Shown: one piece after another, positions 1-64,000 of the stretch
Layout: every line of letters begins with the position of its first letter
Position numbering within the stretch: the stretch's first letter is position 1
Assembly: GCA_963708025.1 (NCBI GenBank)
Contig: CAVPSB010000012.1
Location: forward strand, 64,001 to 128,000
Reading direction: 5' to 3'
Length of the DNA: 64,000 nt
DNA from: an uncultured Candidatus Rokubacteria bacterium
GTDB lineage: Bacteria > Methylomirabilota > Methylomirabilia > Rokubacteriales > DASRDR01
Position numbers and translations under genes: made by a program
The notes under the pieces: generated by a model
Told to the model about the DNA's origin: nothing
Database searches by the model: none
Seen by the model: the letters and a program-made list of their open reading frames with translations, nothing else

Positions 1-2
1 AC

Positions 3-809
3 GATACCGCGATCAAGCCCTGGGACGTCGGGGTCCACGCCAGCCGGACGACCTTCATCGCCGGCAACGCGGCCCTCCTGGCCGCCGGCGACGTCCGGCG
101 CCAGCTCCTCGCGCTGGCCGCCGAGCAGCTCGACGAGCCCGTGGAGGAGCTGGACTGCGAGGACGGCTTCGTCCTCGTCCGGGGCGCCCCCCAGCGCCGG
201 ATGGCGTACGAGCGGGTCGTGCGCGCGGGTCACTTCCGGGAGGGCGGCCGGATCCTCATGGGGCAGGCCTTCTACGACCCGCCCACCCAGATGCTCGACA
301 AGGACTTCCGAGGCAACGTGTCGGTGACCTACGCCTTCGCCGCCCAGGCCGCGCTGGTCGAGGTGGAGGAGGGGACCGGGAAGATCGAGGTGCTGCGAGT
401 GGCCTCCGCCCACGACGTGGGGCGGGCGCTCAACCCGGTCGGCTGCGAGGGCCAGATCGAGGGCGGCATCCATATGGGGCTCGGCTACTGCCTGACCGAG
501 GAGCTGAAGCTCCGGGACGGCCGGGTCCTGAACCCGGGCTTCCTCGACTACAAGCTCTTGACCGCGCCCGACATGCCGGAGATCCTCGTCACGCTCATCG
601 AGACGGTGGACGAGGCGGGGCCGTTCGGGGCCAAGGGGCTGGGCGAGTCGGGGACCATCCCGATCTCGGCGGCGGTGGCGAACGCCGTCAAGGATGCCGT
701 CGGCGTGCGCATGACGGAGTTGCCGATGACGCCGGAGCGCGTGTACCGGGCGATGCGGGCCAGGGGTCAGGCCCCTCACCAGGCACAGCCGGGTGCCCAG
801 CACCCGTGA
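3..809 (+). CDS. Xanthine dehydrogenase-family molybdopterin-binding subunit (C-terminal part; 5' end outside window)
   Basis: Frame is open from position 3 ([23 protein letters not shown]); motifs [34 protein letters not shown]. Confidence 0.9.
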
Positions 810-864
810 CGGGCGTCGATCGAACCGGAGCACGGGGCCTGACCCCCAGGGGAGGGACGACATC

Positions 865-2425
865 ATGGCGATGAGCCGGCGAGGTTTCCTTCGGACGACG
901 GGTGCGGGGGCGGCGGCGGTCGCGGCGGCGGGCTGGGAGCGGGCGGCGCTGGCCCAGAAGAAGCAAGTGGTGACCATCGCGTTCCCCGAAACGATCACCT
1001 CCTTCGACCCCCACCCGGTGCCCCGCAACACCCCGCGGGAGTCGATGTACGAGTCGGTCTTCGACCGGTTCCTCCAGCAGGACCGCCAGCTCAAGTACCA
1101 GCCCCAGATCGTCGAGTCCTGGCGCTGGGGCCCCGACAAGATGACGATGGACATGAAGATCCGCCAGGGCGTGAAGTTCCACGACGGGTCCGACCTCACC
1201 GCCGAGGACGTCGCCTTCAGCATGGAGCGGCTCAAGGAGGTCTCGATCTACAAGGCCACCTACTCCAAGGTCAAGGAGTACCAGGTCCGGGACAAGGCGA
1301 CGATGCACCTGGTCTTCGAGCGGTTCGACCCCTCGTTTCCGCGCTGGATCGGCTTCCTGGCGTCGTTCGTGATCCCCAAGGCCTACTTCACGAAGCTCGG
1401 TCCCGACGACAAGGCGCGCGGCGAGGAGTTCTCCCGGAAGCCGATCGGCTCCGGCCCCTACCGGGTGGTCTCCTTCACGCCGGGCAGCACCCTCGTGCTC
1501 GAGGCCTTCGACCGGTACTGGAAGGGCGCCCCGCCGATCAAGCGCGCGGTCTTCAAGATGGTGACGGACCCGACCGCGCGGGTGGCCGAGATCCAGTCGA
1601 TGAGCGCCGACATCACCTCGGAGGTCCCGGTCGAGGAGTTCGGGCGGCTCGCCGGTCAGCCCGGCCTCAAGGGCCTCCGGAACCCGATCGCCGACATGGC
1701 GCAGATCTTCCTCAACCCCCGCTTCGCGCCGTTCCAGAAGGAGGAGGTGCGCCTGGCCGTCCACCACGCCATCGACAAGAAGACGCTGGTCGAGAAGGTG
1801 CTGCTGGGCTTCGGGATCCCGTCCTCCTCCACCGAGGGCCCGCTCTACGACGCCTACGACCCGGGCATCGCCTTCGCCTACGACCCGGCCAGGGCCCGCC
1901 AGCTCCTCCAGCAGGCCGGGTACACGCCGGCCAGCCCGCTGCGGCTCAAGGTCATGACGACGCGCGGCGTCCGGGCCAAGGACTTCGAGGTCATGACGGC
2001 CATCACCCAGATGTGGAAGGACGTCGGGATCGAGGGGGAGCTGGAGGTCGTGACCATTCCCCAGTGGTTCTCCTTCCGGACGCGCCCGCGGGCAGGGCGG
2101 CCAGGACCTGGCGCCGCTGTCGCTCTACTTCTGGTCGAACCCGACCGGCGACCCGATCAACTCGGTCGGCTTCCAGAACAACGCCAAGGGGCCGTTCCGC
2201 GTCTGGGAGTCGGAGGAGATGCCCGCGCTGATCGACCCGGTGTTCGACGAGAAGGACGACGCCAGGCGGATCGCCGCCGCCAAGAAGGCGGCGCGCCACG
2301 TGATCGAGCGGGGCTACGTCATCCCGCTCTTCCAGGTCGTCCAGCCGGTGATCATGAAGAAGGAGCTGAACTACCAGCCCTTCCCGACCGGCGTCCTCGT
2401 CCCCCAGGAGATGTCCTGGACCTGA
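865..2425 (+). CDS. ABC transporter substrate-binding protein, family 5 (Dpp/Opp-like), Tat signal; frameshifted near 2085-2100
   Basis: SD GGAGGG then ATG 865; MSRRGFL twin-Arg; [23 protein letters not shown]-terminus continues in another frame ([14 protein letters not shown]...EMSWT*). Confidence 0.85.
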
Positions 2426-2449
2426 GCCTTGGCACGATTCCCTTCCGCT

Positions 2450-2492
2450 CCCTCTCCCCCGTTCAGGGGGAGAGGGCGGGGGTGAGGGGGGC
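2450..2492. repeat. REP-like hairpin CCCTCTCCCCC-gttca-GGGGGAGAGGG followed by GGGGTGAGGGG
   Basis: Perfect 11-bp stem 2450-2460/2466-2476; resembles a widespread intergenic repeat type. Confidence 0.7.
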
Positions 2493-2505
2493 ATCCAGTC
2501 TCGCG

Positions 2506-2910
2506 ATGAAGCCGATCCGGGTCTTGATGGCCAAGGTCGGCCTCGACGGCCACGACCGCGGGATCAAGGTGGTGGCGCGTTACCTCCGCGACGCCGGCAT
2601 GGAGGTCATCTACACGGGGCTCCACCGGACACCCGAGCAGGTGGTGGCGATGGCGGTCCAGGAGGATGCCGACGTCCTGGGCATCAGCATCCTGTCGGGC
2701 GCCCACATGACGGTCATCCCGCGGGTGCTCGAGCTGCTCCGGGGCGCCGGGGCCGGCGACATCCTCGTGGTGGCCGGGGGCGTCATGCCGGACGAGGACG
2801 TGCCCGCGCTCAAGGCGATGGGGGTCGCCGACGTGCTCCTCCAGGAGACCCCGCCGGAGGCGATCACCGCCCGCATCCGCGAGCTGGTCGAGGAGCAGAC
2901 CCGGCGCTGA
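2506..2910 (+). CDS. hcmB: Cobalamin-binding small subunit of acyl-CoA mutase (HcmB-like)
   Basis: [10 protein letters not shown] (DxHxxG B12 motif), SILSGAH; clustered with hcl and hcmA. Confidence 0.8.
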
Positions 2911-2917
2911 GGACGGC

Positions 2918-4375
2918 GTGAGCGTAGGGATCGACCTGGAGGCTCTTCGGCGGCAGGGCATTGACCTGACAGTCTGGCCGCCCCGCTACGATCCGGCCTA
3001 CCGGCCGCCGCCGGAGGCCGAGCATTGGCTGCCCGAACTGGAGTGCGCGGAGCCGCCCGCGCGCGACGCGGTCATTCTCGCCAAGCTCGAGCGCCAGCTC
3101 GAGTACGCCTGGACCCGGAGCCCCTTCTATCGCCGGCGCTGGGAGGCGGCCGGTGTCTCGCCGGCGAGCCTGACCCGGCTCGACGACCTCCGGCGCTTCC
3201 CGGTGGTGCAGAAGGCGGACCTGCGGGCTGCCCAGGCCGAGGCCCCTCCGTTCGGCGACTACCTCTGCGTCGAGCCCGGCCAGGTCGCCCGCATCCACGG
3301 GACCAGCGGGACCACCGGCCGGCCCACCGTCTTCGGCATCGCCGCCGAGGACTGGGCGCGGACCGCCGAGGCCCACGCGCGGGTCATGTGGGGCGCCGGG
3401 CTCCGGCCCGCAGACCGCATCCTGATCTGCTCGTTCTTCAGCCTCTACCTGGGATCGTGGGGCGCGCTGGCCGGCGGGGAGCGACTCGGGGCCACGATGT
3501 TCCCGTTCGGGGCCGGCGCCGCCGGCCAGACGCTGATGGCTGTCGAGTGGGCGCGGGAGATCCGGCCCACCGCCTTCTACGGCACCCCGTCCTACGCCCT
3601 CCACTTCGCCGAGACCGCGCGGCGCGAGGGGGTGGACCCGCGGTCGCTGGGATTCCGCACGCTCTTCTTCTCGGGCGAGCCCGGCGCCGGCATCCCGGCC
3701 ACCAAGGGGCTCATCGAGGCGACCTTCGGCGGCGTCTGCGTCAACATGGGGAGCATGGCCGAGATGACTCCCTGGATGAGCAGCGCCGAGTGCCGGCATC
3801 GGACCGGCATGCACCTCTGGCAGGACATCGTCTACACCGAGGTCTGTGATCCCGACACCCACGCGCCCGTGCCCTTCGGCCAGGAGGGGACGCCCGTCTA
3901 TACCCACCTCGAGCGCGTCTCGCAGCCGATGATCCGCCTCGTCTCCGGTGACCGCACCCGGTGGGTGAACGAGCCGTGCCCGTGCGGCCGGACGTATCCG
4001 CGGCTCCCCGACGGGATCTACGGCCGGTTCGACGACATGCTGATCGTGCGGGGTGAGAACATCTACCCGAGCGCCATCGAGGACACCCTGCGGGCCATCG
4101 ACGGGTTCGGCGGCGAGTTCCGGGTCATCGTGACACGGCGGGAGGCGATGGACGAGCTGCTGGTCCGGGCCGAGTACGCGCCCGCCCATGCCGCCCCCGC
4201 GGCTCAGGAAGTGCTCCAGCGGGCGATGCGCGAGCGGCTGCGGGCGCGGCTCGGGGTCCATCCGGTCGTGGACCTCGTCCCCCACGGGACGCTGTCCCGC
4301 TCGGAGTTCAAGGCCCGCCGGGTGGTGGACGACCGGGAGCTCTACCGAGACATGAGGAAGGCCGCGAGCGTGTGA
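2918..4375 (+). CDS. hcl: 2-hydroxyisobutyrate-CoA ligase-like (PaaK family)
   Basis: HGTSGTTGRPT, FSLYLGSWGALAG, GTPVYTHLER, RGENIYPS; lies between the two mutase subunits as in described hcm clusters. Confidence 0.75.
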   Translation: MSVGIDLEALRRQGIDLTVWPPRYDPAYRPPPEAEHWLPELECAEPPARDAVILAKLERQLEYAWTRSPFYRRRWEAAGVSPASLTRLDDLRRFPVVQKADLRAAQAEAPPFGDYLCVEPGQVARIHGTSGTTGRPTVFGIAAEDWARTAEAHARVMWGAGLRPADRILICSFFSLYLGSWGALAGGERLGATMFPFGAGAAGQTLMAVEWAREIRPTAFYGTPSYALHFAETARREGVDPRSLGFRTLFFSGEPGAGIPATKGLIEATFGGVCVNMGSMAEMTPWMSSAECRHRTGMHLWQDIVYTEVCDPDTHAPVPFGQEGTPVYTHLERVSQPMIRLVSGDRTRWVNEPCPCGRTYPRLPDGIYGRFDDMLIVRGENIYPSAIEDTLRAIDGFGGEFRVIVTRREAMDELLVRAEYAPAHAAPAAQEVLQRAMRERLRARLGVHPVVDLVPHGTLSRSEFKARRVVDDRELYRDMRKAASV

Positions 4376-4451
4376 AGGAATCGTTCCTCCGACTCCCCCC
4401 TCCCCCCGGTGGGTGGGGGAGGGGGGTTGGGGGGGAGGCGGGAGGTCCCGG
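4366..4451 (+). repeat. G/C-tract intergenic repeat, family A
   Basis: GAGCGTGTGAAGGAAT...CCTCCGACTCCCCCCTCCCCCCGG...GGGGGAGGGGGG...GGCGGGAGGTCCCG, shared with copies at 16.3, 20.6, 26.8, 33.3 and 61.7 kb. Confidence 0.85.
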
Positions 4452-6134
4452 ATGTACGACGCTGAGGCGATCAAGCGGATCACCGCCATGCGGAAGGACT
4501 GGGAGGCGAGCGAGCTGCGGGCGTTCCGCGCCCGCCAGCCCGAGGCGCGGGAGCGGTACACGACGGGCTCGGGGATCCCGGTGCATCGCGTCTACACCCC
4601 CGAGGACGTCGCCGGCACCCCGTTCGAGGAGATCGGCCTGCCCGGCCGCTACCCGTTCACCCGGGGGCCGTACCCGACGATGTACCGGGGCCGGCTCTGG
4701 ACCATGCGCCAGATCGCCGGCTACGGCACCGGCGAGGACACCAACCGCCGCTTCCGCTACCTGATCGACCAGGGGCAGACGGGGCTCTCGGTCGACTTCG
4801 ACATGCCGACCCTGATGGGCTACGACTCCGACGACCCCCGCTCGCTGGGGGAGGTCGGGCGGGAAGGGGTGGCGGTCGACACGATCGAGGACGTCGAGGC
4901 CCTGTTCGACGGGATCGACCTGGAGCGCATCTCGGTCTCGATGACGATCAACCCCACCGCCTGGATCCTCCTCGCCATGTACGTGGCGGTGGCGGAGGCG
5001 CGCGGGCTCGACCCGAACAAGCTGTCGGGGACGGTCCAGGCCGACATCCTCAAGGAGTACGTCGCCCAGAAGGAGTGGATCTTCCCCATCCGGCCCTCGA
5101 TGCGGCTCGTCCGGGACCTGATCGTCTTCGGCGCCGGGCGCCTGGCCCGCTACAACCCGATCAACATCAGCGGCTACCACATCTCGGAGGCGGGGGCGAC
5201 CCCGGTCCAGGAGGTCGCCTTCACCATGGCGAACGCCATCGCCTACGTGGAGGAGGTGCGGGCCACCGGGCTGGCCGTGGACGCCTTCGCCCCGCGGCTG
5301 GCGTTCTACTTCATCGCCCAGGCCGACTTCTTCGAGGAGGTGGCCAAGTTCCGGGCCGCCCGGCGCGTCTGGGCCAAGCTGATGCGCGAGCGCTTCGGCG
5401 CCCGGAAGCCCGAGTCGATGCGGCTCCGCTTCCACTGCCAGACGGCGGCGGCCACCCTCACCAAGACCCAGCCCTACAACAACGTCGTCCGCACCGCGCT
5501 ACAGGCCCTCTCGGCGGTCCTGGGCGGCGCCCAGTCGCTCCACACCAACGGGCTCGACGAGGCCTACGCGATCCCGTCGGAGGAGGCGATGAAGCTGGCC
5601 CTCCGGACCCAGCAGATCATCGCCGAGGAGACCCGGGTGCCGAGCGTCATGGACCCGCTCGGCGGCTCCTGGTACGTCGAGTCGCTGACCAACCGGATCG
5701 AGGCCGAGGTCGTCGCGATCCTGGCCAAGGTGGACGCGATGGGCGGGACGCTGGCCGCCGTCGAGGCGGGGTGGTTCCAGCGCGAGATCGCGGACGCCGC
5801 CTACGCGTTCGCCCGGCGCAAGGCGGCCGGGGAGCAGGTCGTCGTCGGCGTCAACCGCTACGCCGAGCCCGACGGGCCGGCGAAGCTGGAGATCCACCGC
5901 GTGGATCCGGGCGTGGAGGCCCGCCAGGTCGCCCGGGTGCAGGAGGTCCGCCGCCGCCGCGACCCGGCCCAGGTGGCGGCGCTGCTCGACCGCCTCGAGC
6001 GCGAGGCCCACGACCCCGCGGTGAACCTCCTGCCGGTGACCATCGAGCTGGTGAAGGTGCGCGCCACCCTCGGCGAGATCGTCGCTCGCCTCCGCGGCGT
6101 CTTCGGCTCTTACGTGGAGACCCCGGTATTCTGA
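4452..6134 (+). CDS. hcmA: 2-hydroxyisobutyryl-CoA mutase large subunit (HcmA-like)
   Basis: Acyl-CoA mutase motifs; TMRQIAG has Ile where MCM has Tyr and ICM has Phe; LSVDFDMPT, QADILKEY, HCQTAAATLT, C-terminal ETPVF. Confidence 0.8.
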   Translation: MYDAEAIKRITAMRKDWEASELRAFRARQPEARERYTTGSGIPVHRVYTPEDVAGTPFEEIGLPGRYPFTRGPYPTMYRGRLWTMRQIAGYGTGEDTNRRFRYLIDQGQTGLSVDFDMPTLMGYDSDDPRSLGEVGREGVAVDTIEDVEALFDGIDLERISVSMTINPTAWILLAMYVAVAEARGLDPNKLSGTVQADILKEYVAQKEWIFPIRPSMRLVRDLIVFGAGRLARYNPINISGYHISEAGATPVQEVAFTMANAIAYVEEVRATGLAVDAFAPRLAFYFIAQADFFEEVAKFRAARRVWAKLMRERFGARKPESMRLRFHCQTAAATLTKTQPYNNVVRTALQALSAVLGGAQSLHTNGLDEAYAIPSEEAMKLALRTQQIIAEETRVPSVMDPLGGSWYVESLTNRIEAEVVAILAKVDAMGGTLAAVEAGWFQREIADAAYAFARRKAAGEQVVVGVNRYAEPDGPAKLEIHRVDPGVEARQVARVQEVRRRRDPAQVAALLDRLEREAHDPAVNLLPVTIELVKVRATLGEIVARLRGVFGSYVETPVF

Positions 6135-6159
6135 CTCGCGTCGGAACGCGCCTCCTCGG

Positions 6160-6285
6160 ATGCGAGGGTCGTCGGCCGCTCCAGGAGGCGGTGAGGACGA
6201 TCACGGGCACACGCCGCTCTTCGACGCCAGGAAAGCCGGGCACTTGGCGATGGCCGAGTTCCTCAGCCGCCGCGGGGCTCGGTAG
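6160..6285 (+). pseudogene. Single ankyrin-repeat remnant (41-aa ORF)
   Basis: Manual translation: MRGSSAAPGGGEDDHGHTPLFDARKAGHLAMAEFLSRRGAR*, matching the ankyrin consensus D..G.TPL..A...GH..+..+L...GA. Confidence 0.55.
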
Positions 6286-6314
6286 CCCGGCCTGCCAGCT
6301 CCCAAACCAGCCTC

Positions 6315-6361
6315 TTGACAATCCGGCGCATCGCATATTGTATACAGCGCATACAATGTGC
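6315..6361 (+). promoter_or_regulatory. sigma70-type promoter with overlapping palindromic operator (probable GntR site)
   Basis: TTGACA at 6315; palindrome GCATATTGTAT-n7-ATACAATGTGC at 6333-6361 containing TGTATACA; directly upstream of the gntR gene. Confidence 0.7.
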
Positions 6362-6375
6362 AGCCGGAGAGGCGC

Positions 6376-7136
6376 GTGACCCGCCGCTCGACCCTGCGCC
6401 GCGTCCCGACCACCCGGCGCTCGGCCCCCCGCCGCCCGCCGGCTCGGCCGGGGGCGGCCCGGCCGGCCGAGGCGACGGCGCTCTTTCCCGAGCCCCTCCA
6501 GCACCAGACCCTGGAGGAGATGGCCTACCGCCACATCCGCCGGGCGCTGGTGGAGGGCCAGCTGGCGCCCGGCCAGCGGATCGTCGCCGCCGCCGTCGCC
6601 AAGGCCGCCGGCATCAGCCGCATCCCGGTCATGCAGGCGCTGCGGCGGCTCGAGAGCGAAGGGTTCGTGCGGATCAACCCGCACAAGGACGTCGTCGTCG
6701 CCAGCCTGTCCCCCGAGGAGTTCCGGGAGCGCTTCCTCCTCATGGGCGCCCTGGAGGCGCTCTGCCTCCGGGAGGCCGACGGCAAGATCGCGCCGGCCCT
6801 GCTCGAGCGCCTGCGGGGACTCCAGGAGGAGATCATCGCGGCCCGAGCCGCCGGCAACACGGCGCGGGCCGTCGCCGCCGACAGCGAGTTCCACCGCCTG
6901 CTGTGGGAGGTCTCGGGGCTGAAGCAGGTGGTCCAGGTGCTCCAGAACGTCTGGGACCGGGGCGAGTACTACCGGGTGATCATGCACGCGCGGCGGGGTG
7001 GCTTCGCCGCGGAGTCGATCGCCGAGCACGAGGAGGTCCTGAAGGCGCTGGAGGCGCAGGACGTCGGCCCGGGCCGCCCGGGCCATCGAGGCCCACCGGC
7101 TCGCCGGCGATGCACCGCCTCGCGGAAACCAGCTGA
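6376..7136 (+). CDS. GntR family regulator (FCD domain); indels near 7065-7105
   Basis: HTH GQLAPGQRI...GISRIPVMQALRRLESEG; DSEFHRLL, EHEEVL; likely true end ...MHRLAETS* in another frame. Confidence 0.85.
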
Positions 7137-7176
7137 GCGCGTCATTCCACCACCACGTCACCAAGGAGGGCCGATC

Positions 7177-8463
7177 ATGTCGAACGGAACCCGGGGGTTG
7201 ACCCGACGCGAGCTGCTCAAGGGGGGTGCCGCCATCGGCGCCGGCGTCGGCTTCATCGGCAACTGGCGCTGGGCGCGAGCGCAGGCCAAGAAGCCCATCG
7301 TGATCGGCCTCACCTGCGACGCGACCGGCACCTTCGCCGACAGCGGCCAGGCCGACCGCCGGGGCATGATCCTGGCCATCGAGGAGCAGAACGCCAGGGG
7401 CGGCGTGCTGGGCCGCCCGATCGAGCACCGCTGGGAGGACACCGAGACCGACGCCTCGGTGGCGGTGCGGAAGGCCCAGCGGCTCATCGAGCGGGACAAG
7501 ATCGACTTCATGATGGGCGCTCTGTCGAGTGGCGTGGCCGCCCCGCTGTCGGAGCTGGCCCAGCGCCACGGGATCATCTACTTCAACTCGAACTCGAGCG
7601 CCGACACCGTGTCGGGCGAGAAGTGCCAGCGGGTGAACTTCGTCTGGGACGCCAACAACTGGATGTTCGCCAACGCGCTGGGGCCGCTGGTGGTGAAGAA
7701 CCTGGGCAAGAAGTGGTTCATCCTGACCCACGACTACGTGTGGGGCAAGAACGCCACCGCCGTGACCCGCGACGTGATGAAGAAGGTGGCGGCCGACGAG
7801 GTCGGCGAGCTGTTCGTGCCCCAGGGCACCCGCGACTTCAGCGCCCAGCTCCTGCGGGTGCGGAGCGTCAAGCCGGAGGTCGTGATCGCCAACGTGGCCG
7901 GTATCGAGCAGACGGCCCTCCGCGAGCAGGCCAGCGAGTTCGGCTCCGACAAGGACTCCGCCTGGGTCTTCCCCCAGCAGGACTTCCCGGACCTGGTGAC
8001 GCTCGGGGCCAAGAAGGCCTTCGGCTACTTCTGCACCACCTGGCACTACACGCTGAACGAGCCGGGGGTCAAGGAGCTGACCGAGCGCTTCCGGAAGCGC
8101 TGGGCCGACGCGCCCATTCCCGTGCCCGACAACGTCTCGGTGAACGGCTACCTGGCCGCCCGGGAGCTGCTCCGGGCCATCGAGCGCGCCGGCACCACCC
8201 GGAACCACGAGGTCATCAAGGCCCTCGAGGGCCACGTCATCAAGGACAACTTCCGCAAGTACCCCTCGGTCATCCGCGAGTGGGACCACCTGGTCGGCCA
8301 GATGCTCTACCTGGCCCGGACCAAGAAGCCCGGCGACATGAAGGAGAAGTGGGACATGATCGAGATGATCGCCGACGTGTCGCCCGAGCTGGCCTCGCCC
8401 CCGCGCGAGCTGTCCAAGTGCAAGCTGCAGCCGATCGCGGACACCCCCGTCTACGGGGGGTAG
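7177..8463 (+). CDS. Branched-chain amino acid/organic acid ABC substrate-binding protein (LivK-like), Tat signal
   Basis: SD AAGGAGG; LTRRELLK; NARGGVLGRPIE, DYVWG, GTRDFS. Confidence 0.88.
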   Translation: MSNGTRGLTRRELLKGGAAIGAGVGFIGNWRWARAQAKKPIVIGLTCDATGTFADSGQADRRGMILAIEEQNARGGVLGRPIEHRWEDTETDASVAVRKAQRLIERDKIDFMMGALSSGVAAPLSELAQRHGIIYFNSNSSADTVSGEKCQRVNFVWDANNWMFANALGPLVVKNLGKKWFILTHDYVWGKNATAVTRDVMKKVAADEVGELFVPQGTRDFSAQLLRVRSVKPEVVIANVAGIEQTALREQASEFGSDKDSAWVFPQQDFPDLVTLGAKKAFGYFCTTWHYTLNEPGVKELTERFRKRWADAPIPVPDNVSVNGYLAARELLRAIERAGTTRNHEVIKALEGHVIKDNFRKYPSVIREWDHLVGQMLYLARTKKPGDMKEKWDMIEMIADVSPELASPPRELSKCKLQPIADTPVYGG

Positions 8464-8554
8464 GCTGCGAGACCCCAGGTGGCGGAGGTCCAGGAGGGGG
8501 AGTCGGTCGCGGATCTCCGCCCCGATGACCATATGGTGAACGGATCGTCCACTG

Positions 8555-9430
8555 ATGCCCGATCTCGCCGAGCTGGTCACCCAGCTCCTGAACGGCGTCG
8601 TCCTCGGCCTCCTCTACGCCGTGATCGCCCTGGGCTTCATGCTCATCCTGGGGACGATGGAGGTGATCAACTTCAGCCACGGCGTGCTGTTCGCGCTGGG
8701 GGGGTACCTGGCCCTCACGCTTCAGCCCCACGTCGGCTGGTGGGGCGCCCTGGTCCTGGCCCCGCTCGGGGTGGGGCTGGTCGGGCTCGTCCTCGAGCGG
8801 GGTGTCCGGCGCACCTACGGGAAGGACCCCCTCTTCGGCCTCCTCTTCACGTTCGGGGCCGCGCTGGCCCTGGAGGAGGTCATCCGGATGGTCTGGGGTC
8901 CGCGGGGCTACACGGTGGCCGCGCCCGCCTTCGTGGCCGGGCCGTTCCACTGGGGCTTTCTCTTCTACTCGAAGTACCGGGTCCTGGTGGCGGTGCTCGC
9001 GGTGGCGCTGCTCGCCTTCGTGTGGTGGTTCCTGGAGCGGACGCCGTACGGGGCGATCATCAAGGCCGGCGCCCACGACAGCGAGATGGTGATGGCGCTG
9101 GGGATCGACCTGGCCCGGATGCGGAACCTCGTCTTCGGGCTGGGGACCGTCATGGCCGGGGTGGCCGGGGTCATCGCGGCGCCGATGTGGAGCCTGAAGC
9201 CGACTGTGGGCGCCGAGGCGGTCATGCCCGCGTTCATCGTGGTGGTGATCGGCGGCATCGGCTCGTTCTGGGGCGCCGTCCTCGGCGGCCTCATGCTCGG
9301 CACCGTGAGCGGCCTCAGCAACCTGGTCGTGCCGCGCGGGTCGATCCTCGTCATGTACGTCCTGATGACCGTGATCCTCCTGTGGCGGCCCCGCGGGCTC
9401 GCGGGCCAGAAGAGCATCCTGGAGCTCTGA
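8555..9430 (+). CDS. LivH-type ABC permease
   Basis: QLLNG..LG..Y, INFSHG, VVVIGGIGSFWG. Confidence 0.9.
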   Translation: MPDLAELVTQLLNGVVLGLLYAVIALGFMLILGTMEVINFSHGVLFALGGYLALTLQPHVGWWGALVLAPLGVGLVGLVLERGVRRTYGKDPLFGLLFTFGAALALEEVIRMVWGPRGYTVAAPAFVAGPFHWGFLFYSKYRVLVAVLAVALLAFVWWFLERTPYGAIIKAGAHDSEMVMALGIDLARMRNLVFGLGTVMAGVAGVIAAPMWSLKPTVGAEAVMPAFIVVVIGGIGSFWGAVLGGLMLGTVSGLSNLVVPRGSILVMYVLMTVILLWRPRGLAGQKSILEL

Positions 9431-10425
9431 TGGACGCCTGGGCGCCCCGGCCGATGCTGGCGATGTTCGCCGTCTTCCTCGTCCTGCCGGCCGTGCTCCC
9501 GTGGCTGGGCGGCTACACCTACCTCGGCACCGAGGTGATGATCTGGGCGATCTTCGCGCTGGGCTACAACCTGCTGCTCGGCTACACGGGGCTGCCGGCC
9601 TTCGGCCACGGCGCCTTCTTCGGCGCCGGCGCCTACCTCTTGGGGATGAGCCAGAAGTGGTGGACGGGCGGGCTCTGGCTGCCGCTCCTTGCCGGCATCG
9701 CGGGGACCGCGCTGTGCGCCGCCCTGGTCGGCCTGTTCGTCGCCCGGAAGCGCGGGATCTATTTCGCGCTCCTGACGATCGCCTTCGGGGTCATGTTCTG
9801 GTTCCTGGTCTTCGTCTTCGACCGGTGGACCGGCGGCGAGGACGGGCTGACCGGCATCAACCGACTCTCGGCCCTCGGCGTCCCGCTTCGCGGCAACGTG
9901 GCCTTCTACTACTTCGTCTACGCCTGGTTCGTCGTCGCCACCGCCCTCCTCTGGCGGATCGTCAACTCGCCGTTCGGGTGCGTGATCCGCGCGATCAAGC
10001 AGAGCGAGACGCGGGCCCGCGCGCTGGGCTACGACACCGCGCGGTACAAGTGGGCGGTCTTCACCCTGACCGGGGCCTTCGCCGGCCTGGCCGGCGGCCT
10101 CTACGCCCTGGCCCGCTTCGGCGCGTTCGCCGAGCCGATGAGCCTCCAGCAGTCGGGTAACGTCGTCCTCATGTGCCTGATCGGCGGCGGCTTCGCCAGC
10201 TTCTACGGCCCCGTCCTCGGCGTGGTCGTCTTCCTCGTCCTCCGGGACGTCTTCTCCACGCTCACCGACCACTGGATGCTCCTCTACGGCCTGCTCTTCA
10301 TGGGCGTGATCCTCTTCATGCCCGAGGGCATCCTGGGGCTCGCCAGGCGCGCCCGGCGGCCGACCGGCTTCCACGACACCCGGGCGCCGGCGGCCGCCGG
10401 CCGTCCGACCGGGGTCGCGCGGTGA
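9430..10425 (+). CDS. LivM-type ABC permease
   Basis: NLLLGYTG..FGHGAFFG, YFALLTIAF, TGGEDG. Confidence 0.9.
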   Translation: MDAWAPRPMLAMFAVFLVLPAVLPWLGGYTYLGTEVMIWAIFALGYNLLLGYTGLPAFGHGAFFGAGAYLLGMSQKWWTGGLWLPLLAGIAGTALCAALVGLFVARKRGIYFALLTIAFGVMFWFLVFVFDRWTGGEDGLTGINRLSALGVPLRGNVAFYYFVYAWFVVATALLWRIVNSPFGCVIRAIKQSETRARALGYDTARYKWAVFTLTGAFAGLAGGLYALARFGAFAEPMSLQQSGNVVLMCLIGGGFASFYGPVLGVVVFLVLRDVFSTLTDHWMLLYGLLFMGVILFMPEGILGLARRARRPTGFHDTRAPAAAGRPTGVAR

Positions 10426-11183
10426 GCGCGGTCCTCGAGACCCGCGGGCTCCGGAAGGCCTTCGGCGGCCACGTCGTCCTGGACGACGTCACCCTGGCCT
10501 TCGAGGCGAACCGCCTCTCGGCGCTGATCGGACCGAACGGCGCCGGCAAGACGACCTGCTTCAACCTGCTGAGCGGCCTGCTCCCGCCCGACGCCGGGGA
10601 GATCCGCTTCAAGGGGCAGGACATCACCCGGCTCCCGCCCGACCGCCGGGCCCGCCTCGGGATCTGCCGCTCGTTCCAGATCCTGAACCTCTTCGACGAC
10701 TACACGGTGCTGGAGAACCTCCGAGTGGCGGTGCCCGCCATGCGGGCCCGCGGCTTCGACTGCTGGACGCCGGCGTCGTCGCTCGGCGAGGCCGAGGACC
10801 GGGCGGCCGCCGTCGTCCGGCTGGTCGGCCTGGCCGGTCGCGAGCACGTCGAGGCCCGCTACCTCTCCTACGGCCAGCGCCGGCTCCTGGAGATCGGCGT
10901 GGCGCTCGCCGGTGAGCCCGAGCTGCTCCTGCTCGACGAGCCGACCAGCGGGCTCGGCAGCCGCCCCATGGAGACGCTCCGCGACCTGGTCCAGCGGCTC
11001 GCCTCGACGCTCACCATCGTCGTCATCGAGCACGACATGAACTTCGTGCTGTCGCTCTCCCACCACATCGCGGTGCTGCATCGCGGGACGGTCATCGCCG
11101 AGGGGCCGCCAGAGGCGATCCGCGACCACGCCGAGGTGCGCGAGGCGTACCTCGGCCGGCTGGTCCCGGGGCGGAGCCGGTGA
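10422..11183 (+). CDS. LivG-type ABC ATPase
   Basis: GPNGAGKTT, LSYGQRR, LLLDEP, VIEHDM; GTGA overlap. Confidence 0.9.
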   Translation: MSAVLETRGLRKAFGGHVVLDDVTLAFEANRLSALIGPNGAGKTTCFNLLSGLLPPDAGEIRFKGQDITRLPPDRRARLGICRSFQILNLFDDYTVLENLRVAVPAMRARGFDCWTPASSLGEAEDRAAAVVRLVGLAGREHVEARYLSYGQRRLLEIGVALAGEPELLLLDEPTSGLGSRPMETLRDLVQRLASTLTIVVIEHDMNFVLSLSHHIAVLHRGTVIAEGPPEAIRDHAEVREAYLGRLVPGRSR

Positions 11184-11907
11184 CGGCCGCCGTCCACTCC
11201 TCACCCTGGAGGACGTCCAGACCTTCTACGGCGACGCCCAGATCCTCCACGGCGTGACGCTGTCGATCGGTGCCGGGGAGACGGTGTGCCTGCTCGGCCG
11301 GAACGGGCGGGGGAAGACGACGACGATCAAGTCGGTCCTGGGCCTGGTGCCGGCCCGGGCCGGACGCATCCGCTTCGACGGGGCCGACATCACCCGGCTG
11401 CCCACGCACCTGATCGCCCGGCGCGGCATCGCGTGGGTGCCCGACAACCGGCGCATCTTTCCGACCCTCACGGTGGAGCGGAACCTCCAGATGGCCCTCA
11501 ACCGGGCGCTCCCGCCCGGCCGGGACGGGGACCGCTGGACGCTCGACCGCGTGTACCGGCGGTTTCCGATCCTGGCCGCCCTCCGCCAGCGGAGCGGCGA
11601 GCACCTGTCGGGCGGCGAGGCCCAGCTGGTCGCGATCGCCCGGGCGCTGCTGATGCATCCTCGGCTGGTGCTCCTCGACGAGCCCTCCCAGGGGCTGGCC
11701 CCGAAGATCGTCGAGGACATCATGGCGGTGATCGCGGAGATGCGGGCCGAGGGGATCGCGATCCTCCTGGTCGAGCAGAACTCGGCCATGGCCCTCAGCC
11801 TGGCCGACCGCGCCTACGTCATCGACGACGGCCGCATCGTGCACGCTGCACCGGCCCGCGACCTGGAGGCCGACACCGCGCTGCTCCACCAGCTTCTCGC
11901 CGTGTGA
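11180..11907 (+). CDS. LivF-type ABC ATPase (probable indel in first codons)
   Basis: LLTLEDVQTFYGDAQIL, GRNGRGKTT, LSGGEAQ, LDEPSQGLAP; GTG 11180 is out of frame with the body. Confidence 0.85.
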
Positions 11908-11983
11908 AGCGACGGGCCGGCCCGGGGTCGGCCTCGTGCCACGGCACGGCGCGAGCCTCCCGTATCGGCTATCCTGACAGGCG

Positions 11984-13003
11984 ATGACCGGCCGTCCCCT
12001 TCGATTCCTCGCGAGCCGGCTGCTCCTGGCGATCCTCTCCCTTTGGGGCGTCAGCGTGCTGGCCTTCGCCATCCTCCGGATCGTGCCCGGCGACCCGGCG
12101 CTCCTGATGGCGCCCGTCGGCTCGACCGCCCAGGACATCGACCGGATCCGCGAGCAGTTCGGGCTCGCTGGGTCCTGGTGGCAGCAGTACGGCGCGTTCT
12201 TCGCGGGCTTGGTGCGCGGCCGCTTCGGCACCTCGCTGTGGCTCCAACAGGACGCGCTCCGAGTGATCCTGGGCCGGCTGCCGGCGACCCTCGAGCTGGC
12301 GCTGGCCGCGCTGACGCTGGCGGTTGCCGGCGGGGTCCTGCTCGGGGTCGTCTCGGTCTGGCGGCGGCGGAGTTGGCTCGAGTCGGTGACGGTGTGGGTG
12401 GGCACCCTCGGGATCTCCATCCCGAACTTCATCTGGGGACTGCTCTTCATCGTGGTCTTCGGCGCCATCCTGCGGCTCCTGCCGATCTCCGGCCGGGTCG
12501 CCCCCGAGCTGGAGGCCGAGGAGCTGACCGGCTCGGCCCTGCTCGACACGGTCCTGCGCGGGGACGGGCCGGCCTTCGGGTCGGTGCTCGCGCACCTCCT
12601 CCTGCCGGCGGCCGCCCTGGCGCTCCCGCTCCTGGCCGCGGTGTTCCGGACCATCCGCTCGGACCTCCTGACCGCGCTCCAGGAGGAGTACGTGGTGACC
12701 GAGCGGATGAAGGGGCTGGGGGAGGCGCGGATCCTGTTCTGGCGCGCCCTCAAGAACGCCCTCATCCCGACGACGACGCTGGTCGGCGTCCAGTTCGGGT
12801 TCGTCATCGGCGGCACCGTGCTCATCGAGACCATTTTCTCGTGGCCCGGCATCGGCCAGCTCACGCTCCAGGCGTTCCAGTACCGCGATTTCCCGCTGAT
12901 CCAGGGGATCGTGATCGTCTACGCCGTCACGGTCATTCTCTCGAACCTGGCCGTGGACCTGGCCTATGCGTTCCTCAACCCGCGAGTCCGGCTGACCGCG
13001 TGA
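11984..13003 (+). CDS. DppB/OppB-type ABC permease
   Basis: VPGDPA, RLPATLEL, IETIFSWPGIG, RDFPLIQG. Confidence 0.9.
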   Translation: MTGRPLRFLASRLLLAILSLWGVSVLAFAILRIVPGDPALLMAPVGSTAQDIDRIREQFGLAGSWWQQYGAFFAGLVRGRFGTSLWLQQDALRVILGRLPATLELALAALTLAVAGGVLLGVVSVWRRRSWLESVTVWVGTLGISIPNFIWGLLFIVVFGAILRLLPISGRVAPELEAEELTGSALLDTVLRGDGPAFGSVLAHLLLPAAALALPLLAAVFRTIRSDLLTALQEEYVVTERMKGLGEARILFWRALKNALIPTTTLVGVQFGFVIGGTVLIETIFSWPGIGQLTLQAFQYRDFPLIQGIVIVYAVTVILSNLAVDLAYAFLNPRVRLTA

Positions 13004-13821
13004 ACGGCAAACTCGTCGCCGGCGGGCTCATCGCGCTCCTGCTGGTGGCCGTCGCCCTCGCCGGCCCGTGGGCGGCGCCCTACGACCCGAACCGCCAGGA
13101 CCTGGGCGCCATCCGGCTGGCGCCCCTGTGGGCGGGCGGGAGCTGGGCCCACCCGCTCGGGACCGACAGCCTCGGGCGCGACATCCTCTCGCGCCTCCTC
13201 TGGGGCGCCCGGGTGGCTCTCGTGGTGGCCCTGGCCAGCGCCGTCATCTCGGCCCTGGTCGGGGTGCCGGTGGCGCTGGTGGCCGGCTACTGGCGGGGGT
13301 GGGTTGACAGCGTGCTGATGCGGGTGGTGGACACCTGGATGTCCATCCCGGCGGTCCTTCTGGCCATCGCGCTGATGGCGGTCCTCGGCCTCGGCCTCTG
13401 GAAGGTCGTCCTCGCCATCGTCGTCGTGGACTGGACTCGCTTCGCCCGCGTGATCCGCGGCGAGGTGCTGGCCCTCCGCGAACGAGAGTTCGTCGAGTCG
13501 GCGCGGGCCATCGGGCTGGGCCCCTTCCGCGTCATGGCCGAGGAGCTGCTCCCCAACCTGGTCCCGCTCATCATCGTGCTGGCCTCGCTCGAGATGGCCA
13601 TCGCGGTGGGCGTCGAGGCGCTCCTCTCGTTCGTCGGCCTCGGCGTCCAGGCCTCGGTTCCGTCCTGGGGCGCCATGATCGCGGAAGGGCGCGGGTACCT
13701 GATGGTGAGCTGGTGGGGGATGGGGCTGCCGATGCTCGCCCTTGTCGTCGCCGTCGTCGGCTTCAACCTGCTGGGCGAGGGCCTGCGCGAGCGTCTCGAC
13801 CCCCGGCTCCGGACCACCTGA
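13000..13821 (+). CDS. DppC/OppC-type ABC permease
   Basis: HPLGTDSLGRDILSRLLWGAR, EFVESARAIG, PSWGAMI. Confidence 0.9.
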   Translation: MNGKLVAGGLIALLLVAVALAGPWAAPYDPNRQDLGAIRLAPLWAGGSWAHPLGTDSLGRDILSRLLWGARVALVVALASAVISALVGVPVALVAGYWRGWVDSVLMRVVDTWMSIPAVLLAIALMAVLGLGLWKVVLAIVVVDWTRFARVIRGEVLALREREFVESARAIGLGPFRVMAEELLPNLVPLIIVLASLEMAIAVGVEALLSFVGLGVQASVPSWGAMIAEGRGYLMVSWWGMGLPMLALVVAVVGFNLLGEGLRERLDPRLRTT

Positions 13822-13831
13822 GGGCATCGGT

Positions 13832-14788
13832 GTGATCGAGCCGCTGCTGGAGATCCGCGGGCTGACGATTCGCTACGGCGCGCGGCTGGCCGTCTGGGCG
13901 GTGGACCTCGCCATCCGGCCGGGCGAGGTGCTGGGGCTGGTCGGGGAGTCGGGCGCCGGCAAGTCGACGGTCGGGCGCAGCATCGTGCGCCTGCTGCCGG
14001 ACTCGGCCCGGACCGGCTCCGGCACCATCCACTTCAAGGGCCGCGACCTCCTGGCGCTCCCCGAGGCCGACTTGCGAGCGCTCCGGGGCGCCGACATCGC
14101 GCTGATCCCGCAGGACCCGCTGTCGGCGCTCAACCCCACCTTCCGGATCGGGCTCCAGGCCACGGACGCCCTCCGGCTCCACCGCGGGCTGTCGCGCGGC
14201 GACGCCGAGGCGGCCATGGCCGCGCTGCTCGGTCGGATGGGGATTCCCGGCCCCCTCGAGCTGCTGCGGCGCTACCCGCACGAGCTGTCCGGCGGGATGC
14301 GCCAGCGCGTGCTCATCGCCATGGCCTTCTCCTGCGACCCGAGCCTGGTGATCGCCGACGAGCCGACGACCGCGCTCGACGTCACCACCCAGGCCCAGAT
14401 CCTGCGCCTGCTCGAGGGGCTCCGGGCCGAGCGGGGTGTGGCGAGCCTCTTCGTGACGCACGACATGGGCGTCGTGGCCCACGTGGCCCACACGGTCGCC
14501 ATCATGTACGCGGGCTGCCTGGTGGAGGTGGCGCCGACCGTGGCGCTGTTCGGCAGCCCGGCCCATCCCTACACGCAGGCCCTCCTGGCCCAGGTGCCCC
14601 GCGCCGACCGGCGGAGCGACGACGCCGGCTCGCTCGAGGGCTGGATGCCCCTGCTCGACGACGCGCCGAGCGCGTGCCCGTTCCGCGAGCGGTGCCCGAA
14701 GCGCATGACGGCCTGCGAGGCGACGATGCCCTCCCTTCGCGAGGTCGGTCCCGGCCATCGGGTCGCCTGTCACCTCTACGCCTCATGA
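13832..14788 (+). CDS. DppD/OppD-type ABC ATPase
   Basis: [30 protein letters not shown]-terminal CPF..RC...VACH. Confidence 0.9.
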
Positions 14789-15789
14789 CCGGCGATCCGC
14801 TGCTCGCGGTCGAGGATCTCGCCACCCACTATCGAATCGGCGGCTGGCTGGGCCCGGCGCGCCGGGTGCGCGCGGTCGACGGCGTGAGCCTGACGATCGG
14901 CCGCCAGGAGACGCTCGGCCTGGTCGGAGAGTCGGGATCCGGCAAGACGACCCTGGGCCGGACCGTGCTCCGCCTGGTCGAGCCCACCGCCGGGCGCATC
15001 CTGCTCGACGGCCGGGACGTCACCCGCATCTCCCAGCGGGCGTTTCGCCCCCTCCGCCGGCGCATGCAGATCGTCTTCCAGAACCCGTACGCTTCGCTCA
15101 ACCCGCGCAAGACGGTCCGGCAGATCCTGCGCCAGCCGCTCCGGACACACCGGGTGCCGGGCGACCACGGGGCGATGGCGGCGGCGCTCCTGGCCCGGGT
15201 CGGCCTGTCACCCGAGGCGGCCCGGCGTTATCCCCACGAGTTCTCCGGCGGCCAGCGCCAGCGCATCGCGATCGCGCGCGCCCTCGCCCTCCGCCCCGAC
15301 CTGGTGGTCGCCGACGAGATCACCTCGGGACTCGACGTGACGGTGAAGCTGCGGGTGCTGGCCCTCCTCCGGGAGCTGCAGGCCGAGTTCCACGTCGCCT
15401 ACCTCTTCATCTCCCACGACCTGGCGGTGGTCCGCCAGATCGCCGATCGGGTCGCGGTGATGTACCTGGGCCGGATCGTCGAGGAAGCGCCGACGGGTGC
15501 CCTGTTCGAGCGGCCGCTCCACCCCTACACGCAGATCCTGAAAGCGTCGGTGCCTGTCCCCGATCCCGGAGTGGCCTGGGAGCCGCCGGCGCTCACGGGG
15601 GAGGCGCCGAGCCCGATCGAGGTCCCGGTCGGCTGCCGGTTCCACCCGCGGTGCCCGTTCGCCGAGGCGCGATGTCGGAGCGAGGTGCCGGCGCTCCGCG
15701 AGATCGAGCCAGAGCATCGTGTCGCCTGCCACCTGGCGCCGGGGGTCGGGTGTGGCGGCGCCGCGGCCGGCTCGGGTAGGATACGGTAG
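14785..15789 (+). CDS. DppF/OppF-type ABC ATPase
   Basis: GESGSGKTT, YPHEFSGGQRQR, GCRFHPRC, VACH. Confidence 0.9.
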   Translation: MTGDPLLAVEDLATHYRIGGWLGPARRVRAVDGVSLTIGRQETLGLVGESGSGKTTLGRTVLRLVEPTAGRILLDGRDVTRISQRAFRPLRRRMQIVFQNPYASLNPRKTVRQILRQPLRTHRVPGDHGAMAAALLARVGLSPEAARRYPHEFSGGQRQRIAIARALALRPDLVVADEITSGLDVTVKLRVLALLRELQAEFHVAYLFISHDLAVVRQIADRVAVMYLGRIVEEAPTGALFERPLHPYTQILKASVPVPDPGVAWEPPALTGEAPSPIEVPVGCRFHPRCPFAEARCRSEVPALREIEPEHRVACHLAPGVGCGGAAAGSGRIR

Positions 15790-15820
15790 GCACCCGGGGG
15801 CGGATGCGGAGCGGCGAGCA

Positions 15821-16306
15821 ATGGCGGATCCCGACGCGCTCGAGCGGGCGACCAGGCTGTGGCAAGAGGCCTACCGGTACCAGATGGCCGGGGATCTCGA
15901 TCGCGCGATCGAGACGTACCAGCGGTCGATCGAGGTTCAGCCCACCGCCGAGGCCCACACCTTCCTCGGCTGGAGCTACAGCTTCCAGAACCGCATCCCG
16001 GAGGCCACCGCCGAGTGCCTGAAGGCGATTGCGATCGACCCGGACTTCGGCAATCCGTACAACGACATCGGCGTCTACCTCATGCAGCAGGACCGGCTCG
16101 ACGAGGCGGTCCTCTGGCTGGAGAAGGCTAAGGGCGCGCGGCGCTACGAGCCGCGGCACTTCCCGTACCTGAACCTGGGGCGCATCCACCTGAGGCAGGG
16201 GAAATGGCTGGAGGCCCTGCGTGAGTTCGAGGGCGCCGTCCGCCTGGCGCCGCAGGACGCCGAGGCGCGCAAGGCGCTCCACACGCTGCGCGGCCAGCTG
16301 AACTGA
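15821..16306 (+). CDS. Tetratricopeptide repeat protein
   Basis: TPR-like helices AEAHTFLGW, AIAIDPDFGNPYNDIG, YLNLGRI. Confidence 0.8.
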   Translation: MADPDALERATRLWQEAYRYQMAGDLDRAIETYQRSIEVQPTAEAHTFLGWSYSFQNRIPEATAECLKAIAIDPDFGNPYNDIGVYLMQQDRLDEAVLWLEKAKGARRYEPRHFPYLNLGRIHLRQGKWLEALREFEGAVRLAPQDAEARKALHTLRGQLN

Positions 16307-16449
16307 GAGGGTGTGAATCAATCGGGTCCCTCCGGCTCCCCCCTCCCCCCGGTCGGGTCGGGGGAGGGGGGCTGGGGGGGTAGGAGGGAGGTCCCGAACT
16401 GAACGCCACGGCCGCGTGGCCCGAGCCGGAGGTTTGCGAGAAGCCGATG
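16305..16449 (+). repeat. Family A G/C-tract repeat with extended tail
   Basis: Same core as 4366 copy; tail GGGAGGTCCCGAACTGA-n-GCGAGAAGCCGAT shared with the 20.6 kb copy. Confidence 0.8.
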
Positions 16450-16475
16450 GGCGGTTGGATTGGGAGCGGCGGGTC

Positions 16476-17207
16476 TTGGATAGGGTCGCGCTGATCACCG
16501 GCGGGGCGCGGGGCATCGGCCGGGCGATCGGCCTGGAGCTGGCCCAGGCGGGGTGGTCGGTGGCCCTGTGCTACCGGACCAGCGAGGGCGCGGCCGCCGA
16601 GACCGCCGCCGCCATCGAGGCGGCCGGCGCCCGTGCGCTCGCGGTGCGGGCCGACGTCTCCGATCCCGCCGTCGCGGAGGCGCTCGTCCGCCAGGTGGAG
16701 ACGACGTGGGGGCGGATCGACGCGCTGGTCAACTGCGCCGGGCCGTTCCACAAGGTCGAGCTGCTGGAGGAGACCACGGCCGGCTGGCGCGAGATGATCG
16801 ACAACAACCTCCACCCCGTCTTCTACCTGAGCCGCGCCGTCGCCCCGGGCATGATGGCGCGGAAGTGGGGCCGGGTCCTCGCCTTCGCGATGGCGACCGC
16901 GGACCAGCTCACGGCCCAGACCAACGTCACCGCGCACTACATCGCCAAGGCCGGGATCCTCGTCCTGGTTCGCTCGCTGGCTCGGGTGCTGGGGCCGCAC
17001 GGGATCACCGTGAACGCGATCTCACCCGGCTTCATCGACTCCGGCGGGTCGGACCCGGCGGAGCTCCAGAAGATGGTGCCCCGCATCCCCGCCGGCTACG
17101 TCGGGAGCGTGGACGACGTGGCGGCGGCGGCCCGCTTCCTCCTCTCCGACGAGGCCCGGTACGTCAGTGGCACCAACATCCACGTGAGCGGCGGCTGGGG
17201 CGTGTAG
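16476..17207 (+). CDS. Short-chain dehydrogenase/reductase (FabG/TmpR-like, atypical active site)
   Basis: TGGARGIG, VNAISPGFI, NIHVSGG. Confidence 0.85.
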   Translation: MDRVALITGGARGIGRAIGLELAQAGWSVALCYRTSEGAAAETAAAIEAAGARALAVRADVSDPAVAEALVRQVETTWGRIDALVNCAGPFHKVELLEETTAGWREMIDNNLHPVFYLSRAVAPGMMARKWGRVLAFAMATADQLTAQTNVTAHYIAKAGILVLVRSLARVLGPHGITVNAISPGFIDSGGSDPAELQKMVPRIPAGYVGSVDDVAAAARFLLSDEARYVSGTNIHVSGGWGV

Positions 17208-17376
17208 GGGGCGGGGCCGATGAGCGTCGCAGGGCGTCGTCGTTCGGACGGCCTTCGGCCTTTGGGGTCGTCGCCCATCCTCGGCGTATGCGGCATACGC
17301 CTGCGGTGGGCGACTCCCTGCGTCGATTGGACGGCCTTCGGCCTGTGGGCCCTGCTCGCTCCTCGGCCCCGCCCCC
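17207..17376. repeat. ~170-nt nested palindrome (REPIN/MITE-like) carrying two 21-nt units
   Basis: GGGGGCGGGGCCGA..GCAGGGC / GCCCTGC..TCGGCCCCGCCCCC outer arms; inner GTCGCCCA/TGGGCGAC and GGCGTATGC/GCATACGCC. Confidence 0.8.
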
Positions 17377-17422
17377 GGGAGCTTGACTCACCTTTCGCCG
17401 ATCTGAGGCGTCAAGGACGCTA

Positions 17423-19801
17423 GTGGCCTTCGACCAGGGGCTTGGCATCCGCGTCGTCGACCTGGCCGGCCCTCCGGGGTTCTTCTGCGGCCGTCTGCTG
17501 GTTGGCCTCGGGGCGGAGGTCGTCCGCATCGAGCCGCCGGGAGGCGACTCGCTGCGCGCGGATCCCCTGGCCTTCGCCCACTGGCACGCCGGCAAGCGGT
17601 CGGTCGTGGTGGATCTCGAGACGTCGGAGGGCCGCGCCGCGCTGCTGGCGCTGGTCGTCACCGCGGACGTCCTGGTCGAGACGTTCCCCCAGGGCCACCT
17701 CGAGCGACTGGGTCTCGACCCGGCCACGCTGGGGGCGGCCCGGCCCGAGCTGATCGTGGTGTCGGTCACGCCGTTCGGCCGGATCGGTCCCCGGGCGGGC
17801 TGGGTCGGGACCGACCTCACGGCCGTCGCGCTCGGTGGGATGATGAGCCTCTGCGGCCACCCCGACGGCCCCCCGCTCCAGCCGCCCCGCGAGCAGGGCT
17901 ATCACCTCGCCGGCCTCAACGCGGCGATCGGCGCGCTGCTGGGACTTCGAGCCCGTCGGCTCACCGGACGGGGCCAGCCCGTTGACGTGTCGGTGCAGGA
18001 GGCGGTGGCGGCGACGCTGGAATATGGGGCGATCAGCTACATTCACGCGGGTGTCGTGCACCGGCGCCGCGGGAGCCGCTACCCGCACGTGCTCCACGGC
18101 CTCTTCCGCGCCCACGACGGGTACGTGGCGGGCGGCGTGAGCGGCAGCCCGCGCATGTGGCAGGGGCTGCTCGCCTGGATGCGGGAGACGGGGCGGGCGG
18201 GGGAGCTGGCCGACCCGCGGTGGGGCGACGAGGCGGTCCGTCTCGCCGAGCGCGAGCGCCTCTTCTCCTGCATCGAGGGCTTCACCGCGACCTTCGGTCG
18301 GGCCGAGTTCTGCGCGGAGGCGCAGCGCCGGCGGCTCCCCTGGGCGCCGGTCGAGCGTCCGGAGGACGTCGCGGCCAACCCGCAGCTCACCGCGCGGGGC
18401 TTCTTCGTGGACGTGGCCTGGAACGGCACCGTGGCCCGGGATGTCGGCTTCGCCTTCGCGTTCCCCGAGGGCCGGCGGCCGGCGCGGCTGACCGTGCCGG
18501 CGCCCGGCGAGGGGAACGGAAAGCTCGACGCGGTGAAGAGTCGGTCGGCGGTCCCGGCCCGGCAGAGCTCCGCCGGGCCTCGCGGGGCGCTGGCGGGGAC
18601 GCGGGTGCTCGACCTCACCTGGGTGCTGGCCGGCCCCTACGCGACCCGGATCCTCGCCGACCACGGCGCGGAGGTCATCAAGGTCGAGTCCCGTCACCGG
18701 CCCGATGCCTCGCGGTTCACCGCCGCGCTCCACATCTCACGCGATCCCGCGCGGCACCCGGACACCAGCGGGTACTTCAACAACTTCAACCGCAGCAAGC
18801 GGAGCCTCGCGCTCAACCTCGGTCGACCCGAGGGGGTGGACCTGCTGCGCCGCCTCTGTCGCGTGAGCGACGTGGTGATCGAGAACTTCAGCGCCGGCGT
18901 CCTGGCCAGGTGGGGCCTCGACCATGCCGGGCTGGCCGCGCTGCGTCCGGACATCGTGCTCGTCAGCATGGCCGGGATGGGCCACACCGGACCGTGGCGG
19001 GACCAGGTGACGTACGCCGACGCCGTCATGGCGATCGCCGGCCTCACCGCTCAGGCCGGCGTCCCCGGCCGGGACCCTGCCGGCTTCAGCTTCGGTCTCG
19101 GCGACATGATCGCCGGGGCCCACGCCGCGCTCGGAACGCTGGCCGCCCTCGAGTATCGCGACGCCACCGGGCGCGGCCAGCACGTGGACCTGTCCCAGGT
19201 GGAGGCGGTGGCCGCCCATCTCGGCACCGCGGTGCTCGAGGTGACCGCGGCCGGGCGGCGCCCCGAGCCATGGGGGAACCGACATCCCGCGATGGCGCCC
19301 CACGGCGCCTTCCCCTGCCGGGGCACGGATCGCTGGTGCGCGATCGCCGTCGAGGACGCCGCGCAGTGGGAGGCCCTGTGCGCGACGATGGGCCGGCCGG
19401 GGCTCGCCGCGGACCCCCGGTTTGCCACGCTGGCGGCGCGGAAGACCCACGAGGACGCGCTCGACGCGGACGTCGCGGCGTGGATGCGCCAGCACGCGGC
19501 CGAGGCGGTCATGGCCCGCTGCCAGGCGGCCGGCGTGCCGGCGGGCGTGGTCCAGGACGCCCGTGACCTCGTGGACCGCGATCCCCAGCTCCGGGCCCGC
19601 GGCTTCTACGAGGCGGCGACCCACCCGGTCGCCGGCGCGTTCCTGCACGAGGGCGTGGTGGCGCGGCTGGCGCTGACGCCGGGGCGCGTGTGGCACGCGG
19701 CGCCGCGGCTCGGCGAGCACACGCGCGAGGTCCTCACGGGCCTGCTCGACCTGAGCGACGCCGAGATCGACGGCTACGCCGCCGCCGGCGTGCTGGAGTG
19801 A
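17423..19801 (+). CDS. CoA-transferase family III, two fused CaiB/BaiF domains
   Basis: GIRVVDL...GAEVVRIEPPGGD and second GTRVLDLTWVLAGP...GAEVIKVES, APRLGEHT. Confidence 0.9.
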   Translation: MAFDQGLGIRVVDLAGPPGFFCGRLLVGLGAEVVRIEPPGGDSLRADPLAFAHWHAGKRSVVVDLETSEGRAALLALVVTADVLVETFPQGHLERLGLDPATLGAARPELIVVSVTPFGRIGPRAGWVGTDLTAVALGGMMSLCGHPDGPPLQPPREQGYHLAGLNAAIGALLGLRARRLTGRGQPVDVSVQEAVAATLEYGAISYIHAGVVHRRRGSRYPHVLHGLFRAHDGYVAGGVSGSPRMWQGLLAWMRETGRAGELADPRWGDEAVRLAERERLFSCIEGFTATFGRAEFCAEAQRRRLPWAPVERPEDVAANPQLTARGFFVDVAWNGTVARDVGFAFAFPEGRRPARLTVPAPGEGNGKLDAVKSRSAVPARQSSAGPRGALAGTRVLDLTWVLAGPYATRILADHGAEVIKVESRHRPDASRFTAALHISRDPARHPDTSGYFNNFNRSKRSLALNLGRPEGVDLLRRLCRVSDVVIENFSAGVLARWGLDHAGLAALRPDIVLVSMAGMGHTGPWRDQVTYADAVMAIAGLTAQAGVPGRDPAGFSFGLGDMIAGAHAALGTLAALEYRDATGRGQHVDLSQVEAVAAHLGTAVLEVTAAGRRPEPWGNRHPAMAPHGAFPCRGTDRWCAIAVEDAAQWEALCATMGRPGLAADPRFATLAARKTHEDALDADVAAWMRQHAAEAVMARCQAAGVPAGVVQDARDLVDRDPQLRARGFYEAATHPVAGAFLHEGVVARLALTPGRVWHAAPRLGEHTREVLTGLLDLSDAEIDGYAAAGVLE

Positions 19802-19803
19802 CG

Positions 19804-20571
19804 ATGCGCTTTCTCGAGATCGGGGTGGACGGTGGGGTGGCCACGGTCACGTTCGACCGCCCCCCGGTGAACGCGGTGGACCTCCAGGTCATCGACGACT
19901 TCCTGGCCATGGTGACCCGGCTCGGCGAGGACCGGTCGGTGCGGGCGGTCGTGCTGACCGGCGCCGGTCGCCGGTTCTGCGCGGGTGCGGACGTGTCGAT
20001 GATGCGCGATCTCTCGGCGGCCAACCACCGGAGGGTCCGCCGGTGGGTCGAGGTGCAGGCCGGCCTGGAGGCCATGCCGAAGCCGGTGATCGTGGCGATC
20101 AACGGCTACGCGCTCGGCGGTGGCGCCGAGCTGGCGCTGGCCGGCGACGTCCGCCTCATGGACGCGGACGCCCGGATCGGGTTCCCGGAGATCGAGCTGG
20201 GGCTGTTCCCCGGGGCCGGCGGCACCCAGCGTCTCTCCCGCCTCCTGGGCCCGGCCCGGGCCCTGGCCCTCATGATGGAGGGCCGGCGCCTCGGCGCCGA
20301 CGAGGCCGCCCGCCTGGGCCTGGTGGACCGCGTGCTGCCCGGCGAGCGCCTGCTGCCGGAGGCGCAGGCGTACGCGCGCACGCTGGCGACGCGCCCGACC
20401 CGGGCCATCGGCCTCCTCAAGCGCGCGGTCTACGGCGGGTGGGGCCGGCCGCTGGCCGATGGCCTGGAGGAGGAGGCGCGGGCCGTCTTCGAGCTGATCG
20501 AGACGGCCGATGCGCGGGAGGGCCTGACCGCGTTTCTGGAGAAACGGCCGCCCCGCTTCACCGGGACATGA
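19804..20571 (+). CDS. Enoyl-CoA hydratase/isomerase
   Basis: FCAGAD, NGYALGGGAEL, PEIELGLFPGAGGTQRL, AFLEKR. Confidence 0.9.
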   Translation: MRFLEIGVDGGVATVTFDRPPVNAVDLQVIDDFLAMVTRLGEDRSVRAVVLTGAGRRFCAGADVSMMRDLSAANHRRVRRWVEVQAGLEAMPKPVIVAINGYALGGGAELALAGDVRLMDADARIGFPEIELGLFPGAGGTQRLSRLLGPARALALMMEGRRLGADEAARLGLVDRVLPGERLLPEAQAYARTLATRPTRAIGLLKRAVYGGWGRPLADGLEEEARAVFELIETADAREGLTAFLEKRPPRFTGT

Positions 20572-20760
20572 GAGCGTGTGAAGGAATGGGGTCCTCCGGC
20601 TCCCCCCTCCCCCCGGTGCCCGCCGGAGGGACGGGACGTCGCGAGGGCCGTAGGCCCGAGCCGTCCCGGCGATCCGGTCAATCGGGAGGGGGGTTGGGGG
20701 GGTGGGCGGGAGGTCCCGAACTGAGATCTTCGGGGGGTCTGGGATCGCGAGAAGCCGATA
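20571..20760 (+). repeat. Family A repeat with an internal hairpin insert
   Basis: Family A ends flank CGCCGG..GACGG...GGGCCGTAGGCCC...CCGTCCCGGCG. Confidence 0.8.
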
Positions 20761-20918
20761 GACGACGATCCCGCTGACCCGGCGACGGCAAAAGCCCATG
20801 TTATCGTAACTGCCGTGGCGCGGCCGCAGCCCGAGTCGTCGATCGCCGGAGTCGCGCTCTCCGGGACCACCGGGGCGCGCGTGACGCTCGCGTGCCGGTA
20901 GGCGTGCCGCGCGGGCCG

Positions 20919-21686
20919 ATGAGGTCGATCGGCTGGCACCGGACGCTCCTGGTCCTCGCCCTCCTCGCCCTCTGGGAGGCGGCGACGCGCGCCCACTGGC
21001 TCGATCCCGATTTCTTCAGTCCGCCGACGAAGGTGGCGCAGGCGCTGGCCGGCCTCGCCACGCCGCCGATCCTGGCTGCCGCCCGGGTGACCGCGCTGGA
21101 GGTGGCCGCGGCCTTCGGGCTGGCCGCGGGGGTGGGGGTCGGCCTCGGCCTGGTGATCGGCCTGTCGCCGTTCGCCTACCGGACGTTCCGGCCGATCGTC
21201 CTCCTGCTCTTCTCGGTTCCGAAGATGGTCATGCTACCGCTCTTCATCCTGTTCTTCGGGATCGGGCTCACCTCCAAGGCCGTCTTCGCCTTCAGCCTGG
21301 GCGTCTTCCCGATCCTGCTCAACGTCATCGCCGGGACCCGCATGGTGGACCAGACCCTCCTGACCGCGGCCTACTGCATGGGGGCGAGCCGCCTCGCGCT
21401 CTTCGGGAAGGTGGTGCTGCCGGCCGCCCTGCCGTCGGTCATCACCGGGCTCCGGGTCGGCATGACCCAGACCGTGCTCGGCGTCCTGCTGGCCGAGCTG
21501 TACGCGGCCAACACCGGCCTGGGCTACTACGTGGAGCTCTACAGCCAGAGCTTCAAGCCCGCCCAGCTCTTCGCGCTGTTCTTCGCCGTCGCCGCCCTCT
21601 CGATCGTGGTGAACGAGGCGCTGCGGGCGATCGAGCGGTGGGCCGGCCGCTGGCGGGAAGAGGAAGCCGAGACGCCGGCGGCGTAG
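20919..21686 (+). CDS. NitT/TauT-family ABC permease
   Basis: VVLPAALPSVITGLRVG, AEL...GLG. Confidence 0.88.
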   Translation: MRSIGWHRTLLVLALLALWEAATRAHWLDPDFFSPPTKVAQALAGLATPPILAAARVTALEVAAAFGLAAGVGVGLGLVIGLSPFAYRTFRPIVLLLFSVPKMVMLPLFILFFGIGLTSKAVFAFSLGVFPILLNVIAGTRMVDQTLLTAAYCMGASRLALFGKVVLPAALPSVITGLRVGMTQTVLGVLLAELYAANTGLGYYVELYSQSFKPAQLFALFFAVAALSIVVNEALRAIERWAGRWREEEAETPAA

Positions 21687-21705
21687 CCGGTCCGGCGGCA
21701 CGCGC

Positions 21706-22518
21706 ATGATCGAGTTCCGGGACGTCGGGGTCGTCTATGCCGGCCAGGGCGGGCTCGGTGACGTCGAGGCCCTCCGGGGGGTGACGCTGACGATCGAGCG
21801 CGGCGAGCTCTTCTCGCTCATCGGCCCCAGCGGGTGCGGCAAGTCCACGCTGCTGAACCTGGCGGCCGGGCTTCGCCAGCCGACCTCCGGCACCGCGACG
21901 GTCTCGGGCCAGCCGATGGCCCGGCCGCGACCCGACACGATCGCGGTGGTTTTCCAGGACTACTCGCTCTTCCCCTGGCGCACGGTGGTCGGGAACATCG
22001 AGGCCGGCCTCGAGTTCCGGGGCGTGCCGCGCGACCAGCGGCGGGAGCGGGCGATGCGCTACCTCCGGATGGTGGGACTCGAGGCGTTCGCGGGGGCGGT
22101 GCCGCGCCAGCTCTCGGGCGGCATGAAGCAGCGGGTGGCGATCGCCCGCTCCCTGAGCCTGGAGACCCCGGTCCTGCTCATGGACGAGCCCTTCGGCGCC
22201 CTCGACGAGCAGACCCGCATGGTGCTCGGGGAGGAGGTCTCGCAGATCTTCGCCCAGACCCGGAAGACGATGCTGCTGGTGACTCACAGCCTGGCCGAGG
22301 CGGTGTTCCTGTCCGACCGGATCGCGGTGATGAGCGGCCGGCCGGGGCGGATCCGGGAGGTCATGGAGGTCCCGGCGCCGCACCCGCGCACCCCGGAGTT
22401 CATGACCTCCAAGGTCTTCCACGACCTCCGGGACCACATCTTCCGCCTGCTGCACGACGAGATGCGGGCCTCGGTTCTCGGCCGGGACCGCGGCGGCTTC
22501 GCAGCAGGCCGCTCATGA
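21706..22518 (+). CDS. NitT/TauT-family ABC ATPase
   Basis: GPSGCGKST, LFPWRTV, LSGGMKQR, MDEPFGALDEQTR. Confidence 0.92.
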   Translation: MIEFRDVGVVYAGQGGLGDVEALRGVTLTIERGELFSLIGPSGCGKSTLLNLAAGLRQPTSGTATVSGQPMARPRPDTIAVVFQDYSLFPWRTVVGNIEAGLEFRGVPRDQRRERAMRYLRMVGLEAFAGAVPRQLSGGMKQRVAIARSLSLETPVLLMDEPFGALDEQTRMVLGEEVSQIFAQTRKTMLLVTHSLAEAVFLSDRIAVMSGRPGRIREVMEVPAPHPRTPEFMTSKVFHDLRDHIFRLLHDEMRASVLGRDRGGFAAGRS

Positions 22519-22576
22519 GGGAACATGCGGATCACCCCGTTCGTTGCGGCTGGCATCCCGCCGCACCGGTACAGCG

Positions 22577-22675
22577 GGTCGCCCCCCCTCCCCCCGGCCA
22601 CAGGCCGAAGGCCGTCGAAGAATGGGGAGGGGTCGCCACAGGCCGAAGGCCGTCGAGGGGTGGGGGTGGTTTCGA
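22577..22675 (+). repeat. Family B G/C-tract scaffold with two inserted 21-nt units (22598-22618, 22636-22656)
   Basis: Deleting both CCACAGGCCGAAGGCCGTCGA copies gives a sequence co-linear with 36831-36890. Confidence 0.85.
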
Positions 22676-23455
22676 ATGACGCTCCGCAGGCCCGCTAACG
22701 CGCTCGGGCCGCTGGCGATCCAGGCCGGGACCCTGCTCGCCGTCCTGGTCGTCTGGCACCTGGCCACCGTCGCCCGCTCGCCGTGGACGCCGGTCTCGCC
22801 GCTCATCCTGCCCGGCCTCGGCCGGCTCGCGACCACGTTCGTCGCGCTGCTGGGCCGGGCCGACACCTACCACCACGTCGGGGTCACCGCGTACGAGTTC
22901 GCCGTCGCCATGCTGTTCGCCCTGTCGGCCGGCCTCGCCGTCGGCATCGTGGCTGGCACCGTCAAGTACGTGGGGGACCTCATCGAGCCGGTGCTGCTCG
23001 CGCTCTACGCCATCCCGATCGTCATGGCCTTTCCCTTCTGCATCCTTTTCCTGGGGATCGGTTCCGGCTCCAAGATCGCCTTCGGCGCGCTCTACGCCTT
23101 CTTCCCGGTGGCGATCCACACGCTCAAGGGCATCCGCCACGTCAACCGAGGGCTCATCCGGGCCGCCGTGTCGATGGGGGCCGGGCCCCGGCTCCTGCTC
23201 CTTCGGGTCTTGATCCCGGCCGCCTTCCCGGTCATCCTGACGGGCGTGCGCCTGGGCGCGGTCCTCGGCCTCCTCTCGGTGGTGGCCGGCGAGATGCTCG
23301 GAGCTTTGGAGGGCGTCGGGCAGATGCTGAAGCGAGCGGTCGAGGGCCTGGTGTCGGCGGAGGCCTTCGCCTGGATCCTGATCACGATCGTGATGGTGAC
23401 CCTGGTCGGCGGCACGCTGTCCTGGATCGAGCGCCGGCTGGAGTACGCGCGCTAA
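22676..23455 (+). CDS. NitT/TauT-family ABC permease
   Basis: LYAIP, AAVSMGA, VLIPAAFP, GEML. Confidence 0.88.
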   Translation: MTLRRPANALGPLAIQAGTLLAVLVVWHLATVARSPWTPVSPLILPGLGRLATTFVALLGRADTYHHVGVTAYEFAVAMLFALSAGLAVGIVAGTVKYVGDLIEPVLLALYAIPIVMAFPFCILFLGIGSGSKIAFGALYAFFPVAIHTLKGIRHVNRGLIRAAVSMGAGPRLLLLRVLIPAAFPVILTGVRLGAVLGLLSVVAGEMLGALEGVGQMLKRAVEGLVSAEAFAWILITIVMVTLVGGTLSWIERRLEYAR

Positions 23456-23482
23456 CCGAAGTCAACGCAAAAGGAGGTCCTC

Positions 23483-24472
23483 GTGCCACGCACGATTCGG
23501 AACCTGGCCGCTCTCGTCGCCGTCGGGGCGCTCGTCGCGGGCCTGGCCGCGGGCGCCGCCGGTCAGCCCAAGCCCCTGGGCAAGGTGACCCTGGGCCTGT
23601 CCGTCGCCAAGACCTTCGAGTTCCTGCCGGCCCACGCGGCCGACGACCTCGGCACCTGGACCAAGCGGGGCCTGGAGGTGTCCATCGTGGCGTTCCCGGG
23701 CGACGCCCGGCTCCAGCAGGCCTTCGCCGCCGGCGCCGTCGACTTCGGCCTGGGCTCGGCCAGCGGCGCCCTGGCGGCGATCTCCAAGGGGCTCGACACC
23801 CGGCTGATCGGGTCCATCAGCAACTCGGTCAAGCTGATGGGGCTGGTCGCCGCTCCCGAGATCAAGTCGAAGGAGGACCTCAAGGGCAAGACCATCGGCG
23901 CCACCAGCCCGAACGCGCTGACCGACATCCTGGTCAAGTACCTGTCGAAGAAGCTGACGGGGGACGCCGAGCGCGGGATCCGGCGCGCCCACCTGGGCGC
24001 CTTCCAGAACCAGGTGGCGGCGCTCAAGACCGGGCAGATCCAGGCCTTCGTCTGGACGCTGGAGGGGATCTTCGAGGTCGAGAAGCAGGGGGTGGGGAAG
24101 TATCTTCTCAGCTTCGGGGACGAGTTCCCGGACTTCCTCTTCGAGGTGATCATCGGCACCAAGAAGATGATCGACGAGAAGCCGGAGGTCGTCCGCGCCT
24201 TCCTGGAGGGCTGGTACGAGGCCCAGGCCCACATGAAGGCCAACAAGGACTACACGGTCGCGCTCTTCGAGCGGAAGATGGAGACGCCGCGGGACATCGG
24301 GGCCCGCGTATGGGACCTCGACCGCCTGACCTTCGTGGACGACGGGGTGTTCAGTGAGCCCGCCCTGCGCGCGGCCGCCCAGTCGCTGGTCGACACCGAG
24401 GTGCTCAAGGAGATCCCGCCGCTCGACCGGTGGGTCGAGAAGAAGTTCCTGCCCGTCCAGTGGAAGAAGTAG
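23483..24472 (+). CDS. NitT/TauT-family ABC substrate-binding protein
   Basis: SD AAGGAGG; signal peptide; IKSKEDLKGKTIG, PEVVRAF. Confidence 0.88.
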   Translation: MPRTIRNLAALVAVGALVAGLAAGAAGQPKPLGKVTLGLSVAKTFEFLPAHAADDLGTWTKRGLEVSIVAFPGDARLQQAFAAGAVDFGLGSASGALAAISKGLDTRLIGSISNSVKLMGLVAAPEIKSKEDLKGKTIGATSPNALTDILVKYLSKKLTGDAERGIRRAHLGAFQNQVAALKTGQIQAFVWTLEGIFEVEKQGVGKYLLSFGDEFPDFLFEVIIGTKKMIDEKPEVVRAFLEGWYEAQAHMKANKDYTVALFERKMETPRDIGARVWDLDRLTFVDDGVFSEPALRAAAQSLVDTEVLKEIPPLDRWVEKKFLPVQWKK

Positions 24473-24516
24473 CGGGGGGAAGCCCCCCGCCCGGTGCGGG
24501 CGGCCGGCGCTCCGAC

Positions 24517-26820
24517 GTGGCGCGCCAGCCGCCGCGGCCTCGGGAAGACCTGGAGCTCCTGACGGGGCGGGGCTGCTTCGTCGACGACCTCCACCGGGTC
24601 GGGATGCTCCACGGCGTCTTCGTCCGTTCCCCTCACGCCCACGCGCGCGTGGTCCGGGTGGATGGGACCGATGCCCTCCGGGCGGGGGCGGTCCTGGTCC
24701 TGACCGCCCCCGATCTGCCCTTCCGCACGCGGCGCCTCCTCGCCCGCCGCTGGCATCCCGCGATCCGCGGCGGCGCCCCGCCCGCGCTGGCCGAGGACCG
24801 CGTCCGCTACGTCGGGGAGGCGGTCGCGTTCGTGCTCGCCCCCGATCCCTACGCCGCCGCCGACCTCGCCGAGCGGGTGCGGGTGGAGTACGCCCCGCTC
24901 CCGGTCGTGGCCTCCCCCGAGGCCGCGGCCCGGCCGGACGCGCCGCCGCTCCACGCGGGCTGGGAGGGGAACGTCGCCGCGAGCTTCGAGCAGCGAGTCG
25001 GCGACGTGAGCGCGGCGCTCGCCGGCGCCGAGCGCCGCCTCCGGCGGCGCTTCCGGTTTCCCCGGCAGGCCCCGGTGCCGCTCGAGCCCCGCGGCGCCGT
25101 GGCCGAGGCGGCGGCGGGGGGGCCGGCGCTGACCGTCTGGGTCTCGAGCCAGGTGCCCTACCACGTCCGCGCCAACGTGGCGGCGCTCCTCGATCTCCCC
25201 GAGGACCAGGTGCGGGTGGTCGCCCCCCACGTCGGCGGGGGACTCGGGGCCAAGTCGCGTACCTACTGGGAAGAGGTCCTCGTGGCCTACGCGGCGCTCC
25301 GGCTCGGCCGCCCGGTCAAGTGGATCGAGGGCCGCTGCGAGCACATGCTCGCCACCGCGCACTCGCGGGACGTCGAGGTCGAGCTGGACCTCGGCTACAC
25401 CACCGAGGGCCGGCTCACCGCGCTGGACGCCCGCGTGGTCGTCGACGTGGGCGCCTACGTCCACGGCAACGGCATCATCACCGCGGAGGTCGTGGCCGCC
25501 CAGCTCCCCGGCCCCTACCGCCTGCCCCACTACCGGGCGCGGGTCTCGTGCGTGGGCACCAACAAGACCCCGCTCGGGACGTACCGGGGCGCCGGCCAGC
25601 CGGAGGCCACCTTCCCCCTCGAGCGGGCCCTGGATCTCGTCGCCAAGGACCTCGAACTCCCCCCGGAGGAGGTGCGCCGGCTCAATCTCCTCACCGCGCG
25701 CGACCTGCCCTACGCGTCGGGGACGACGCTGGCCGGTGTCCCGTCGCGTTACGACAGCGGCGACTTCCCGGCCGTCCTGGCGCGCGCCGTCGAGCTCGGA
25801 GGCCGGGCCGCCGGACGGGCGGAGACCGGGGAGCGCGTCGGCCAGGGCCTGGCTCTCGGACTCGAGGTCACCGGCTTCGGCAACCACGAGAGCGCGCTGG
25901 CGCGGATCGGGACCGACGGGCACGTCACGGTCTACTCGGGCTTGTGCACGCAGGGCCAGGGCCAGCCCACCACCTTCGCCCGGGTCAGCGCGGAGATCCT
26001 CGACGTCCCGCTCGAGGCCGTGACGGTGCGCATGGGCGACACGGCACTCCTGCCGTACGGCAAGGGGACCTTCGCCAGCCGCGGGGCCGTCCTGGGGGCC
26101 AGCGCGGTGGCCGAGGCCACCGCTCGGCTCCGCACGCGCGTGATCGCCGCCGCCGCCCGGCTCCTCGAGGCCCGACCGGACGACCTCGTGCTCGCCGGGG
26201 GACGGGTCCATCCACGCGGCAGCCCCGCCTCGGCGGTCACGCTGGCCGAGATCGCGCGCGCCGTCGCGCCGGGGGGCCCCCTGTTCGGCGGCGAGGGGGT
26301 CCTCGAGGCGACGTGCATCTTCGGCACCGAGGGGGATGCCGGCACCTACGCGCTCAGCGCCCACGTCGCCACCGTGGCGGTGACCCCGGAGACCGGCGAG
26401 TGCCGACTGCTCGACTACGCCGTCGTCCACGACGTCGGGCGGCGCCTGAGCCCGGAGATCGTCAACGGCCAGGTGCACGGCGGCGTGGTGGAGGGGCTGG
26501 GCGGCGCGCTCTGGGCGGAGTTCGCCTACGACGAGAGTGGCCAGCCGCGCGCCGGCACGCTGCTCGACTACGCGGTCCCTCGCGCGGAGGGGCTGCCACC
26601 CCTCCGGCTCGACCACCTGGAGACGCGGCCGACGACGAACCCGTGCGGCGTCCGCGGGGTGGGGGAGGGTGGGACGCTGCCGGTGGCCGCAGCCCTCGCG
26701 AACGCCATCGGCCGGGCGCTCGGCCCCGGGGTCCACGGCGGAGACGAGCTGCTCTGCACGCTGCCGCTCACGTGCGAGCGCGTGCGGGGGCCGGGCGGCG
26801 GAGGTGGCCGGGCAGATTGT
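24517..26820 (+). CDS. Xanthine dehydrogenase/CoxL-family molybdopterin-binding subunit (3' end uncertain, no nearby stop)
   Basis: REDLELLTGRG.FVDD, VRSPHAHA, VGGGLGAK, YRGAGQPEA, GQVHGG, RGVGEGG; homology ends near LPLTCERV (~26785). Confidence 0.85.
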
Positions 26821-26825
26821 TGCGC

Positions 26826-26894
26826 GGACCTCTCCGCCCACCCCCCCACCCCCCTCCCCCACCCACCGGGGGGGAGGGGGGAGTCGGAGGACCC
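26826..26894 (-). repeat. Family A repeat, reverse orientation
   Basis: Reverse complement GGGTCCTCCGACTCCCCCCTCCCCCCCGGTGGGTGGGGGAGGGGG...GGGCGGAGAGGTCC. Confidence 0.85.
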
Positions 26895-26904
26895 GGGTGG
26901 GCAG

Positions 26905-28269
26905 TCAGGTCCCGAAAACCCGGCAGAGCGCCATGAGGCCGCCCGGCGTCCCCGACGGCAGCGCGTCCACGGCCGCGGCCAGCCGCGCGACCGCGGGAGC
27001 CGGCAGGACGCGGCCGGCGGTCGCCTCGAACTTGGCGAGGAGTCGCTCGGCGGTCACCACGCCGTGGCCGGTCGCCTCGGCCGCCAGCGTGCGGCCGTCA
27101 CGAGTCTGGAGCGTGACGGCCCCCGCGAAGTCGTGGGCGACGTCGGCCGCCTCCGCGTGGCCGACGCGCGCGGCCATCGCCAGGAGGTCCGGCCGGCGGA
27201 TGGCGCCCTCCCCGAAGGTGTCGAGGTCCACCCGGCCGTCAACCAGCGCGGCCGCCAGCGCGAACGGGAGACTGGCCCGGGCCTGGTACTCGGTCTCGGG
27301 AGCGATCCGCGAGGCCCGGGGCTCGCAGACGATCGGGATCTGCCAGGGCGCCACCTGGCAGCGCACGGTCGCGATCGCGTCGGGCGCGAGCGCGTGCCGG
27401 CTCCGGAGGGCCAGGGCTGCGTCGAGAAAGGGATGGATCACGTGAGCGCACGGGTAGAGCTTGGGGAGGACCGCGCGGCTCGCCCATTCGCGGCCCAGGC
27501 CCCGCGTGACGGTGGCGAGGTCGGCCGCCTCGGCGCCGCCGAGGAAGGCCGCGTAGAGCCCGTGGCGGCCCTCGACCACCGAGACCGGCCCCGGAAAGCC
27601 GGCTGCGGCGAGCTGGCTCGCCACGATGCCGCCGTGGCCGGCCCAGCCGGGGTGGAGGCGCTTGGACCACGATCCGTCGGCGAGGAACTCGAGCAGCCCG
27701 CCCGCCATGCTGCCGGCGAGCCCCATCGCCTCGGCGGTCTGCCGCGACGCCAGGCCGGCCAGCTTCGCGGCGACCGCGGCGGCCACGAGGGGCCCCACGA
27801 CACCCGAGGCGTGGAACCCTCGGGCGTGGAGCCGCCGGCCGGCGGGCGCGCCGAGGCGCGCGGCCAGCTCGTACCCGGCGGCGATCGCCGCCAGGACCGC
27901 CGCGCCGTCGGTCCCGGCCGCCTCGCCCACGGCGAGGGCGGTGGGAACGACCAGGCTTCCCGGGTGGACGACCGGGGCAGGGAGCGTGTCGTCGAAGTCG
28001 AGAGCGTGGGCGAGGGTGCCGTGGGCGAGCGCGGCCCACGTGGCGGGGAGCCGCTCGGCCCGCCCGACGACGCTGGCCTCGGGCCGCCCACCCTGTCGCG
28101 TCGCGACTGCGAGCACCGCCCGCCCCGGGGGCTCATCGACCGCCGCCAGGATGACGCCGAGCGTGTCCAGGAGCCAGAGCCGGACCGCCGTCTGGTGGTC
28201 GGCCGTGAGATCCCCCCAGCGGAGCGCGCTGCTCCACTCCGCCAGCGTCAGGGCCAGTCGCTCCGCCAT
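26905..28269 (-). CDS. MmgE/PrpD family protein
   Basis: LDTLG, HGTLAHALDFDDT..HPG, KRLHPGWA, KLYPCAH; SD AGGAGG on minus strand. Confidence 0.88.
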   Translation of the reverse strand: MAERLALTLAEWSSALRWGDLTADHQTAVRLWLLDTLGVILAAVDEPPGRAVLAVATRQGGRPEASVVGRAERLPATWAALAHGTLAHALDFDDTLPAPVVHPGSLVVPTALAVGEAAGTDGAAVLAAIAAGYELAARLGAPAGRRLHARGFHASGVVGPLVAAAVAAKLAGLASRQTAEAMGLAGSMAGGLLEFLADGSWSKRLHPGWAGHGGIVASQLAAAGFPGPVSVVEGRHGLYAAFLGGAEAADLATVTRGLGREWASRAVLPKLYPCAHVIHPFLDAALALRSRHALAPDAIATVRCQVAPWQIPIVCEPRASRIAPETEYQARASLPFALAAALVDGRVDLDTFGEGAIRRPDLLAMAARVGHAEAADVAHDFAGAVTLQTRDGRTLAAEATGHGVVTAERLLAKFEATAGRVLPAPAVARLAAAVDALPSGTPGGLMALCRVFGT

Positions 28270-28291
28270 CGCCGGGGTTCCTCCTGAGCGG

Positions 28292-29420
28292 ATGATCCGC
28301 CCCTTCGACCTCGCCAACTGGCCCACGCCGATCACCTTCGGTCCGGGGCGGGTCACGGACCTGCCGGCACTCCTCGACGCGGCCGACGTGCGCCGGCCGC
28401 TCGTCGTGTGCGGCCGGAGCGTGGCCGGCAGCCCGGTCCTGCCCCGGGTGGTGGCCGCGCTCGCCGGGATCCCGGCAGTCGTCTACGCCGGCGTCGAGAC
28501 GCACGCGCCGCTGCCGAGCGTGCGCGCCGGCGCCGACGCCGCGGTCCGGCACGGCGCCGACGGCCTCGTCAGTGTCGGGGGCGGCAGCGCCATCGACACC
28601 GCGAAGTGCATCGCGCTCCTCGTCGCCGTCAACGGCGACGTCACCCCCTACGCCCTCCGCTACGGCGAGACCGGGAGCGAGGCGCGGCGCGCGCTGCCGG
28701 CATCCACACTACCGCACATCGCGGTGCCGACCACGGCGGGATCGGCGAGCGAGGTCATGCCGGGGGCGGGCTTCCGGGACGTGGCCGCCGGCCGCCGGGT
28801 ACTCTTCCGCGACCGGCGCCTCCAGCCGAGGGCCGCGCTGCTCGATCCCGAGCTGGCCGTCTTCGCCGGGCCCGCGCTCACCGCCAGCTCCGGGATGACC
28901 GCGGTCGCGCGCTGCGTGGAGGCGCTCTACTCCCGGGACCGCCAGCCGCTCTCGGAGGCCCTCGCGCTCCAGAGCTGGCGACTGCTGCGCCGCGGGCTGC
29001 CGCGGGCGGTCGCCGCGCCCGAGGACGTGGCGGCGCGCGCCGAGTGCCAGATCGGCTGCCTGCTGTCGGGCGTCGCCGTCGAACAACGCGATGGCCTCGC
29101 TGGTCCACGCCATCGGCCACGTGATGGGGGGACGCTACGGCCTGCCGCACGGCGTCGCGCACGGGATCCTGCTGCCGCCCGCGCTCCGCCTGCTGTGGCC
29201 GAGCCTCGGCGACGGCCCCCCGGAGGCAGCCGGGCTGGCCGACGCCGTCGCCGCGCTGCACGCCGGCCTGCCGCTGCCGCGTCGCCTCCGCGAAGCCGGC
29301 GTCGGCGCGGCCGACCTGGCGGCCATCGCGGCGGCGACGCTGGGCGACTCCATGATCGCCCACGCGCCCCGCCCGGTGAGCGAGGCCGAGGTCCGGGGCC
29401 TGCTGGAGGCGGCGTGGTAG
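28292..29420 (+). CDS. Iron-containing alcohol dehydrogenase/maleylacetate reductase family; frameshift near 29080
   Basis: ITFGPG, GGGSAIDTAK, VPTTAGSASE; continues in shifted frame MASLVHAIGH..PHG. Confidence 0.82.
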
Positions 29421-31525
29421 CGCGACCGGCGGGGGCCGGCGTCCGGGTCGGGGTGGACATCGGCGGCACGTTCACCGACATCGTCGCCCTCGGCGCCGAC
29501 GGGGCGGTGTACACCCGGAAGGTCTCCTCCAGCGCCGACGACTACGCGCGGGCGATCCTCGAGGGCATCCGCGCCCTCTGCCGCGAGACCGGGCTCCGGC
29601 CCGACGCCATCGTCGAGGTCCTCCACGGGACGACCGTGGCGTCGAACGCGGTCCTGGAGCGGGCCGGGGCCCGGACCGGCCTGATCACGACCCACGGGTT
29701 CCGCGACGTCCTCGAGATCCGGCGCCTCCGCATGCCCCGGCTCTACGACCTCGCCTGGGAGAAGCCGGTCCCGCTCGTCGCGCGCCGGCTGCGGACCGAG
29801 GTGACCGAGCGGGTCGACGCCCGCGGCGAGATCGTCGAGCCCCTCCACCCCGACGAGGTCGAGCGCGCCCTCGATCACCTCCTGGCGGAGGGGGTCGAGA
29901 CCCTCGCCGTCTGCCTGATCAACGCCTACGCGAACCCGGTCCACGAGCGGGCGATCGAGGCGATCGTCCGCCGGCGCGTCCCCGATCTCCCGGTCTGCCT
30001 GAGCGCCGAGGTGCTGCCGGAGATCAAGGAGTACGAGCGGACCTCGACGACGGTCGTGAACGCCTACGTCTTGCCGGTCGTCCGGCGCTACCTGGAGAGC
30101 CTGGGCGCCGGGCTGGCGGCGATGGAGGTCGGGGCGCCGCTCCACATCATGCAGTCGAACGGCGGGCTCATGAGCGCGGAGGCGGCCGCCCGGCATCCGA
30201 TGCACATGATCGAGTCGGGACCGGCCGCCGGTGTGGTCGGCGCCCAGGCGCTGTGCCGGCGGCTCGGGCTCGGCCGGGTCATCACCTTCGACATGGGCGG
30301 CACGACGGCGAAGGCGTCGAGCATCGACGACGGCGAGATCAACCGGACGGCCGAGATCCAGGTGGGCGGCGGCATCACCCAGGGCTCCCGGCTCCTGACC
30401 GGGGCGGGGTACTGCCTCCGGGTCCCCGCGATCGACCTGGCCGAGGTGGGGGCCGGCGGCGGCTCGATCGTGTGGATCGACGCCGGGGGCAGCCTGCGGG
30501 TGGGGCCCCGGAGCGCCGGGGCCGCGCCCGGACCGCTCTGCTATGGCCTGGGCGGGACCGAGCCCACGATCACCGACGCCAACCTGATCCTCGGCTACCT
30601 CAACCCCCGCCAGCTGGCCGGCGGCGCGGTGAAGCTCGACGCGGCGCGGGCCCACGAGGTCTTCGACGCCCGGATCGCTGGCCCGCTCGGCCTGCCGCGG
30701 GCCGAGGCGGCCCACGGCGCCCACCTGATCGCGGCGTCGAACATGATCCGCGCGATCAAGGCGGTCACCACCGAGCGCGGCCGGGACCCGCGCGAGTTCG
30801 TCCTCTTCGCGTTCGGCGGGAACGGTCCCCTCTTCGCCGCCGGGATGGCCCGGGCGCTGGAGATGCGGCGGATCGTCGTGCCGCCGGCGCCCGGCCTCTT
30901 CTCGGCGTTCGGCCTCCTGTACGCCGACGTCGAGTGTCATGGCGTCCGCACCCACCGGGCCCGGACGCGCGAGCTGGACCCCGGCCACGTGGCGAGCGTC
31001 TGGCAGGCGCTCGAGGACGAGGGCCGCGCCCGGCTCACCGCCGGCGCGGCGCCGGCGCAGCCGGGGACGACCATCCGGGCCCGGCGCCTGGCCGACCTGC
31101 GCTACCAGGGCCAGACCTCCGAGCTGACGGTGCCCGTCGCCGACGGCCCGCTCGACGCGGCGGCCGTCGCCGCCCTCGAGGAGGCCTTCGGCCGGGAGTA
31201 CGAGCGGACGTACGGCCAGCGGGGTGGCGCCCAGGAGCCGATCGAGCTGGTCAACCTGCGCGTCGTGGTCCAGGTGGTGCCCGACCGGCCGCGCTTGCCC
31301 GAGCGCCTCGACCTCGACCGGAGCGCAGGTGAGGGCGGGGTCCGGCGCGCCTACTTCGGCCCCGAGCACGGCTGGCTCGACACGCCGGTGCTCGGCCGCG
31401 AGGAGCTCGGGTCCCGGCGCTCCGGGCCGTGCATCGTCGAGGAATACGACGCGACGTGCCTGGTGCCGCCGGGCGCCACCGCGACGCTCGACGGGTACGG
31501 GAACATCCTGGTGGACCTGCCGTGA
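29414..31525 (+). CDS. Hydantoinase A/5-oxoprolinase ATP-binding subunit
   Basis: GVDIGGTFTD, HGTTVASNA, DMGGTT, GAGGGS, FGGNG. Confidence 0.9.
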   Translation: MVARPAGAGVRVGVDIGGTFTDIVALGADGAVYTRKVSSSADDYARAILEGIRALCRETGLRPDAIVEVLHGTTVASNAVLERAGARTGLITTHGFRDVLEIRRLRMPRLYDLAWEKPVPLVARRLRTEVTERVDARGEIVEPLHPDEVERALDHLLAEGVETLAVCLINAYANPVHERAIEAIVRRRVPDLPVCLSAEVLPEIKEYERTSTTVVNAYVLPVVRRYLESLGAGLAAMEVGAPLHIMQSNGGLMSAEAAARHPMHMIESGPAAGVVGAQALCRRLGLGRVITFDMGGTTAKASSIDDGEINRTAEIQVGGGITQGSRLLTGAGYCLRVPAIDLAEVGAGGGSIVWIDAGGSLRVGPRSAGAAPGPLCYGLGGTEPTITDANLILGYLNPRQLAGGAVKLDAARAHEVFDARIAGPLGLPRAEAAHGAHLIAASNMIRAIKAVTTERGRDPREFVLFAFGGNGPLFAAGMARALEMRRIVVPPAPGLFSAFGLLYADVECHGVRTHRARTRELDPGHVASVWQALEDEGRARLTAGAAPAQPGTTIRARRLADLRYQGQTSELTVPVADGPLDAAAVAALEEAFGREYERTYGQRGGAQEPIELVNLRVVVQVVPDRPRLPERLDLDRSAGEGGVRRAYFGPEHGWLDTPVLGREELGSRRSGPCIVEEYDATCLVPPGATATLDGYGNILVDLP

Positions 31526-33288
31526 CGCTGCCGCGGCTGGATCCCATCGCCTTCGAGCTGTTCAAGAACGCGCTCTTCGCGATCGCCGACGAGATGGCCC
31601 TCACCATCTTCCGGACGGCGTACTCCGGCGTGCTGAAGGACGTGATGGACTTCTCGACGGCGTTCTGCGACGGGGCCGGGCGGACCGTCGCCCAGGGCCT
31701 GACCCAGCCGGCTCACCTCTTCGCGTTCCCGGAGGCCCTCCAGGCGACACTCGAGCGCTACGGGGACCGAATGCGACCCGGCGACGTCTACTGCCTGAAC
31801 GACCCCTACGAGGGTGGGATGCACCTGCCCGACGTGTTCATCCTCAAGCCGATCTTCCACCGGGGCGAGCGGCTGGCCTTCGCCGGGACCCTCTGCCACC
31901 AGACCGACGTCGGCGGGCGGGTGCCCGGCTCGAACGCCGCCGACTCGACCGAGATCTACCAGGAGGGGCTCCGCATCCCGCCCGTCCCGATGTACGAGGC
32001 CGGCCAGCCCAACGCGACCCTCTTCGCGCTGATCGAGAAGAACGTCCGGCTCCCCGGCCGCGTGCTCGGCGACCTCCGGGCCCAGCTCGCCGCCTGTCAC
32101 GTGGCCGAGACGGCGTTCCTGCGCCTGGTCGCGCGCCACGGCGCCGACGGCGTCAAGGCCTACATGGACGAGCTGATCGAGTACACCGACCGGCTGACGC
32201 GCGCCGCGATCATGGCCTTGCCCGACGGGACGGCCCACTTCGAGGACTGGATCGACGACGACGGGATCGACCTGGGCCGGCCGATCCCGCTCACGGTGAC
32301 CTTGACCAAGACGGGCGACCGCCTGGTGGCCGACTGGACCGGCTCGGCCCTCCAGGTCCGGGGCGCCATCAACAGCACCCTGTCCTTCACCAAGGCCGCC
32401 ACCTTCACATGCCTCAAGGCGGTCCTGCCGGTGGACATCCCCGCGAACGCCGGCTTCTACCGGGCGATCGAGGTGATCGCGCCGCCGGGGACCATCGCCA
32501 ACGCGGTGCCGCCGGCGGCGACCGCGGCCCGCGCGCTGACCGGCTTCCGGATGGTGGACTGCTGCCTGGGCGCCTTGGCCCAACTCCTGCCCGATCGCGT
32601 GCCGGCCGCCTCCGAGGGCGGGAATACCGGCGTCTCCATCGGCGGGTACTACCCGGACCGAACGCCGTTCATCCACGTCGAGTTTTTCTGCGGGGCCTGG
32701 GGCGGGCGGCCGTGGGCGGACGGGCTCGACGGCAACGCCCACCTCTTCGGCAACATCTCCCTCCTGCCGGCCGAGGTGTGCGAGACCGAGAGCCCGGCGG
32801 AGATCCTCGCCGTCGAGTTCATCGAGGACTCAGGCGGGCCGGGTCGCTTCCGGGGTGGCGCCGGCTTCCGGCGCGTGTACCGCTTCCTCGCCGACGAGGG
32901 AACGCTCCAGGTTCGCTCGGACCGCCACACGTTCCGCCCGTACGGCCTCTACGGCGGGCAGCCGGGCCGGCCGTCGCGGAACGTCCTGAACCCGGGGCCG
33001 GCGGCGCGCGCGCTGCCGGCGAAGCTCACGATGCCGATCCGCCGGGGGGACGTCTTCTGCCACGAGCTGCCGGGAGGCGGCGGGTGGGGCGATCCGCTGG
33101 CCCGGGAGCCCGAGCGCGTGCTCGCCGACGTCCGCAACGGGTTCGTGAGCGTGGCCGCCGCCCGGGACGACTACGGCGTCGTGATCGACGCCGGAACGTT
33201 GGCGCTGGACGCCGGCGCCACCGAGCGCCTGCGCGCCGGGCGGCGGGCCGCCCGCGCGGGGGGTGCGCTGCCGGCGGTCTCGCGCTGA
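31522..33288 (+). CDS. Hydantoinase B/oxoprolinase subunit
   Basis: NDPYEGGMHLPD, HQTDVGG, EIYQEGL, GGGGWGDP. Confidence 0.9.
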   Translation: MTLPRLDPIAFELFKNALFAIADEMALTIFRTAYSGVLKDVMDFSTAFCDGAGRTVAQGLTQPAHLFAFPEALQATLERYGDRMRPGDVYCLNDPYEGGMHLPDVFILKPIFHRGERLAFAGTLCHQTDVGGRVPGSNAADSTEIYQEGLRIPPVPMYEAGQPNATLFALIEKNVRLPGRVLGDLRAQLAACHVAETAFLRLVARHGADGVKAYMDELIEYTDRLTRAAIMALPDGTAHFEDWIDDDGIDLGRPIPLTVTLTKTGDRLVADWTGSALQVRGAINSTLSFTKAATFTCLKAVLPVDIPANAGFYRAIEVIAPPGTIANAVPPAATAARALTGFRMVDCCLGALAQLLPDRVPAASEGGNTGVSIGGYYPDRTPFIHVEFFCGAWGGRPWADGLDGNAHLFGNISLLPAEVCETESPAEILAVEFIEDSGGPGRFRGGAGFRRVYRFLADEGTLQVRSDRHTFRPYGLYGGQPGRPSRNVLNPGPAARALPAKLTMPIRRGDVFCHELPGGGGWGDPLAREPERVLADVRNGFVSVAAARDDYGVVIDAGTLALDAGATERLRAGRRAARAGGALPAVSR

Positions 33289-33343
33289 CCGGCTCCGCCC
33301 CGTAGCGCGGCGGCGCCGGCGCCGGGTAGAATGGAAGGCCCGA

Positions 33344-33404
33344 GAGAGCGTGCGCGTGAAGCAGTCGGTAGAGTAGGTGGAGGGGTGGGCGGGAGGTCTC
33401 GAAC
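33344..33404 (+). repeat. Degenerate family A repeat (ends only)
   Basis: GAGAGCGTG..GTGAAGCAGT and GGGGTGGGCGGGAGGTCTCGAAC; preceded by TAGAAT -10-like hexamer at 33327. Confidence 0.6.
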
Positions 33405-34701
33405 GTTCCAGCCGGCTGAGGAAACCCGCGACCCCGAGCGCCTCGAGCGCCTTCAGCTCGAGCGGCTCCGGGCGACGGTGGCGCGGATCGCGGACCACAA
33501 CCCCCGCTACCACGGGCACCTCGGCTCGATCGCCCCCCGCGACCTCGCCTCGCTCGACGATCTCCGCGCGCTCCCGTTCCTCACCAAGACCGCTCTCCGC
33601 GACGCCTACCCGTACGGCCTGGCCTGCCTGGGGCCCGATCCGATCCTCCGCGTCCACATGTCGTCGGGGACCACCGGGGCCCCCATCGTCAACCCCTCCA
33701 CGCCGGCCGACGTCCAGCAGTGGCGCGAGGTGATGGGCCGGTGCCTCGCGGCCGCGACCGTGGGGGCCACGGACGTCATCCAGGTCACCGCGTCCTTCGG
33801 CCTCTTCACCGGCGGCTTCGGCTTCCACTACGGCGCCGAGGCGGTCGGGGCCATGGTGGTGCCGATCGGCGCCGGGCGGACGCTTCTCCAGCTCCAGCTC
33901 CTGCGCGATCTCGGCGTCACGGCCCTCGCCGGCATCGCGACCTATCCGCTCCGCATGATCGAGGTGGCCCGCCAGGAAGGCTTCGACTTCGGGAAGACGC
34001 GGCTGCGGGTGGCCATCCTCGGCTCCGAGATGTGGTCCGACGAGCTGCGCGAGCGGATCGAGGCGGCGATGGGCGTGCGGACCTACGACCTGATCGGCAT
34101 GACGGAGACCGGCGGCCCCGGGATGGGCATCGACTGCGACGCCCGCGACGGGATCCACGTGTGGGGCGATCACTACCTGGCCGAGATCGTCGCCCCGGCG
34201 ACCGGGGCGGTCCTGGCGGACGGCGAGGTGGGTGAGCTGGTGGTCACCACGCTCACGCGCCAGGGGCTCCCGCTGATCCGGTACCGGACCCACGACCTGA
34301 CCCGGATCCGCTCCCGCCAGCGCTGCGCCTGCGGGCGGACCGGGATCCGGCTCGACCGCATCCGGGGACGGACCGACGACATGGTGATCGTCAAAGGGGT
34401 CAACTTCTATCCGAGTCAGGTGGAGCGGACGCTCCTGCGCCAGCCGGGCTTCGGGCACGAGTACCAGATCGTGCTCGAGCGCGATGCGGGCGGCGGCGAG
34501 CGGATCGTGCTGTGCGTCGAGGCGGAGCCCGGGTGCGGAACGGCCGCGGAGGAGCGGCTCCGGCGCGAGCTCCAGGACTTCCTCGGGATCACCCCGGAGA
34601 TCCGGCGGCTCGCCATTGGCGAGATTCCCCGGCCCCAGGGCAAGGCGGTGCGTGTCGTGGACCACCGGGGCACGGCCGCGGAAAGGACGGGCGTCTCATG
34701 A
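33385..34701 (+). CDS. Phenylacetate-CoA ligase family protein (PaaK-like); start uncertain
   Basis: HMSSGTTG, GLFTGGFGFHYGAE, PLIRYRT, GRTDDMVIVKGVNFYPSQVE. Confidence 0.88.
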   Translation: MGGRSRTFQPAEETRDPERLERLQLERLRATVARIADHNPRYHGHLGSIAPRDLASLDDLRALPFLTKTALRDAYPYGLACLGPDPILRVHMSSGTTGAPIVNPSTPADVQQWREVMGRCLAAATVGATDVIQVTASFGLFTGGFGFHYGAEAVGAMVVPIGAGRTLLQLQLLRDLGVTALAGIATYPLRMIEVARQEGFDFGKTRLRVAILGSEMWSDELRERIEAAMGVRTYDLIGMTETGGPGMGIDCDARDGIHVWGDHYLAEIVAPATGAVLADGEVGELVVTTLTRQGLPLIRYRTHDLTRIRSRQRCACGRTGIRLDRIRGRTDDMVIVKGVNFYPSQVERTLLRQPGFGHEYQIVLERDAGGGERIVLCVEAEPGCGTAAEERLRRELQDFLGITPEIRRLAIGEIPRPQGKAVRVVDHRGTAAERTGVS

Positions 34702-35264
34702 AGAAGCAAGCGTCGAGGAAGAAGGCGGCTCCGAAGGCGGTCGCCAAGAAGTCGGCCCCGAAGGCCCGGAAGTCCGCGAAGGCTCGCGTGTCGCCCATCC
34801 CCCAGGGCTTCCGCAGCGTCACGCCACAGCTCACGGTCCGCGGGGCCGCCGCGGCGATCGACTTCTACAAGCGGGCCTTCGGGTTCCGGGAGCTGATGCG
34901 GATGGCGTCGCCCGACGGGAAAGTGATGCATGCCGAGCTGAAGGTCGGGGACTCGATTTTCTTTCTGGGCGACGAGTTCCCCGCCGAGGGGTGCCAGTCC
35001 CCTCAGACCCTCGGTGGCGCCACCGGCTCGCTCCACGTCTACGTCCCCAACGTGGATGCGGCGTTCAAGCGGGCCGTCGACGCCGGGGCCCAGCCCACCA
35101 TGCCCGTCACCGACATGTTCTGGGGTGACCGCTACGGCAAGGTCAAGGACCCGTTCGGTCACGAGTGGGGGCTGGCCACGCACAAGGAGGATCTCACCCC
35201 GGCGCAGCAGCGGAAGCGCGGGGAGGAGTTCATGAAGCAGATGGCCCAGAAGCCGGCGGGCTAA
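34698..35264 (+). CDS. VOC/glyoxalase (PhnB-like) protein with Lys/Ala-rich N-terminus
   Basis: AIDFYKRAFG, VMHAEL, DMFWGDRYG..DPFGHEW. Confidence 0.88.
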   Translation: MKKQASRKKAAPKAVAKKSAPKARKSAKARVSPIPQGFRSVTPQLTVRGAAAAIDFYKRAFGFRELMRMASPDGKVMHAELKVGDSIFFLGDEFPAEGCQSPQTLGGATGSLHVYVPNVDAAFKRAVDAGAQPTMPVTDMFWGDRYGKVKDPFGHEWGLATHKEDLTPAQQRKRGEEFMKQMAQKPAG

Positions 35265-35380
35265 CCTGAACTGACGGTCCATCCGAGCATGCCGAGTCGC
35301 GTTCAGTGTGAGGTGGGCCGTGAAGAGCCTCCGAGCGGCGGCCCAAAGGCCGAAGGCCGTCCAATGGCCGCCGCCACGAC

Positions 35381-35420
35381 GGGGGGGCATCGGGGGGGTC
35401 TTCCGAGACTCCCCCGAAGG
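35381..35420 (+). repeat. Family C repeat GGGGGGG..CGGGGGGGTCTTCCGAGACTCCCCCGAAGG
   Basis: Near-identical reverse-complement copy at 40761-40800; a 21-nt unit lies just upstream at 35343-35363. Confidence 0.75.
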
Positions 35421-35427
35421 AGGCGGC

Positions 35428-36748
35428 ATGACTAGCGGGCCCGGCGAGACCCTGCTCCGCTTCGTGGTCGAGGCACGCGACGAGGAGCTGCCGAAGGCCG
35501 CCCTCGAGCACGCCCGGCTGGCGGTGCTCGACTGGTGGGGCGTCACCGTCGGCGGCGCCGACGAGCCGGTGGCGCGCATCCTGCGAGAGACCGTGGGCGC
35601 GCCGCCGGGCCCGTCCGCCGTTCTGGGCACCCCGCACGCGACCACACCGCTGACCGCCGCGCTCCTGAACGGCACCGCGTCCCACGCCCTCGACTACGAC
35701 GACGTCACGCTCGCGGTGCCGGGTCACCTGACGGCCCCACTCCTGCCGGGCCTCCTCGCCGTCGCGGAGGCCCGCGGGCTCGGCGGCCGGTCGCTTCTCA
35801 CGGCCTTCGTCCTGGGCGTCGAGGTGGCCTCGCGGGTGGCGCGGGCGCTGGCGCCGGGGCACTACCGGGCCGGCTGGCACGCCACCGCGACGGTCGGCCG
35901 CCTGGGCGGCGCCGCCGCCGTCGGGCGCCTCCTCGGACTCGACGGGGCGCGGCTCGAGGCCGCGATCGGGCTCGCCGCTGTCCAGGCCGGCGGGATCCAG
36001 GAGGCCTTCGGCAGCATGGCCAAGCCCTTCCAGGTCGGGCGGGCGGCCGCCGACGCTCTCCTCGGCGCGCTCGCCGCGGAGGGCGGGATGACGGGACCAC
36101 GGGCCATCCTCGACCGCGAGGGCTGGGCCCGCCGACTCTCCCCGGCCTGGGAGCCCACGCGCCTGACCGAGGACCTGGGGCGCCGCTACGCCGTCGGCGA
36201 GCTCCACTTCAAGCGCTACCCCTGCTGCTTCGCCACCCACGCGGCCATCAGCGGCCTCCTGGCCCTGCGCGCCGCCGTGCCCGCCGATCGGGCGATCGAG
36301 GCCGTCGAGCTGGAGGTCTCGCCCACCACGCTCCAGGTGGCCGACCAGCGGAGGCCGAGCACGGGGCTCGGCGGCAAGTTCAGCGTCACCTACTGCGCCG
36401 CCGCCGCCCTCCTGCGCGGCCGGGTCAGCGAGGCTGACTTCGCCGACGCGGCCGTGACCGAGCCCGCCGCCCAGGCGCTGGCCGCGCGGGTCGCGCTCGT
36501 CGCCAACCCCGCCCTCGACGAGACCCGCGCGCACGTCCGCGTGCGTCTGGCCGGCGGCGAGACCCGCGAGCGGCTGGCCGACCTCGCGGCCGAGAGCGAC
36601 GCGGACGGAATGCGCCGCGATCTCACGGCGAAGTTCCGCGACCTGGTCGCGCCCCGGCTGGGGGACGCGGCCACCGAGCGACTTCACGCCGCGCTCGAGT
36701 CGCTCGACGAAGCTCGACGACCTGCGCGAGCTGACCCGCATCCGATGA
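35428..36748 (+). CDS. MmgE/PrpD family protein (probable +1 indel near 36710)
   Basis: LNGTASHALDYDD, GWHATAT, KRYPCCFATH, KFS..Y; corrected end LDDLRELTRIR*. Confidence 0.85.
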
Positions 36749-36830
36749 GACCGACTCCCCGGTGGTCACGCGGGACGTCTCGAGGAAGGCCGCCGGCCAC
36801 TGGTACGTCCAGGATCGACGGGATTCGGAC

Positions 36831-36887
36831 GGTCGCCCCCCCTCCCCCCGGCGGGTGGGGAGGGGTCGGGGGTGGGGGTGGATCCAA
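36831..36887 (+). repeat. Family B G/C-tract scaffold, empty form
   Basis: GGTCGCCCCCCCTCCCCCCGG-CGGGTGGGGAGGGGTCG-GGGGTGGGGGTGG. Confidence 0.8.
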
Positions 36888-38975
36888 ATGACCGTCGATC
36901 TCACCCCGCTGTTCGTGCCGCGCCGGGTGGCCGTGCTCGGCGTGTCGCGAAACCCCGAGAAGCTGGGGCACCGGCTCCTCCAGAACCTCCTCGAGGCGGG
37001 CTTTCCCGGCGAGGTGGTGCCCGTGAACCCGAGCGGCGAGGCCATCCGGGGGATAAAGAGCGTGGCGCGGGTGGCCGACATCCCCGGCGAGCTCGACCTG
37101 GCACTGGTGAGCCTGCCGGCCGCCGCCGTCGTGGGGGCGGTGGGCGAGCTGGGGGACCTGGGCTGTCGCGCCGCCGTCGTGCTGGCCTCCGGCTTCGGCG
37201 AGACCGGGGAGGCCGGCCGGGCACTTCAGCGGGAGCTGGCGGCCATCGCGCGGTCGAGCGGGATGCGGATCGTCGGCCCGAACTGTATGGGCGTCGTCAA
37301 CGTGCCGGGTCGGCTCAACGGCTCCTACTTCTGGAACGCGCCGCGGGAGGCGGGCGGGATCACCTTCGTCTCCCAGAGCGGCGCCTACGGCGGCCTCTTC
37401 TTCCGTGAGGTGCGCGCCCGCGGCCTCGGCGTGGCCAAGTTCCTCTCCATCGGGAACCAGGCCGACCTCGGGTTCGTCGAGTGCCTCGACTGGCTGGCCG
37501 GCGATCGCGACACCCGCGTGGTCGCGCTGTTCGTCGAGGGGATCCGGGACGGCCGCGGCTTCGTGGAGGCCGCCGGCCGGCTGTCCGCCGCGAAGCCGGT
37601 CGTCGCCTTCAAGGTCGGGCGGGGGAGCGCCGGCACCCGGGCGGCCGGCTCCCACACCGGCTCGCTCGCCGGCGCCTACGAGACCTACCTGGCGGCGTTC
37701 GCCGCGGCCGGCGTGGTGGTGACCGGCGACACCGAGGAGTTCTTCGACGCCATCGTCGCCCTCGATGCCGACGGCGGCCGCCCGCCGCAGGACGACGGCG
37801 TCGCCATCCTCACGGTGTCCGGCGGGCCATCGGTCGCTGCCGCCGACGCGGCGGAGGCCGCCGGGCTCCGGGTGCCGCAGCTCCCCGACCCGCGCCGCCG
37901 GCAGCTCCGGGCCCACCTGCCGGGCTTCGGCGCCGACGGGAACCCGGTGGACATGACCCCCCAGATGGAGCCGGCCGCCTTCGGTCCGGCGATCCGGCTC
38001 GTCCTCGAGGCCGACGAGGTGGCCGGGGTGATCGCGATCGACGTCGGGCTGGACGTGCCGGCGTACGGCGAGGCCGTCGTGGCCGCTCAGGCGGCCACCG
38101 GCAAGCCCGTCGTCGCCTGTACCGCGGACACGCCGGGCGTGGACGCGCGACTCCGCGCGGCCGGCATCCCGATCTTCCCGACCCCGGAGCGCGCGGTGCG
38201 CGCGTACCGCGCCCTGCGGGCCCGCGCGGTCGCCGGATCGCGGGCGCGGCCGATCCCCGCTCGCGCGGTCCCGCGGGCGCTCCCCGCCTCGATCGCGGAG
38301 CCCCTCCGGCGGGCCGAGGGGCCGCTCCCCTACGACGTGGCTCGGGCCCTCCTCGGTCACTACGGGATCGCGTTCCCCGAGGAGGGCCTGGCGACCTCGG
38401 CGGAGGAGGCCTGCTCGGTCGCCGCCCGGATCGGCTACCCAGTGGTGGTGAAGACGGCCAGCGCCGCCGTCCTGCACAAGACGGACGCGGGCGGGGTCGT
38501 TCTCGGCATCGGCGACGATGCGGCCCTCCGCGAGGCCTGTCGCGCGCTGGCCACCCGGTTCGGCCCGGCGCCGGTTCTCGTGCAGCGGCAGGTCGATGGC
38601 GGACTCGAGCTGCTCGTCGGAGGCCGCCGCGATCCGGTGTTCGGCCCCACGGTCCTCTTCGGGCTCGGCGGCGTCCTGACCGAGATCCTGCGGGACGTCT
38701 CGCTGCGGCTGGCCCCGCTCGACGCGGCGGAGGCGCGGGCCATGCTGCGGGAGGGACGACGGGCGGCCCTGCTCGGCGGCTTTCGCGGACGGCCGGCCTG
38801 CGACGAGTCCGCGCTGGTGGCGGCGCTGACGGGAGTCGGGGATCTCCTGGCCGAGCATCCGGAGATCGTGGAGCTGGACGTGAACCCGCTCATCGCGCGG
38901 GGCGCGCAGGTGGTCGCCGTGGACGCGCTGGTGATCGTCGACCGAACCAACCAAGGAGGGAACGATGGGGCGTGA
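36888..38975 (+). CDS. Acetate--CoA ligase (ADP-forming) family, CoA-binding plus ATP-grasp domains
   Basis: GPNCMG, SQSGA, AGSHTGSLAG (phospho-His), HKTDAGGV, ELDVNP. Confidence 0.9.
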   Translation: MTVDLTPLFVPRRVAVLGVSRNPEKLGHRLLQNLLEAGFPGEVVPVNPSGEAIRGIKSVARVADIPGELDLALVSLPAAAVVGAVGELGDLGCRAAVVLASGFGETGEAGRALQRELAAIARSSGMRIVGPNCMGVVNVPGRLNGSYFWNAPREAGGITFVSQSGAYGGLFFREVRARGLGVAKFLSIGNQADLGFVECLDWLAGDRDTRVVALFVEGIRDGRGFVEAAGRLSAAKPVVAFKVGRGSAGTRAAGSHTGSLAGAYETYLAAFAAAGVVVTGDTEEFFDAIVALDADGGRPPQDDGVAILTVSGGPSVAAADAAEAAGLRVPQLPDPRRRQLRAHLPGFGADGNPVDMTPQMEPAAFGPAIRLVLEADEVAGVIAIDVGLDVPAYGEAVVAAQAATGKPVVACTADTPGVDARLRAAGIPIFPTPERAVRAYRALRARAVAGSRARPIPARAVPRALPASIAEPLRRAEGPLPYDVARALLGHYGIAFPEEGLATSAEEACSVAARIGYPVVVKTASAAVLHKTDAGGVVLGIGDDAALREACRALATRFGPAPVLVQRQVDGGLELLVGGRRDPVFGPTVLFGLGGVLTEILRDVSLRLAPLDAAEARAMLREGRRAALLGGFRGRPACDESALVAALTGVGDLLAEHPEIVELDVNPLIARGAQVVAVDALVIVDRTNQGGNDGA

Positions 38976-39991
38976 CACGAGGGCACTCAGCCGGCGGCAG
39001 TTCCTGGAGGCGACCGGCGCGACGGCCGGGGCGCTGGCGGCGGGAGCGGCCTGGCCGCGCCGCGCGCAGGCCCAGGGCGGCAAGGGGAAGGTCCGCTTCG
39101 CCTACCTCCAGCTCGGCTGGGCGGCCTGCGAGATCGTCCACAAGGAGGACCTGCTCGGGAAGCGCGGCTGGCTGGCGGAGTACAACGTGGTGGCCGGCTC
39201 GCCGGCCGGGCTGGTCAACACCTTCGCCGCCGGCCAGGTGGACGCGATCGACATGTCGTTCGCGCTCAGCGCCAAGATGTTCGAGGACAGGGTGCCGCTC
39301 AAGGTGACCGGAGTGGCCACGGCGGTCCTGGGCGCCATCGTGGCCCGCAAGGACTCCGGCATCAGCAAGGTCGAGGATCTCAAGGGCCGGAAGATCGCGG
39401 CCGTCGTCGGGACCACCACGTTCTTCGACATCCGCACGCTCACGCTCAAGGGCTACGGCTTCGACATTCAGAAGGACACCCAGCTCGTCACCGCCCAGGC
39501 GCCGCCGGACATGGCGACGCTCATGGCCAAGAAAGACGTGGACGCCATCGTCGCCTGGCAGCCGATCTCCGATCAGGTCGTCCTGCGCGGCGACGGCGTC
39601 TACCTGGCCAAGCAGATCGACCTGTGGCGGAAGGCCACCGGCCGGGCGACCGGCTACCCGGTCCACGTCTGCTACGTGGTGAACCCCGGGTTCATCGAGA
39701 AGAACCCGTCGTTCCCCCGGGACCTCAACGACGCCCAGAAGGAAGCGGTCGACGTCTGGTACAACAAGAAGGGTCGCGCCATCGAGATCGCCGCCGAGAT
39801 CACGAAGCTGCCCCGGGAAGTCGTCGAGTACGCCTACGGGCAGACGGTGCAGATGCTCCACGGGCTCTCCGACGAGCAGATCGACACCCTCGTCGCTCCA
39901 GCTCAAGCTGATCAAGGAGTCGGGGTTCCTCAAGTCGGACGTCTGGGACGACGCCGAGCGGGTCAAGAAGGAGTTCTTCTGGCGCGGATAG
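38965..39991 (+). CDS. NitT/TauT-family ABC substrate-binding protein, Tat signal; frameshift near 39897
   Basis: LSRRQFL; EDLKGRKIA; C-terminus continues QLKLIKESGFLKSD...EFFWRG* in shifted frame. Confidence 0.82.
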
Positions 39992-40004
39992 CGCGGCGGG
40001 CCAG

Positions 40005-40758
40005 GTGGGAGGGCTGGGTCCGGCGCTTCCGGCTTCCCACCGTGCTCCTCTTCCTGGCGGTGCTGGTCGTCTGGGAGGCGGTGGCCCGGCGCTACGGCGC
40101 CTACGTCCTGCCGCCCCCGGGCTCGGTCGTCCGGGGTCTGGCCGTCATCGTCCAGTCGGGGGAGCTGTGGAAGCACGCCGGCGCCTCGCTGTACCGGATC
40201 GCCGTCGGCTTCGGCGGCGCCCTGGCCCTGGCCGTGCTGATGGGGCTGGCGTCGTTCCTGTGGGGCTCGGCCCGCATCGTCGTCCGCGACGTCGTGACCG
40301 TGCTCAACTCGACGTCGGTCTTCGTCTGGATCGTCGTCTCGCTGATCTGGTTCGGCCTCAGCGACCTGGCGCCGATCTTCACCACGTTCATGATCACCCT
40401 TCCGGTGGTCGGGGCCAACGTGGTGGAGGGGGTGGAGAGCGTCGACCGGCGGCTCCTCGAGATGGGCCAGGTCTACCGGCTCTCCGGCTGGGAGAAGTTC
40501 CGGGCCATCGTGATCCCGTCCACCGTCCCGCACCTGGTGGCCGGCATGAAGGTCGGCTTCGGCCTGGCGCTCAAGGTCTCGGTGGTGGCCGAGATCTTCG
40601 GCGTCACCAGCGGCATCGGCTACATCATGAACTACAGCCGGGAGATCCTGGCCACCCAGATGGTGTTCGCGTGGGCGATCGTCATGATCGCGATCATGCT
40701 GGTGACCGACAAGCTCGTCTTCGAGTCGCTCACCCGGCGCCTGGAGCGCTGGCGATGA
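40005..40758 (+). CDS. NitT/TauT-family ABC permease (start uncertain, 40005-40042)
   Basis: YVLPPP, SLYRI, VDRRLLEM, VVAEIFG..SGIG. Confidence 0.85.
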
Positions 40759-40760
40759 GC

Positions 40761-40800
40761 CCTTCGGGGGGGTCTCGGAAGACCCCCCCGACACCCCCCC
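40761..40800 (-). repeat. Family C repeat, reverse orientation
   Basis: Reverse complement of 35381-35420; followed by hairpins GCCGCGGC-GAA-GCCGCGGC and CCCGGCC-GCGA-GGCCGGG. Confidence 0.75.
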
Positions 40801-40984
40801 GCGGAGGCCGCGGCGAAGCCGCGGCTCGGAGTGGAACGCCCGGCCGCGAGGCCGGGAGCCAGCACGTCGCGAGAAGCCAACGGGCGGCAGGGATGAGAGC
40901 CGCCGGTATCGCTCATACGTTCTGAGAGAACTCGGGCGTTTCGGGCGGCGAGCGGCGGCCCACGCCAGGGGCCGACGCCACGTA

Positions 40985-40993
40985 TGGTAGGAT
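40985..40993 (+). promoter_or_regulatory. Extended -10 (TGnTAGGAT) for a probably leaderless vapBC transcript
   Basis: TG-G-TAGGAT ends 7 nt before GTG 41001; GTATGG direct repeats overlap it. Confidence 0.5.
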
Positions 40994-41000
40994 GTATGGC

Positions 41001-41222
41001 GTGCGTAAGACGACGGTCTACATCCCGGATGACCTGAAGGTCAAAATCGAGCGGGCCGCAGCCCAGCAGGGTCGCACCGTGGCCGAACTGGTGCGAGAGG
41101 CCCTCCGCACGCTCGTCGAGCGCGCTACGCCACCCCGTCCCCGGTTGCCCTTGTTCGAGAGTGGCAAGTCGGACCTGGCCGAGCGCGTGGACGAAGCCCT
41201 CCACGGCTTCGGCGAGGCGTGA
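41001..41222 (+). CDS. vapB: Ribbon-helix-helix (CopG-type) antitoxin
   Basis: RKTTVYIPDDLK...TVAELVREAL; GTGA overlap with PIN gene; alternative ATG 40992. Confidence 0.85.
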   Translation: MRKTTVYIPDDLKVKIERAAAQQGRTVAELVREALRTLVERATPPRPRLPLFESGKSDLAERVDEALHGFGEA

Positions 41223-41653
41223 TCCTCCTCGACACGAGCGGGCTGCTTTCCGCCATCGACGGAAGTCAGCGTCACCACGCCGCATGCGCGGCGATCCTGA
41301 CCGAGGCCGATGTGCCCTTGCTGCTCTCACCGTTCGTTCTCGCTGAGCTGGACTACCTGCTTACCACGCGCGTGGGGCCCGCGGCGCAGTTCGCGCTGCT
41401 AGACGAAGTCATCCGGGGAGCCTACCGGCTCGAAGAATTCGGCGTCGAGGACGTTGTCCTAGCTCGCGACATCATGGGGCGATATCGGGATCTTCGGTTG
41501 GGCCTGGCTGACGCGTCGCTCGTCGTGCTCGCGGAGCGGCACGGAGCGCGGGAGATCCTGACCCTCGATGAGCGGCACTTCCGCGTGGTCCGGACGCTCG
41601 ATCGCAAGCGCTTCCATCTGCTCCCGGCGGACGGTTCCCGGAGACGGCCGTGA
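41219..41653 (+). CDS. vapC: PIN-domain toxin
   Basis: ILLDTS, LAELDY, LGLADAS, LTLDERHF. Confidence 0.9.
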   Translation: MILLDTSGLLSAIDGSQRHHAACAAILTEADVPLLLSPFVLAELDYLLTTRVGPAAQFALLDEVIRGAYRLEEFGVEDVVLARDIMGRYRDLRLGLADASLVVLAERHGAREILTLDERHFRVVRTLDRKRFHLLPADGSRRRP

Positions 41654-42405
41654 AGCTCGAGGTCGACTCGGTCTCGAAGGGATACCAGATCCCGGTCCTG
41701 GACGCCGTCAGCTTCCAGGCGGCGGAGGGGGAGTTCGTCTGTCTCCTGGGCCCCAATGGCTGCGGCAAGACCACCCTGCTGCGGATCATCGGAGGACTGG
41801 AGCCGCCGACCGCCGGCGAGGTGCGGCTGGACGGCCGGCCGGTACGCTATGCTGGCCGGGCCGAGTTCCATGTGGGGGTCGTCTTCCAGGAGGACCGGCT
41901 GCTGCCGTGGACGACGCTCGAGGACAACGTCGCGCTCGTGTTGAAGCCCCTCGGTCGCGATGCCGCCGCCCGGCGGGAGACGGCCCGGCGATACCTGCGC
42001 TTCGTGGGGCTCCAGGGCTTCGAGGGCTATTACCCGAACCGGGTCTCGGGCGGTATGCGCCAGCGGGCCGCCATCGCCCGGGCCCTGGCCATCGAGCCCG
42101 ACGTCCTCCTGATGGACGAGCCGTTCGGGGCGCTGGACGCCCAGAATCGCCGGATCATGCAGGCCGAGGTCCGGCGCATCTGGGCGGAGACCGGCAAGAC
42201 CATCGTCTTCGTCACCCACTCGATCGAGGAGGCCGTCGCGATCGGGACGACCCTGGTCATGCTGTCGGCCCGGCCGGCCCGGGTGAGGGAGCTGATCCGG
42301 ATCGAGCAGGACGGGGCGACCCGCCAGGCCCACGCGCTGGTCGACCACCTGAACCAGGTGATCATGGAGGAAGTGATCCGCCAGCAGGGAGAGGCCTCGG
42401 GTTGA
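41650..42405 (+). CDS. NitT/TauT-family ABC ATPase
   Basis: GPNGCGKTT, FQEDRLLPW, SGGMRQR, MDEPFGALD. Confidence 0.92.
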   Translation: MKLEVDSVSKGYQIPVLDAVSFQAAEGEFVCLLGPNGCGKTTLLRIIGGLEPPTAGEVRLDGRPVRYAGRAEFHVGVVFQEDRLLPWTTLEDNVALVLKPLGRDAAARRETARRYLRFVGLQGFEGYYPNRVSGGMRQRAAIARALAIEPDVLLMDEPFGALDAQNRRIMQAEVRRIWAETGKTIVFVTHSIEEAVAIGTTLVMLSARPARVRELIRIEQDGATRQAHALVDHLNQVIMEEVIRQQGEASG

Positions 42406-42548
42406 TCAAGAAGACGGCCAAGGGCTACGTGCTCTACTCGAAGGACGGCTCCCAGAAGCTCGGCGGGCCGTACCGGACGCGGGAAGAGGCGCTTCGCCGC
42501 GAACGGCAGGTCCAGTTCTTCAAGCACTCGAAGAAGCGGGCGGGCTGA
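42402..42548 (+). CDS. Small basic hypothetical protein (48 aa)
   Basis: TTG overlapping the ATPase TGA, SD GGAGAGG; MIKKTAKGYVLYSKDGSQKLGGPYRTREEALRRERQVQFFKHSKKRAG with host-like codon usage. Confidence 0.7.
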   Translation: MIKKTAKGYVLYSKDGSQKLGGPYRTREEALRRERQVQFFKHSKKRAG

Positions 42549-42564
42549 CCCCGGGGAGGCGACG

Positions 42565-43632
42565 ATGATCAAGCCGTACATGGCGGTGGGCCTGGTGCCC
42601 ACGGTGCGCGGGATCCGGAAGCGGAGCGACATCAAGATCAACCTCGAGCACCTCACCCACCTGGTGAAGGCGGCCGCGTGGCTGTCGAGTCTCTCCATCC
42701 CGGTCCGGCTCATCGCGTTCCCCGAGGGGGCCCTCCAGGCCTTCAACGACGAGGTGCTCGATCTCGACCACGTGAAGTTCGCCCGGGAGTGCGCCATCGA
42801 CATCCCGGGCGAGGAGACGGAGGCGCTCGGAAAGATCGCCCGCGAGTACAACGTCTTCGTCATGGCCCAGGCCAAGGCCCGGCACCCCGACCTCAAGGAC
42901 CGCTATTTCAACGTTGGCTTCATCCTCAACCCACGCGGCAAGCTGATCCTCCAGCACTACAAGGTCTCGCCGCTGTTCCCGGTCGAGCACTCCGTCTGTC
43001 CCCACGACGTCTACGACTGGTGGGTCGAGAAGTACGGCCGGACGCTGGACGCGTTCTGGCCGGTGGTGGACACCGAGATCGGACGCCTGGGCATCATGAT
43101 GGCAAACGAGGGATCGTACCCCGAGAACGCCCGCGCCCTGGCGCTCAACGGAGCCGAGGTGGTCTACCGGGCCTCGTACCCGCACCCGGCCACGGGCAAC
43201 GAGTACTTCGAGATCCAGAGCCGGGCCCGGGCGCTCGACAACAACATGTACCTGGTGGCCCCCAACATGGGGACCTACTACCTCTTTCCGGAGGAGACCA
43301 CCCCGATCGACACCTTCGGCGGGCGGTCCTTCATCATCGACTACAGGGGACGGATCGTGGGCCGCCAGGACTACGGGGCCGGCTCGACCTACGTGGCGGG
43401 GCCGATCGACATCGAGGCCCTGCGCCACCATCGCGCCTCCGCCCAGTGGGACAACTGGCTGAAGGACGTCCGGACCGAGCTCTACCAGCTCCTCTACGAG
43501 CGGCCCATCTACCCGAAGAACCTCTACCTGAAGCGGGAGCCGATGAAGCACGCCGAGTACCGGCAGAAGGTCATCAAGCGCCAGATCAAGCTCCTCCAGG
43601 ATCGCGGCATATGGAAGAAGCCCGGCGAGTGA
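42565..43632 (+). CDS. Carbon-nitrogen hydrolase (nitrilase superfamily), atypical nucleophile site
   Basis: AFPEG, HYK, DTEIGRLGIMMANEGSYPE, RARALDN. Confidence 0.85.
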   Translation: MIKPYMAVGLVPTVRGIRKRSDIKINLEHLTHLVKAAAWLSSLSIPVRLIAFPEGALQAFNDEVLDLDHVKFARECAIDIPGEETEALGKIAREYNVFVMAQAKARHPDLKDRYFNVGFILNPRGKLILQHYKVSPLFPVEHSVCPHDVYDWWVEKYGRTLDAFWPVVDTEIGRLGIMMANEGSYPENARALALNGAEVVYRASYPHPATGNEYFEIQSRARALDNNMYLVAPNMGTYYLFPEETTPIDTFGGRSFIIDYRGRIVGRQDYGAGSTYVAGPIDIEALRHHRASAQWDNWLKDVRTELYQLLYERPIYPKNLYLKREPMKHAEYRQKVIKRQIKLLQDRGIWKKPGE

Positions 43633-44129
43633 GCCGCCGCCGGCCCGCCGCCCTCGTCCTGGTCCTCTGGCTGGCCGCCGCCGGCTGCGGGCTCGCCCGG
43701 CCGGCGCCGCTCGACGTGCCGCCCGGCCAGCGGGTGGTGGTGGGGCGGGTCGACCTCAACGCGACCGACATCCCGGAAGGGTTCATCGAGATGGCCCGGG
43801 ACGACGGGACCTTCGACTACCCGCTGGCCATCTCCCGGGGCACGTCCGACTTCGCCATCATGCTGCCCCCGGGCCGGTACCGCGTCACGCGCCTGCGCGG
43901 CGGCAAGGACGGATCGACGATGTCCAATCAGATGGTCTGGGACGTGAGCCCGGTGACCTTCGAGGTGGGGGCGGAGCCGGCGGTCTACATCGGCACCCTG
44001 CGCTTCCGCCTCTCCGTCGGGCGGTTCCGCGTCCAGGTGCTGGACGAGCTCGACGACACCCTGCGGATCGTCCGGCGCTGGCACCCGGACCTGCCGGTCG
44101 TGGTCCGGGGCCTGGCCTCGGCGACCTGA
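43629..44129 (+). CDS. Hypothetical lipoprotein
   Basis: GTGA overlap; MSRRRPAALVLVLWLAAAGC lipobox; LPPGRY..., VYIGTL. Confidence 0.65.
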   Translation: MSRRRPAALVLVLWLAAAGCGLARPAPLDVPPGQRVVVGRVDLNATDIPEGFIEMARDDGTFDYPLAISRGTSDFAIMLPPGRYRVTRLRGGKDGSTMSNQMVWDVSPVTFEVGAEPAVYIGTLRFRLSVGRFRVQVLDELDDTLRIVRRWHPDLPVVVRGLASAT

Positions 44130-44136
44130 GCCTGCC

Positions 44137-45570
44137 GTGGCCATCACGCCCAGCGCGTCCTACAGCATCACGGTGCGGGTCGAGATCCGGAACCGGCCGG
44201 GCATGCTGGGGCGGGTCACCTCGGCCATCGGCGAGGCCGGGGGCGACATCGGCGCGGTGGACATCGTCGAGCTGCTCAAGGATCGCGTCGTCCGTGACCT
44301 GACGATCAATGCCCGGGACGACCGGCACGGCCAGGAGATCGTGGCGGCCCTCCGCCGGCTGGACAGCGTGCGCATCGTCAACGTCTCCGACCGCACCTTC
44401 CTCGTGCACCTCGGCGGCAAGATCGGGATCCACAACAAGGTGCCGGTCAAGACCCGCGACGATCTGTCGATGGCCTACACGCCGGGGGTGGCCCGGGTGT
44501 GCCTGGCCATCCGGGACGATCGGGAGAAGGTCTTCACGCTCACCATCAAGCAGAACGCGGTGGCGGTCGTGACCGATGGCACCGCCGTGCTCGGGCTCGG
44601 CGACATCGGGCCGGAGGCGGCGTTGCCGGTCATGGAGGGCAAGGCCATGCTGTTCAAGGAGTTCGCCGACGTCGACGCCTTTCCGATCTGCCTGGCCACC
44701 ACCGACGTGGACAAGATCGTCGAGACGGTCAAGCTCATCTCGCCCGTCTTCGGCGGGATCAACCTGGAGGACATCTCGGCCCCGCGCTGCTTCGAGGTGG
44801 AGGAGCGCCTTCGGGCGGAGCTGGACATCCCGGTCTTCCACGACGATCAGCACGGCACCGCGGTGGTCGTCCTGGCCGCGCTCCTCAACGCCCTGCGCAT
44901 CGTGGGCAAGGAGCCGCCGGGGATCAGCGCCGTGGTGTGCGGGGTGGGCGCGGCCGGGACGGCGACCATCAAGATCCTGCAGGCGGTCGGCGTGACCCGC
45001 ATCCTGGCCGTCGACGAGCACGGCATCCTGGCGCCGGGGCGGGCGGCGCCGATGGATCCGATCAAGGCCTGGGTGGCCCGCGAGACCAACGCCGCCGACC
45101 GGCGGGGCACGCTGGGGGAGGCGCTGGAGGGCGCCGACGTCTTCATCGGCGTCTCGGCCCCCGGCGTGCTCAAGGCGCGGGACGTCCAGGCCATGGCCCG
45201 GGACCCGATCGTCTTCGCCATGGCCAACCCGGTGCCCGAGATCATGCCCGAGGAGGCCGCCCCCCACGTGCGCGTGATGGCCACCGGTCGCTCCGACTAT
45301 CCCAACCAGATCAACAACGTGCTGTGCTTCCCCGGCTTCTTCCGCGGCCTGCTCGACTGCCGGGCCAGCCAGGTCACCGACGAGATGAAGATCGCGGCGG
45401 CCCAGGCGATCGCCTCCATCGTGAGCCGGCACGAGCTGCACGAGGAGTACATCATTCCCAGCGTGTTCAACCATAAGGTGGCGCCGACCGTGGCCCGCGA
45501 GGTGGTCAAGGCCGCCAACAAGGCAGGCGTCGCGCGACGCAAGCGCCGACCGGCCCGCCGGGCCTGGTAG
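44137..45570 (+). CDS. NAD(P)-dependent malic enzyme with N-terminal ACT domain
   Basis: NRPGML (ACT), YTPGVA, VTDGTAVLGLG, FHDDQHGT, TGRSDYPNQINN. Confidence 0.93.
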   Translation: MAITPSASYSITVRVEIRNRPGMLGRVTSAIGEAGGDIGAVDIVELLKDRVVRDLTINARDDRHGQEIVAALRRLDSVRIVNVSDRTFLVHLGGKIGIHNKVPVKTRDDLSMAYTPGVARVCLAIRDDREKVFTLTIKQNAVAVVTDGTAVLGLGDIGPEAALPVMEGKAMLFKEFADVDAFPICLATTDVDKIVETVKLISPVFGGINLEDISAPRCFEVEERLRAELDIPVFHDDQHGTAVVVLAALLNALRIVGKEPPGISAVVCGVGAAGTATIKILQAVGVTRILAVDEHGILAPGRAAPMDPIKAWVARETNAADRRGTLGEALEGADVFIGVSAPGVLKARDVQAMARDPIVFAMANPVPEIMPEEAAPHVRVMATGRSDYPNQINNVLCFPGFFRGLLDCRASQVTDEMKIAAAQAIASIVSRHELHEEYIIPSVFNHKVAPTVAREVVKAANKAGVARRKRRPARRAW

Positions 45571-45578
45571 GGAGAGTC

Positions 45579-46772
45579 ATGTCCGACGCGTTCGCCGAGG
45601 TCGCCCGCCGGGTGGACGAGATCAAGCCGTTCCTCGCGGTCGAGGTCTTCGAGCGCGCGGAGGAGCTCGAGCGGCAGGGGCACGACGTGGTCCACCTCGA
45701 GTTCGGGGAGCCGGACTTCGACACGCCGGCCGTGATCCGGGAGGCGGCCATCCGCGCGATCCGGGACGGCCGCACCAAATACACCCACAGCCTGGGGATC
45801 CTGCCCCTCCGCGAGGCGATCGCCGAGCACTACCTCGCCACCTACGGCGTCGCCGTCTCCCCCGACCAGGTGCTGGTGACCGCCGGCACCTCGCCGGCGA
45901 TGCTGCTGCTGTTCGGGGCGCTACTGGCCGCCGGGGACGAGGTGGTCCTGACCGATCCCCATTACGCCTGCTACCCGAACTTCGTCCGCTACGCCGAGGG
46001 GGTGGCCGTCTACGTCCCGACCACCGAGGCCGAGGGCTGGGTCGTTGACCCCGAGTCGGTCCGATCGCGGCTCGGCCCGCGCACCCGGGCCATCATGGTG
46101 AACTCCCCGGCCAACCCGACCGGCGCCACCCTGTCCTCCGAGCGCCTGGCCGCGCTGGCCGAGCTGGTCGAGCAGGCGCCGGCCGGGGCCTGGCTCGTCT
46201 CCGACGAGATCTACCACGGGCTCGGCTACGAGGGGCCGGATCACACCGCGCTCGAGTTCACCGACCGCGCCTTCGTGCTGAACGGCTTCTCCAAGGCTTA
46301 TGCGATGACCGGCTGGCGGCTCGGGTACCTGATCGCCCCCAAGGCGTACATCCGGACCTTGCAGAAGCTCCACCAGAACTTCTTCATCTCCTCGCAGGAG
46401 GTCTCGCAGTGGGCCGGCGTGGCGGCCTTGCGGGCCGCAGGTGACGAGGTCGTACGGTTCCGGCGGATCTTCGCTGAGCGGCGGCGGGCCATGGTGGACG
46501 GCCTACGGGCGGTGGGCCTCGGCGTCGGCCCGGAGCCGACCGGGGCCTTTTACGTCCTGGCCGACGCGCGCCGGTATGCCGCCCGATCCTACGATTTCGC
46601 GTTCGAGATCCTGACCGGCGCCCACGTGGCGGTGACGCCCGGGATCGACTTCGGCGCCGCTGCCGAGGGCTACCTCCGCGTCTCGTACGCCAGCGGACTC
46701 GAGCGGATCGGGGAGGCGATGCGACGGCTGGACGCGTTCCTCCGGGAGCGCGGACCGAAGCGAGACGTATGA
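45579..46772 (+). CDS. PLP-dependent aminotransferase class I/II
   Basis: GEPDF, NSPANPTG, SDEIY, NGFSKAYAMTGWRLG. Confidence 0.92.
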   Translation: MSDAFAEVARRVDEIKPFLAVEVFERAEELERQGHDVVHLEFGEPDFDTPAVIREAAIRAIRDGRTKYTHSLGILPLREAIAEHYLATYGVAVSPDQVLVTAGTSPAMLLLFGALLAAGDEVVLTDPHYACYPNFVRYAEGVAVYVPTTEAEGWVVDPESVRSRLGPRTRAIMVNSPANPTGATLSSERLAALAELVEQAPAGAWLVSDEIYHGLGYEGPDHTALEFTDRAFVLNGFSKAYAMTGWRLGYLIAPKAYIRTLQKLHQNFFISSQEVSQWAGVAALRAAGDEVVRFRRIFAERRRAMVDGLRAVGLGVGPEPTGAFYVLADARRYAARSYDFAFEILTGAHVAVTPGIDFGAAAEGYLRVSYASGLERIGEAMRRLDAFLRERGPKRDV

Positions 46773-46928
46773 AGCGCACGGTTCGTCCGGCGGCCCCGGT
46801 GGGCGGGAGATCCCGATGCGAGCCGGAGGGGACCGGGCGGATCCGGACACTCTTCCTCGTCCCGGCCGGGTGCGCGATCCCGAGTCCTGGTGTAGTGTCG
46901 GGCGAGCGGTCGGGGCATACCGGGACCA

Positions 46929-47165
46929 CATCCCGGGGCCCGTCTCCTGATCGAGGGGCACGCGGACGAGCGGGGCACCACAGTCCACAACCGGGACCTG
47001 GCCGAGCGGCGCGCCCGGGCGACGCGTGACGTCCTCGTCACCCGGGGGATCGCAGCTCCCCGTATCACCATCATGGCCTACGGCGAGGTGCGTTCCGTCT
47101 GCGCCGAGCGCAGTGATGCCTGCTGGGCCAGGAACCGCCGAGCCCGTTTCCTCGTGAAGGCCCAG
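46929..47165 (+). pseudogene. Pal/OmpA-like peptidoglycan-binding domain remnant
   Basis: HPGARLLIEGHADERGTTVHNRDLAERRA...MAYGE...CWARNRRARFLV; in-frame TAG at 46893 and no start codon before the domain. Confidence 0.7.
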
Positions 47166-47202
47166 CGGCGGCGGACGAGCCCAGCGCGGGGAGGTGGCGC
47201 GC

Positions 47203-48036
47203 ATGCCTCAGCGGTCGGCATCCCGGTGTCGAGCCCGTTGGATCGCGTTGGGCTGCGGCGGCACCCTGATGCTCGCCGTGGCATGTGCGACGACCACCGA
47301 AAAGGGCGCGGTAGGGATCGAGCGGCGTCAGCTGCTCCTGGTGTCGTCGGAAGAGATGAACCAGGGCGCCGCCCTCGCCTATCAGAAGATGCTGGGCCAG
47401 GCGCGTGGCAAGGGAGCGGTCAATCGCGATCCGGAGCAGGTGGCGCGGGTCCGGGCCATCGCCGCCCGCATCATTCCCCAGACGGGGGTGTTCCGGAAGG
47501 ATGCGCCCGGGTGGGAGTGGGAGGTCAACGTGATCTCGTCGCCGGAGGTGAACGCCTGGTGCATGCCGGGCGGCAAGATCGCGTTCTACACCGGCATCCT
47601 GGACAAGCTGAAGCTCACCGACGACGAGGTCGCCGCGATCATGGGTCACGAGATCGCGCACGCCCTGCGCGAGCACGGCCGCGAGCGCGCGTCCCAGCAG
47701 CTCGCCCAGAACACGGTGATCGGGCTCGGCGCGGCCATCCTCGGGATCGGTGGGGTGGCCGACCTCGCGAGCCTCGTCGCCGACGTGACGCTGGGTCTGC
47801 CGAACTCGCGAGGGCAGGAGACCGAGGCCGACCGCATCGGCGTGGAGCTGGCCGCCCGGGCGGGGTACGATCCGAGGGCGGCCGTCACGCTCTGGCGGAA
47901 GATGAGCGCCATTGGTGAGGGACAGTCGCCCCAGTGGCTCTCGACGCACCCGTCCCACGAGACCCGGATCCGGGACCTCGAAGCCTACGCGCAACGGGTG
48001 ATGCCGCTCTACGAGGAGGCGCGAGGGAAGCGCTAG
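47203..48036 (+). CDS. M48 family zinc metallopeptidase lipoprotein (start uncertain)
   Basis: NAWCMPGGK, HEIAH, ETEAD, LSTHP; LAVAC lipobox. Confidence 0.9.
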   Translation: MPQRSASRCRARWIALGCGGTLMLAVACATTTEKGAVGIERRQLLLVSSEEMNQGAALAYQKMLGQARGKGAVNRDPEQVARVRAIAARIIPQTGVFRKDAPGWEWEVNVISSPEVNAWCMPGGKIAFYTGILDKLKLTDDEVAAIMGHEIAHALREHGRERASQQLAQNTVIGLGAAILGIGGVADLASLVADVTLGLPNSRGQETEADRIGVELAARAGYDPRAAVTLWRKMSAIGEGQSPQWLSTHPSHETRIRDLEAYAQRVMPLYEEARGKR

Positions 48037-48127
48037 CCGGCCGCGCGGGCGGAGCATCTCGGGGCCGCTGGCGACCTCCGTGCCGCGACGGACGATCACG
48101 CCACCACACGACGGGGAGGGAGAGGCC

Positions 48128-48850
48128 ATGACCAACGGAGCGGGCTCGGACATCGTCGCGGATTTCCGGCTGGGTTTCGACCTGCTGAAGCGTTACCCGG
48201 TCATGGTGGCGCCGCCCCTCATCGCGATGGTGGTCGTCTTCCTCCTGATGTTCCTCCTCGGCGGCGGCGTGTTCGCCATGTTTGCGGTCGGCGGGCTCAC
48301 CGGCGGCGGGCCGGGAATGGCCGGGGCGATGGCGGGTGGCATTCTCCTCGGGCTCGTGTTCTTCGCCCTGGCCATGCTGATCAACCTGGTCTCCCATGCG
48401 GTGGTGGTCGTGATGGCCCGTGACGCCCTGGCCGGTCGGGAGCCTTCGATGGGGGACGCCTTCAACGCCGTCACCGCCCGGCTGAGCGACGTGGTGGTCG
48501 CCTCGGTGCTCTTCGCCGTCATCGTCGGCGTCCTCTCGCTCTTCCTCTTCATCCCGGGGCTCATCGCGGGGTTCTTCCTCATGTTCACGCTCCCGGCCGT
48601 CGTGCTCGATCGCTTCGGGGCCGTTGACGCCATCAAGCGCAGCGCGATCCTGGTCAAGGACAACCTGGGCCCCTGCCTGGGGCTCGTCATCGGCGCCATC
48701 GTTGCTGCCGTGATCATGGCCATCGTCTCGGCGATCCTCCACGTGGTGCCCCTGATCGGTCAGCTCGCGTCGGCGCTGTTGGCCGGGGCCTTCGTCGCCT
48801 ACCTGACGATCGTCGGGGTCCGGGTCTACCTGACCCTGCCCCGGCGCTGA
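48128..48850 (+). CDS. Integral membrane protein of unknown function
   Basis: SD GGAGAGG; about 5-6 hydrophobic segments; DAIKRS..LV pattern. Confidence 0.75.
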   Translation: MTNGAGSDIVADFRLGFDLLKRYPVMVAPPLIAMVVVFLLMFLLGGGVFAMFAVGGLTGGGPGMAGAMAGGILLGLVFFALAMLINLVSHAVVVVMARDALAGREPSMGDAFNAVTARLSDVVVASVLFAVIVGVLSLFLFIPGLIAGFFLMFTLPAVVLDRFGAVDAIKRSAILVKDNLGPCLGLVIGAIVAAVIMAIVSAILHVVPLIGQLASALLAGAFVAYLTIVGVRVYLTLPRR

Positions 48851-48867
48851 CGGCGGCCCCGCCCGGC

Positions 48868-49567
48868 ATGCCCGAGAGCGCCGCCGCCCAGCGCGTGCGG
48901 GCCCGCGCGATCATGGCCCGGCTGGAGAGGGCTTACCCCGACGCCACCATCGCGCTCCGGTTCGACACGCCGCTCCAGCTCCTGGTGGCGACGATCCTGG
49001 CTGCCCAGTGCACCGACGAGCGGGTCAACCAGGTCACGCCGGGCCTGTTCGCCACCTACCGCACGGCGGCCGACTTCGCGGGGGCGAGTCCGGCGACCCT
49101 CGAGGGCGAGGTCCGGTTCGACGGGGTTCTTCCGGGCCAAGACCCGGGCGATCATCGGGATGGCACAGGCCCTGGTCGAGCGCCACGGCGGTGAGGTGCC
49201 ACGGACGATGGAAGCGCTGACGGCGCTCCCCGGCGTCGGGCGCAAGACGGCCAACGTGGTGCTCGGCAACGCCTTCGGCGTCCCGGGGATCGCGGTCGAT
49301 ACCCACGTGTTCCGGGTATCCCAGCGGCTCGGCCTGGCCAAGGCCGACGACCCCGACCGGGTCGAGTCCCAGCTGGCCGAGGTGGTCCCCCGCCCCCGCT
49401 GGACCCGCTTCTGTCACCTGCTCCAGGCTCACGGCCGCCGGGTCTGCCTGGCCCGGAATCCGGCGTGCCCGACCTGCCCGCTCCGGGCCCTCTGCCCCTG
49501 GCCGGGCAAGACCGCCGCCCGATCCCCGGCCGCCGGCCGGCGGCCGGCGCGGACCCGTCGGGGTTGA
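48868..49567 (+). CDS. nth: Endonuclease III; frameshift near 49117
   Basis: LLVATILAAQCTDERVN, LPGVGRKTANVV, VDTHV, C..RNP.C..C.....C. Confidence 0.9.
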
Positions 49568-49592
49568 CACGATTTCCGACGTCGGCTATCGT
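49564..49592 (+). promoter_or_regulatory. sigma70 promoter of rplM-rpsI
   Basis: TTGACA (49564) - 17 nt - TATCGT (49587). Confidence 0.8.
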
Positions 49593-49696
49593 ATCGTGTT
49601 GCCTGAAAGCCGCCGGACTGACGGACAAAAAGAGGTGGGCCGACCCCCTCTTCCGGCCCGCGGAAAATTTCCTGGCGATCGGAGACAGGGTTCGAC

Positions 49697-50158
49697 ATGT
49701 CCACGCCCATGCCGAAGAAAGGCAGTGTCACCCGCAAGTGGTACGTCCTCGACGCCGACGGGAAGGTCCTCGGTCGGCTCGCCGCGCGGGTGGCCTCGCT
49801 CCTCATCGGAAAGCACAAGCCGATCTACGCGCCCCACGTTGACGTGGGCGATCACGTCGTGGTGATCAATGCGGCCAAGGTGCACCTCACCGGCCAGAAG
49901 CGCACCGACAAGGTCTACCGCCGGCACTCGGGGTACATCGGGGGCCTCCGCGAGGTCACGGCCGACACCATGCTCAAGACGCATCCGGAGCGGGTGGTCG
50001 AGTGGGCGGTGAGCGGGATGCTGCCGAAGACCAAGCTGGGGCGGGCCATGGCGAAGAAGCTCAAGGTCTATGGCGGGAGCGACCATCCGCACGCCGCCCA
50101 GCGTCCGGAAGCCCTCGAGTTCACCCGGACCCCGGCCAAGAGATCGAAGGAGTCGTGA
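49697..50158 (+). CDS. rplM: 50S ribosomal protein L13
   Basis: [32 protein letters not shown]. Confidence 0.97.
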
Positions 50159-50553
50159 TGGCGGAGCTGCAGCGGTTCTACGGTACCGGCCGGCGGAAGA
50201 CCTCGGTGGCGCGCGTCTTCCTCCTGCCCGGTCAGGGACAGGTCACCATCAACAAGCGGACGTTCGAGGACTACTTCCCGCGGGAAGCCTTGCGGCTCAT
50301 GGTCGCCCAGCCGCTGGAGCTGACCGGGACGTCCGCGCAGCTCGACGTCCGGGTGAACGTCGCCGGCGGGGGACTCTCGGGCCAGGCCGGTGCCGTGCGG
50401 CACGGGATCGCGCGGGCGCTCCTCGAGTTCGACGGGAACCTCAGGCCCCAGCTCAAGAGGGCCGGGTTCCTGACCCGGGACCCCCGGATGAAGGAGCGAA
50501 AGAAGTACGGACAGCCGGGCGCGCGCAAGCGCTTCCAGTTCTCCAAGCGGTAG
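50158..50553 (+). CDS. rpsI: 30S ribosomal protein S9
   Basis: [30 protein letters not shown]. Confidence 0.97.
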
Positions 50554-50577
50554 CCGAGATCCGATCCGGAGGCGACG

Positions 50578-50608
50578 GGGGAAGGTCGACGCGACCTTCC
50601 CCATTTTT
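50578..50608 (+). terminator. Rho-independent terminator
   Basis: GGGGAAGGTCG-acg-CGACCTTCCCC followed by ATTTTT. Confidence 0.8.
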
Positions 50609-50625
50609 GTATGCGAGGTGGCGAG

Positions 50626-51693
50626 ATGACTGAGGTCTCCAAGACGAGCATCGCGGTCGCGGGAGCGACCGGGTACATGGGGGCGGAGCTCCTCCGCCTG
50701 CTGCTGGTGCACCCGAAGGTGCGCCTGACCGCCGTGATGGCGTCCGAGCGCTCGGCCGGCGTGCCGGTCGGCCGGCTCATCCCCAGCCTCAGGGGTCAGC
50801 TCTCCCTCACCGTCGAGCCGGTCGACGCCGAGCGGCTCGCCGCTCAGGCCGACTGCGTGATGCTGGCGCTGCCGTACGGCGAGACTCACCCGGTGGTGTC
50901 GGTGCTCCGCCGTCACGGCCGGCGGGTGATCGATCTCTCGTCCGACTACCGGCTCCGGAGCGCCGCCGAGTTCGAGGCCTGGTACCGGACGGCCCATACC
51001 GATCCCGAGGGCCTGGCCGAAGCGGTCTACGGGCTGCCCGAGCTGTACCGGAAGGAGATCGCCGCCAGCCGGCTCGTCGCCAATCCGGGCTGCTACCCGG
51101 TGGGCGCGCTGCTGGCGATCGTTCCCTTGATCAAGGCCGGGCTCGGCCGGCCGGACGGCATCATCATCGACTCGAAGTCCGGTGTCACCGGCGCCGGGTC
51201 GATGAGCCAGAAGCCGGACCCGATGTACCTCTTCGCGGAGCAGAACGAGAACCTGATGGCCTACGGGATCGCCAAGCATCGGCACACGCCGGAGATCGAG
51301 CAGGCGCTAGCCGGGATCGTCGGGTCCCCGGTCCCGGTGAGCTTCACGCCGCACCTGGTCCCCATGAACCGGGGCATCTTCACGACGGCCTACGTGTCGC
51401 TCGCGCGCCCGGCTTCGACGGCCGACTGCCTGGGAGTCTACCGGGAGGCGTACGCCGGCGAGCCCTTCGTGCGGGTGCTCGAGGAGGGGGAGCTGCCCCG
51501 GACGCGGGCGGTCCTCGGCTCGAACCTCTGCGACCTCACGGTGGTCGTGGACGAGCGGAACGGCCGGGCGGTCTGCCTGTCCGCCATCGACAACCTCGGC
51601 AAGGGCGGCGCCGCCAACGCGGTCCAGAACCTCAACATCATGCACGGCTGGGACGAGCGTACGGGTCTCGAAGCCCCCCCGGTGTACCCATGA
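50626..51693 (+). CDS. argC: N-acetyl-gamma-glutamyl-phosphate reductase
   Basis: GATGYMG, ANPGCYP, SGVTGAG, HRHTPEI, DNLGKG. Confidence 0.95.
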   Translation: MTEVSKTSIAVAGATGYMGAELLRLLLVHPKVRLTAVMASERSAGVPVGRLIPSLRGQLSLTVEPVDAERLAAQADCVMLALPYGETHPVVSVLRRHGRRVIDLSSDYRLRSAAEFEAWYRTAHTDPEGLAEAVYGLPELYRKEIAASRLVANPGCYPVGALLAIVPLIKAGLGRPDGIIIDSKSGVTGAGSMSQKPDPMYLFAEQNENLMAYGIAKHRHTPEIEQALAGIVGSPVPVSFTPHLVPMNRGIFTTAYVSLARPASTADCLGVYREAYAGEPFVRVLEEGELPRTRAVLGSNLCDLTVVVDERNGRAVCLSAIDNLGKGGAANAVQNLNIMHGWDERTGLEAPPVYP

Positions 51694-51752
51694 GCGGGCT
51701 CGGGCCGATACCCGTCGCAACCTCCATCTCGGCCGTGACGCGGTCGGCCTGG

Positions 51753-52010
51753 GTCGATTGACGGCCTCCGGCCTGTGGCGGACGGCCTTCGGCCTGGGGG
51801 CGGACGTCCCGGCCTATGGTCGTCCTCGGTCGTCGACGGGCCTCCCGCAAGGGAGCGACGCCCGGAGGGCCGAAGGCCCGGAGCGTCGCGACCAGGTGGT
51901 CAATCGCGGCATACGCCTCGGCCCGCCTCCTCCCTGCGTCGATTGGACGGCCTTCGGCCTGTGGCGGACGGCCTTCGGCCTGAGGGGGCTGCTCGGGTCT
52001 CGGCCCGGTA
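51753..52010. repeat. Intergenic repeat cluster with two head-to-tail dimers of the 21-nt unit
   Basis: Units at 51758-51778, 51779-51799, 51944-51964 and 51965-51985; scaffold similar to 17290-17370. Confidence 0.85.
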
Positions 52011-52065
52011 CCACGGCCAGCGTGCCAAACATGTCTTACGCGAGGGTTGACCCATGAGTGGCGCG

Positions 52066-53286
52066 ATGGCCGACCTCGAGTGGCTGGAGGGGGGGATCAC
52101 CGCCGTTCCCGGCATCTTCGGGGCCGGTCTCCACTGCGGGATCAAGCCGACGCCGGGCGCGCGTGACCTGGCGCTGGTCTACTCGTCGGCGCCGGCGACG
52201 GTTGCCGGCGTGTTCACCACCAACCGCGTCCAGGGGGCGCCGGTCAAGGTCACCCGGGAGCGCGTGCGAAGCGGCGTCGCCCAGGCCATCGTCGCCTCCA
52301 GCGGCTGCTCCAACGTCTGCACGGGAGAGCAGGGGCTCCGCGACGCCCGGGAGATGACCGACGTCGTTGCCCGCGAGCTGCGCATCCCGGAGGAGCGGGT
52401 CCTGGTCGCCTCGACCGGCATCATCGGCCGGTATCTGCCGATGGATCGGATCCGCCCGGCTCTGCCCAAGCTCGTCAAGGCGCTCTCGCCGCGACCCCAG
52501 GGCAGCCGGCACGCCGCCGAAGGCATCATGACGACGGACACGCATCCCAAGGAGGCTGCCCTGCGGGTGGACATCGGGGGCCGGCCGATCACCATCGGCG
52601 CCATCGCCAAGGGCACGGGGATGATCCACCCTATGATGGCGACCATGTTCTGCTTCGTGGCGACCGATCTGGCGGTGGACCGGGACGCCCTCCAGGCCGC
52701 CCTCCGGCGGGCGGTCGGCGGCTCCTTCAACCGGATCAGCGTCGATGGCGACCGGAGCACCAGCGACAGCGTGCTGGTCCTGGCCAACGGGCTGGCTGAG
52801 AACCGACGGCTGGCCCGGGGCGACCGGCGGCTCCGGATCTTCCAGCAGGCGCTCGACGCCATCACCCAGCGGCTGGCTGTCATGCAGGTCCGGGACGGCG
52901 AGGGCGCCACCTGCGTGGTCGACATCCAGGTCCGCGGCGCCAAGACCCGGCGGGACGCCGAGGTGGCGGCCCGGGCCGTCGCCAACTCCCCGCTCTTCAA
53001 GACCGCGCTGGCCGGCCGGGACCCGAACTGGGGCCGGATCATGTCGGCGATCGGCGCCTCCGGCGTGGCGGTGCAGGAGGAGCGGATCGGCATCTGGTAC
53101 GGCGACGAGCAGGTGGCGGCGAACGGCAAGCCGAAGGACGAGGTCCGCTGGGAGCGGGTGAAGGCCGAGCTGGCCCGGCCCGACATCACGGTGGCGGTGG
53201 ACCTGGGCCTGGGCGGCGCCCACGATCACGTCTGGACCTGCGACCTGACCCAGGACTACGTTAAGATAAACACGGGCACCAGTTGA
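52066..53286 (+). CDS. argJ: Ornithine acetyltransferase
   Basis: AGVFTTN, STGIIG, IMTTDT, KG.GMIHP.MATM, DGEGAT, TCDLT..YV.IN; alternative ATG 52054. Confidence 0.95.
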   Translation: MADLEWLEGGITAVPGIFGAGLHCGIKPTPGARDLALVYSSAPATVAGVFTTNRVQGAPVKVTRERVRSGVAQAIVASSGCSNVCTGEQGLRDAREMTDVVARELRIPEERVLVASTGIIGRYLPMDRIRPALPKLVKALSPRPQGSRHAAEGIMTTDTHPKEAALRVDIGGRPITIGAIAKGTGMIHPMMATMFCFVATDLAVDRDALQAALRRAVGGSFNRISVDGDRSTSDSVLVLANGLAENRRLARGDRRLRIFQQALDAITQRLAVMQVRDGEGATCVVDIQVRGAKTRRDAEVAARAVANSPLFKTALAGRDPNWGRIMSAIGASGVAVQEERIGIWYGDEQVAANGKPKDEVRWERVKAELARPDITVAVDLGLGGAHDHVWTCDLTQDYVKINTGTS

Positions 53287-53295
53287 TGCCCGATC

Positions 53296-53364
53296 CCGCA
53301 CGCGCCCCAGCATCGGTGGCGACGACCTGACGGCGTCGGCCCGGGGCGCGGAGGCGAAAACCGA
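53296..53364 (+). ncRNA. rpsB leader (t44-like, S2 autoregulatory element)
   Basis: Stem CGCGCCCC/GGGGCGCG (53301-08/53343-50) followed by GAGGCGAAAACC, immediately upstream of rpsB. Confidence 0.65.
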
Positions 53365-53379
53365 AGCCAAGGAGGCGGA

Positions 53380-54174
53380 ATGTCCCAGATCACGATGAAG
53401 GAGCTGCTGGAGGCCGGGGTCCACTTCGGTCACCAGACGAAGCGCTGGAACCCGAAGATGGCGAAGTACATCTTCGGCGAGCGGAACGGGATCTACATCA
53501 TCGATCTCCAGAAGACGTTGAAGAAGTTCCGGGAGGCGTACCTGTTCACCCGCAACCTGGCCGCCGAGGGCGGGAGCGTGCTCTTCGTCGGCACCAAGAA
53601 GCAGGCGCAGGAGACGATCGCCGAGGAATCCGCCCGCTGCGGGATGTTCTTCGTGAACCAGCGGTGGCTCGGCGGCACCCTGACGAACTTCACCACCATT
53701 CGGAAGTCGATCAACCACCTCAAGCGCCTGGACGAGATGCAGGAGACCGGCGAGTTCGAACGGCTCCCGAAGAAGGAGGTGCTCGGGCTCGAGCGGGAGC
53801 GCGCGAAGCTCGAGAAGGCGCTGTCCGGGATCAAGCAGATGGAGCGGCTGCCGTCGGCAGTGTACATCATCGATCCCCGCAAGGAGCGGATCGCGGTGGC
53901 CGAAGCCCAGAAGCTGACGATCCCGATCATCGCGATCGTCGACACGAACTGCGACCCGACGGGCATCGACTACCCGGTGCCCGGCAACGACGACGCCATC
54001 CGGGCGATCCGCCTCATCACCTCCCGGATCGCGGATGCCGTGATCGAGGGGCAGGGCGCCGTGAGCAAGGGTGGGGGCGGGGAGACGCCGGCCGAGCCGG
54101 AACTGCCGGCGGCCCCCGTGGCTGTCGCGGCGGAGATGCCCGGAGTCGAGGAGCCGGTGTCCGCCAGCTCCTAG
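53380..54174 (+). CDS. rpsB: 30S ribosomal protein S2
   Basis: [32 protein letters not shown]. Confidence 0.97.
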
Positions 54175-54230
54175 CGTTACGGGGGTCGCGAGAGGCGCCC
54201 CGGTCGATCCCGAGGAGGAGTCCAGGAACC

Positions 54231-55620
<1,390 letters not shown>

Positions 55621-55640
55621 TCCGGGATCGAGGTAGAGAC

Positions 55641-56207
55641 ATGGCGACGACGACGCAAGCGGTCCACAAAGACGCCGAGACCCGGATGCAGGGGGCGATC
55701 GACACGCTCGGGCGCGAGTTCGCCGGGGTCCGGACCGGTCGGGCGAGCACGGCCCTCCTCGAGCACATCCGGGTCGACTACTACAACACGCTGACGCCCG
55801 TCTCCCAGGTGGCCAGCCTGTCGGTGCCCGACCCCCGCACGCTCCTGATCCAGCCCTGGGACGCCAGCCTCCTCTCCAAGATCGAGAAGGCGGTCCAGAA
55901 GTCGGATCTCGGGTTGACTCCCGCCAACGACGGCAAGGTGATCCGCCTGAGCATGCCGCCGCTGAACGAGGAGCGCCGGAAGCAGCTGGCCAAGGCGGTC
56001 GGCAAGCTCGCCGAGGAGGGTCGGGTGGCGGTGCGGAACATCCGTCGCGAGGCGAAAGACAAGCTCCGCGCCCTGGGCAAGGACAAGAAGATCTCCGAGG
56101 ACGACGAGAAGCGCGGCGAGACGGAGCTGCAGAAGTTGACCGACCGCTTCATCCAGCGGGTGGACGAGCTCCTCGAGAAGAAGGAGCAGGAGATCCTCGA
56201 GTTTTGA
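55641..56207 (+). CDS. frr: Ribosome recycling factor
   Basis: RTGRAS, DLGLTP.NDG, EERRKQL, VRNIRR. Confidence 0.96.
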   Translation: MATTTQAVHKDAETRMQGAIDTLGREFAGVRTGRASTALLEHIRVDYYNTLTPVSQVASLSVPDPRTLLIQPWDASLLSKIEKAVQKSDLGLTPANDGKVIRLSMPPLNEERRKQLAKAVGKLAEEGRVAVRNIRREAKDKLRALGKDKKISEDDEKRGETELQKLTDRFIQRVDELLEKKEQEILEF

Positions 56208-57022
56208 CCGCCCCGGGGCCCGGGGGGGAGCGGGCGTTCGGCGCTGACGGGCTGGTATCCGGACACCCGGAGCCGCCGACGTCGACCGAGCCGGACGCCG
56301 AGCTGCTGGACAGCCTCCGCGAGCGGCCCCTCCCTCGCCACGTCGCCATCATCATGGACGGGAACGGCCGGTGGGCCGGCACCCGCGGCCTGCCGAGAGT
56401 CGCCGGGCACCGCGAAGGGGTCAAGGCGGCCCGGGCGACGGTTCGGACCGCCTCCCGGCTGGGCCTCGAGTACCTCACGCTGTACGCCTTCTCGTCCGAG
56501 AACTGGACCCGGCCGGTCGCCGAGGTCGACTTCCTCATGCGGCTCCTCGAGAGCTCGGTGGACGCGGAGTTGCCCGAGCTCTCCCGAAACAACGTCCGAC
56601 TGCGGGTGCTCGGCGAGACCAGCGGCCTCGCGGCCGGGGTGCGGGCGGCCATCGACCGGGCGATGAGGGCCACCGCCGGGAACTCCGGCCTGACGCTCCT
56701 GATCGCGCTGAATTACGGGGGGCGACGGGAGCTGGTCCGGGCGATCCAGACGGTCGCCGGCCGGGTGGCGCGCGGGGAGCTCCGACCCGAGACCATCGGC
56801 GAGGGAGAGGTGACGGCGGCGCTCGACACGGCGGGCATGCCCGATCCGGACCTCCTCATCCGGACGAGCGGCGAGTTCCGCCTCTCGAACTTCCTGCTCT
56901 GGCAGGTCGCCTACACGGAGCTCCTGGTCTTGCCGGTCCTCTGGCCCGACTTCTCCCCCCGGGACCTCTGCCTGGCGGTGGCGGAGTATCAGCGCAGGAG
57001 TCGCCGCTTCGGCGGCGTCTGA
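56204..57022 (+). CDS. uppS: Isoprenyl transferase (undecaprenyl diphosphate synthase)
   Basis: HVAIIMDGNGRWA, AFSSENW.R, IRTSGEFRLSNFLLWQ, RRFG. Confidence 0.95.
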   Translation: MTAPGPGGERAFGADGLVSGHPEPPTSTEPDAELLDSLRERPLPRHVAIIMDGNGRWAGTRGLPRVAGHREGVKAARATVRTASRLGLEYLTLYAFSSENWTRPVAEVDFLMRLLESSVDAELPELSRNNVRLRVLGETSGLAAGVRAAIDRAMRATAGNSGLTLLIALNYGGRRELVRAIQTVAGRVARGELRPETIGEGEVTAALDTAGMPDPDLLIRTSGEFRLSNFLLWQVAYTELLVLPVLWPDFSPRDLCLAVAEYQRRSRRFGGV

Positions 57023-57098
57023 GGGGTCAGGCCTTTCAATCTTGCCTTTCCGTCTCGGCCGATACTTCGAGATTGTATAGATTGAAAGGCCTGACCCC
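57023..57098. repeat. Perfect 20-bp inverted repeat element (REP/REPIN-like)
   Basis: GGGGTCAGGCCTTTCAATCT (57023-42) / AGATTGAAAGGCCTGACCCC (57079-98), 36-nt spacer. Confidence 0.85.
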
Positions 57099-57915
57099 AC
57101 TCCTTCAGCGCGTGGTGATCGCCGTCGTCGGCATCCCGCTGGTCGTGATCGTCGTCGCGTTCGGCCCGTCCTGGCTGTTCACGGGCCTCATTCTCGGGCT
57201 GGTCCTGGTCGGCCAGTGGGAGCTGTACCGGATGTTCGCCCGGGTCGGGGTTCGGGCCGACGCCGGCTCGGGTCTCCTCCTCGGGAGCGTCGTGGTCCTG
57301 GCCTTCGCCCTCGACGGAGCCACCCGACCCTGGCTGGTGCCGCTGGCGCTCTCGCTCGCGGTGGCGGGAACCCTCGCGCTCGGGCTCCGTCGCGTGGTCG
57401 GGCCCCGGCTGGACTCGGCCGGGATCGCGCTGACGCTGCTGGGCATCTGCTACTGCGCCTGGCTGCTGGGCCACGCCATCTGGCTGCGGGCGCTGCCGCA
57501 TGGCGCCGGACTGACCGTGCTCGTGCTCGGCGTCACCTGGTGCGGGGAAACGGCGGCCTATTTCGTCGGCCGACGCTGGGGGCGGCGGAAGCTGGCGCCC
57601 CGGATCAGCCCGGGGAAGACCGTCGAGGGCGGCATCGCGCAGGTGGTGGCGTCGGTCGGCGCCGGCCTGGTTGCCGCGCTCTGGGCGCCGCTCCCGGCCA
57701 TCACGCCGCTCCACGGCCTCGGGATCGGCGCGACACTGGGACTGCTCGGCCAGGTCGGCGACCTGGCCGAGTCGTTTCTCAAGCGCAGCGCCGAGACCAA
57801 GGACGCCAGCGGGCTCATTCCGGGGCACGGCGGCCTGCTCGATCGGCTGGACTCCTTGCTCTTCAACGTGCCGGCCCTGTATTATTATGTGAAAGTTTTT
57901 GCTAGCGCTTCATGA
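57082..57915 (+). CDS. cdsA: Phosphatidate cytidylyltransferase (start uncertain)
   Basis: KLAPRISPGKTVEG, GDLAESFLKR, IPGHGGLLDRLDS. Confidence 0.92.
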   Translation: MKGLTPLLQRVVIAVVGIPLVVIVVAFGPSWLFTGLILGLVLVGQWELYRMFARVGVRADAGSGLLLGSVVVLAFALDGATRPWLVPLALSLAVAGTLALGLRRVVGPRLDSAGIALTLLGICYCAWLLGHAIWLRALPHGAGLTVLVLGVTWCGETAAYFVGRRWGRRKLAPRISPGKTVEGGIAQVVASVGAGLVAALWAPLPAITPLHGLGIGATLGLLGQVGDLAESFLKRSAETKDASGLIPGHGGLLDRLDSLLFNVPALYYYVKVFASAS

Positions 57916-57946
57916 TGAAACAAGACTGCGTGATGGGTGGCACCGC

Positions 57947-59113
57947 GTGAAGGCCGTCACCGTGCTGGGCTCGACGGGGTCCGTCGGTCGGCGGACCCTC
58001 GAGCTGATTGCCGGGTTCCCCGACGAATTTCGCGTGGGGGGCCTGGCCGCCCGCGGGTCGAACGTCGCGCTCGTCGCCGAGCAGGTCCGGCTCCATCGTC
58101 CGGACGCCGTCGCGTTGCTCGATCCGGTCGCCGCCGACACCCTCGCCCGCGCGCTGCCCGAGCCCCGGCCGGAGCTCCTGGCCGGGCCCGAGGGCCTCGT
58201 CGCCCTCGCCGCCTCGGTGAAGGCGGACGTCGTCGTCTCGGCGCTGGTGGGCGGGGCCGGCCTCTTGCCGACGCTCGCCGCGATTCGCGCCGGCCGCACG
58301 GTGGCCCTGGCCAACAAGGAGACGCTGGTGATGGCCGGCGCCCTCATGACGGCGGCGGCCCGCGAGCACGGCGTGGCGCTCCTCCCCGTGGACTCGGAGC
58401 ACAGCGCCATCTTCCAGTGCCTCGCCGGTGGCCGGATGAGCGAGGTCAAGCGACTCGTCCTGACGGCATCGGGTGGCCCGTTCGCCAGGCTCTCGGCGGA
58501 GGCCCTGGAGGGGGTCACCGTCGCCCAGGCGCTCCAGCACCCCACGTGGCGAATGGGGGCAAAGATCACCATCGACTCCGCCACGCTGATGAACAAGGGC
58601 CTCGAAGTGATCGAGGCCCACTGGCTCTTCGGCGCGCCGTTCGAGCGGGTGGACGTGGTCATCCACCCCCAGTCGATCGTCCACTCCATGGTCGAGTTCA
58701 TCGACGGCTCGGTGCTGGCTCAGCTGGGTATGCCGGACATGGGCATTCCGATCCTGTACGCGCTGAGCCATCCCTACCGGCTGCCCTGTCCGGCCCCGAC
58801 GCTCGATCTGGTGAAGGTCGGGGCCTTGACCTTCGACGCGCCCGACACCATCCGGTTCCCCTGTCTCCGGCTGGCCCGGGAGGCGGGGGTGGCCGGCGGG
58901 GCGGCACCCGTCGTGCTGAACGCCGCCAACGAGGTCGCGGTGGCGGCCTTCCTGGACGGCGGCTGTGGCTTCATGGACATTCCGCGGCTGATCGGGGAAG
59001 CGCTCGACCGGCACGCGGCCGCAACGGCGATTGATCTCGAAAGCTGTCTCGCGGTCGATGCCGAGGTGCGCCGCTGGACGGGAGCCGCTGTCGCCGGGAG
59101 AATGACGTCGTGA
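57947..59113 (+). CDS. dxr: 1-deoxy-D-xylulose 5-phosphate reductoisomerase
   Basis: LGSTGSVG, LANKE, PVDSEHSA, HPTW.MG.KITIDSAT, NAANE. Confidence 0.96.
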   Translation: MKAVTVLGSTGSVGRRTLELIAGFPDEFRVGGLAARGSNVALVAEQVRLHRPDAVALLDPVAADTLARALPEPRPELLAGPEGLVALAASVKADVVVSALVGGAGLLPTLAAIRAGRTVALANKETLVMAGALMTAAAREHGVALLPVDSEHSAIFQCLAGGRMSEVKRLVLTASGGPFARLSAEALEGVTVAQALQHPTWRMGAKITIDSATLMNKGLEVIEAHWLFGAPFERVDVVIHPQSIVHSMVEFIDGSVLAQLGMPDMGIPILYALSHPYRLPCPAPTLDLVKVGALTFDAPDTIRFPCLRLAREAGVAGGAAPVVLNAANEVAVAAFLDGGCGFMDIPRLIGEALDRHAAATAIDLESCLAVDAEVRRWTGAAVAGRMTS

Positions 59114-60561
59114 GCATCATGGTGAGTGCAGTCCTGGTCGTGGGCGCCCTCCAGCTTTTCGGCGGGGGGGCGTTCCCCGGTTCGACGGTGGTGGTGAGCC
59201 TCATCGCCCTGGGCGTCCTCATCTTCATCCATGAGCTGGGCCATTTCCTGGTTGCCAAGGCGGTCGGCGTCGGCGTGGAGCGGTTCTCTCTCGGCTTCGG
59301 GCCCCGTCTCTGGTCTTTTCGTCGCGGGGAGACCGAATACTGCATCTCGGTGGTGCCGCTCGGCGGGTACGTCAAGATGGTCGGGGAGGAGGCCCACGGC
59401 GAGGACGCGATCCACCCGGGAGCCGCGACGCCCGGGGAGGTGCGGAGCGATCCCCGGAAGTCGTTTGCCCTGAAGCCGCTCTGGACTCGGGCCCTCATCG
59501 TCTTCGCCGGCCCCGCCATGAACTTCGTCCTGGCCGCCGTGATCTTCGCGGCCATTTCCCTGGCCGTCGGTGTCGCGGTCCCGCCCAACGCCGTCGTGGG
59601 CCGCGTCCTCCCCGAGTCGCCGGCCGTGGCCGCCGGCCTGCAGCCGGGCGACCAGGTGGCGGCGGTGAACGGCCAGCCGATCCGGTACTGGAGCCAGATC
59701 GAGGAGGCGGTCGCCCGATCGAACGGGCAGCCACTCACCCTGACGGTGATCCGGGAGGGTCAGCGGCAGCAAGTGTCGGTCGCGGCACGGCGGATGCCGA
59801 GCCGCACGCCGTTCGGCGAGCCGACCGAGGTCTGGGGCCTCGGAGCCACGCCCTACCTCCCGCCGGTGGTCGGCGGGCTGCGCCCGGGCATGCCGGCCGC
59901 CGAAGCGGGCCTGCGGCCAGGGGATCGCATCCTGGCCATCGACGGGCAGCCCATCCGGACGTGGGACGAGATGGCGGAGCTCATCAGCAAGCGCGCCGGG
60001 GAGCGGGTGGCGCTGACCATCGAGCGGAGCGGTCAGCGTCTCGAGATCGCGGTGACGCCGCAGGCGGTGACGGAGCGGGATCCGCTCGGTCGCGAGACGA
60101 AGGTGGGACGGATCGGGATCGAGCTGCCCCAGACCTTCGAGCGGACCGACCCCCTGTCGGCGATCGCCCGGGGCGTCCAGCGGACCTGGGACGTGTCGGT
60201 GCTGACGCTCCTGTCGTTCTGGAAGCTCTTGACCGGGATCATCCCGGCCTCCAACATCGGCGGGCCCCTCCAGATCGGCATGGCCGCCGGCCAGGCGGCC
60301 CAGGAAGGGTTCGGCCCGTACGCCTTCCTGGTCGGCGTCATCAGCATCAACCTGGCCATCCTGAACCTGCTGCCGGTGCCGATGCTCGACGGCGGCCACC
60401 TGCTCTTCTTCGCCATCGAGGCCGTGATGGGACGCGCGCTCTCGGTCCGGAAGCGGGAGATCGCCCAGCAGATCGGGCTCGCGCTCCTGCTCCTGCTCAT
60501 GGTGTTCGCCCTCGGCAACGACCTCCTCCGCCTCCCGCTGGTGGACAAGCTCTTCAAATAG
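59110..60561 (+). CDS. rseP: RIP metalloprotease RseP (two PDZ domains)
   Basis: HELGH, AGPAMN, NLLPVPMLDGG. Confidence 0.94.
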   Translation: MSIMVSAVLVVGALQLFGGGAFPGSTVVVSLIALGVLIFIHELGHFLVAKAVGVGVERFSLGFGPRLWSFRRGETEYCISVVPLGGYVKMVGEEAHGEDAIHPGAATPGEVRSDPRKSFALKPLWTRALIVFAGPAMNFVLAAVIFAAISLAVGVAVPPNAVVGRVLPESPAVAAGLQPGDQVAAVNGQPIRYWSQIEEAVARSNGQPLTLTVIREGQRQQVSVAARRMPSRTPFGEPTEVWGLGATPYLPPVVGGLRPGMPAAEAGLRPGDRILAIDGQPIRTWDEMAELISKRAGERVALTIERSGQRLEIAVTPQAVTERDPLGRETKVGRIGIELPQTFERTDPLSAIARGVQRTWDVSVLTLLSFWKLLTGIIPASNIGGPLQIGMAAGQAAQEGFGPYAFLVGVISINLAILNLLPVPMLDGGHLLFFAIEAVMGRALSVRKREIAQQIGLALLLLLMVFALGNDLLRLPLVDKLFK

Positions 60562-60569
60562 AGGTGCAC

Positions 60570-61685
60570 ATGACGACCGGCGGCTTCCTCGGATCGCGTC
60601 GGCGGACCCGCCCGCTCCAGCTCGCCAAGGTGCAGGTGGGGGGCGAGGCGCCGATCACCGTCCAGTCCATGACGAAGACGGACACCCGGGACGTGGAGGC
60701 GACCGTCGACCAGATCTGGGCGCTCGAGGCCGCCGGCTGCGAGATCGTCCGGTTGGCGGTTCCGGTCAAGGAGGCCGCCGAGAAGCTCGCCGCCATCAAG
60801 AAGCAGATCCGCATTCCCCTGGTGGCCGACATCCACTTCAACTACAAGCTCGCGCTCATCGCCCTCGAGCAGGGCGTCGACGGCCTCCGGCTGAATCCGG
60901 GCAACATCGGCGGCAAGCCGTTCGTCATGGAGGTCGTCGGCCTGGCCAAGGAGCGACAGATCCCCATCCGGATCGGCGTCAACGCCGGCTCGCTGGAGAA
61001 GGACCTCCTGGCCCGCGACAACGGTCCGACCGCGCGCGGCATGGTCGATTCGGCCCTCCGCCACATCCGGATCCTCGAGGACTGCGGCTACCCGGAGATG
61101 AAGATCTCGCTCAAGGCCTCGGATCCCGCGATGATGATCGAGGCCTACCGGATGCTGGCCGACCAGGTGGACTACCCCTTCCACCTCGGGGTGACGGAGG
61201 CCGGCACGCCGACCGTGGGCGCCATCAAGTCCTCGGTCGGCATCGGGACCCTCCTCGCGGAAGGGATCGGGGACACCATCCGCGTCTCGCTCTCGGCCGA
61301 CCCGGTGGAAGAAGTGCGGGTCGGGCTGGAGATCCTGAAGGCGCTGGGGCTGCGGAAGCAGGGGATCACCTTCGTCTCGTGCCCGGGCTGCGGGCGGATG
61401 GACGTGGACCTGGTGGGGCTGGCGGCGGCCGTGGAGAAGCGGATGGCCGGGGTCGGGAAGAGCATCCACGTGGCGGTGATGGGCTGTGAAGTGAACGGGC
61501 CCGGCGAAGCGCGCGGGGCCGACGTTGGCGTGGCGGGCGGCCGCGGGATCGGCCTCATCTTCCGGAGCGGCGAGGTGGTCCGCAAGGTGCCGGAGGCCCA
61601 GATCGTCAACGCCCTGTGGGAGGAGGCCCAGATCTTCCTTGCCGAGCGGGAGGCGGCCGAGAAGGCCGCCCAGCCGGAGGGCTAA
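60570..61685 (+). CDS. ispG: HMBPP synthase
   Basis: VQSMT, ADIHF, RLNPGNIG, HLGVTEAG, SCPGCGR, MGCEVNGPGE. Confidence 0.96.
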   Translation: MTTGGFLGSRRRTRPLQLAKVQVGGEAPITVQSMTKTDTRDVEATVDQIWALEAAGCEIVRLAVPVKEAAEKLAAIKKQIRIPLVADIHFNYKLALIALEQGVDGLRLNPGNIGGKPFVMEVVGLAKERQIPIRIGVNAGSLEKDLLARDNGPTARGMVDSALRHIRILEDCGYPEMKISLKASDPAMMIEAYRMLADQVDYPFHLGVTEAGTPTVGAIKSSVGIGTLLAEGIGDTIRVSLSADPVEEVRVGLEILKALGLRKQGITFVSCPGCGRMDVDLVGLAAAVEKRMAGVGKSIHVAVMGCEVNGPGEARGADVGVAGGRGIGLIFRSGEVVRKVPEAQIVNALWEEAQIFLAEREAAEKAAQPEG

Positions 61686-61703
61686 GAACCATGCAGCAAT
61701 CAG

Positions 61704-61791
61704 TTCCTCCGGCCCCCCTCCCCCCAGTGGGTGGGGGAGGGGGCCAAAGGCCGAAGGCCGTCGACGGATCGGGTGGGCGGGAGGTCCCGAA
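61704..61791 (+). repeat. Family A repeat with one inserted 21-nt unit (61744-61764)
   Basis: TTCCTCCGGCCCCCCTCCCCCC...GGGGGAGGGGG[CCAAAGGCCGAAGGCCGTCGA]...GGGCGGGAGGTCCCGAA. Confidence 0.8.
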
Positions 61792-61799
61792 TTAAGGCG

Positions 61800-62138
61800 G
61801 TGGGCCAGTATCAGAAGCACGTCTTCGTCTGCACGACCGGGGGCACCTGTCCCACCCAGGGAGACACCGAGGCCTTCGTGAAGGAGATGCGGGCGGCGAT
61901 CTCGAAGGCCGGCCTCCACACGGCGATCCGCGTCAACAAGTCCGGCTGCTTCTCCCAGTGCGGGAACGGCCCGATGGTCGTCGTCTACCCCGAGGACGTC
62001 TGGTACGCCGGGGTCAAGGCGGAGGACCTCGAGGAGATCGTCCAGTCGCATCTGCTCGGCGGCAAACCGGTCGAGCGGCTCCTCTACCGCCCGGGCAAGC
62101 CGGGTCCGAACGTCATCGTTTCCAAGGACAAGCACTGA
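61800..62138 (+). CDS. Thioredoxin-like (2Fe-2S) ferredoxin
   Basis: HVFVC......C, SGCFSQCGNGPMVVVYPE.VWY, H..GGKPVERL. Confidence 0.88.
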   Translation: MGQYQKHVFVCTTGGTCPTQGDTEAFVKEMRAAISKAGLHTAIRVNKSGCFSQCGNGPMVVVYPEDVWYAGVKAEDLEEIVQSHLLGGKPVERLLYRPGKPGPNVIVSKDKH

Positions 62139-62165
62139 TTTCGGGCCGGACCAGGCGTCTCGACC

Positions 62166-63875
62166 ATGCGGTGGAGTAAGTCCTTCATTCCGACCCTCCG
62201 CGAAGACCCGGCCGACGCCGAGGCGGCGAGCCACCGCCTCATGGTCCGGGCGGGGCTCGTCCGCCAGCTCACCGCGGGCGTCTATGTGTACCTGCCCCTC
62301 GGCCAGCGCGTCATCGACCGGGTCAACGCGGTCATCCGTGAAGAGATGAACGCGATCGGCGGCCAGGAGATCACCATGCCGGTGCTGCAGCCGGCCGAGC
62401 TCTGGCAGCAGTCCGGCCGCTGGTACGACATCAAGGACGAGATGTTCCGGCTGAAGGACCGGCACGGCCGCGACATGTGTCTCGGGATGACCCACGAAGA
62501 GGTGATCGCCTGGCTCGCCTCCAGGGACATCCGCTCCTACCGGGAGCTGCCGCAGGTCTGGTACCAGATCCAGACCAAGGAGCGGGACGAGGCGCGCCCG
62601 CGGTCGGGCGTGCTCCGGACGCGCGAGTTCTGGATGAAGGACGCCTACACGCTCGACGCGGACGAGGCCGGGCTGGCGGCCGCCTACGAGCGCCAGAAGG
62701 AGGCGTACGTCCGGATCTTCCGCCGATGCGGGCTCGTCTTCCACGTCGTCGAGTCCGACCCCGGCATGATGGGAGGCGCCGGCGCCCACGAGTTCATGGC
62801 CCCCAGCGCGGCCGGCGAGGACGAGATCGCCCTCTGTGCGGCGTGCGGCTACGCGGCCAACGTCGAGCTGGCCGGATCCCGGCCCATCGTCCCGGCGTCC
62901 CCGGACGGGCAGGGCGCGCGGGCCGAGGTCGCGACCCCCAACGTCCGAACGATCGCCGACGTGTGCGCGCTCCTGGGGGTCGAGCCGACCCGGACGATCA
63001 AGACGCTCGTCTTCGCCACCCCCACCGGCCCCGCGCTGGTCCTCGTCCGCGGAGACCAGCAGGTCCACGAGAAGAAGCTGGCGCGTCTCCTGGGTGGGGA
63101 GGTCCGGCCGGCGCACCCCGACGAGGTCCAGGACGCGCTGGGGGCCGCGGTCGGCTCGGTCGGCCCGGTGGGTGTCCGGCTGCGCATCCTGGCCGACGAG
63201 AGCCTGCGCGAGGGCGTGTACGTCTGCGGCGCGAACCGTGACGGGTATCACCTCACCGGCGTGCGACCCGGTCGCGACTTCACCGTGGTGCAGTACGCCG
63301 ACCTCCACCTGGCGCAAGCCGGCGAGGGGTGCCCCCACTGCGGCGCGCCCCTGCGGGTCGAGCGCGTGATCGAGATCGGGAACATCTTCAAGCTCGGCAC
63401 CAAGTACTCGGTTCCGCTCCGTGCGGTGTACCTGGACGAGTCCGGCCAGGAGCGGCCGATCGTCATGGGCTCGTACGGGATCGGACCGGCCCGCATCGCG
63501 GCCGCCGCCATCGAGCAACGCCACGACGCGAACGGCATCGTCTGGCCGTGGTCGATCGCGCCCTGTCAGGTGCACGTGCTCCCGGTGAACGTGAAAGACC
63601 AGACCGTCCGGACCACCGCCGAGCGGCTGTACGGGGAGCTGGCCGGCGCCGGATTCGACGTCCTGTTCGACGACCGCGACGAGCGCCCGGGGGTCAAGTT
63701 CAAGGACGCGGACCTCCTCGGGGTGCCCATCCGCGTGACGGTCGGCGCCCTGCTCGCGAAGGAGGGGCGCGTCGAGGTGCGGGCGCGCCGCGAGAAGCAG
63801 GATCAGAAGGTCGCGCCCGAAGAGGTCGTCGCCGCCGTCCGCGAGTTGGCCCGCCGGCTCGCCGAGGACTCCTAG
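62166..63875 (+). CDS. proS: Proline--tRNA ligase
   Basis: SHRLMVRAG, THEE, RDEARPR, IFKLGTKYS, MGSYGIG, PGVKFKDADL. Confidence 0.97.
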   Translation: MRWSKSFIPTLREDPADAEAASHRLMVRAGLVRQLTAGVYVYLPLGQRVIDRVNAVIREEMNAIGGQEITMPVLQPAELWQQSGRWYDIKDEMFRLKDRHGRDMCLGMTHEEVIAWLASRDIRSYRELPQVWYQIQTKERDEARPRSGVLRTREFWMKDAYTLDADEAGLAAAYERQKEAYVRIFRRCGLVFHVVESDPGMMGGAGAHEFMAPSAAGEDEIALCAACGYAANVELAGSRPIVPASPDGQGARAEVATPNVRTIADVCALLGVEPTRTIKTLVFATPTGPALVLVRGDQQVHEKKLARLLGGEVRPAHPDEVQDALGAAVGSVGPVGVRLRILADESLREGVYVCGANRDGYHLTGVRPGRDFTVVQYADLHLAQAGEGCPHCGAPLRVERVIEIGNIFKLGTKYSVPLRAVYLDESGQERPIVMGSYGIGPARIAAAAIEQRHDANGIVWPWSIAPCQVHVLPVNVKDQTVRTTAERLYGELAGAGFDVLFDDRDERPGVKFKDADLLGVPIRVTVGALLAKEGRVEVRARREKQDQKVAPEEVVAAVRELARRLAEDS

Positions 63876-63927
63876 CCCCGCCTGCCCGTCCGGTCGTTTC
63901 CGGGTTCCCCGGCCCGACCTCCCACGG

Positions 63928-63972
63928 TATACTATGCTGTTGGCGAAAGTGGGCCTTGCCCACTCTTTTTTG
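63928..63972 (+). promoter_or_regulatory. -10 element plus rimP-leader-like hairpin/terminator
   Basis: TATACT at 63928; AGTGGGC-ctt-GCCCACT followed by CTTTTTT; ATG at 63985 (gene runs off the window, rimP expected by synteny). Confidence 0.6.
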
Positions 63973-64000
63973 TTGAGGAACCGAATGATCGGTGGAGGTG

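Follow-up and report, generated by a model that had tools for sequence, protein, structure and literature searches.

A hairpin of 21 nucleotides stands twice, in identical form, inside one intergenic repeat at positions 22577–22678 of the window (the whole 64,000-nucleotide stretch analysed here, C12:64001-128000 of genome G000), and the question raised by this locus is how so short a unit arrived in a repeat that also exists without it. The multiplication of very short bacterial repeats, REPs included, is an open question, and to our knowledge single REPs are thought to be immobile. A preliminary description of the locus had proposed a very small non-autonomous element that inserts cleanly into other repeats and is mobilised by an HUH enzyme encoded elsewhere. 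The material assembled below leads us to see in the 21-mer, with the scales about evenly balanced, an optional hairpin module in a lineage-specific system of mosaic intergenic repeats.

Genome and scope of the searches

The genome measures 8.17 Mb in 49 contigs, with 71.2% G+C, a completeness of 99.67% and a contamination of 8.18%. Genes were predicted with our own crude codon-usage caller, whose 5075 genes cover 62% of the genome, and which therefore under-calls genes. Genome G038 is counted among the relatives in the tallies; it has no match to the unit, and no claim depends on it. The best public read runs contain a fraction of 0.26–0.38 of the sampled words, and the contigs of four runs over 17100–37000 all break at repeats, so that 22577–22678 and 36831–36890 are unbridged. 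A narrow search of the literature on intergenic repeats in Rokubacteria found no prior description of these repeats.

A filled repeat and its empty counterpart

The repeat lies on the plus strand between two ATGA tetranucleotides. At the left one (22515..22518) TGA is the stop of gene 21706..22518 and ATG the start of a mini-frame, and at the right one (22676..22679) ATG is the start of gene 22676..23455 and TGA the stop of the mini-frame, which is open over 54 codons from the ATG at 22515 to the last TGA at 22679, across the whole element. The scaffold, of the kind termed family 1 below, begins with a 5' part (22519..22576) that is a diverged version of the head GACACCCTGTGTCAAC..., and continues with the C-rich arm GGTCGCCCCCCCTCCCCCCGG of the scaffold hairpin (22577..22597), unit 1 in the apical loop of that hairpin, or site 1 (22598..22618), the bases AGAA, either a loop remainder or a module tail (22619..22622; CGGG in empty copies and in the orthologue L062), and a first G-rich arm TGGGGAGGGGTCG complementary to the C-rich arm (22623..22635). 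Unit 2 occupies site 2 between the two G-rich arms (22636..22656), and the second G-rich arm GGGGTGGGGGTGG with TTTCGA forms the 3' end of the scaffold (22657..22675). Unit 1 is missing in L062, and unit 2 represents an exact 21-nt difference relative to both L062 and 36831–36890.

As the preliminary description had stated, CCACAGGCCGAAGGCCGTCGA is found exactly at 22598–22618 and 22636–22656, the two units being identical. Its further statement that removing both leaves a scaffold co-linear with 36831–36890 also holds: 22577–22678 without the units amounts to 60 nt, 54 of which are identical to the 60 nt of 36831–36890, with the parts in the same order and no target duplication at the joints. 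The string it gave includes the ATG and so ends at 22678 rather than 22675. The counterpart at 36745..36891 (plus strand; arms at 36831–36880, ATGA at 36745 and 36888) is a family-1 scaffold with both sites empty, and its 'empty' stretch 36831–36890 sits in the 3' end of ORF 35308..36891.

All ten units that had been listed for the window were recovered at 0–3 mismatches, on both strands, against a mean of 0.01 in 100 shuffles, none of which reaches ten. They had been called intergenic, which is correct by the gene caller for 10/10, with the qualification that the filled element lies inside the open 54-codon mini-frame. Besides the two at the present locus, units at 17245–17265 and 17328–17348 (minus strand, 17245..17348) stand 83 nt apart and fill sites 2 and 1, respectively, in a family-3 element that has inverted-repeat ends and runs antisense to the neighbouring genes, and a unit at 35343..35363 (plus strand) lies in the loop of a GGCGGC/GCCGCC hairpin, a fourth host context whose 5' flank, CGCGGC, has 32 occurrences in the genome. 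In a family-2 scaffold with occupancy (0,1), site 2 is taken by a unit at 61744..61764 (plus strand) and site 1 is empty. Two dimers on the minus strand, at 51758..51799 in a family-3-like site-3 context and at 51944..51985 in a CAGCCC context, had been taken for exact head-to-tail repeats; the 21-nt spacing is indeed exact, and the partner units are not identical, differing at 2 (51758/51779) and 1 (51944/51965) of their first 19 positions.

The 21-nucleotide unit across the genome

A genome-wide search of both strands for the 21-mer, suggested in the preliminary description, returned 642 sites within four mismatches of the consensus CCAAAGGCCGAAGGCCGTCCA, against 8 sites in the reversed genome, every one of these at 4 mismatches. 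Predicted coding sequences fully enclose 38 of the 642, though they make up 62% of the genome, and the 15-mer core of the unit has 501 copies. A logo of 510 copies gives the layout CCAMA-GGCC-GAA-GGCC-GTCSR, a stem-loop GGCC-GAA-GGCC with a single 4-bp stem. Its 5' edge is sharp, position -1 being C or G only with little conservation before it, and its 3' boundary is less well defined: 82% of copies have A at position 21, G, W, C and G recur at positions 24–27, and a semi-conserved tail A-W-S-G-A-Y-C usually follows. The length of 21 nt equals exactly seven codons. Predicted folding of the unit as DNA gave no gain over shuffles (z within -0.05 to -1.3), the special stability of GAA triloops being absent from the folding parameters used.

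The proposal that the unit sits in several scaffolds is borne out, in that a sharply bounded block recurs in several unrelated repeat contexts, with about eleven fixed positions in at least three host families and one orientation per host. Families 1 and 2 are related, MIRU-like cassettes in sense orientation, with 91 and 363 loci found by regular expression, and both are sequence-unrelated to family 3. Family 1 (...GCG-CCCCCCCTCCCCCC-GG[U]..GGT-GGGGAGGGGTCG[U].G-GGTGGGGGTGG-ACCCGA-ATGA, where U marks the unit) brings the downstream start codon, and family 2 (CTCCGGCT-CCCCCCTCCCCCC-GG[U]ACGGT-GGGGGAGGGGGG[U]AGGATC-GGGTGGGCGGGAGGTCCCGAAC) brings a GGGAGG ribosome-binding site. The elements of family 3, which end in inverted repeats (GGGGCGGGGCCGAGGAGCG...), hold up to four units and adjoin TAG stop codons; a search for a long autonomous parent between such inverted ends found only irregular pairs 0.4–5 kb apart.

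Occupancy is variable in all three. Written as units at site 1 and site 2, the 91 family-1 loci divide into (0,0) 46, (1,0) 16, (0,1) 4, (1,1) 22, (1,2) 1 and (3,1) 2, with 69 loci with short loops checked by eye, and the 363 family-2 loci into (0,0) 224, (1,0) 61, (0,1) 22, (1,1) 50, (1,2) 5 and (0,2) 1. Among 155 complete family-3 elements, 0, 1, 2, 3 and 4 units are present in 55, 52, 41, 6 and 1 copies, respectively, none of them inverted. The module sits only where the host hairpins should be single-stranded, in an apical loop or at a helix bulge or junction. Neighbouring units less than 200 nt apart (196 pairs) fall mainly into spacings of 37–39 nt (81 pairs, the class to which 22598/22636 belongs), 83 nt (41) and 20–21 nt (25), and only two of the 196 are inverted. 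Tandem arrays comprise 23 dimers and one trimer genome-wide, and 7 of the dimers have identical cores and 16 are heterotypic. Unique flanks on both sides are found for 21 of 641 units, about half of which are doubtful 4-mismatch matches inside genes.

Gain and loss in place

Comparison of filled with empty sites shows that the module comes and goes in place, as a block of exactly 21 nt. For family-1 site 2 the difference between the two forms is precisely 21 nt. Family-2 site 1 is GG-U-TGGGT in some copies, an exact match to the empty GG-TGGGT, and GG-U-ACGGT in most, while site 2 is G-YTGGGG when empty and G-U-AGGATC when filled, the GGATC form never occurring without the unit in 53 cases (two that lack an intact core carry degenerate units). 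Family-3 site 2 reads GAG in 103 copies, against the unit plus AAC in 42 or plus AAG in 7. In view of these flank swaps the module consists of 21 nt together with a semi-conserved tail that replaces 3–6 host bases. The net length change is nonetheless +21 at every host site, and +42 in four of the five family-2 (1,2) copies. The preliminary claim of precise, duplication-free insertion is thus confirmed in that one unit makes a difference of exactly 21 nt between filled and empty scaffolds, with no duplicated target, and its word 'cleanly' applies to the family-1 sites and to some family-2 site-1 copies, adjoining bases being replaced at two host sites and the 3' edge being soft. Occupancy is tied only weakly to scaffold similarity: among 321 clean family-2 copies out of 363, the nearest neighbour of a scaffold is in the same occupancy class in a fraction of 0.51, versus 0.43 when permuted (maximum 0.54).

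Empty orthologous sites, whose existence bears directly on the preliminary proposal, were found at one locus with two sites. A metagenome scan with the downstream protein located L062 (86% protein identity), which has the same two genes and, between two ATGA, the same family-1 scaffold with both unit sites empty: CGGG stands in the loop, and GGGGTCG is directly followed by GGGGTGGGGG. The direction of the change between L062 and G000 is not polarised. The closest orthologue, L061 (92% protein identity), is without the whole scaffold. The junction in G003 (79% protein identity), tried as a further empty-site test, was set aside, as it holds an unrelated spacer of ~95 nt.

Unit and scaffold have separate histories, as their distribution among relatives makes plain. 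Of 251 genomes searched in the phylum, only G000 (501 copies) and those of genus g5 (14 of 15 genomes, 7–68 copies) are rich in the unit, the others having 0–2 copies. The family-2 tail (≤2 mismatches) numbers 388 in G000 and 0–6 elsewhere, against 0–3 in controls, with g5 at background level; the family-1 signature has 19 occurrences in G000 and one in G002, and is missing from all 15 g5 genomes. Although without the unit, G002 possesses the empty scaffold between GTGA and ATGA, and empty inner hairpins occur in 1–3 copies in five relatives. Since unit and scaffold are thus found apart in sister genera, the unit entered the scaffolds secondarily.

Spread with the hosts

Once inside a host, the unit has for the most part been carried along: the majority of the ~640 copies multiplied passively with their hosts. 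Eleven 5'-flank classes hold 495 of 641 units, and within these 495 (the remaining 146 being left out of the test) the context shares 0.50 bit of mutual information with unit positions 2–3, where 2000 permutations give 0.09 on average and 0.146 at most. Positions 2–3 are AC in 54/82 units at family-3 site 1, AA in 45/56 at family-3 site 2, CC in 19/39 at family-3 site 3 and AA in 73/83 at family-2 site 2. With variants so context-specific, most copies must have multiplied together with their hosts, and the proposal that the unit 'targets other repeats' becomes indistinguishable from its travelling with them. Orientation relative to genes likewise tracks the host (sense to antisense 55:6 in family 1, 233:36 in family 2 and 18:99 in family 3), and therefore no strand rule of the unit itself is visible.

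Operon junctions and the mini-frame

The hosts of families 1 and 2 are placed on stop/start overlaps. TGA directly precedes the family-1 head in 19/19 copies and the family-2 head in 134/266, against a background of 1%, and the 3' end of either family is CCCGAA(C)-TGA, in many copies as ATGA. The mini-frame of the filled locus is also open in L062 (116 nt), and in the empty copy 36745..36891, where it is continuous with ORF 35308..36891. Core family-1 copies are in register and open in 15/20 cases with a recognisable head, or 15/23 by predicted gene ends, counts that are not an independent statistic since these copies are related by descent. In family 2 no frame enrichment was found (11/39 in frame), and run-length changes of 1–2 nt are common there. 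Six of eight orthologous junctions (L061, L063, L064, L065, L066 and L068) show a bare GTGA/ATGA overlap, and in L067 two ATGA enclose another element.

In genus g5 the unit forms the head of a ~57-nt cassette, xTGAGC-unit-ATCAACTCCCGCGGAGC..CCCAG-TGAGC. Of 32 units examined there, 22 are near xTGA, 12 of these 22 at a distance of 6, and 13 of the 22 lie in a mini-frame from the left start to the right xTGA, as in VSPQAEGRPINSRGPRVPS. A unit of seven codons thus offers a selective reason why only 3n changes would survive in such cassettes; as family 2 is without frame constraint, this argument explains the constant +21 only in part.

How new copies may arise

Templated copying between near-identical repeats is the account we favour over transposition, giving the former about even chances and regarding the latter as somewhat unlikely. 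The template of a new unit would be a nearby or paralogous copy, used in short-patch gene conversion or in template switching between the hundreds of near-identical arms; slippage would produce the tandem copies, and selection would retain only such changes as leave the host hairpin intact and, in family 1, preserve the 3n length of the mini-frame. A dedicated transposase would be unnecessary. Weak signs of local copying are seen among 81 pairs, in three of which the two units of an element share a rare core variant where 0.52 such cases are expected (P=0.008), and in the identity of the two units at 22598 and 22636. The fixed positions of the unit, its multiplication with the hosts, the replaced flanking bases, the turnover in place, the separate histories and the open mini-frame of family 1 likewise favour this account. 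Against templated copying stand the short guiding arms, of just 12–20 nt, a constant xTGAGC flank in g5 that resembles a target preference, and the fact that one orthologous locus is comparable, and that unpolarised, while the frame argument fails in family 2. Simple slippage sits poorly with the 16/23 tandem dimers that combine different unit variants, and homology-driven copying does not explain the first entry into sequence-unrelated hosts (families 1/2 versus 3). We identified neither a conversion tract nor a donor copy.

The alternative closest to the preliminary description is a non-autonomous mobile mini-element whose hairpin is inserted by an HUH or other enzyme into single-stranded loops, which we regard as rather doubtful. 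A sharp 5' edge, the exact 21-nt difference at family-1 sites and in those family-2 site-1 copies with an intact TGGGT, the presence of all occupancy combinations alongside an orthologous empty site, residence in unrelated hosts, an origin before the scaffold bloom, the often heterotypic dimers and the constant g5 flank all fit such an element, and PMC3733652 offers a precedent in GTAG-23 of Thermomicrobium roseum. The postulated HUH mobilisation nonetheless found no backing. A search for Y1 transposases (PF01797, E≤0.01) gave 0 matches in this 99.67%-complete genome and was positive in six control genomes; as a metagenome-assembled genome can miss a single-copy, repeat-flanked gene, this absence is not proof. 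Genus g5 has one or two Y1 genes in four of seven genomes searched (e.g., a 313-aa ORF, L047 1459..2400), but the hairpin core GGCCGAAGGCC (≤1 mismatch) was absent within ~1.5 kb of the five g5 Y1 loci, and the other three genomes (G008, G011 and G012), without a Y1 gene, yet carry 10–12 units each. One unrelated GGCCGAGGGCC lies inside a gene near a g5 Y1 locus. The insertion-site consensus that the preliminary description had hoped to derive did not emerge either, 5' hexamers in G000 being diverse (CCCCGG 85, CAGCGC 82, GGGGGG 57, ACGACC 56, and others) with no conserved 5' target. Solo copies in unique DNA are almost absent, unit variants are strongly context-specific, adjoining bases are replaced at two host sites, and the unit has one 4-bp hairpin, not two distinct ends. 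A broader form of the same idea, that the hairpin itself is a mobile cassette smaller than any described transposable unit, written without duplication into exposed loops by a non-Y1 enzyme or by repair or replication copying, is in our estimate likewise somewhat unlikely; were it true, the seven-codon length would let a mobile cassette ride inside translated coupling cassettes at operon junctions.

Two further readings shift the weight from gain to loss or to function. If the filled forms were ancestral, replication slippage across the stable hairpin, or its excision, would remove the hairpin precisely and leave the empty forms, a reading we hold to be very unlikely. Hairpins are deletion-prone, the direction between L062 and G000 is not polarised, and the closer L061 is without the scaffold that the more distant L062 has, a pattern that fits loss unless there were separate insertions. 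Empty scaffolds are, however, the majority (224/363 and 46/91) and occur in unit-free sister genera such as that of G002, no flanking direct repeats would yield the observed empty junctions, and deletion cannot convert AGGATC to YTGGGG, or AAC to GAG. The unit may instead be kept as a functional motif, tuning the sequestration of a ribosome-binding site in a 5' leader or binding a host protein, with its spread reflecting selection rather than mobility; this reading, compatible with any of the mechanisms, strikes us as quite unlikely. Consistent with it, family-1 and family-2 hosts lie in sense directly upstream of start codons, 155/265 family-2 copies end less than 40 nt from a predicted start, CCTCC pairs with GGGAGG in the family-2 arms, and units in the loop and bulge would change helix stacking; an excess of C>T in the C arm over G>A in the G arm (53 versus 23, P=0.0075) fits as well, because G-U pairs are tolerated in sense-strand RNA. 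In family 3, however, the unit is on the opposite transcript strand, so that a sequence-specific RNA role would not be common to all hosts, and most scaffolds are without the unit. The single-sequence RNA folds predicted for elements with and without units do not improve on shuffles (z -0.05 to -1.3), an RNAalifold run with 80 empty and 49 doubly filled copies of family 2 returned no compensatory double changes and ambiguous registers, and Rfam 15 at the gathering score gave no match in the whole window.

Implications

The repeats described here form a clean system, in which one 21-nt block occupies about eleven acceptor positions in three host families without a Y1 transposase, and in which a single genome offers filled and empty paralogues by the hundred, next to at least one orthologous filled/empty pair. 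This combination makes templated copying versus enzyme-driven insertion directly testable with strain-resolved long reads. A natural insertion series is preserved as well, from the bare overlap through the empty cassette to the cassette with two units. The repeats matter for gene calling because they supply start codons and C-terminal tails, and they bear on how operon translation may be tuned.

Comparison with known systems

IS200/IS605 elements are moved by a Y1 TnpA, have two different subterminal hairpins, and require a fixed target of four or five nucleotides on the 5' side of their left end. As an element of the kind invoked in the preliminary description, the unit would be like them and their miniature derivatives (PATEs) in leaving no target duplication, in hairpin recognition and in strand polarity, but has no TnpA, one hairpin only and diverse 5' flanks; the xTGAGC before the g5 unit is a constant flank, but is there the head of a longer cassette.

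Short, extragenic, palindromic and present in high copy number, the unit belongs with REP-type repeats, and it shares with REPs and REPINs a size of 20–40 nt, a GC-rich, hairpin-forming sequence, an extragenic location and hundreds of copies per genome. It differs from them in that a RAYT gene is missing in G000 and in that nearly all copies are nested in a larger repeat. REPINs are inverted doublets by definition (PMC3337134), whereas the units here are direct, with 2/196 neighbouring pairs inverted and 0 in the 155 family-3 elements. By the account in PMC3733652, REPs have an unpaired GTAG/CGTC head and a stem of ~8–9 bp; such a head is absent at the right position here and the stem is 4 bp, and identity with a CGTC-REP was rejected because neither the place of the tag nor the stem length nor the tail fits. 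The sequence CCAC, complementary to GTGG, stands on the wrong side of the hairpin, and CCAA is more common than any other variant. The same source also describes the T. roseum GTAG-23 REPs within small palindromes that also occur empty, and CGTC REPs without a dedicated transposase, so that nested and enzyme-less REP-like repeats have precedent.

The host scaffolds, as opposed to the 21-mer, resemble MIRUs, which PMC12548453 describes as operon-junction repeats in gene orientation, inserted at start codons, whose internal ORF is coupled downstream by a -4 overlap. The likeness lies in the ATGA at both ends, the open mini-frame and the bare-overlap orthologues, and is carried by family 1, with its co-oriented genes, stop/start overlaps and internal coupling ORF, and not by family 2, where the frame constraint is missing. 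A tandem array of five copies, with a period of 100 nt, at C2:216183-216582 is a further point of likeness. The scaffolds belong to a different phylum, have no sequence relation to MIRUs and possess long C-arm/G-arm hairpins. They extend the MIRU principle, with the overlap rebuilt and a read-through frame carried, to an uncultured soil lineage. We know of no nested optional hairpin module in MIRUs.

The BIMEs of Escherichia coli and the BOX elements of Streptococcus pneumoniae are composite intergenic repeats built of few modules in fixed order, some of them optional or variable in number, with subfamilies that differ by the presence of internal motifs. Families 1–3 show the same construction, a fixed module order with internal modules that are optional or variable in number. 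They are distinguished from BIMEs and BOX elements by the lack of any sequence relation, by hosts placed on stop/start overlaps, and by one optional 21-nt hairpin that is common to three host families.

Repeat unit and G-rich arms

Together with the GG that precedes it, the 21-nt hairpin unit at window positions 22596-22618 resolves into three 7-nt GGCCNNN periods (GGCCAAA GGCCGAA GGCCGTC), a periodicity also seen in tandem arrays elsewhere in the genome, for example at position 74809 of a second contig, C2. Since GGCC is self-complementary, several alternative hairpins, as well as pairings between units, are possible on the basis of the sequence. In g5, the sister genus carrying the unit, half-units (CCACAGGCCG; GGCCGTCCGATC) occur as symmetrical duplicates flanking the loop. 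At 22623-22669 and 36856-36880, the G-rich arms (GGGG-A-GGGG-TCG-GGGG-T-GGGGG) yield a predicted canonical four-run G-quadruplex motif, located just upstream of a start codon, and in the former the second unit interrupts it between runs 2 and 3.

Gene junctions and protein ends

A single operon junction (window 22515-22679, compared with orthologous metagenome loci L061-L068) offers a natural insertion series. Six orthologues display a bare gene overlap by GTGA or ATGA, L062 carries the family-1 cassette without units between two ATGA, the genome under study carries this cassette with two units, and in L067 two ATGA flank a different element. The cassette is absent from the closest orthologue (L061, 92% protein identity of the downstream gene) and present in the more distant L062 (86%). 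Elsewhere in the window, the upstream ORF (35308-36891) continues in frame into the 'empty' scaffold, so that this ORF seems to stop at the terminal TGA of the cassette and to acquire a repeat-encoded C-terminal tail (...VAPPPPGGWGGVGGGGGSK). At the opposite protein end, in g5 loci L021 and L017, the unit lies immediately 3' of ATGAGC or GTGAGT, where long ORFs begin, and reads as residues 3-9 (PQAEGRP / SQAEGRP); judging from these reading frames, it is a repeat-derived seven-residue N-terminal insertion in real proteins.

Larger host repeats

Family 3, exemplified in the window at 17208-17422 and also found genome-wide, is bounded by inverted repeats of about 20 nt, and its 155 complete genomic copies fall into size classes spaced about 20-25 nt. 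These elements lie between co-directional genes, antisense relative to the unit orientation. In 78 of the 155, the family-3 end is followed at offset 1 by CTA, a TAG stop read in reverse, despite TGA being the commoner stop codon (3207 vs 1603 predicted genes).

Among the 270 of 363 family-2 copies genome-wide that show no more than one change in either arm, C>T in the C-rich arm outnumbers G>A in the G-rich arm (53 vs 23, an about twofold difference in per-site frequency, P=0.0075), hinting that G-U pairs may be tolerated in a sense-strand RNA. Outside the window, C2:216183-216682 holds five to six head-to-tail family-2-like cassettes with a period of 100 nt, each terminating in CCCGAATGA, a VNTR-like arrangement resembling the VNTR-like arrays of mycobacterial interspersed repetitive units (MIRUs).
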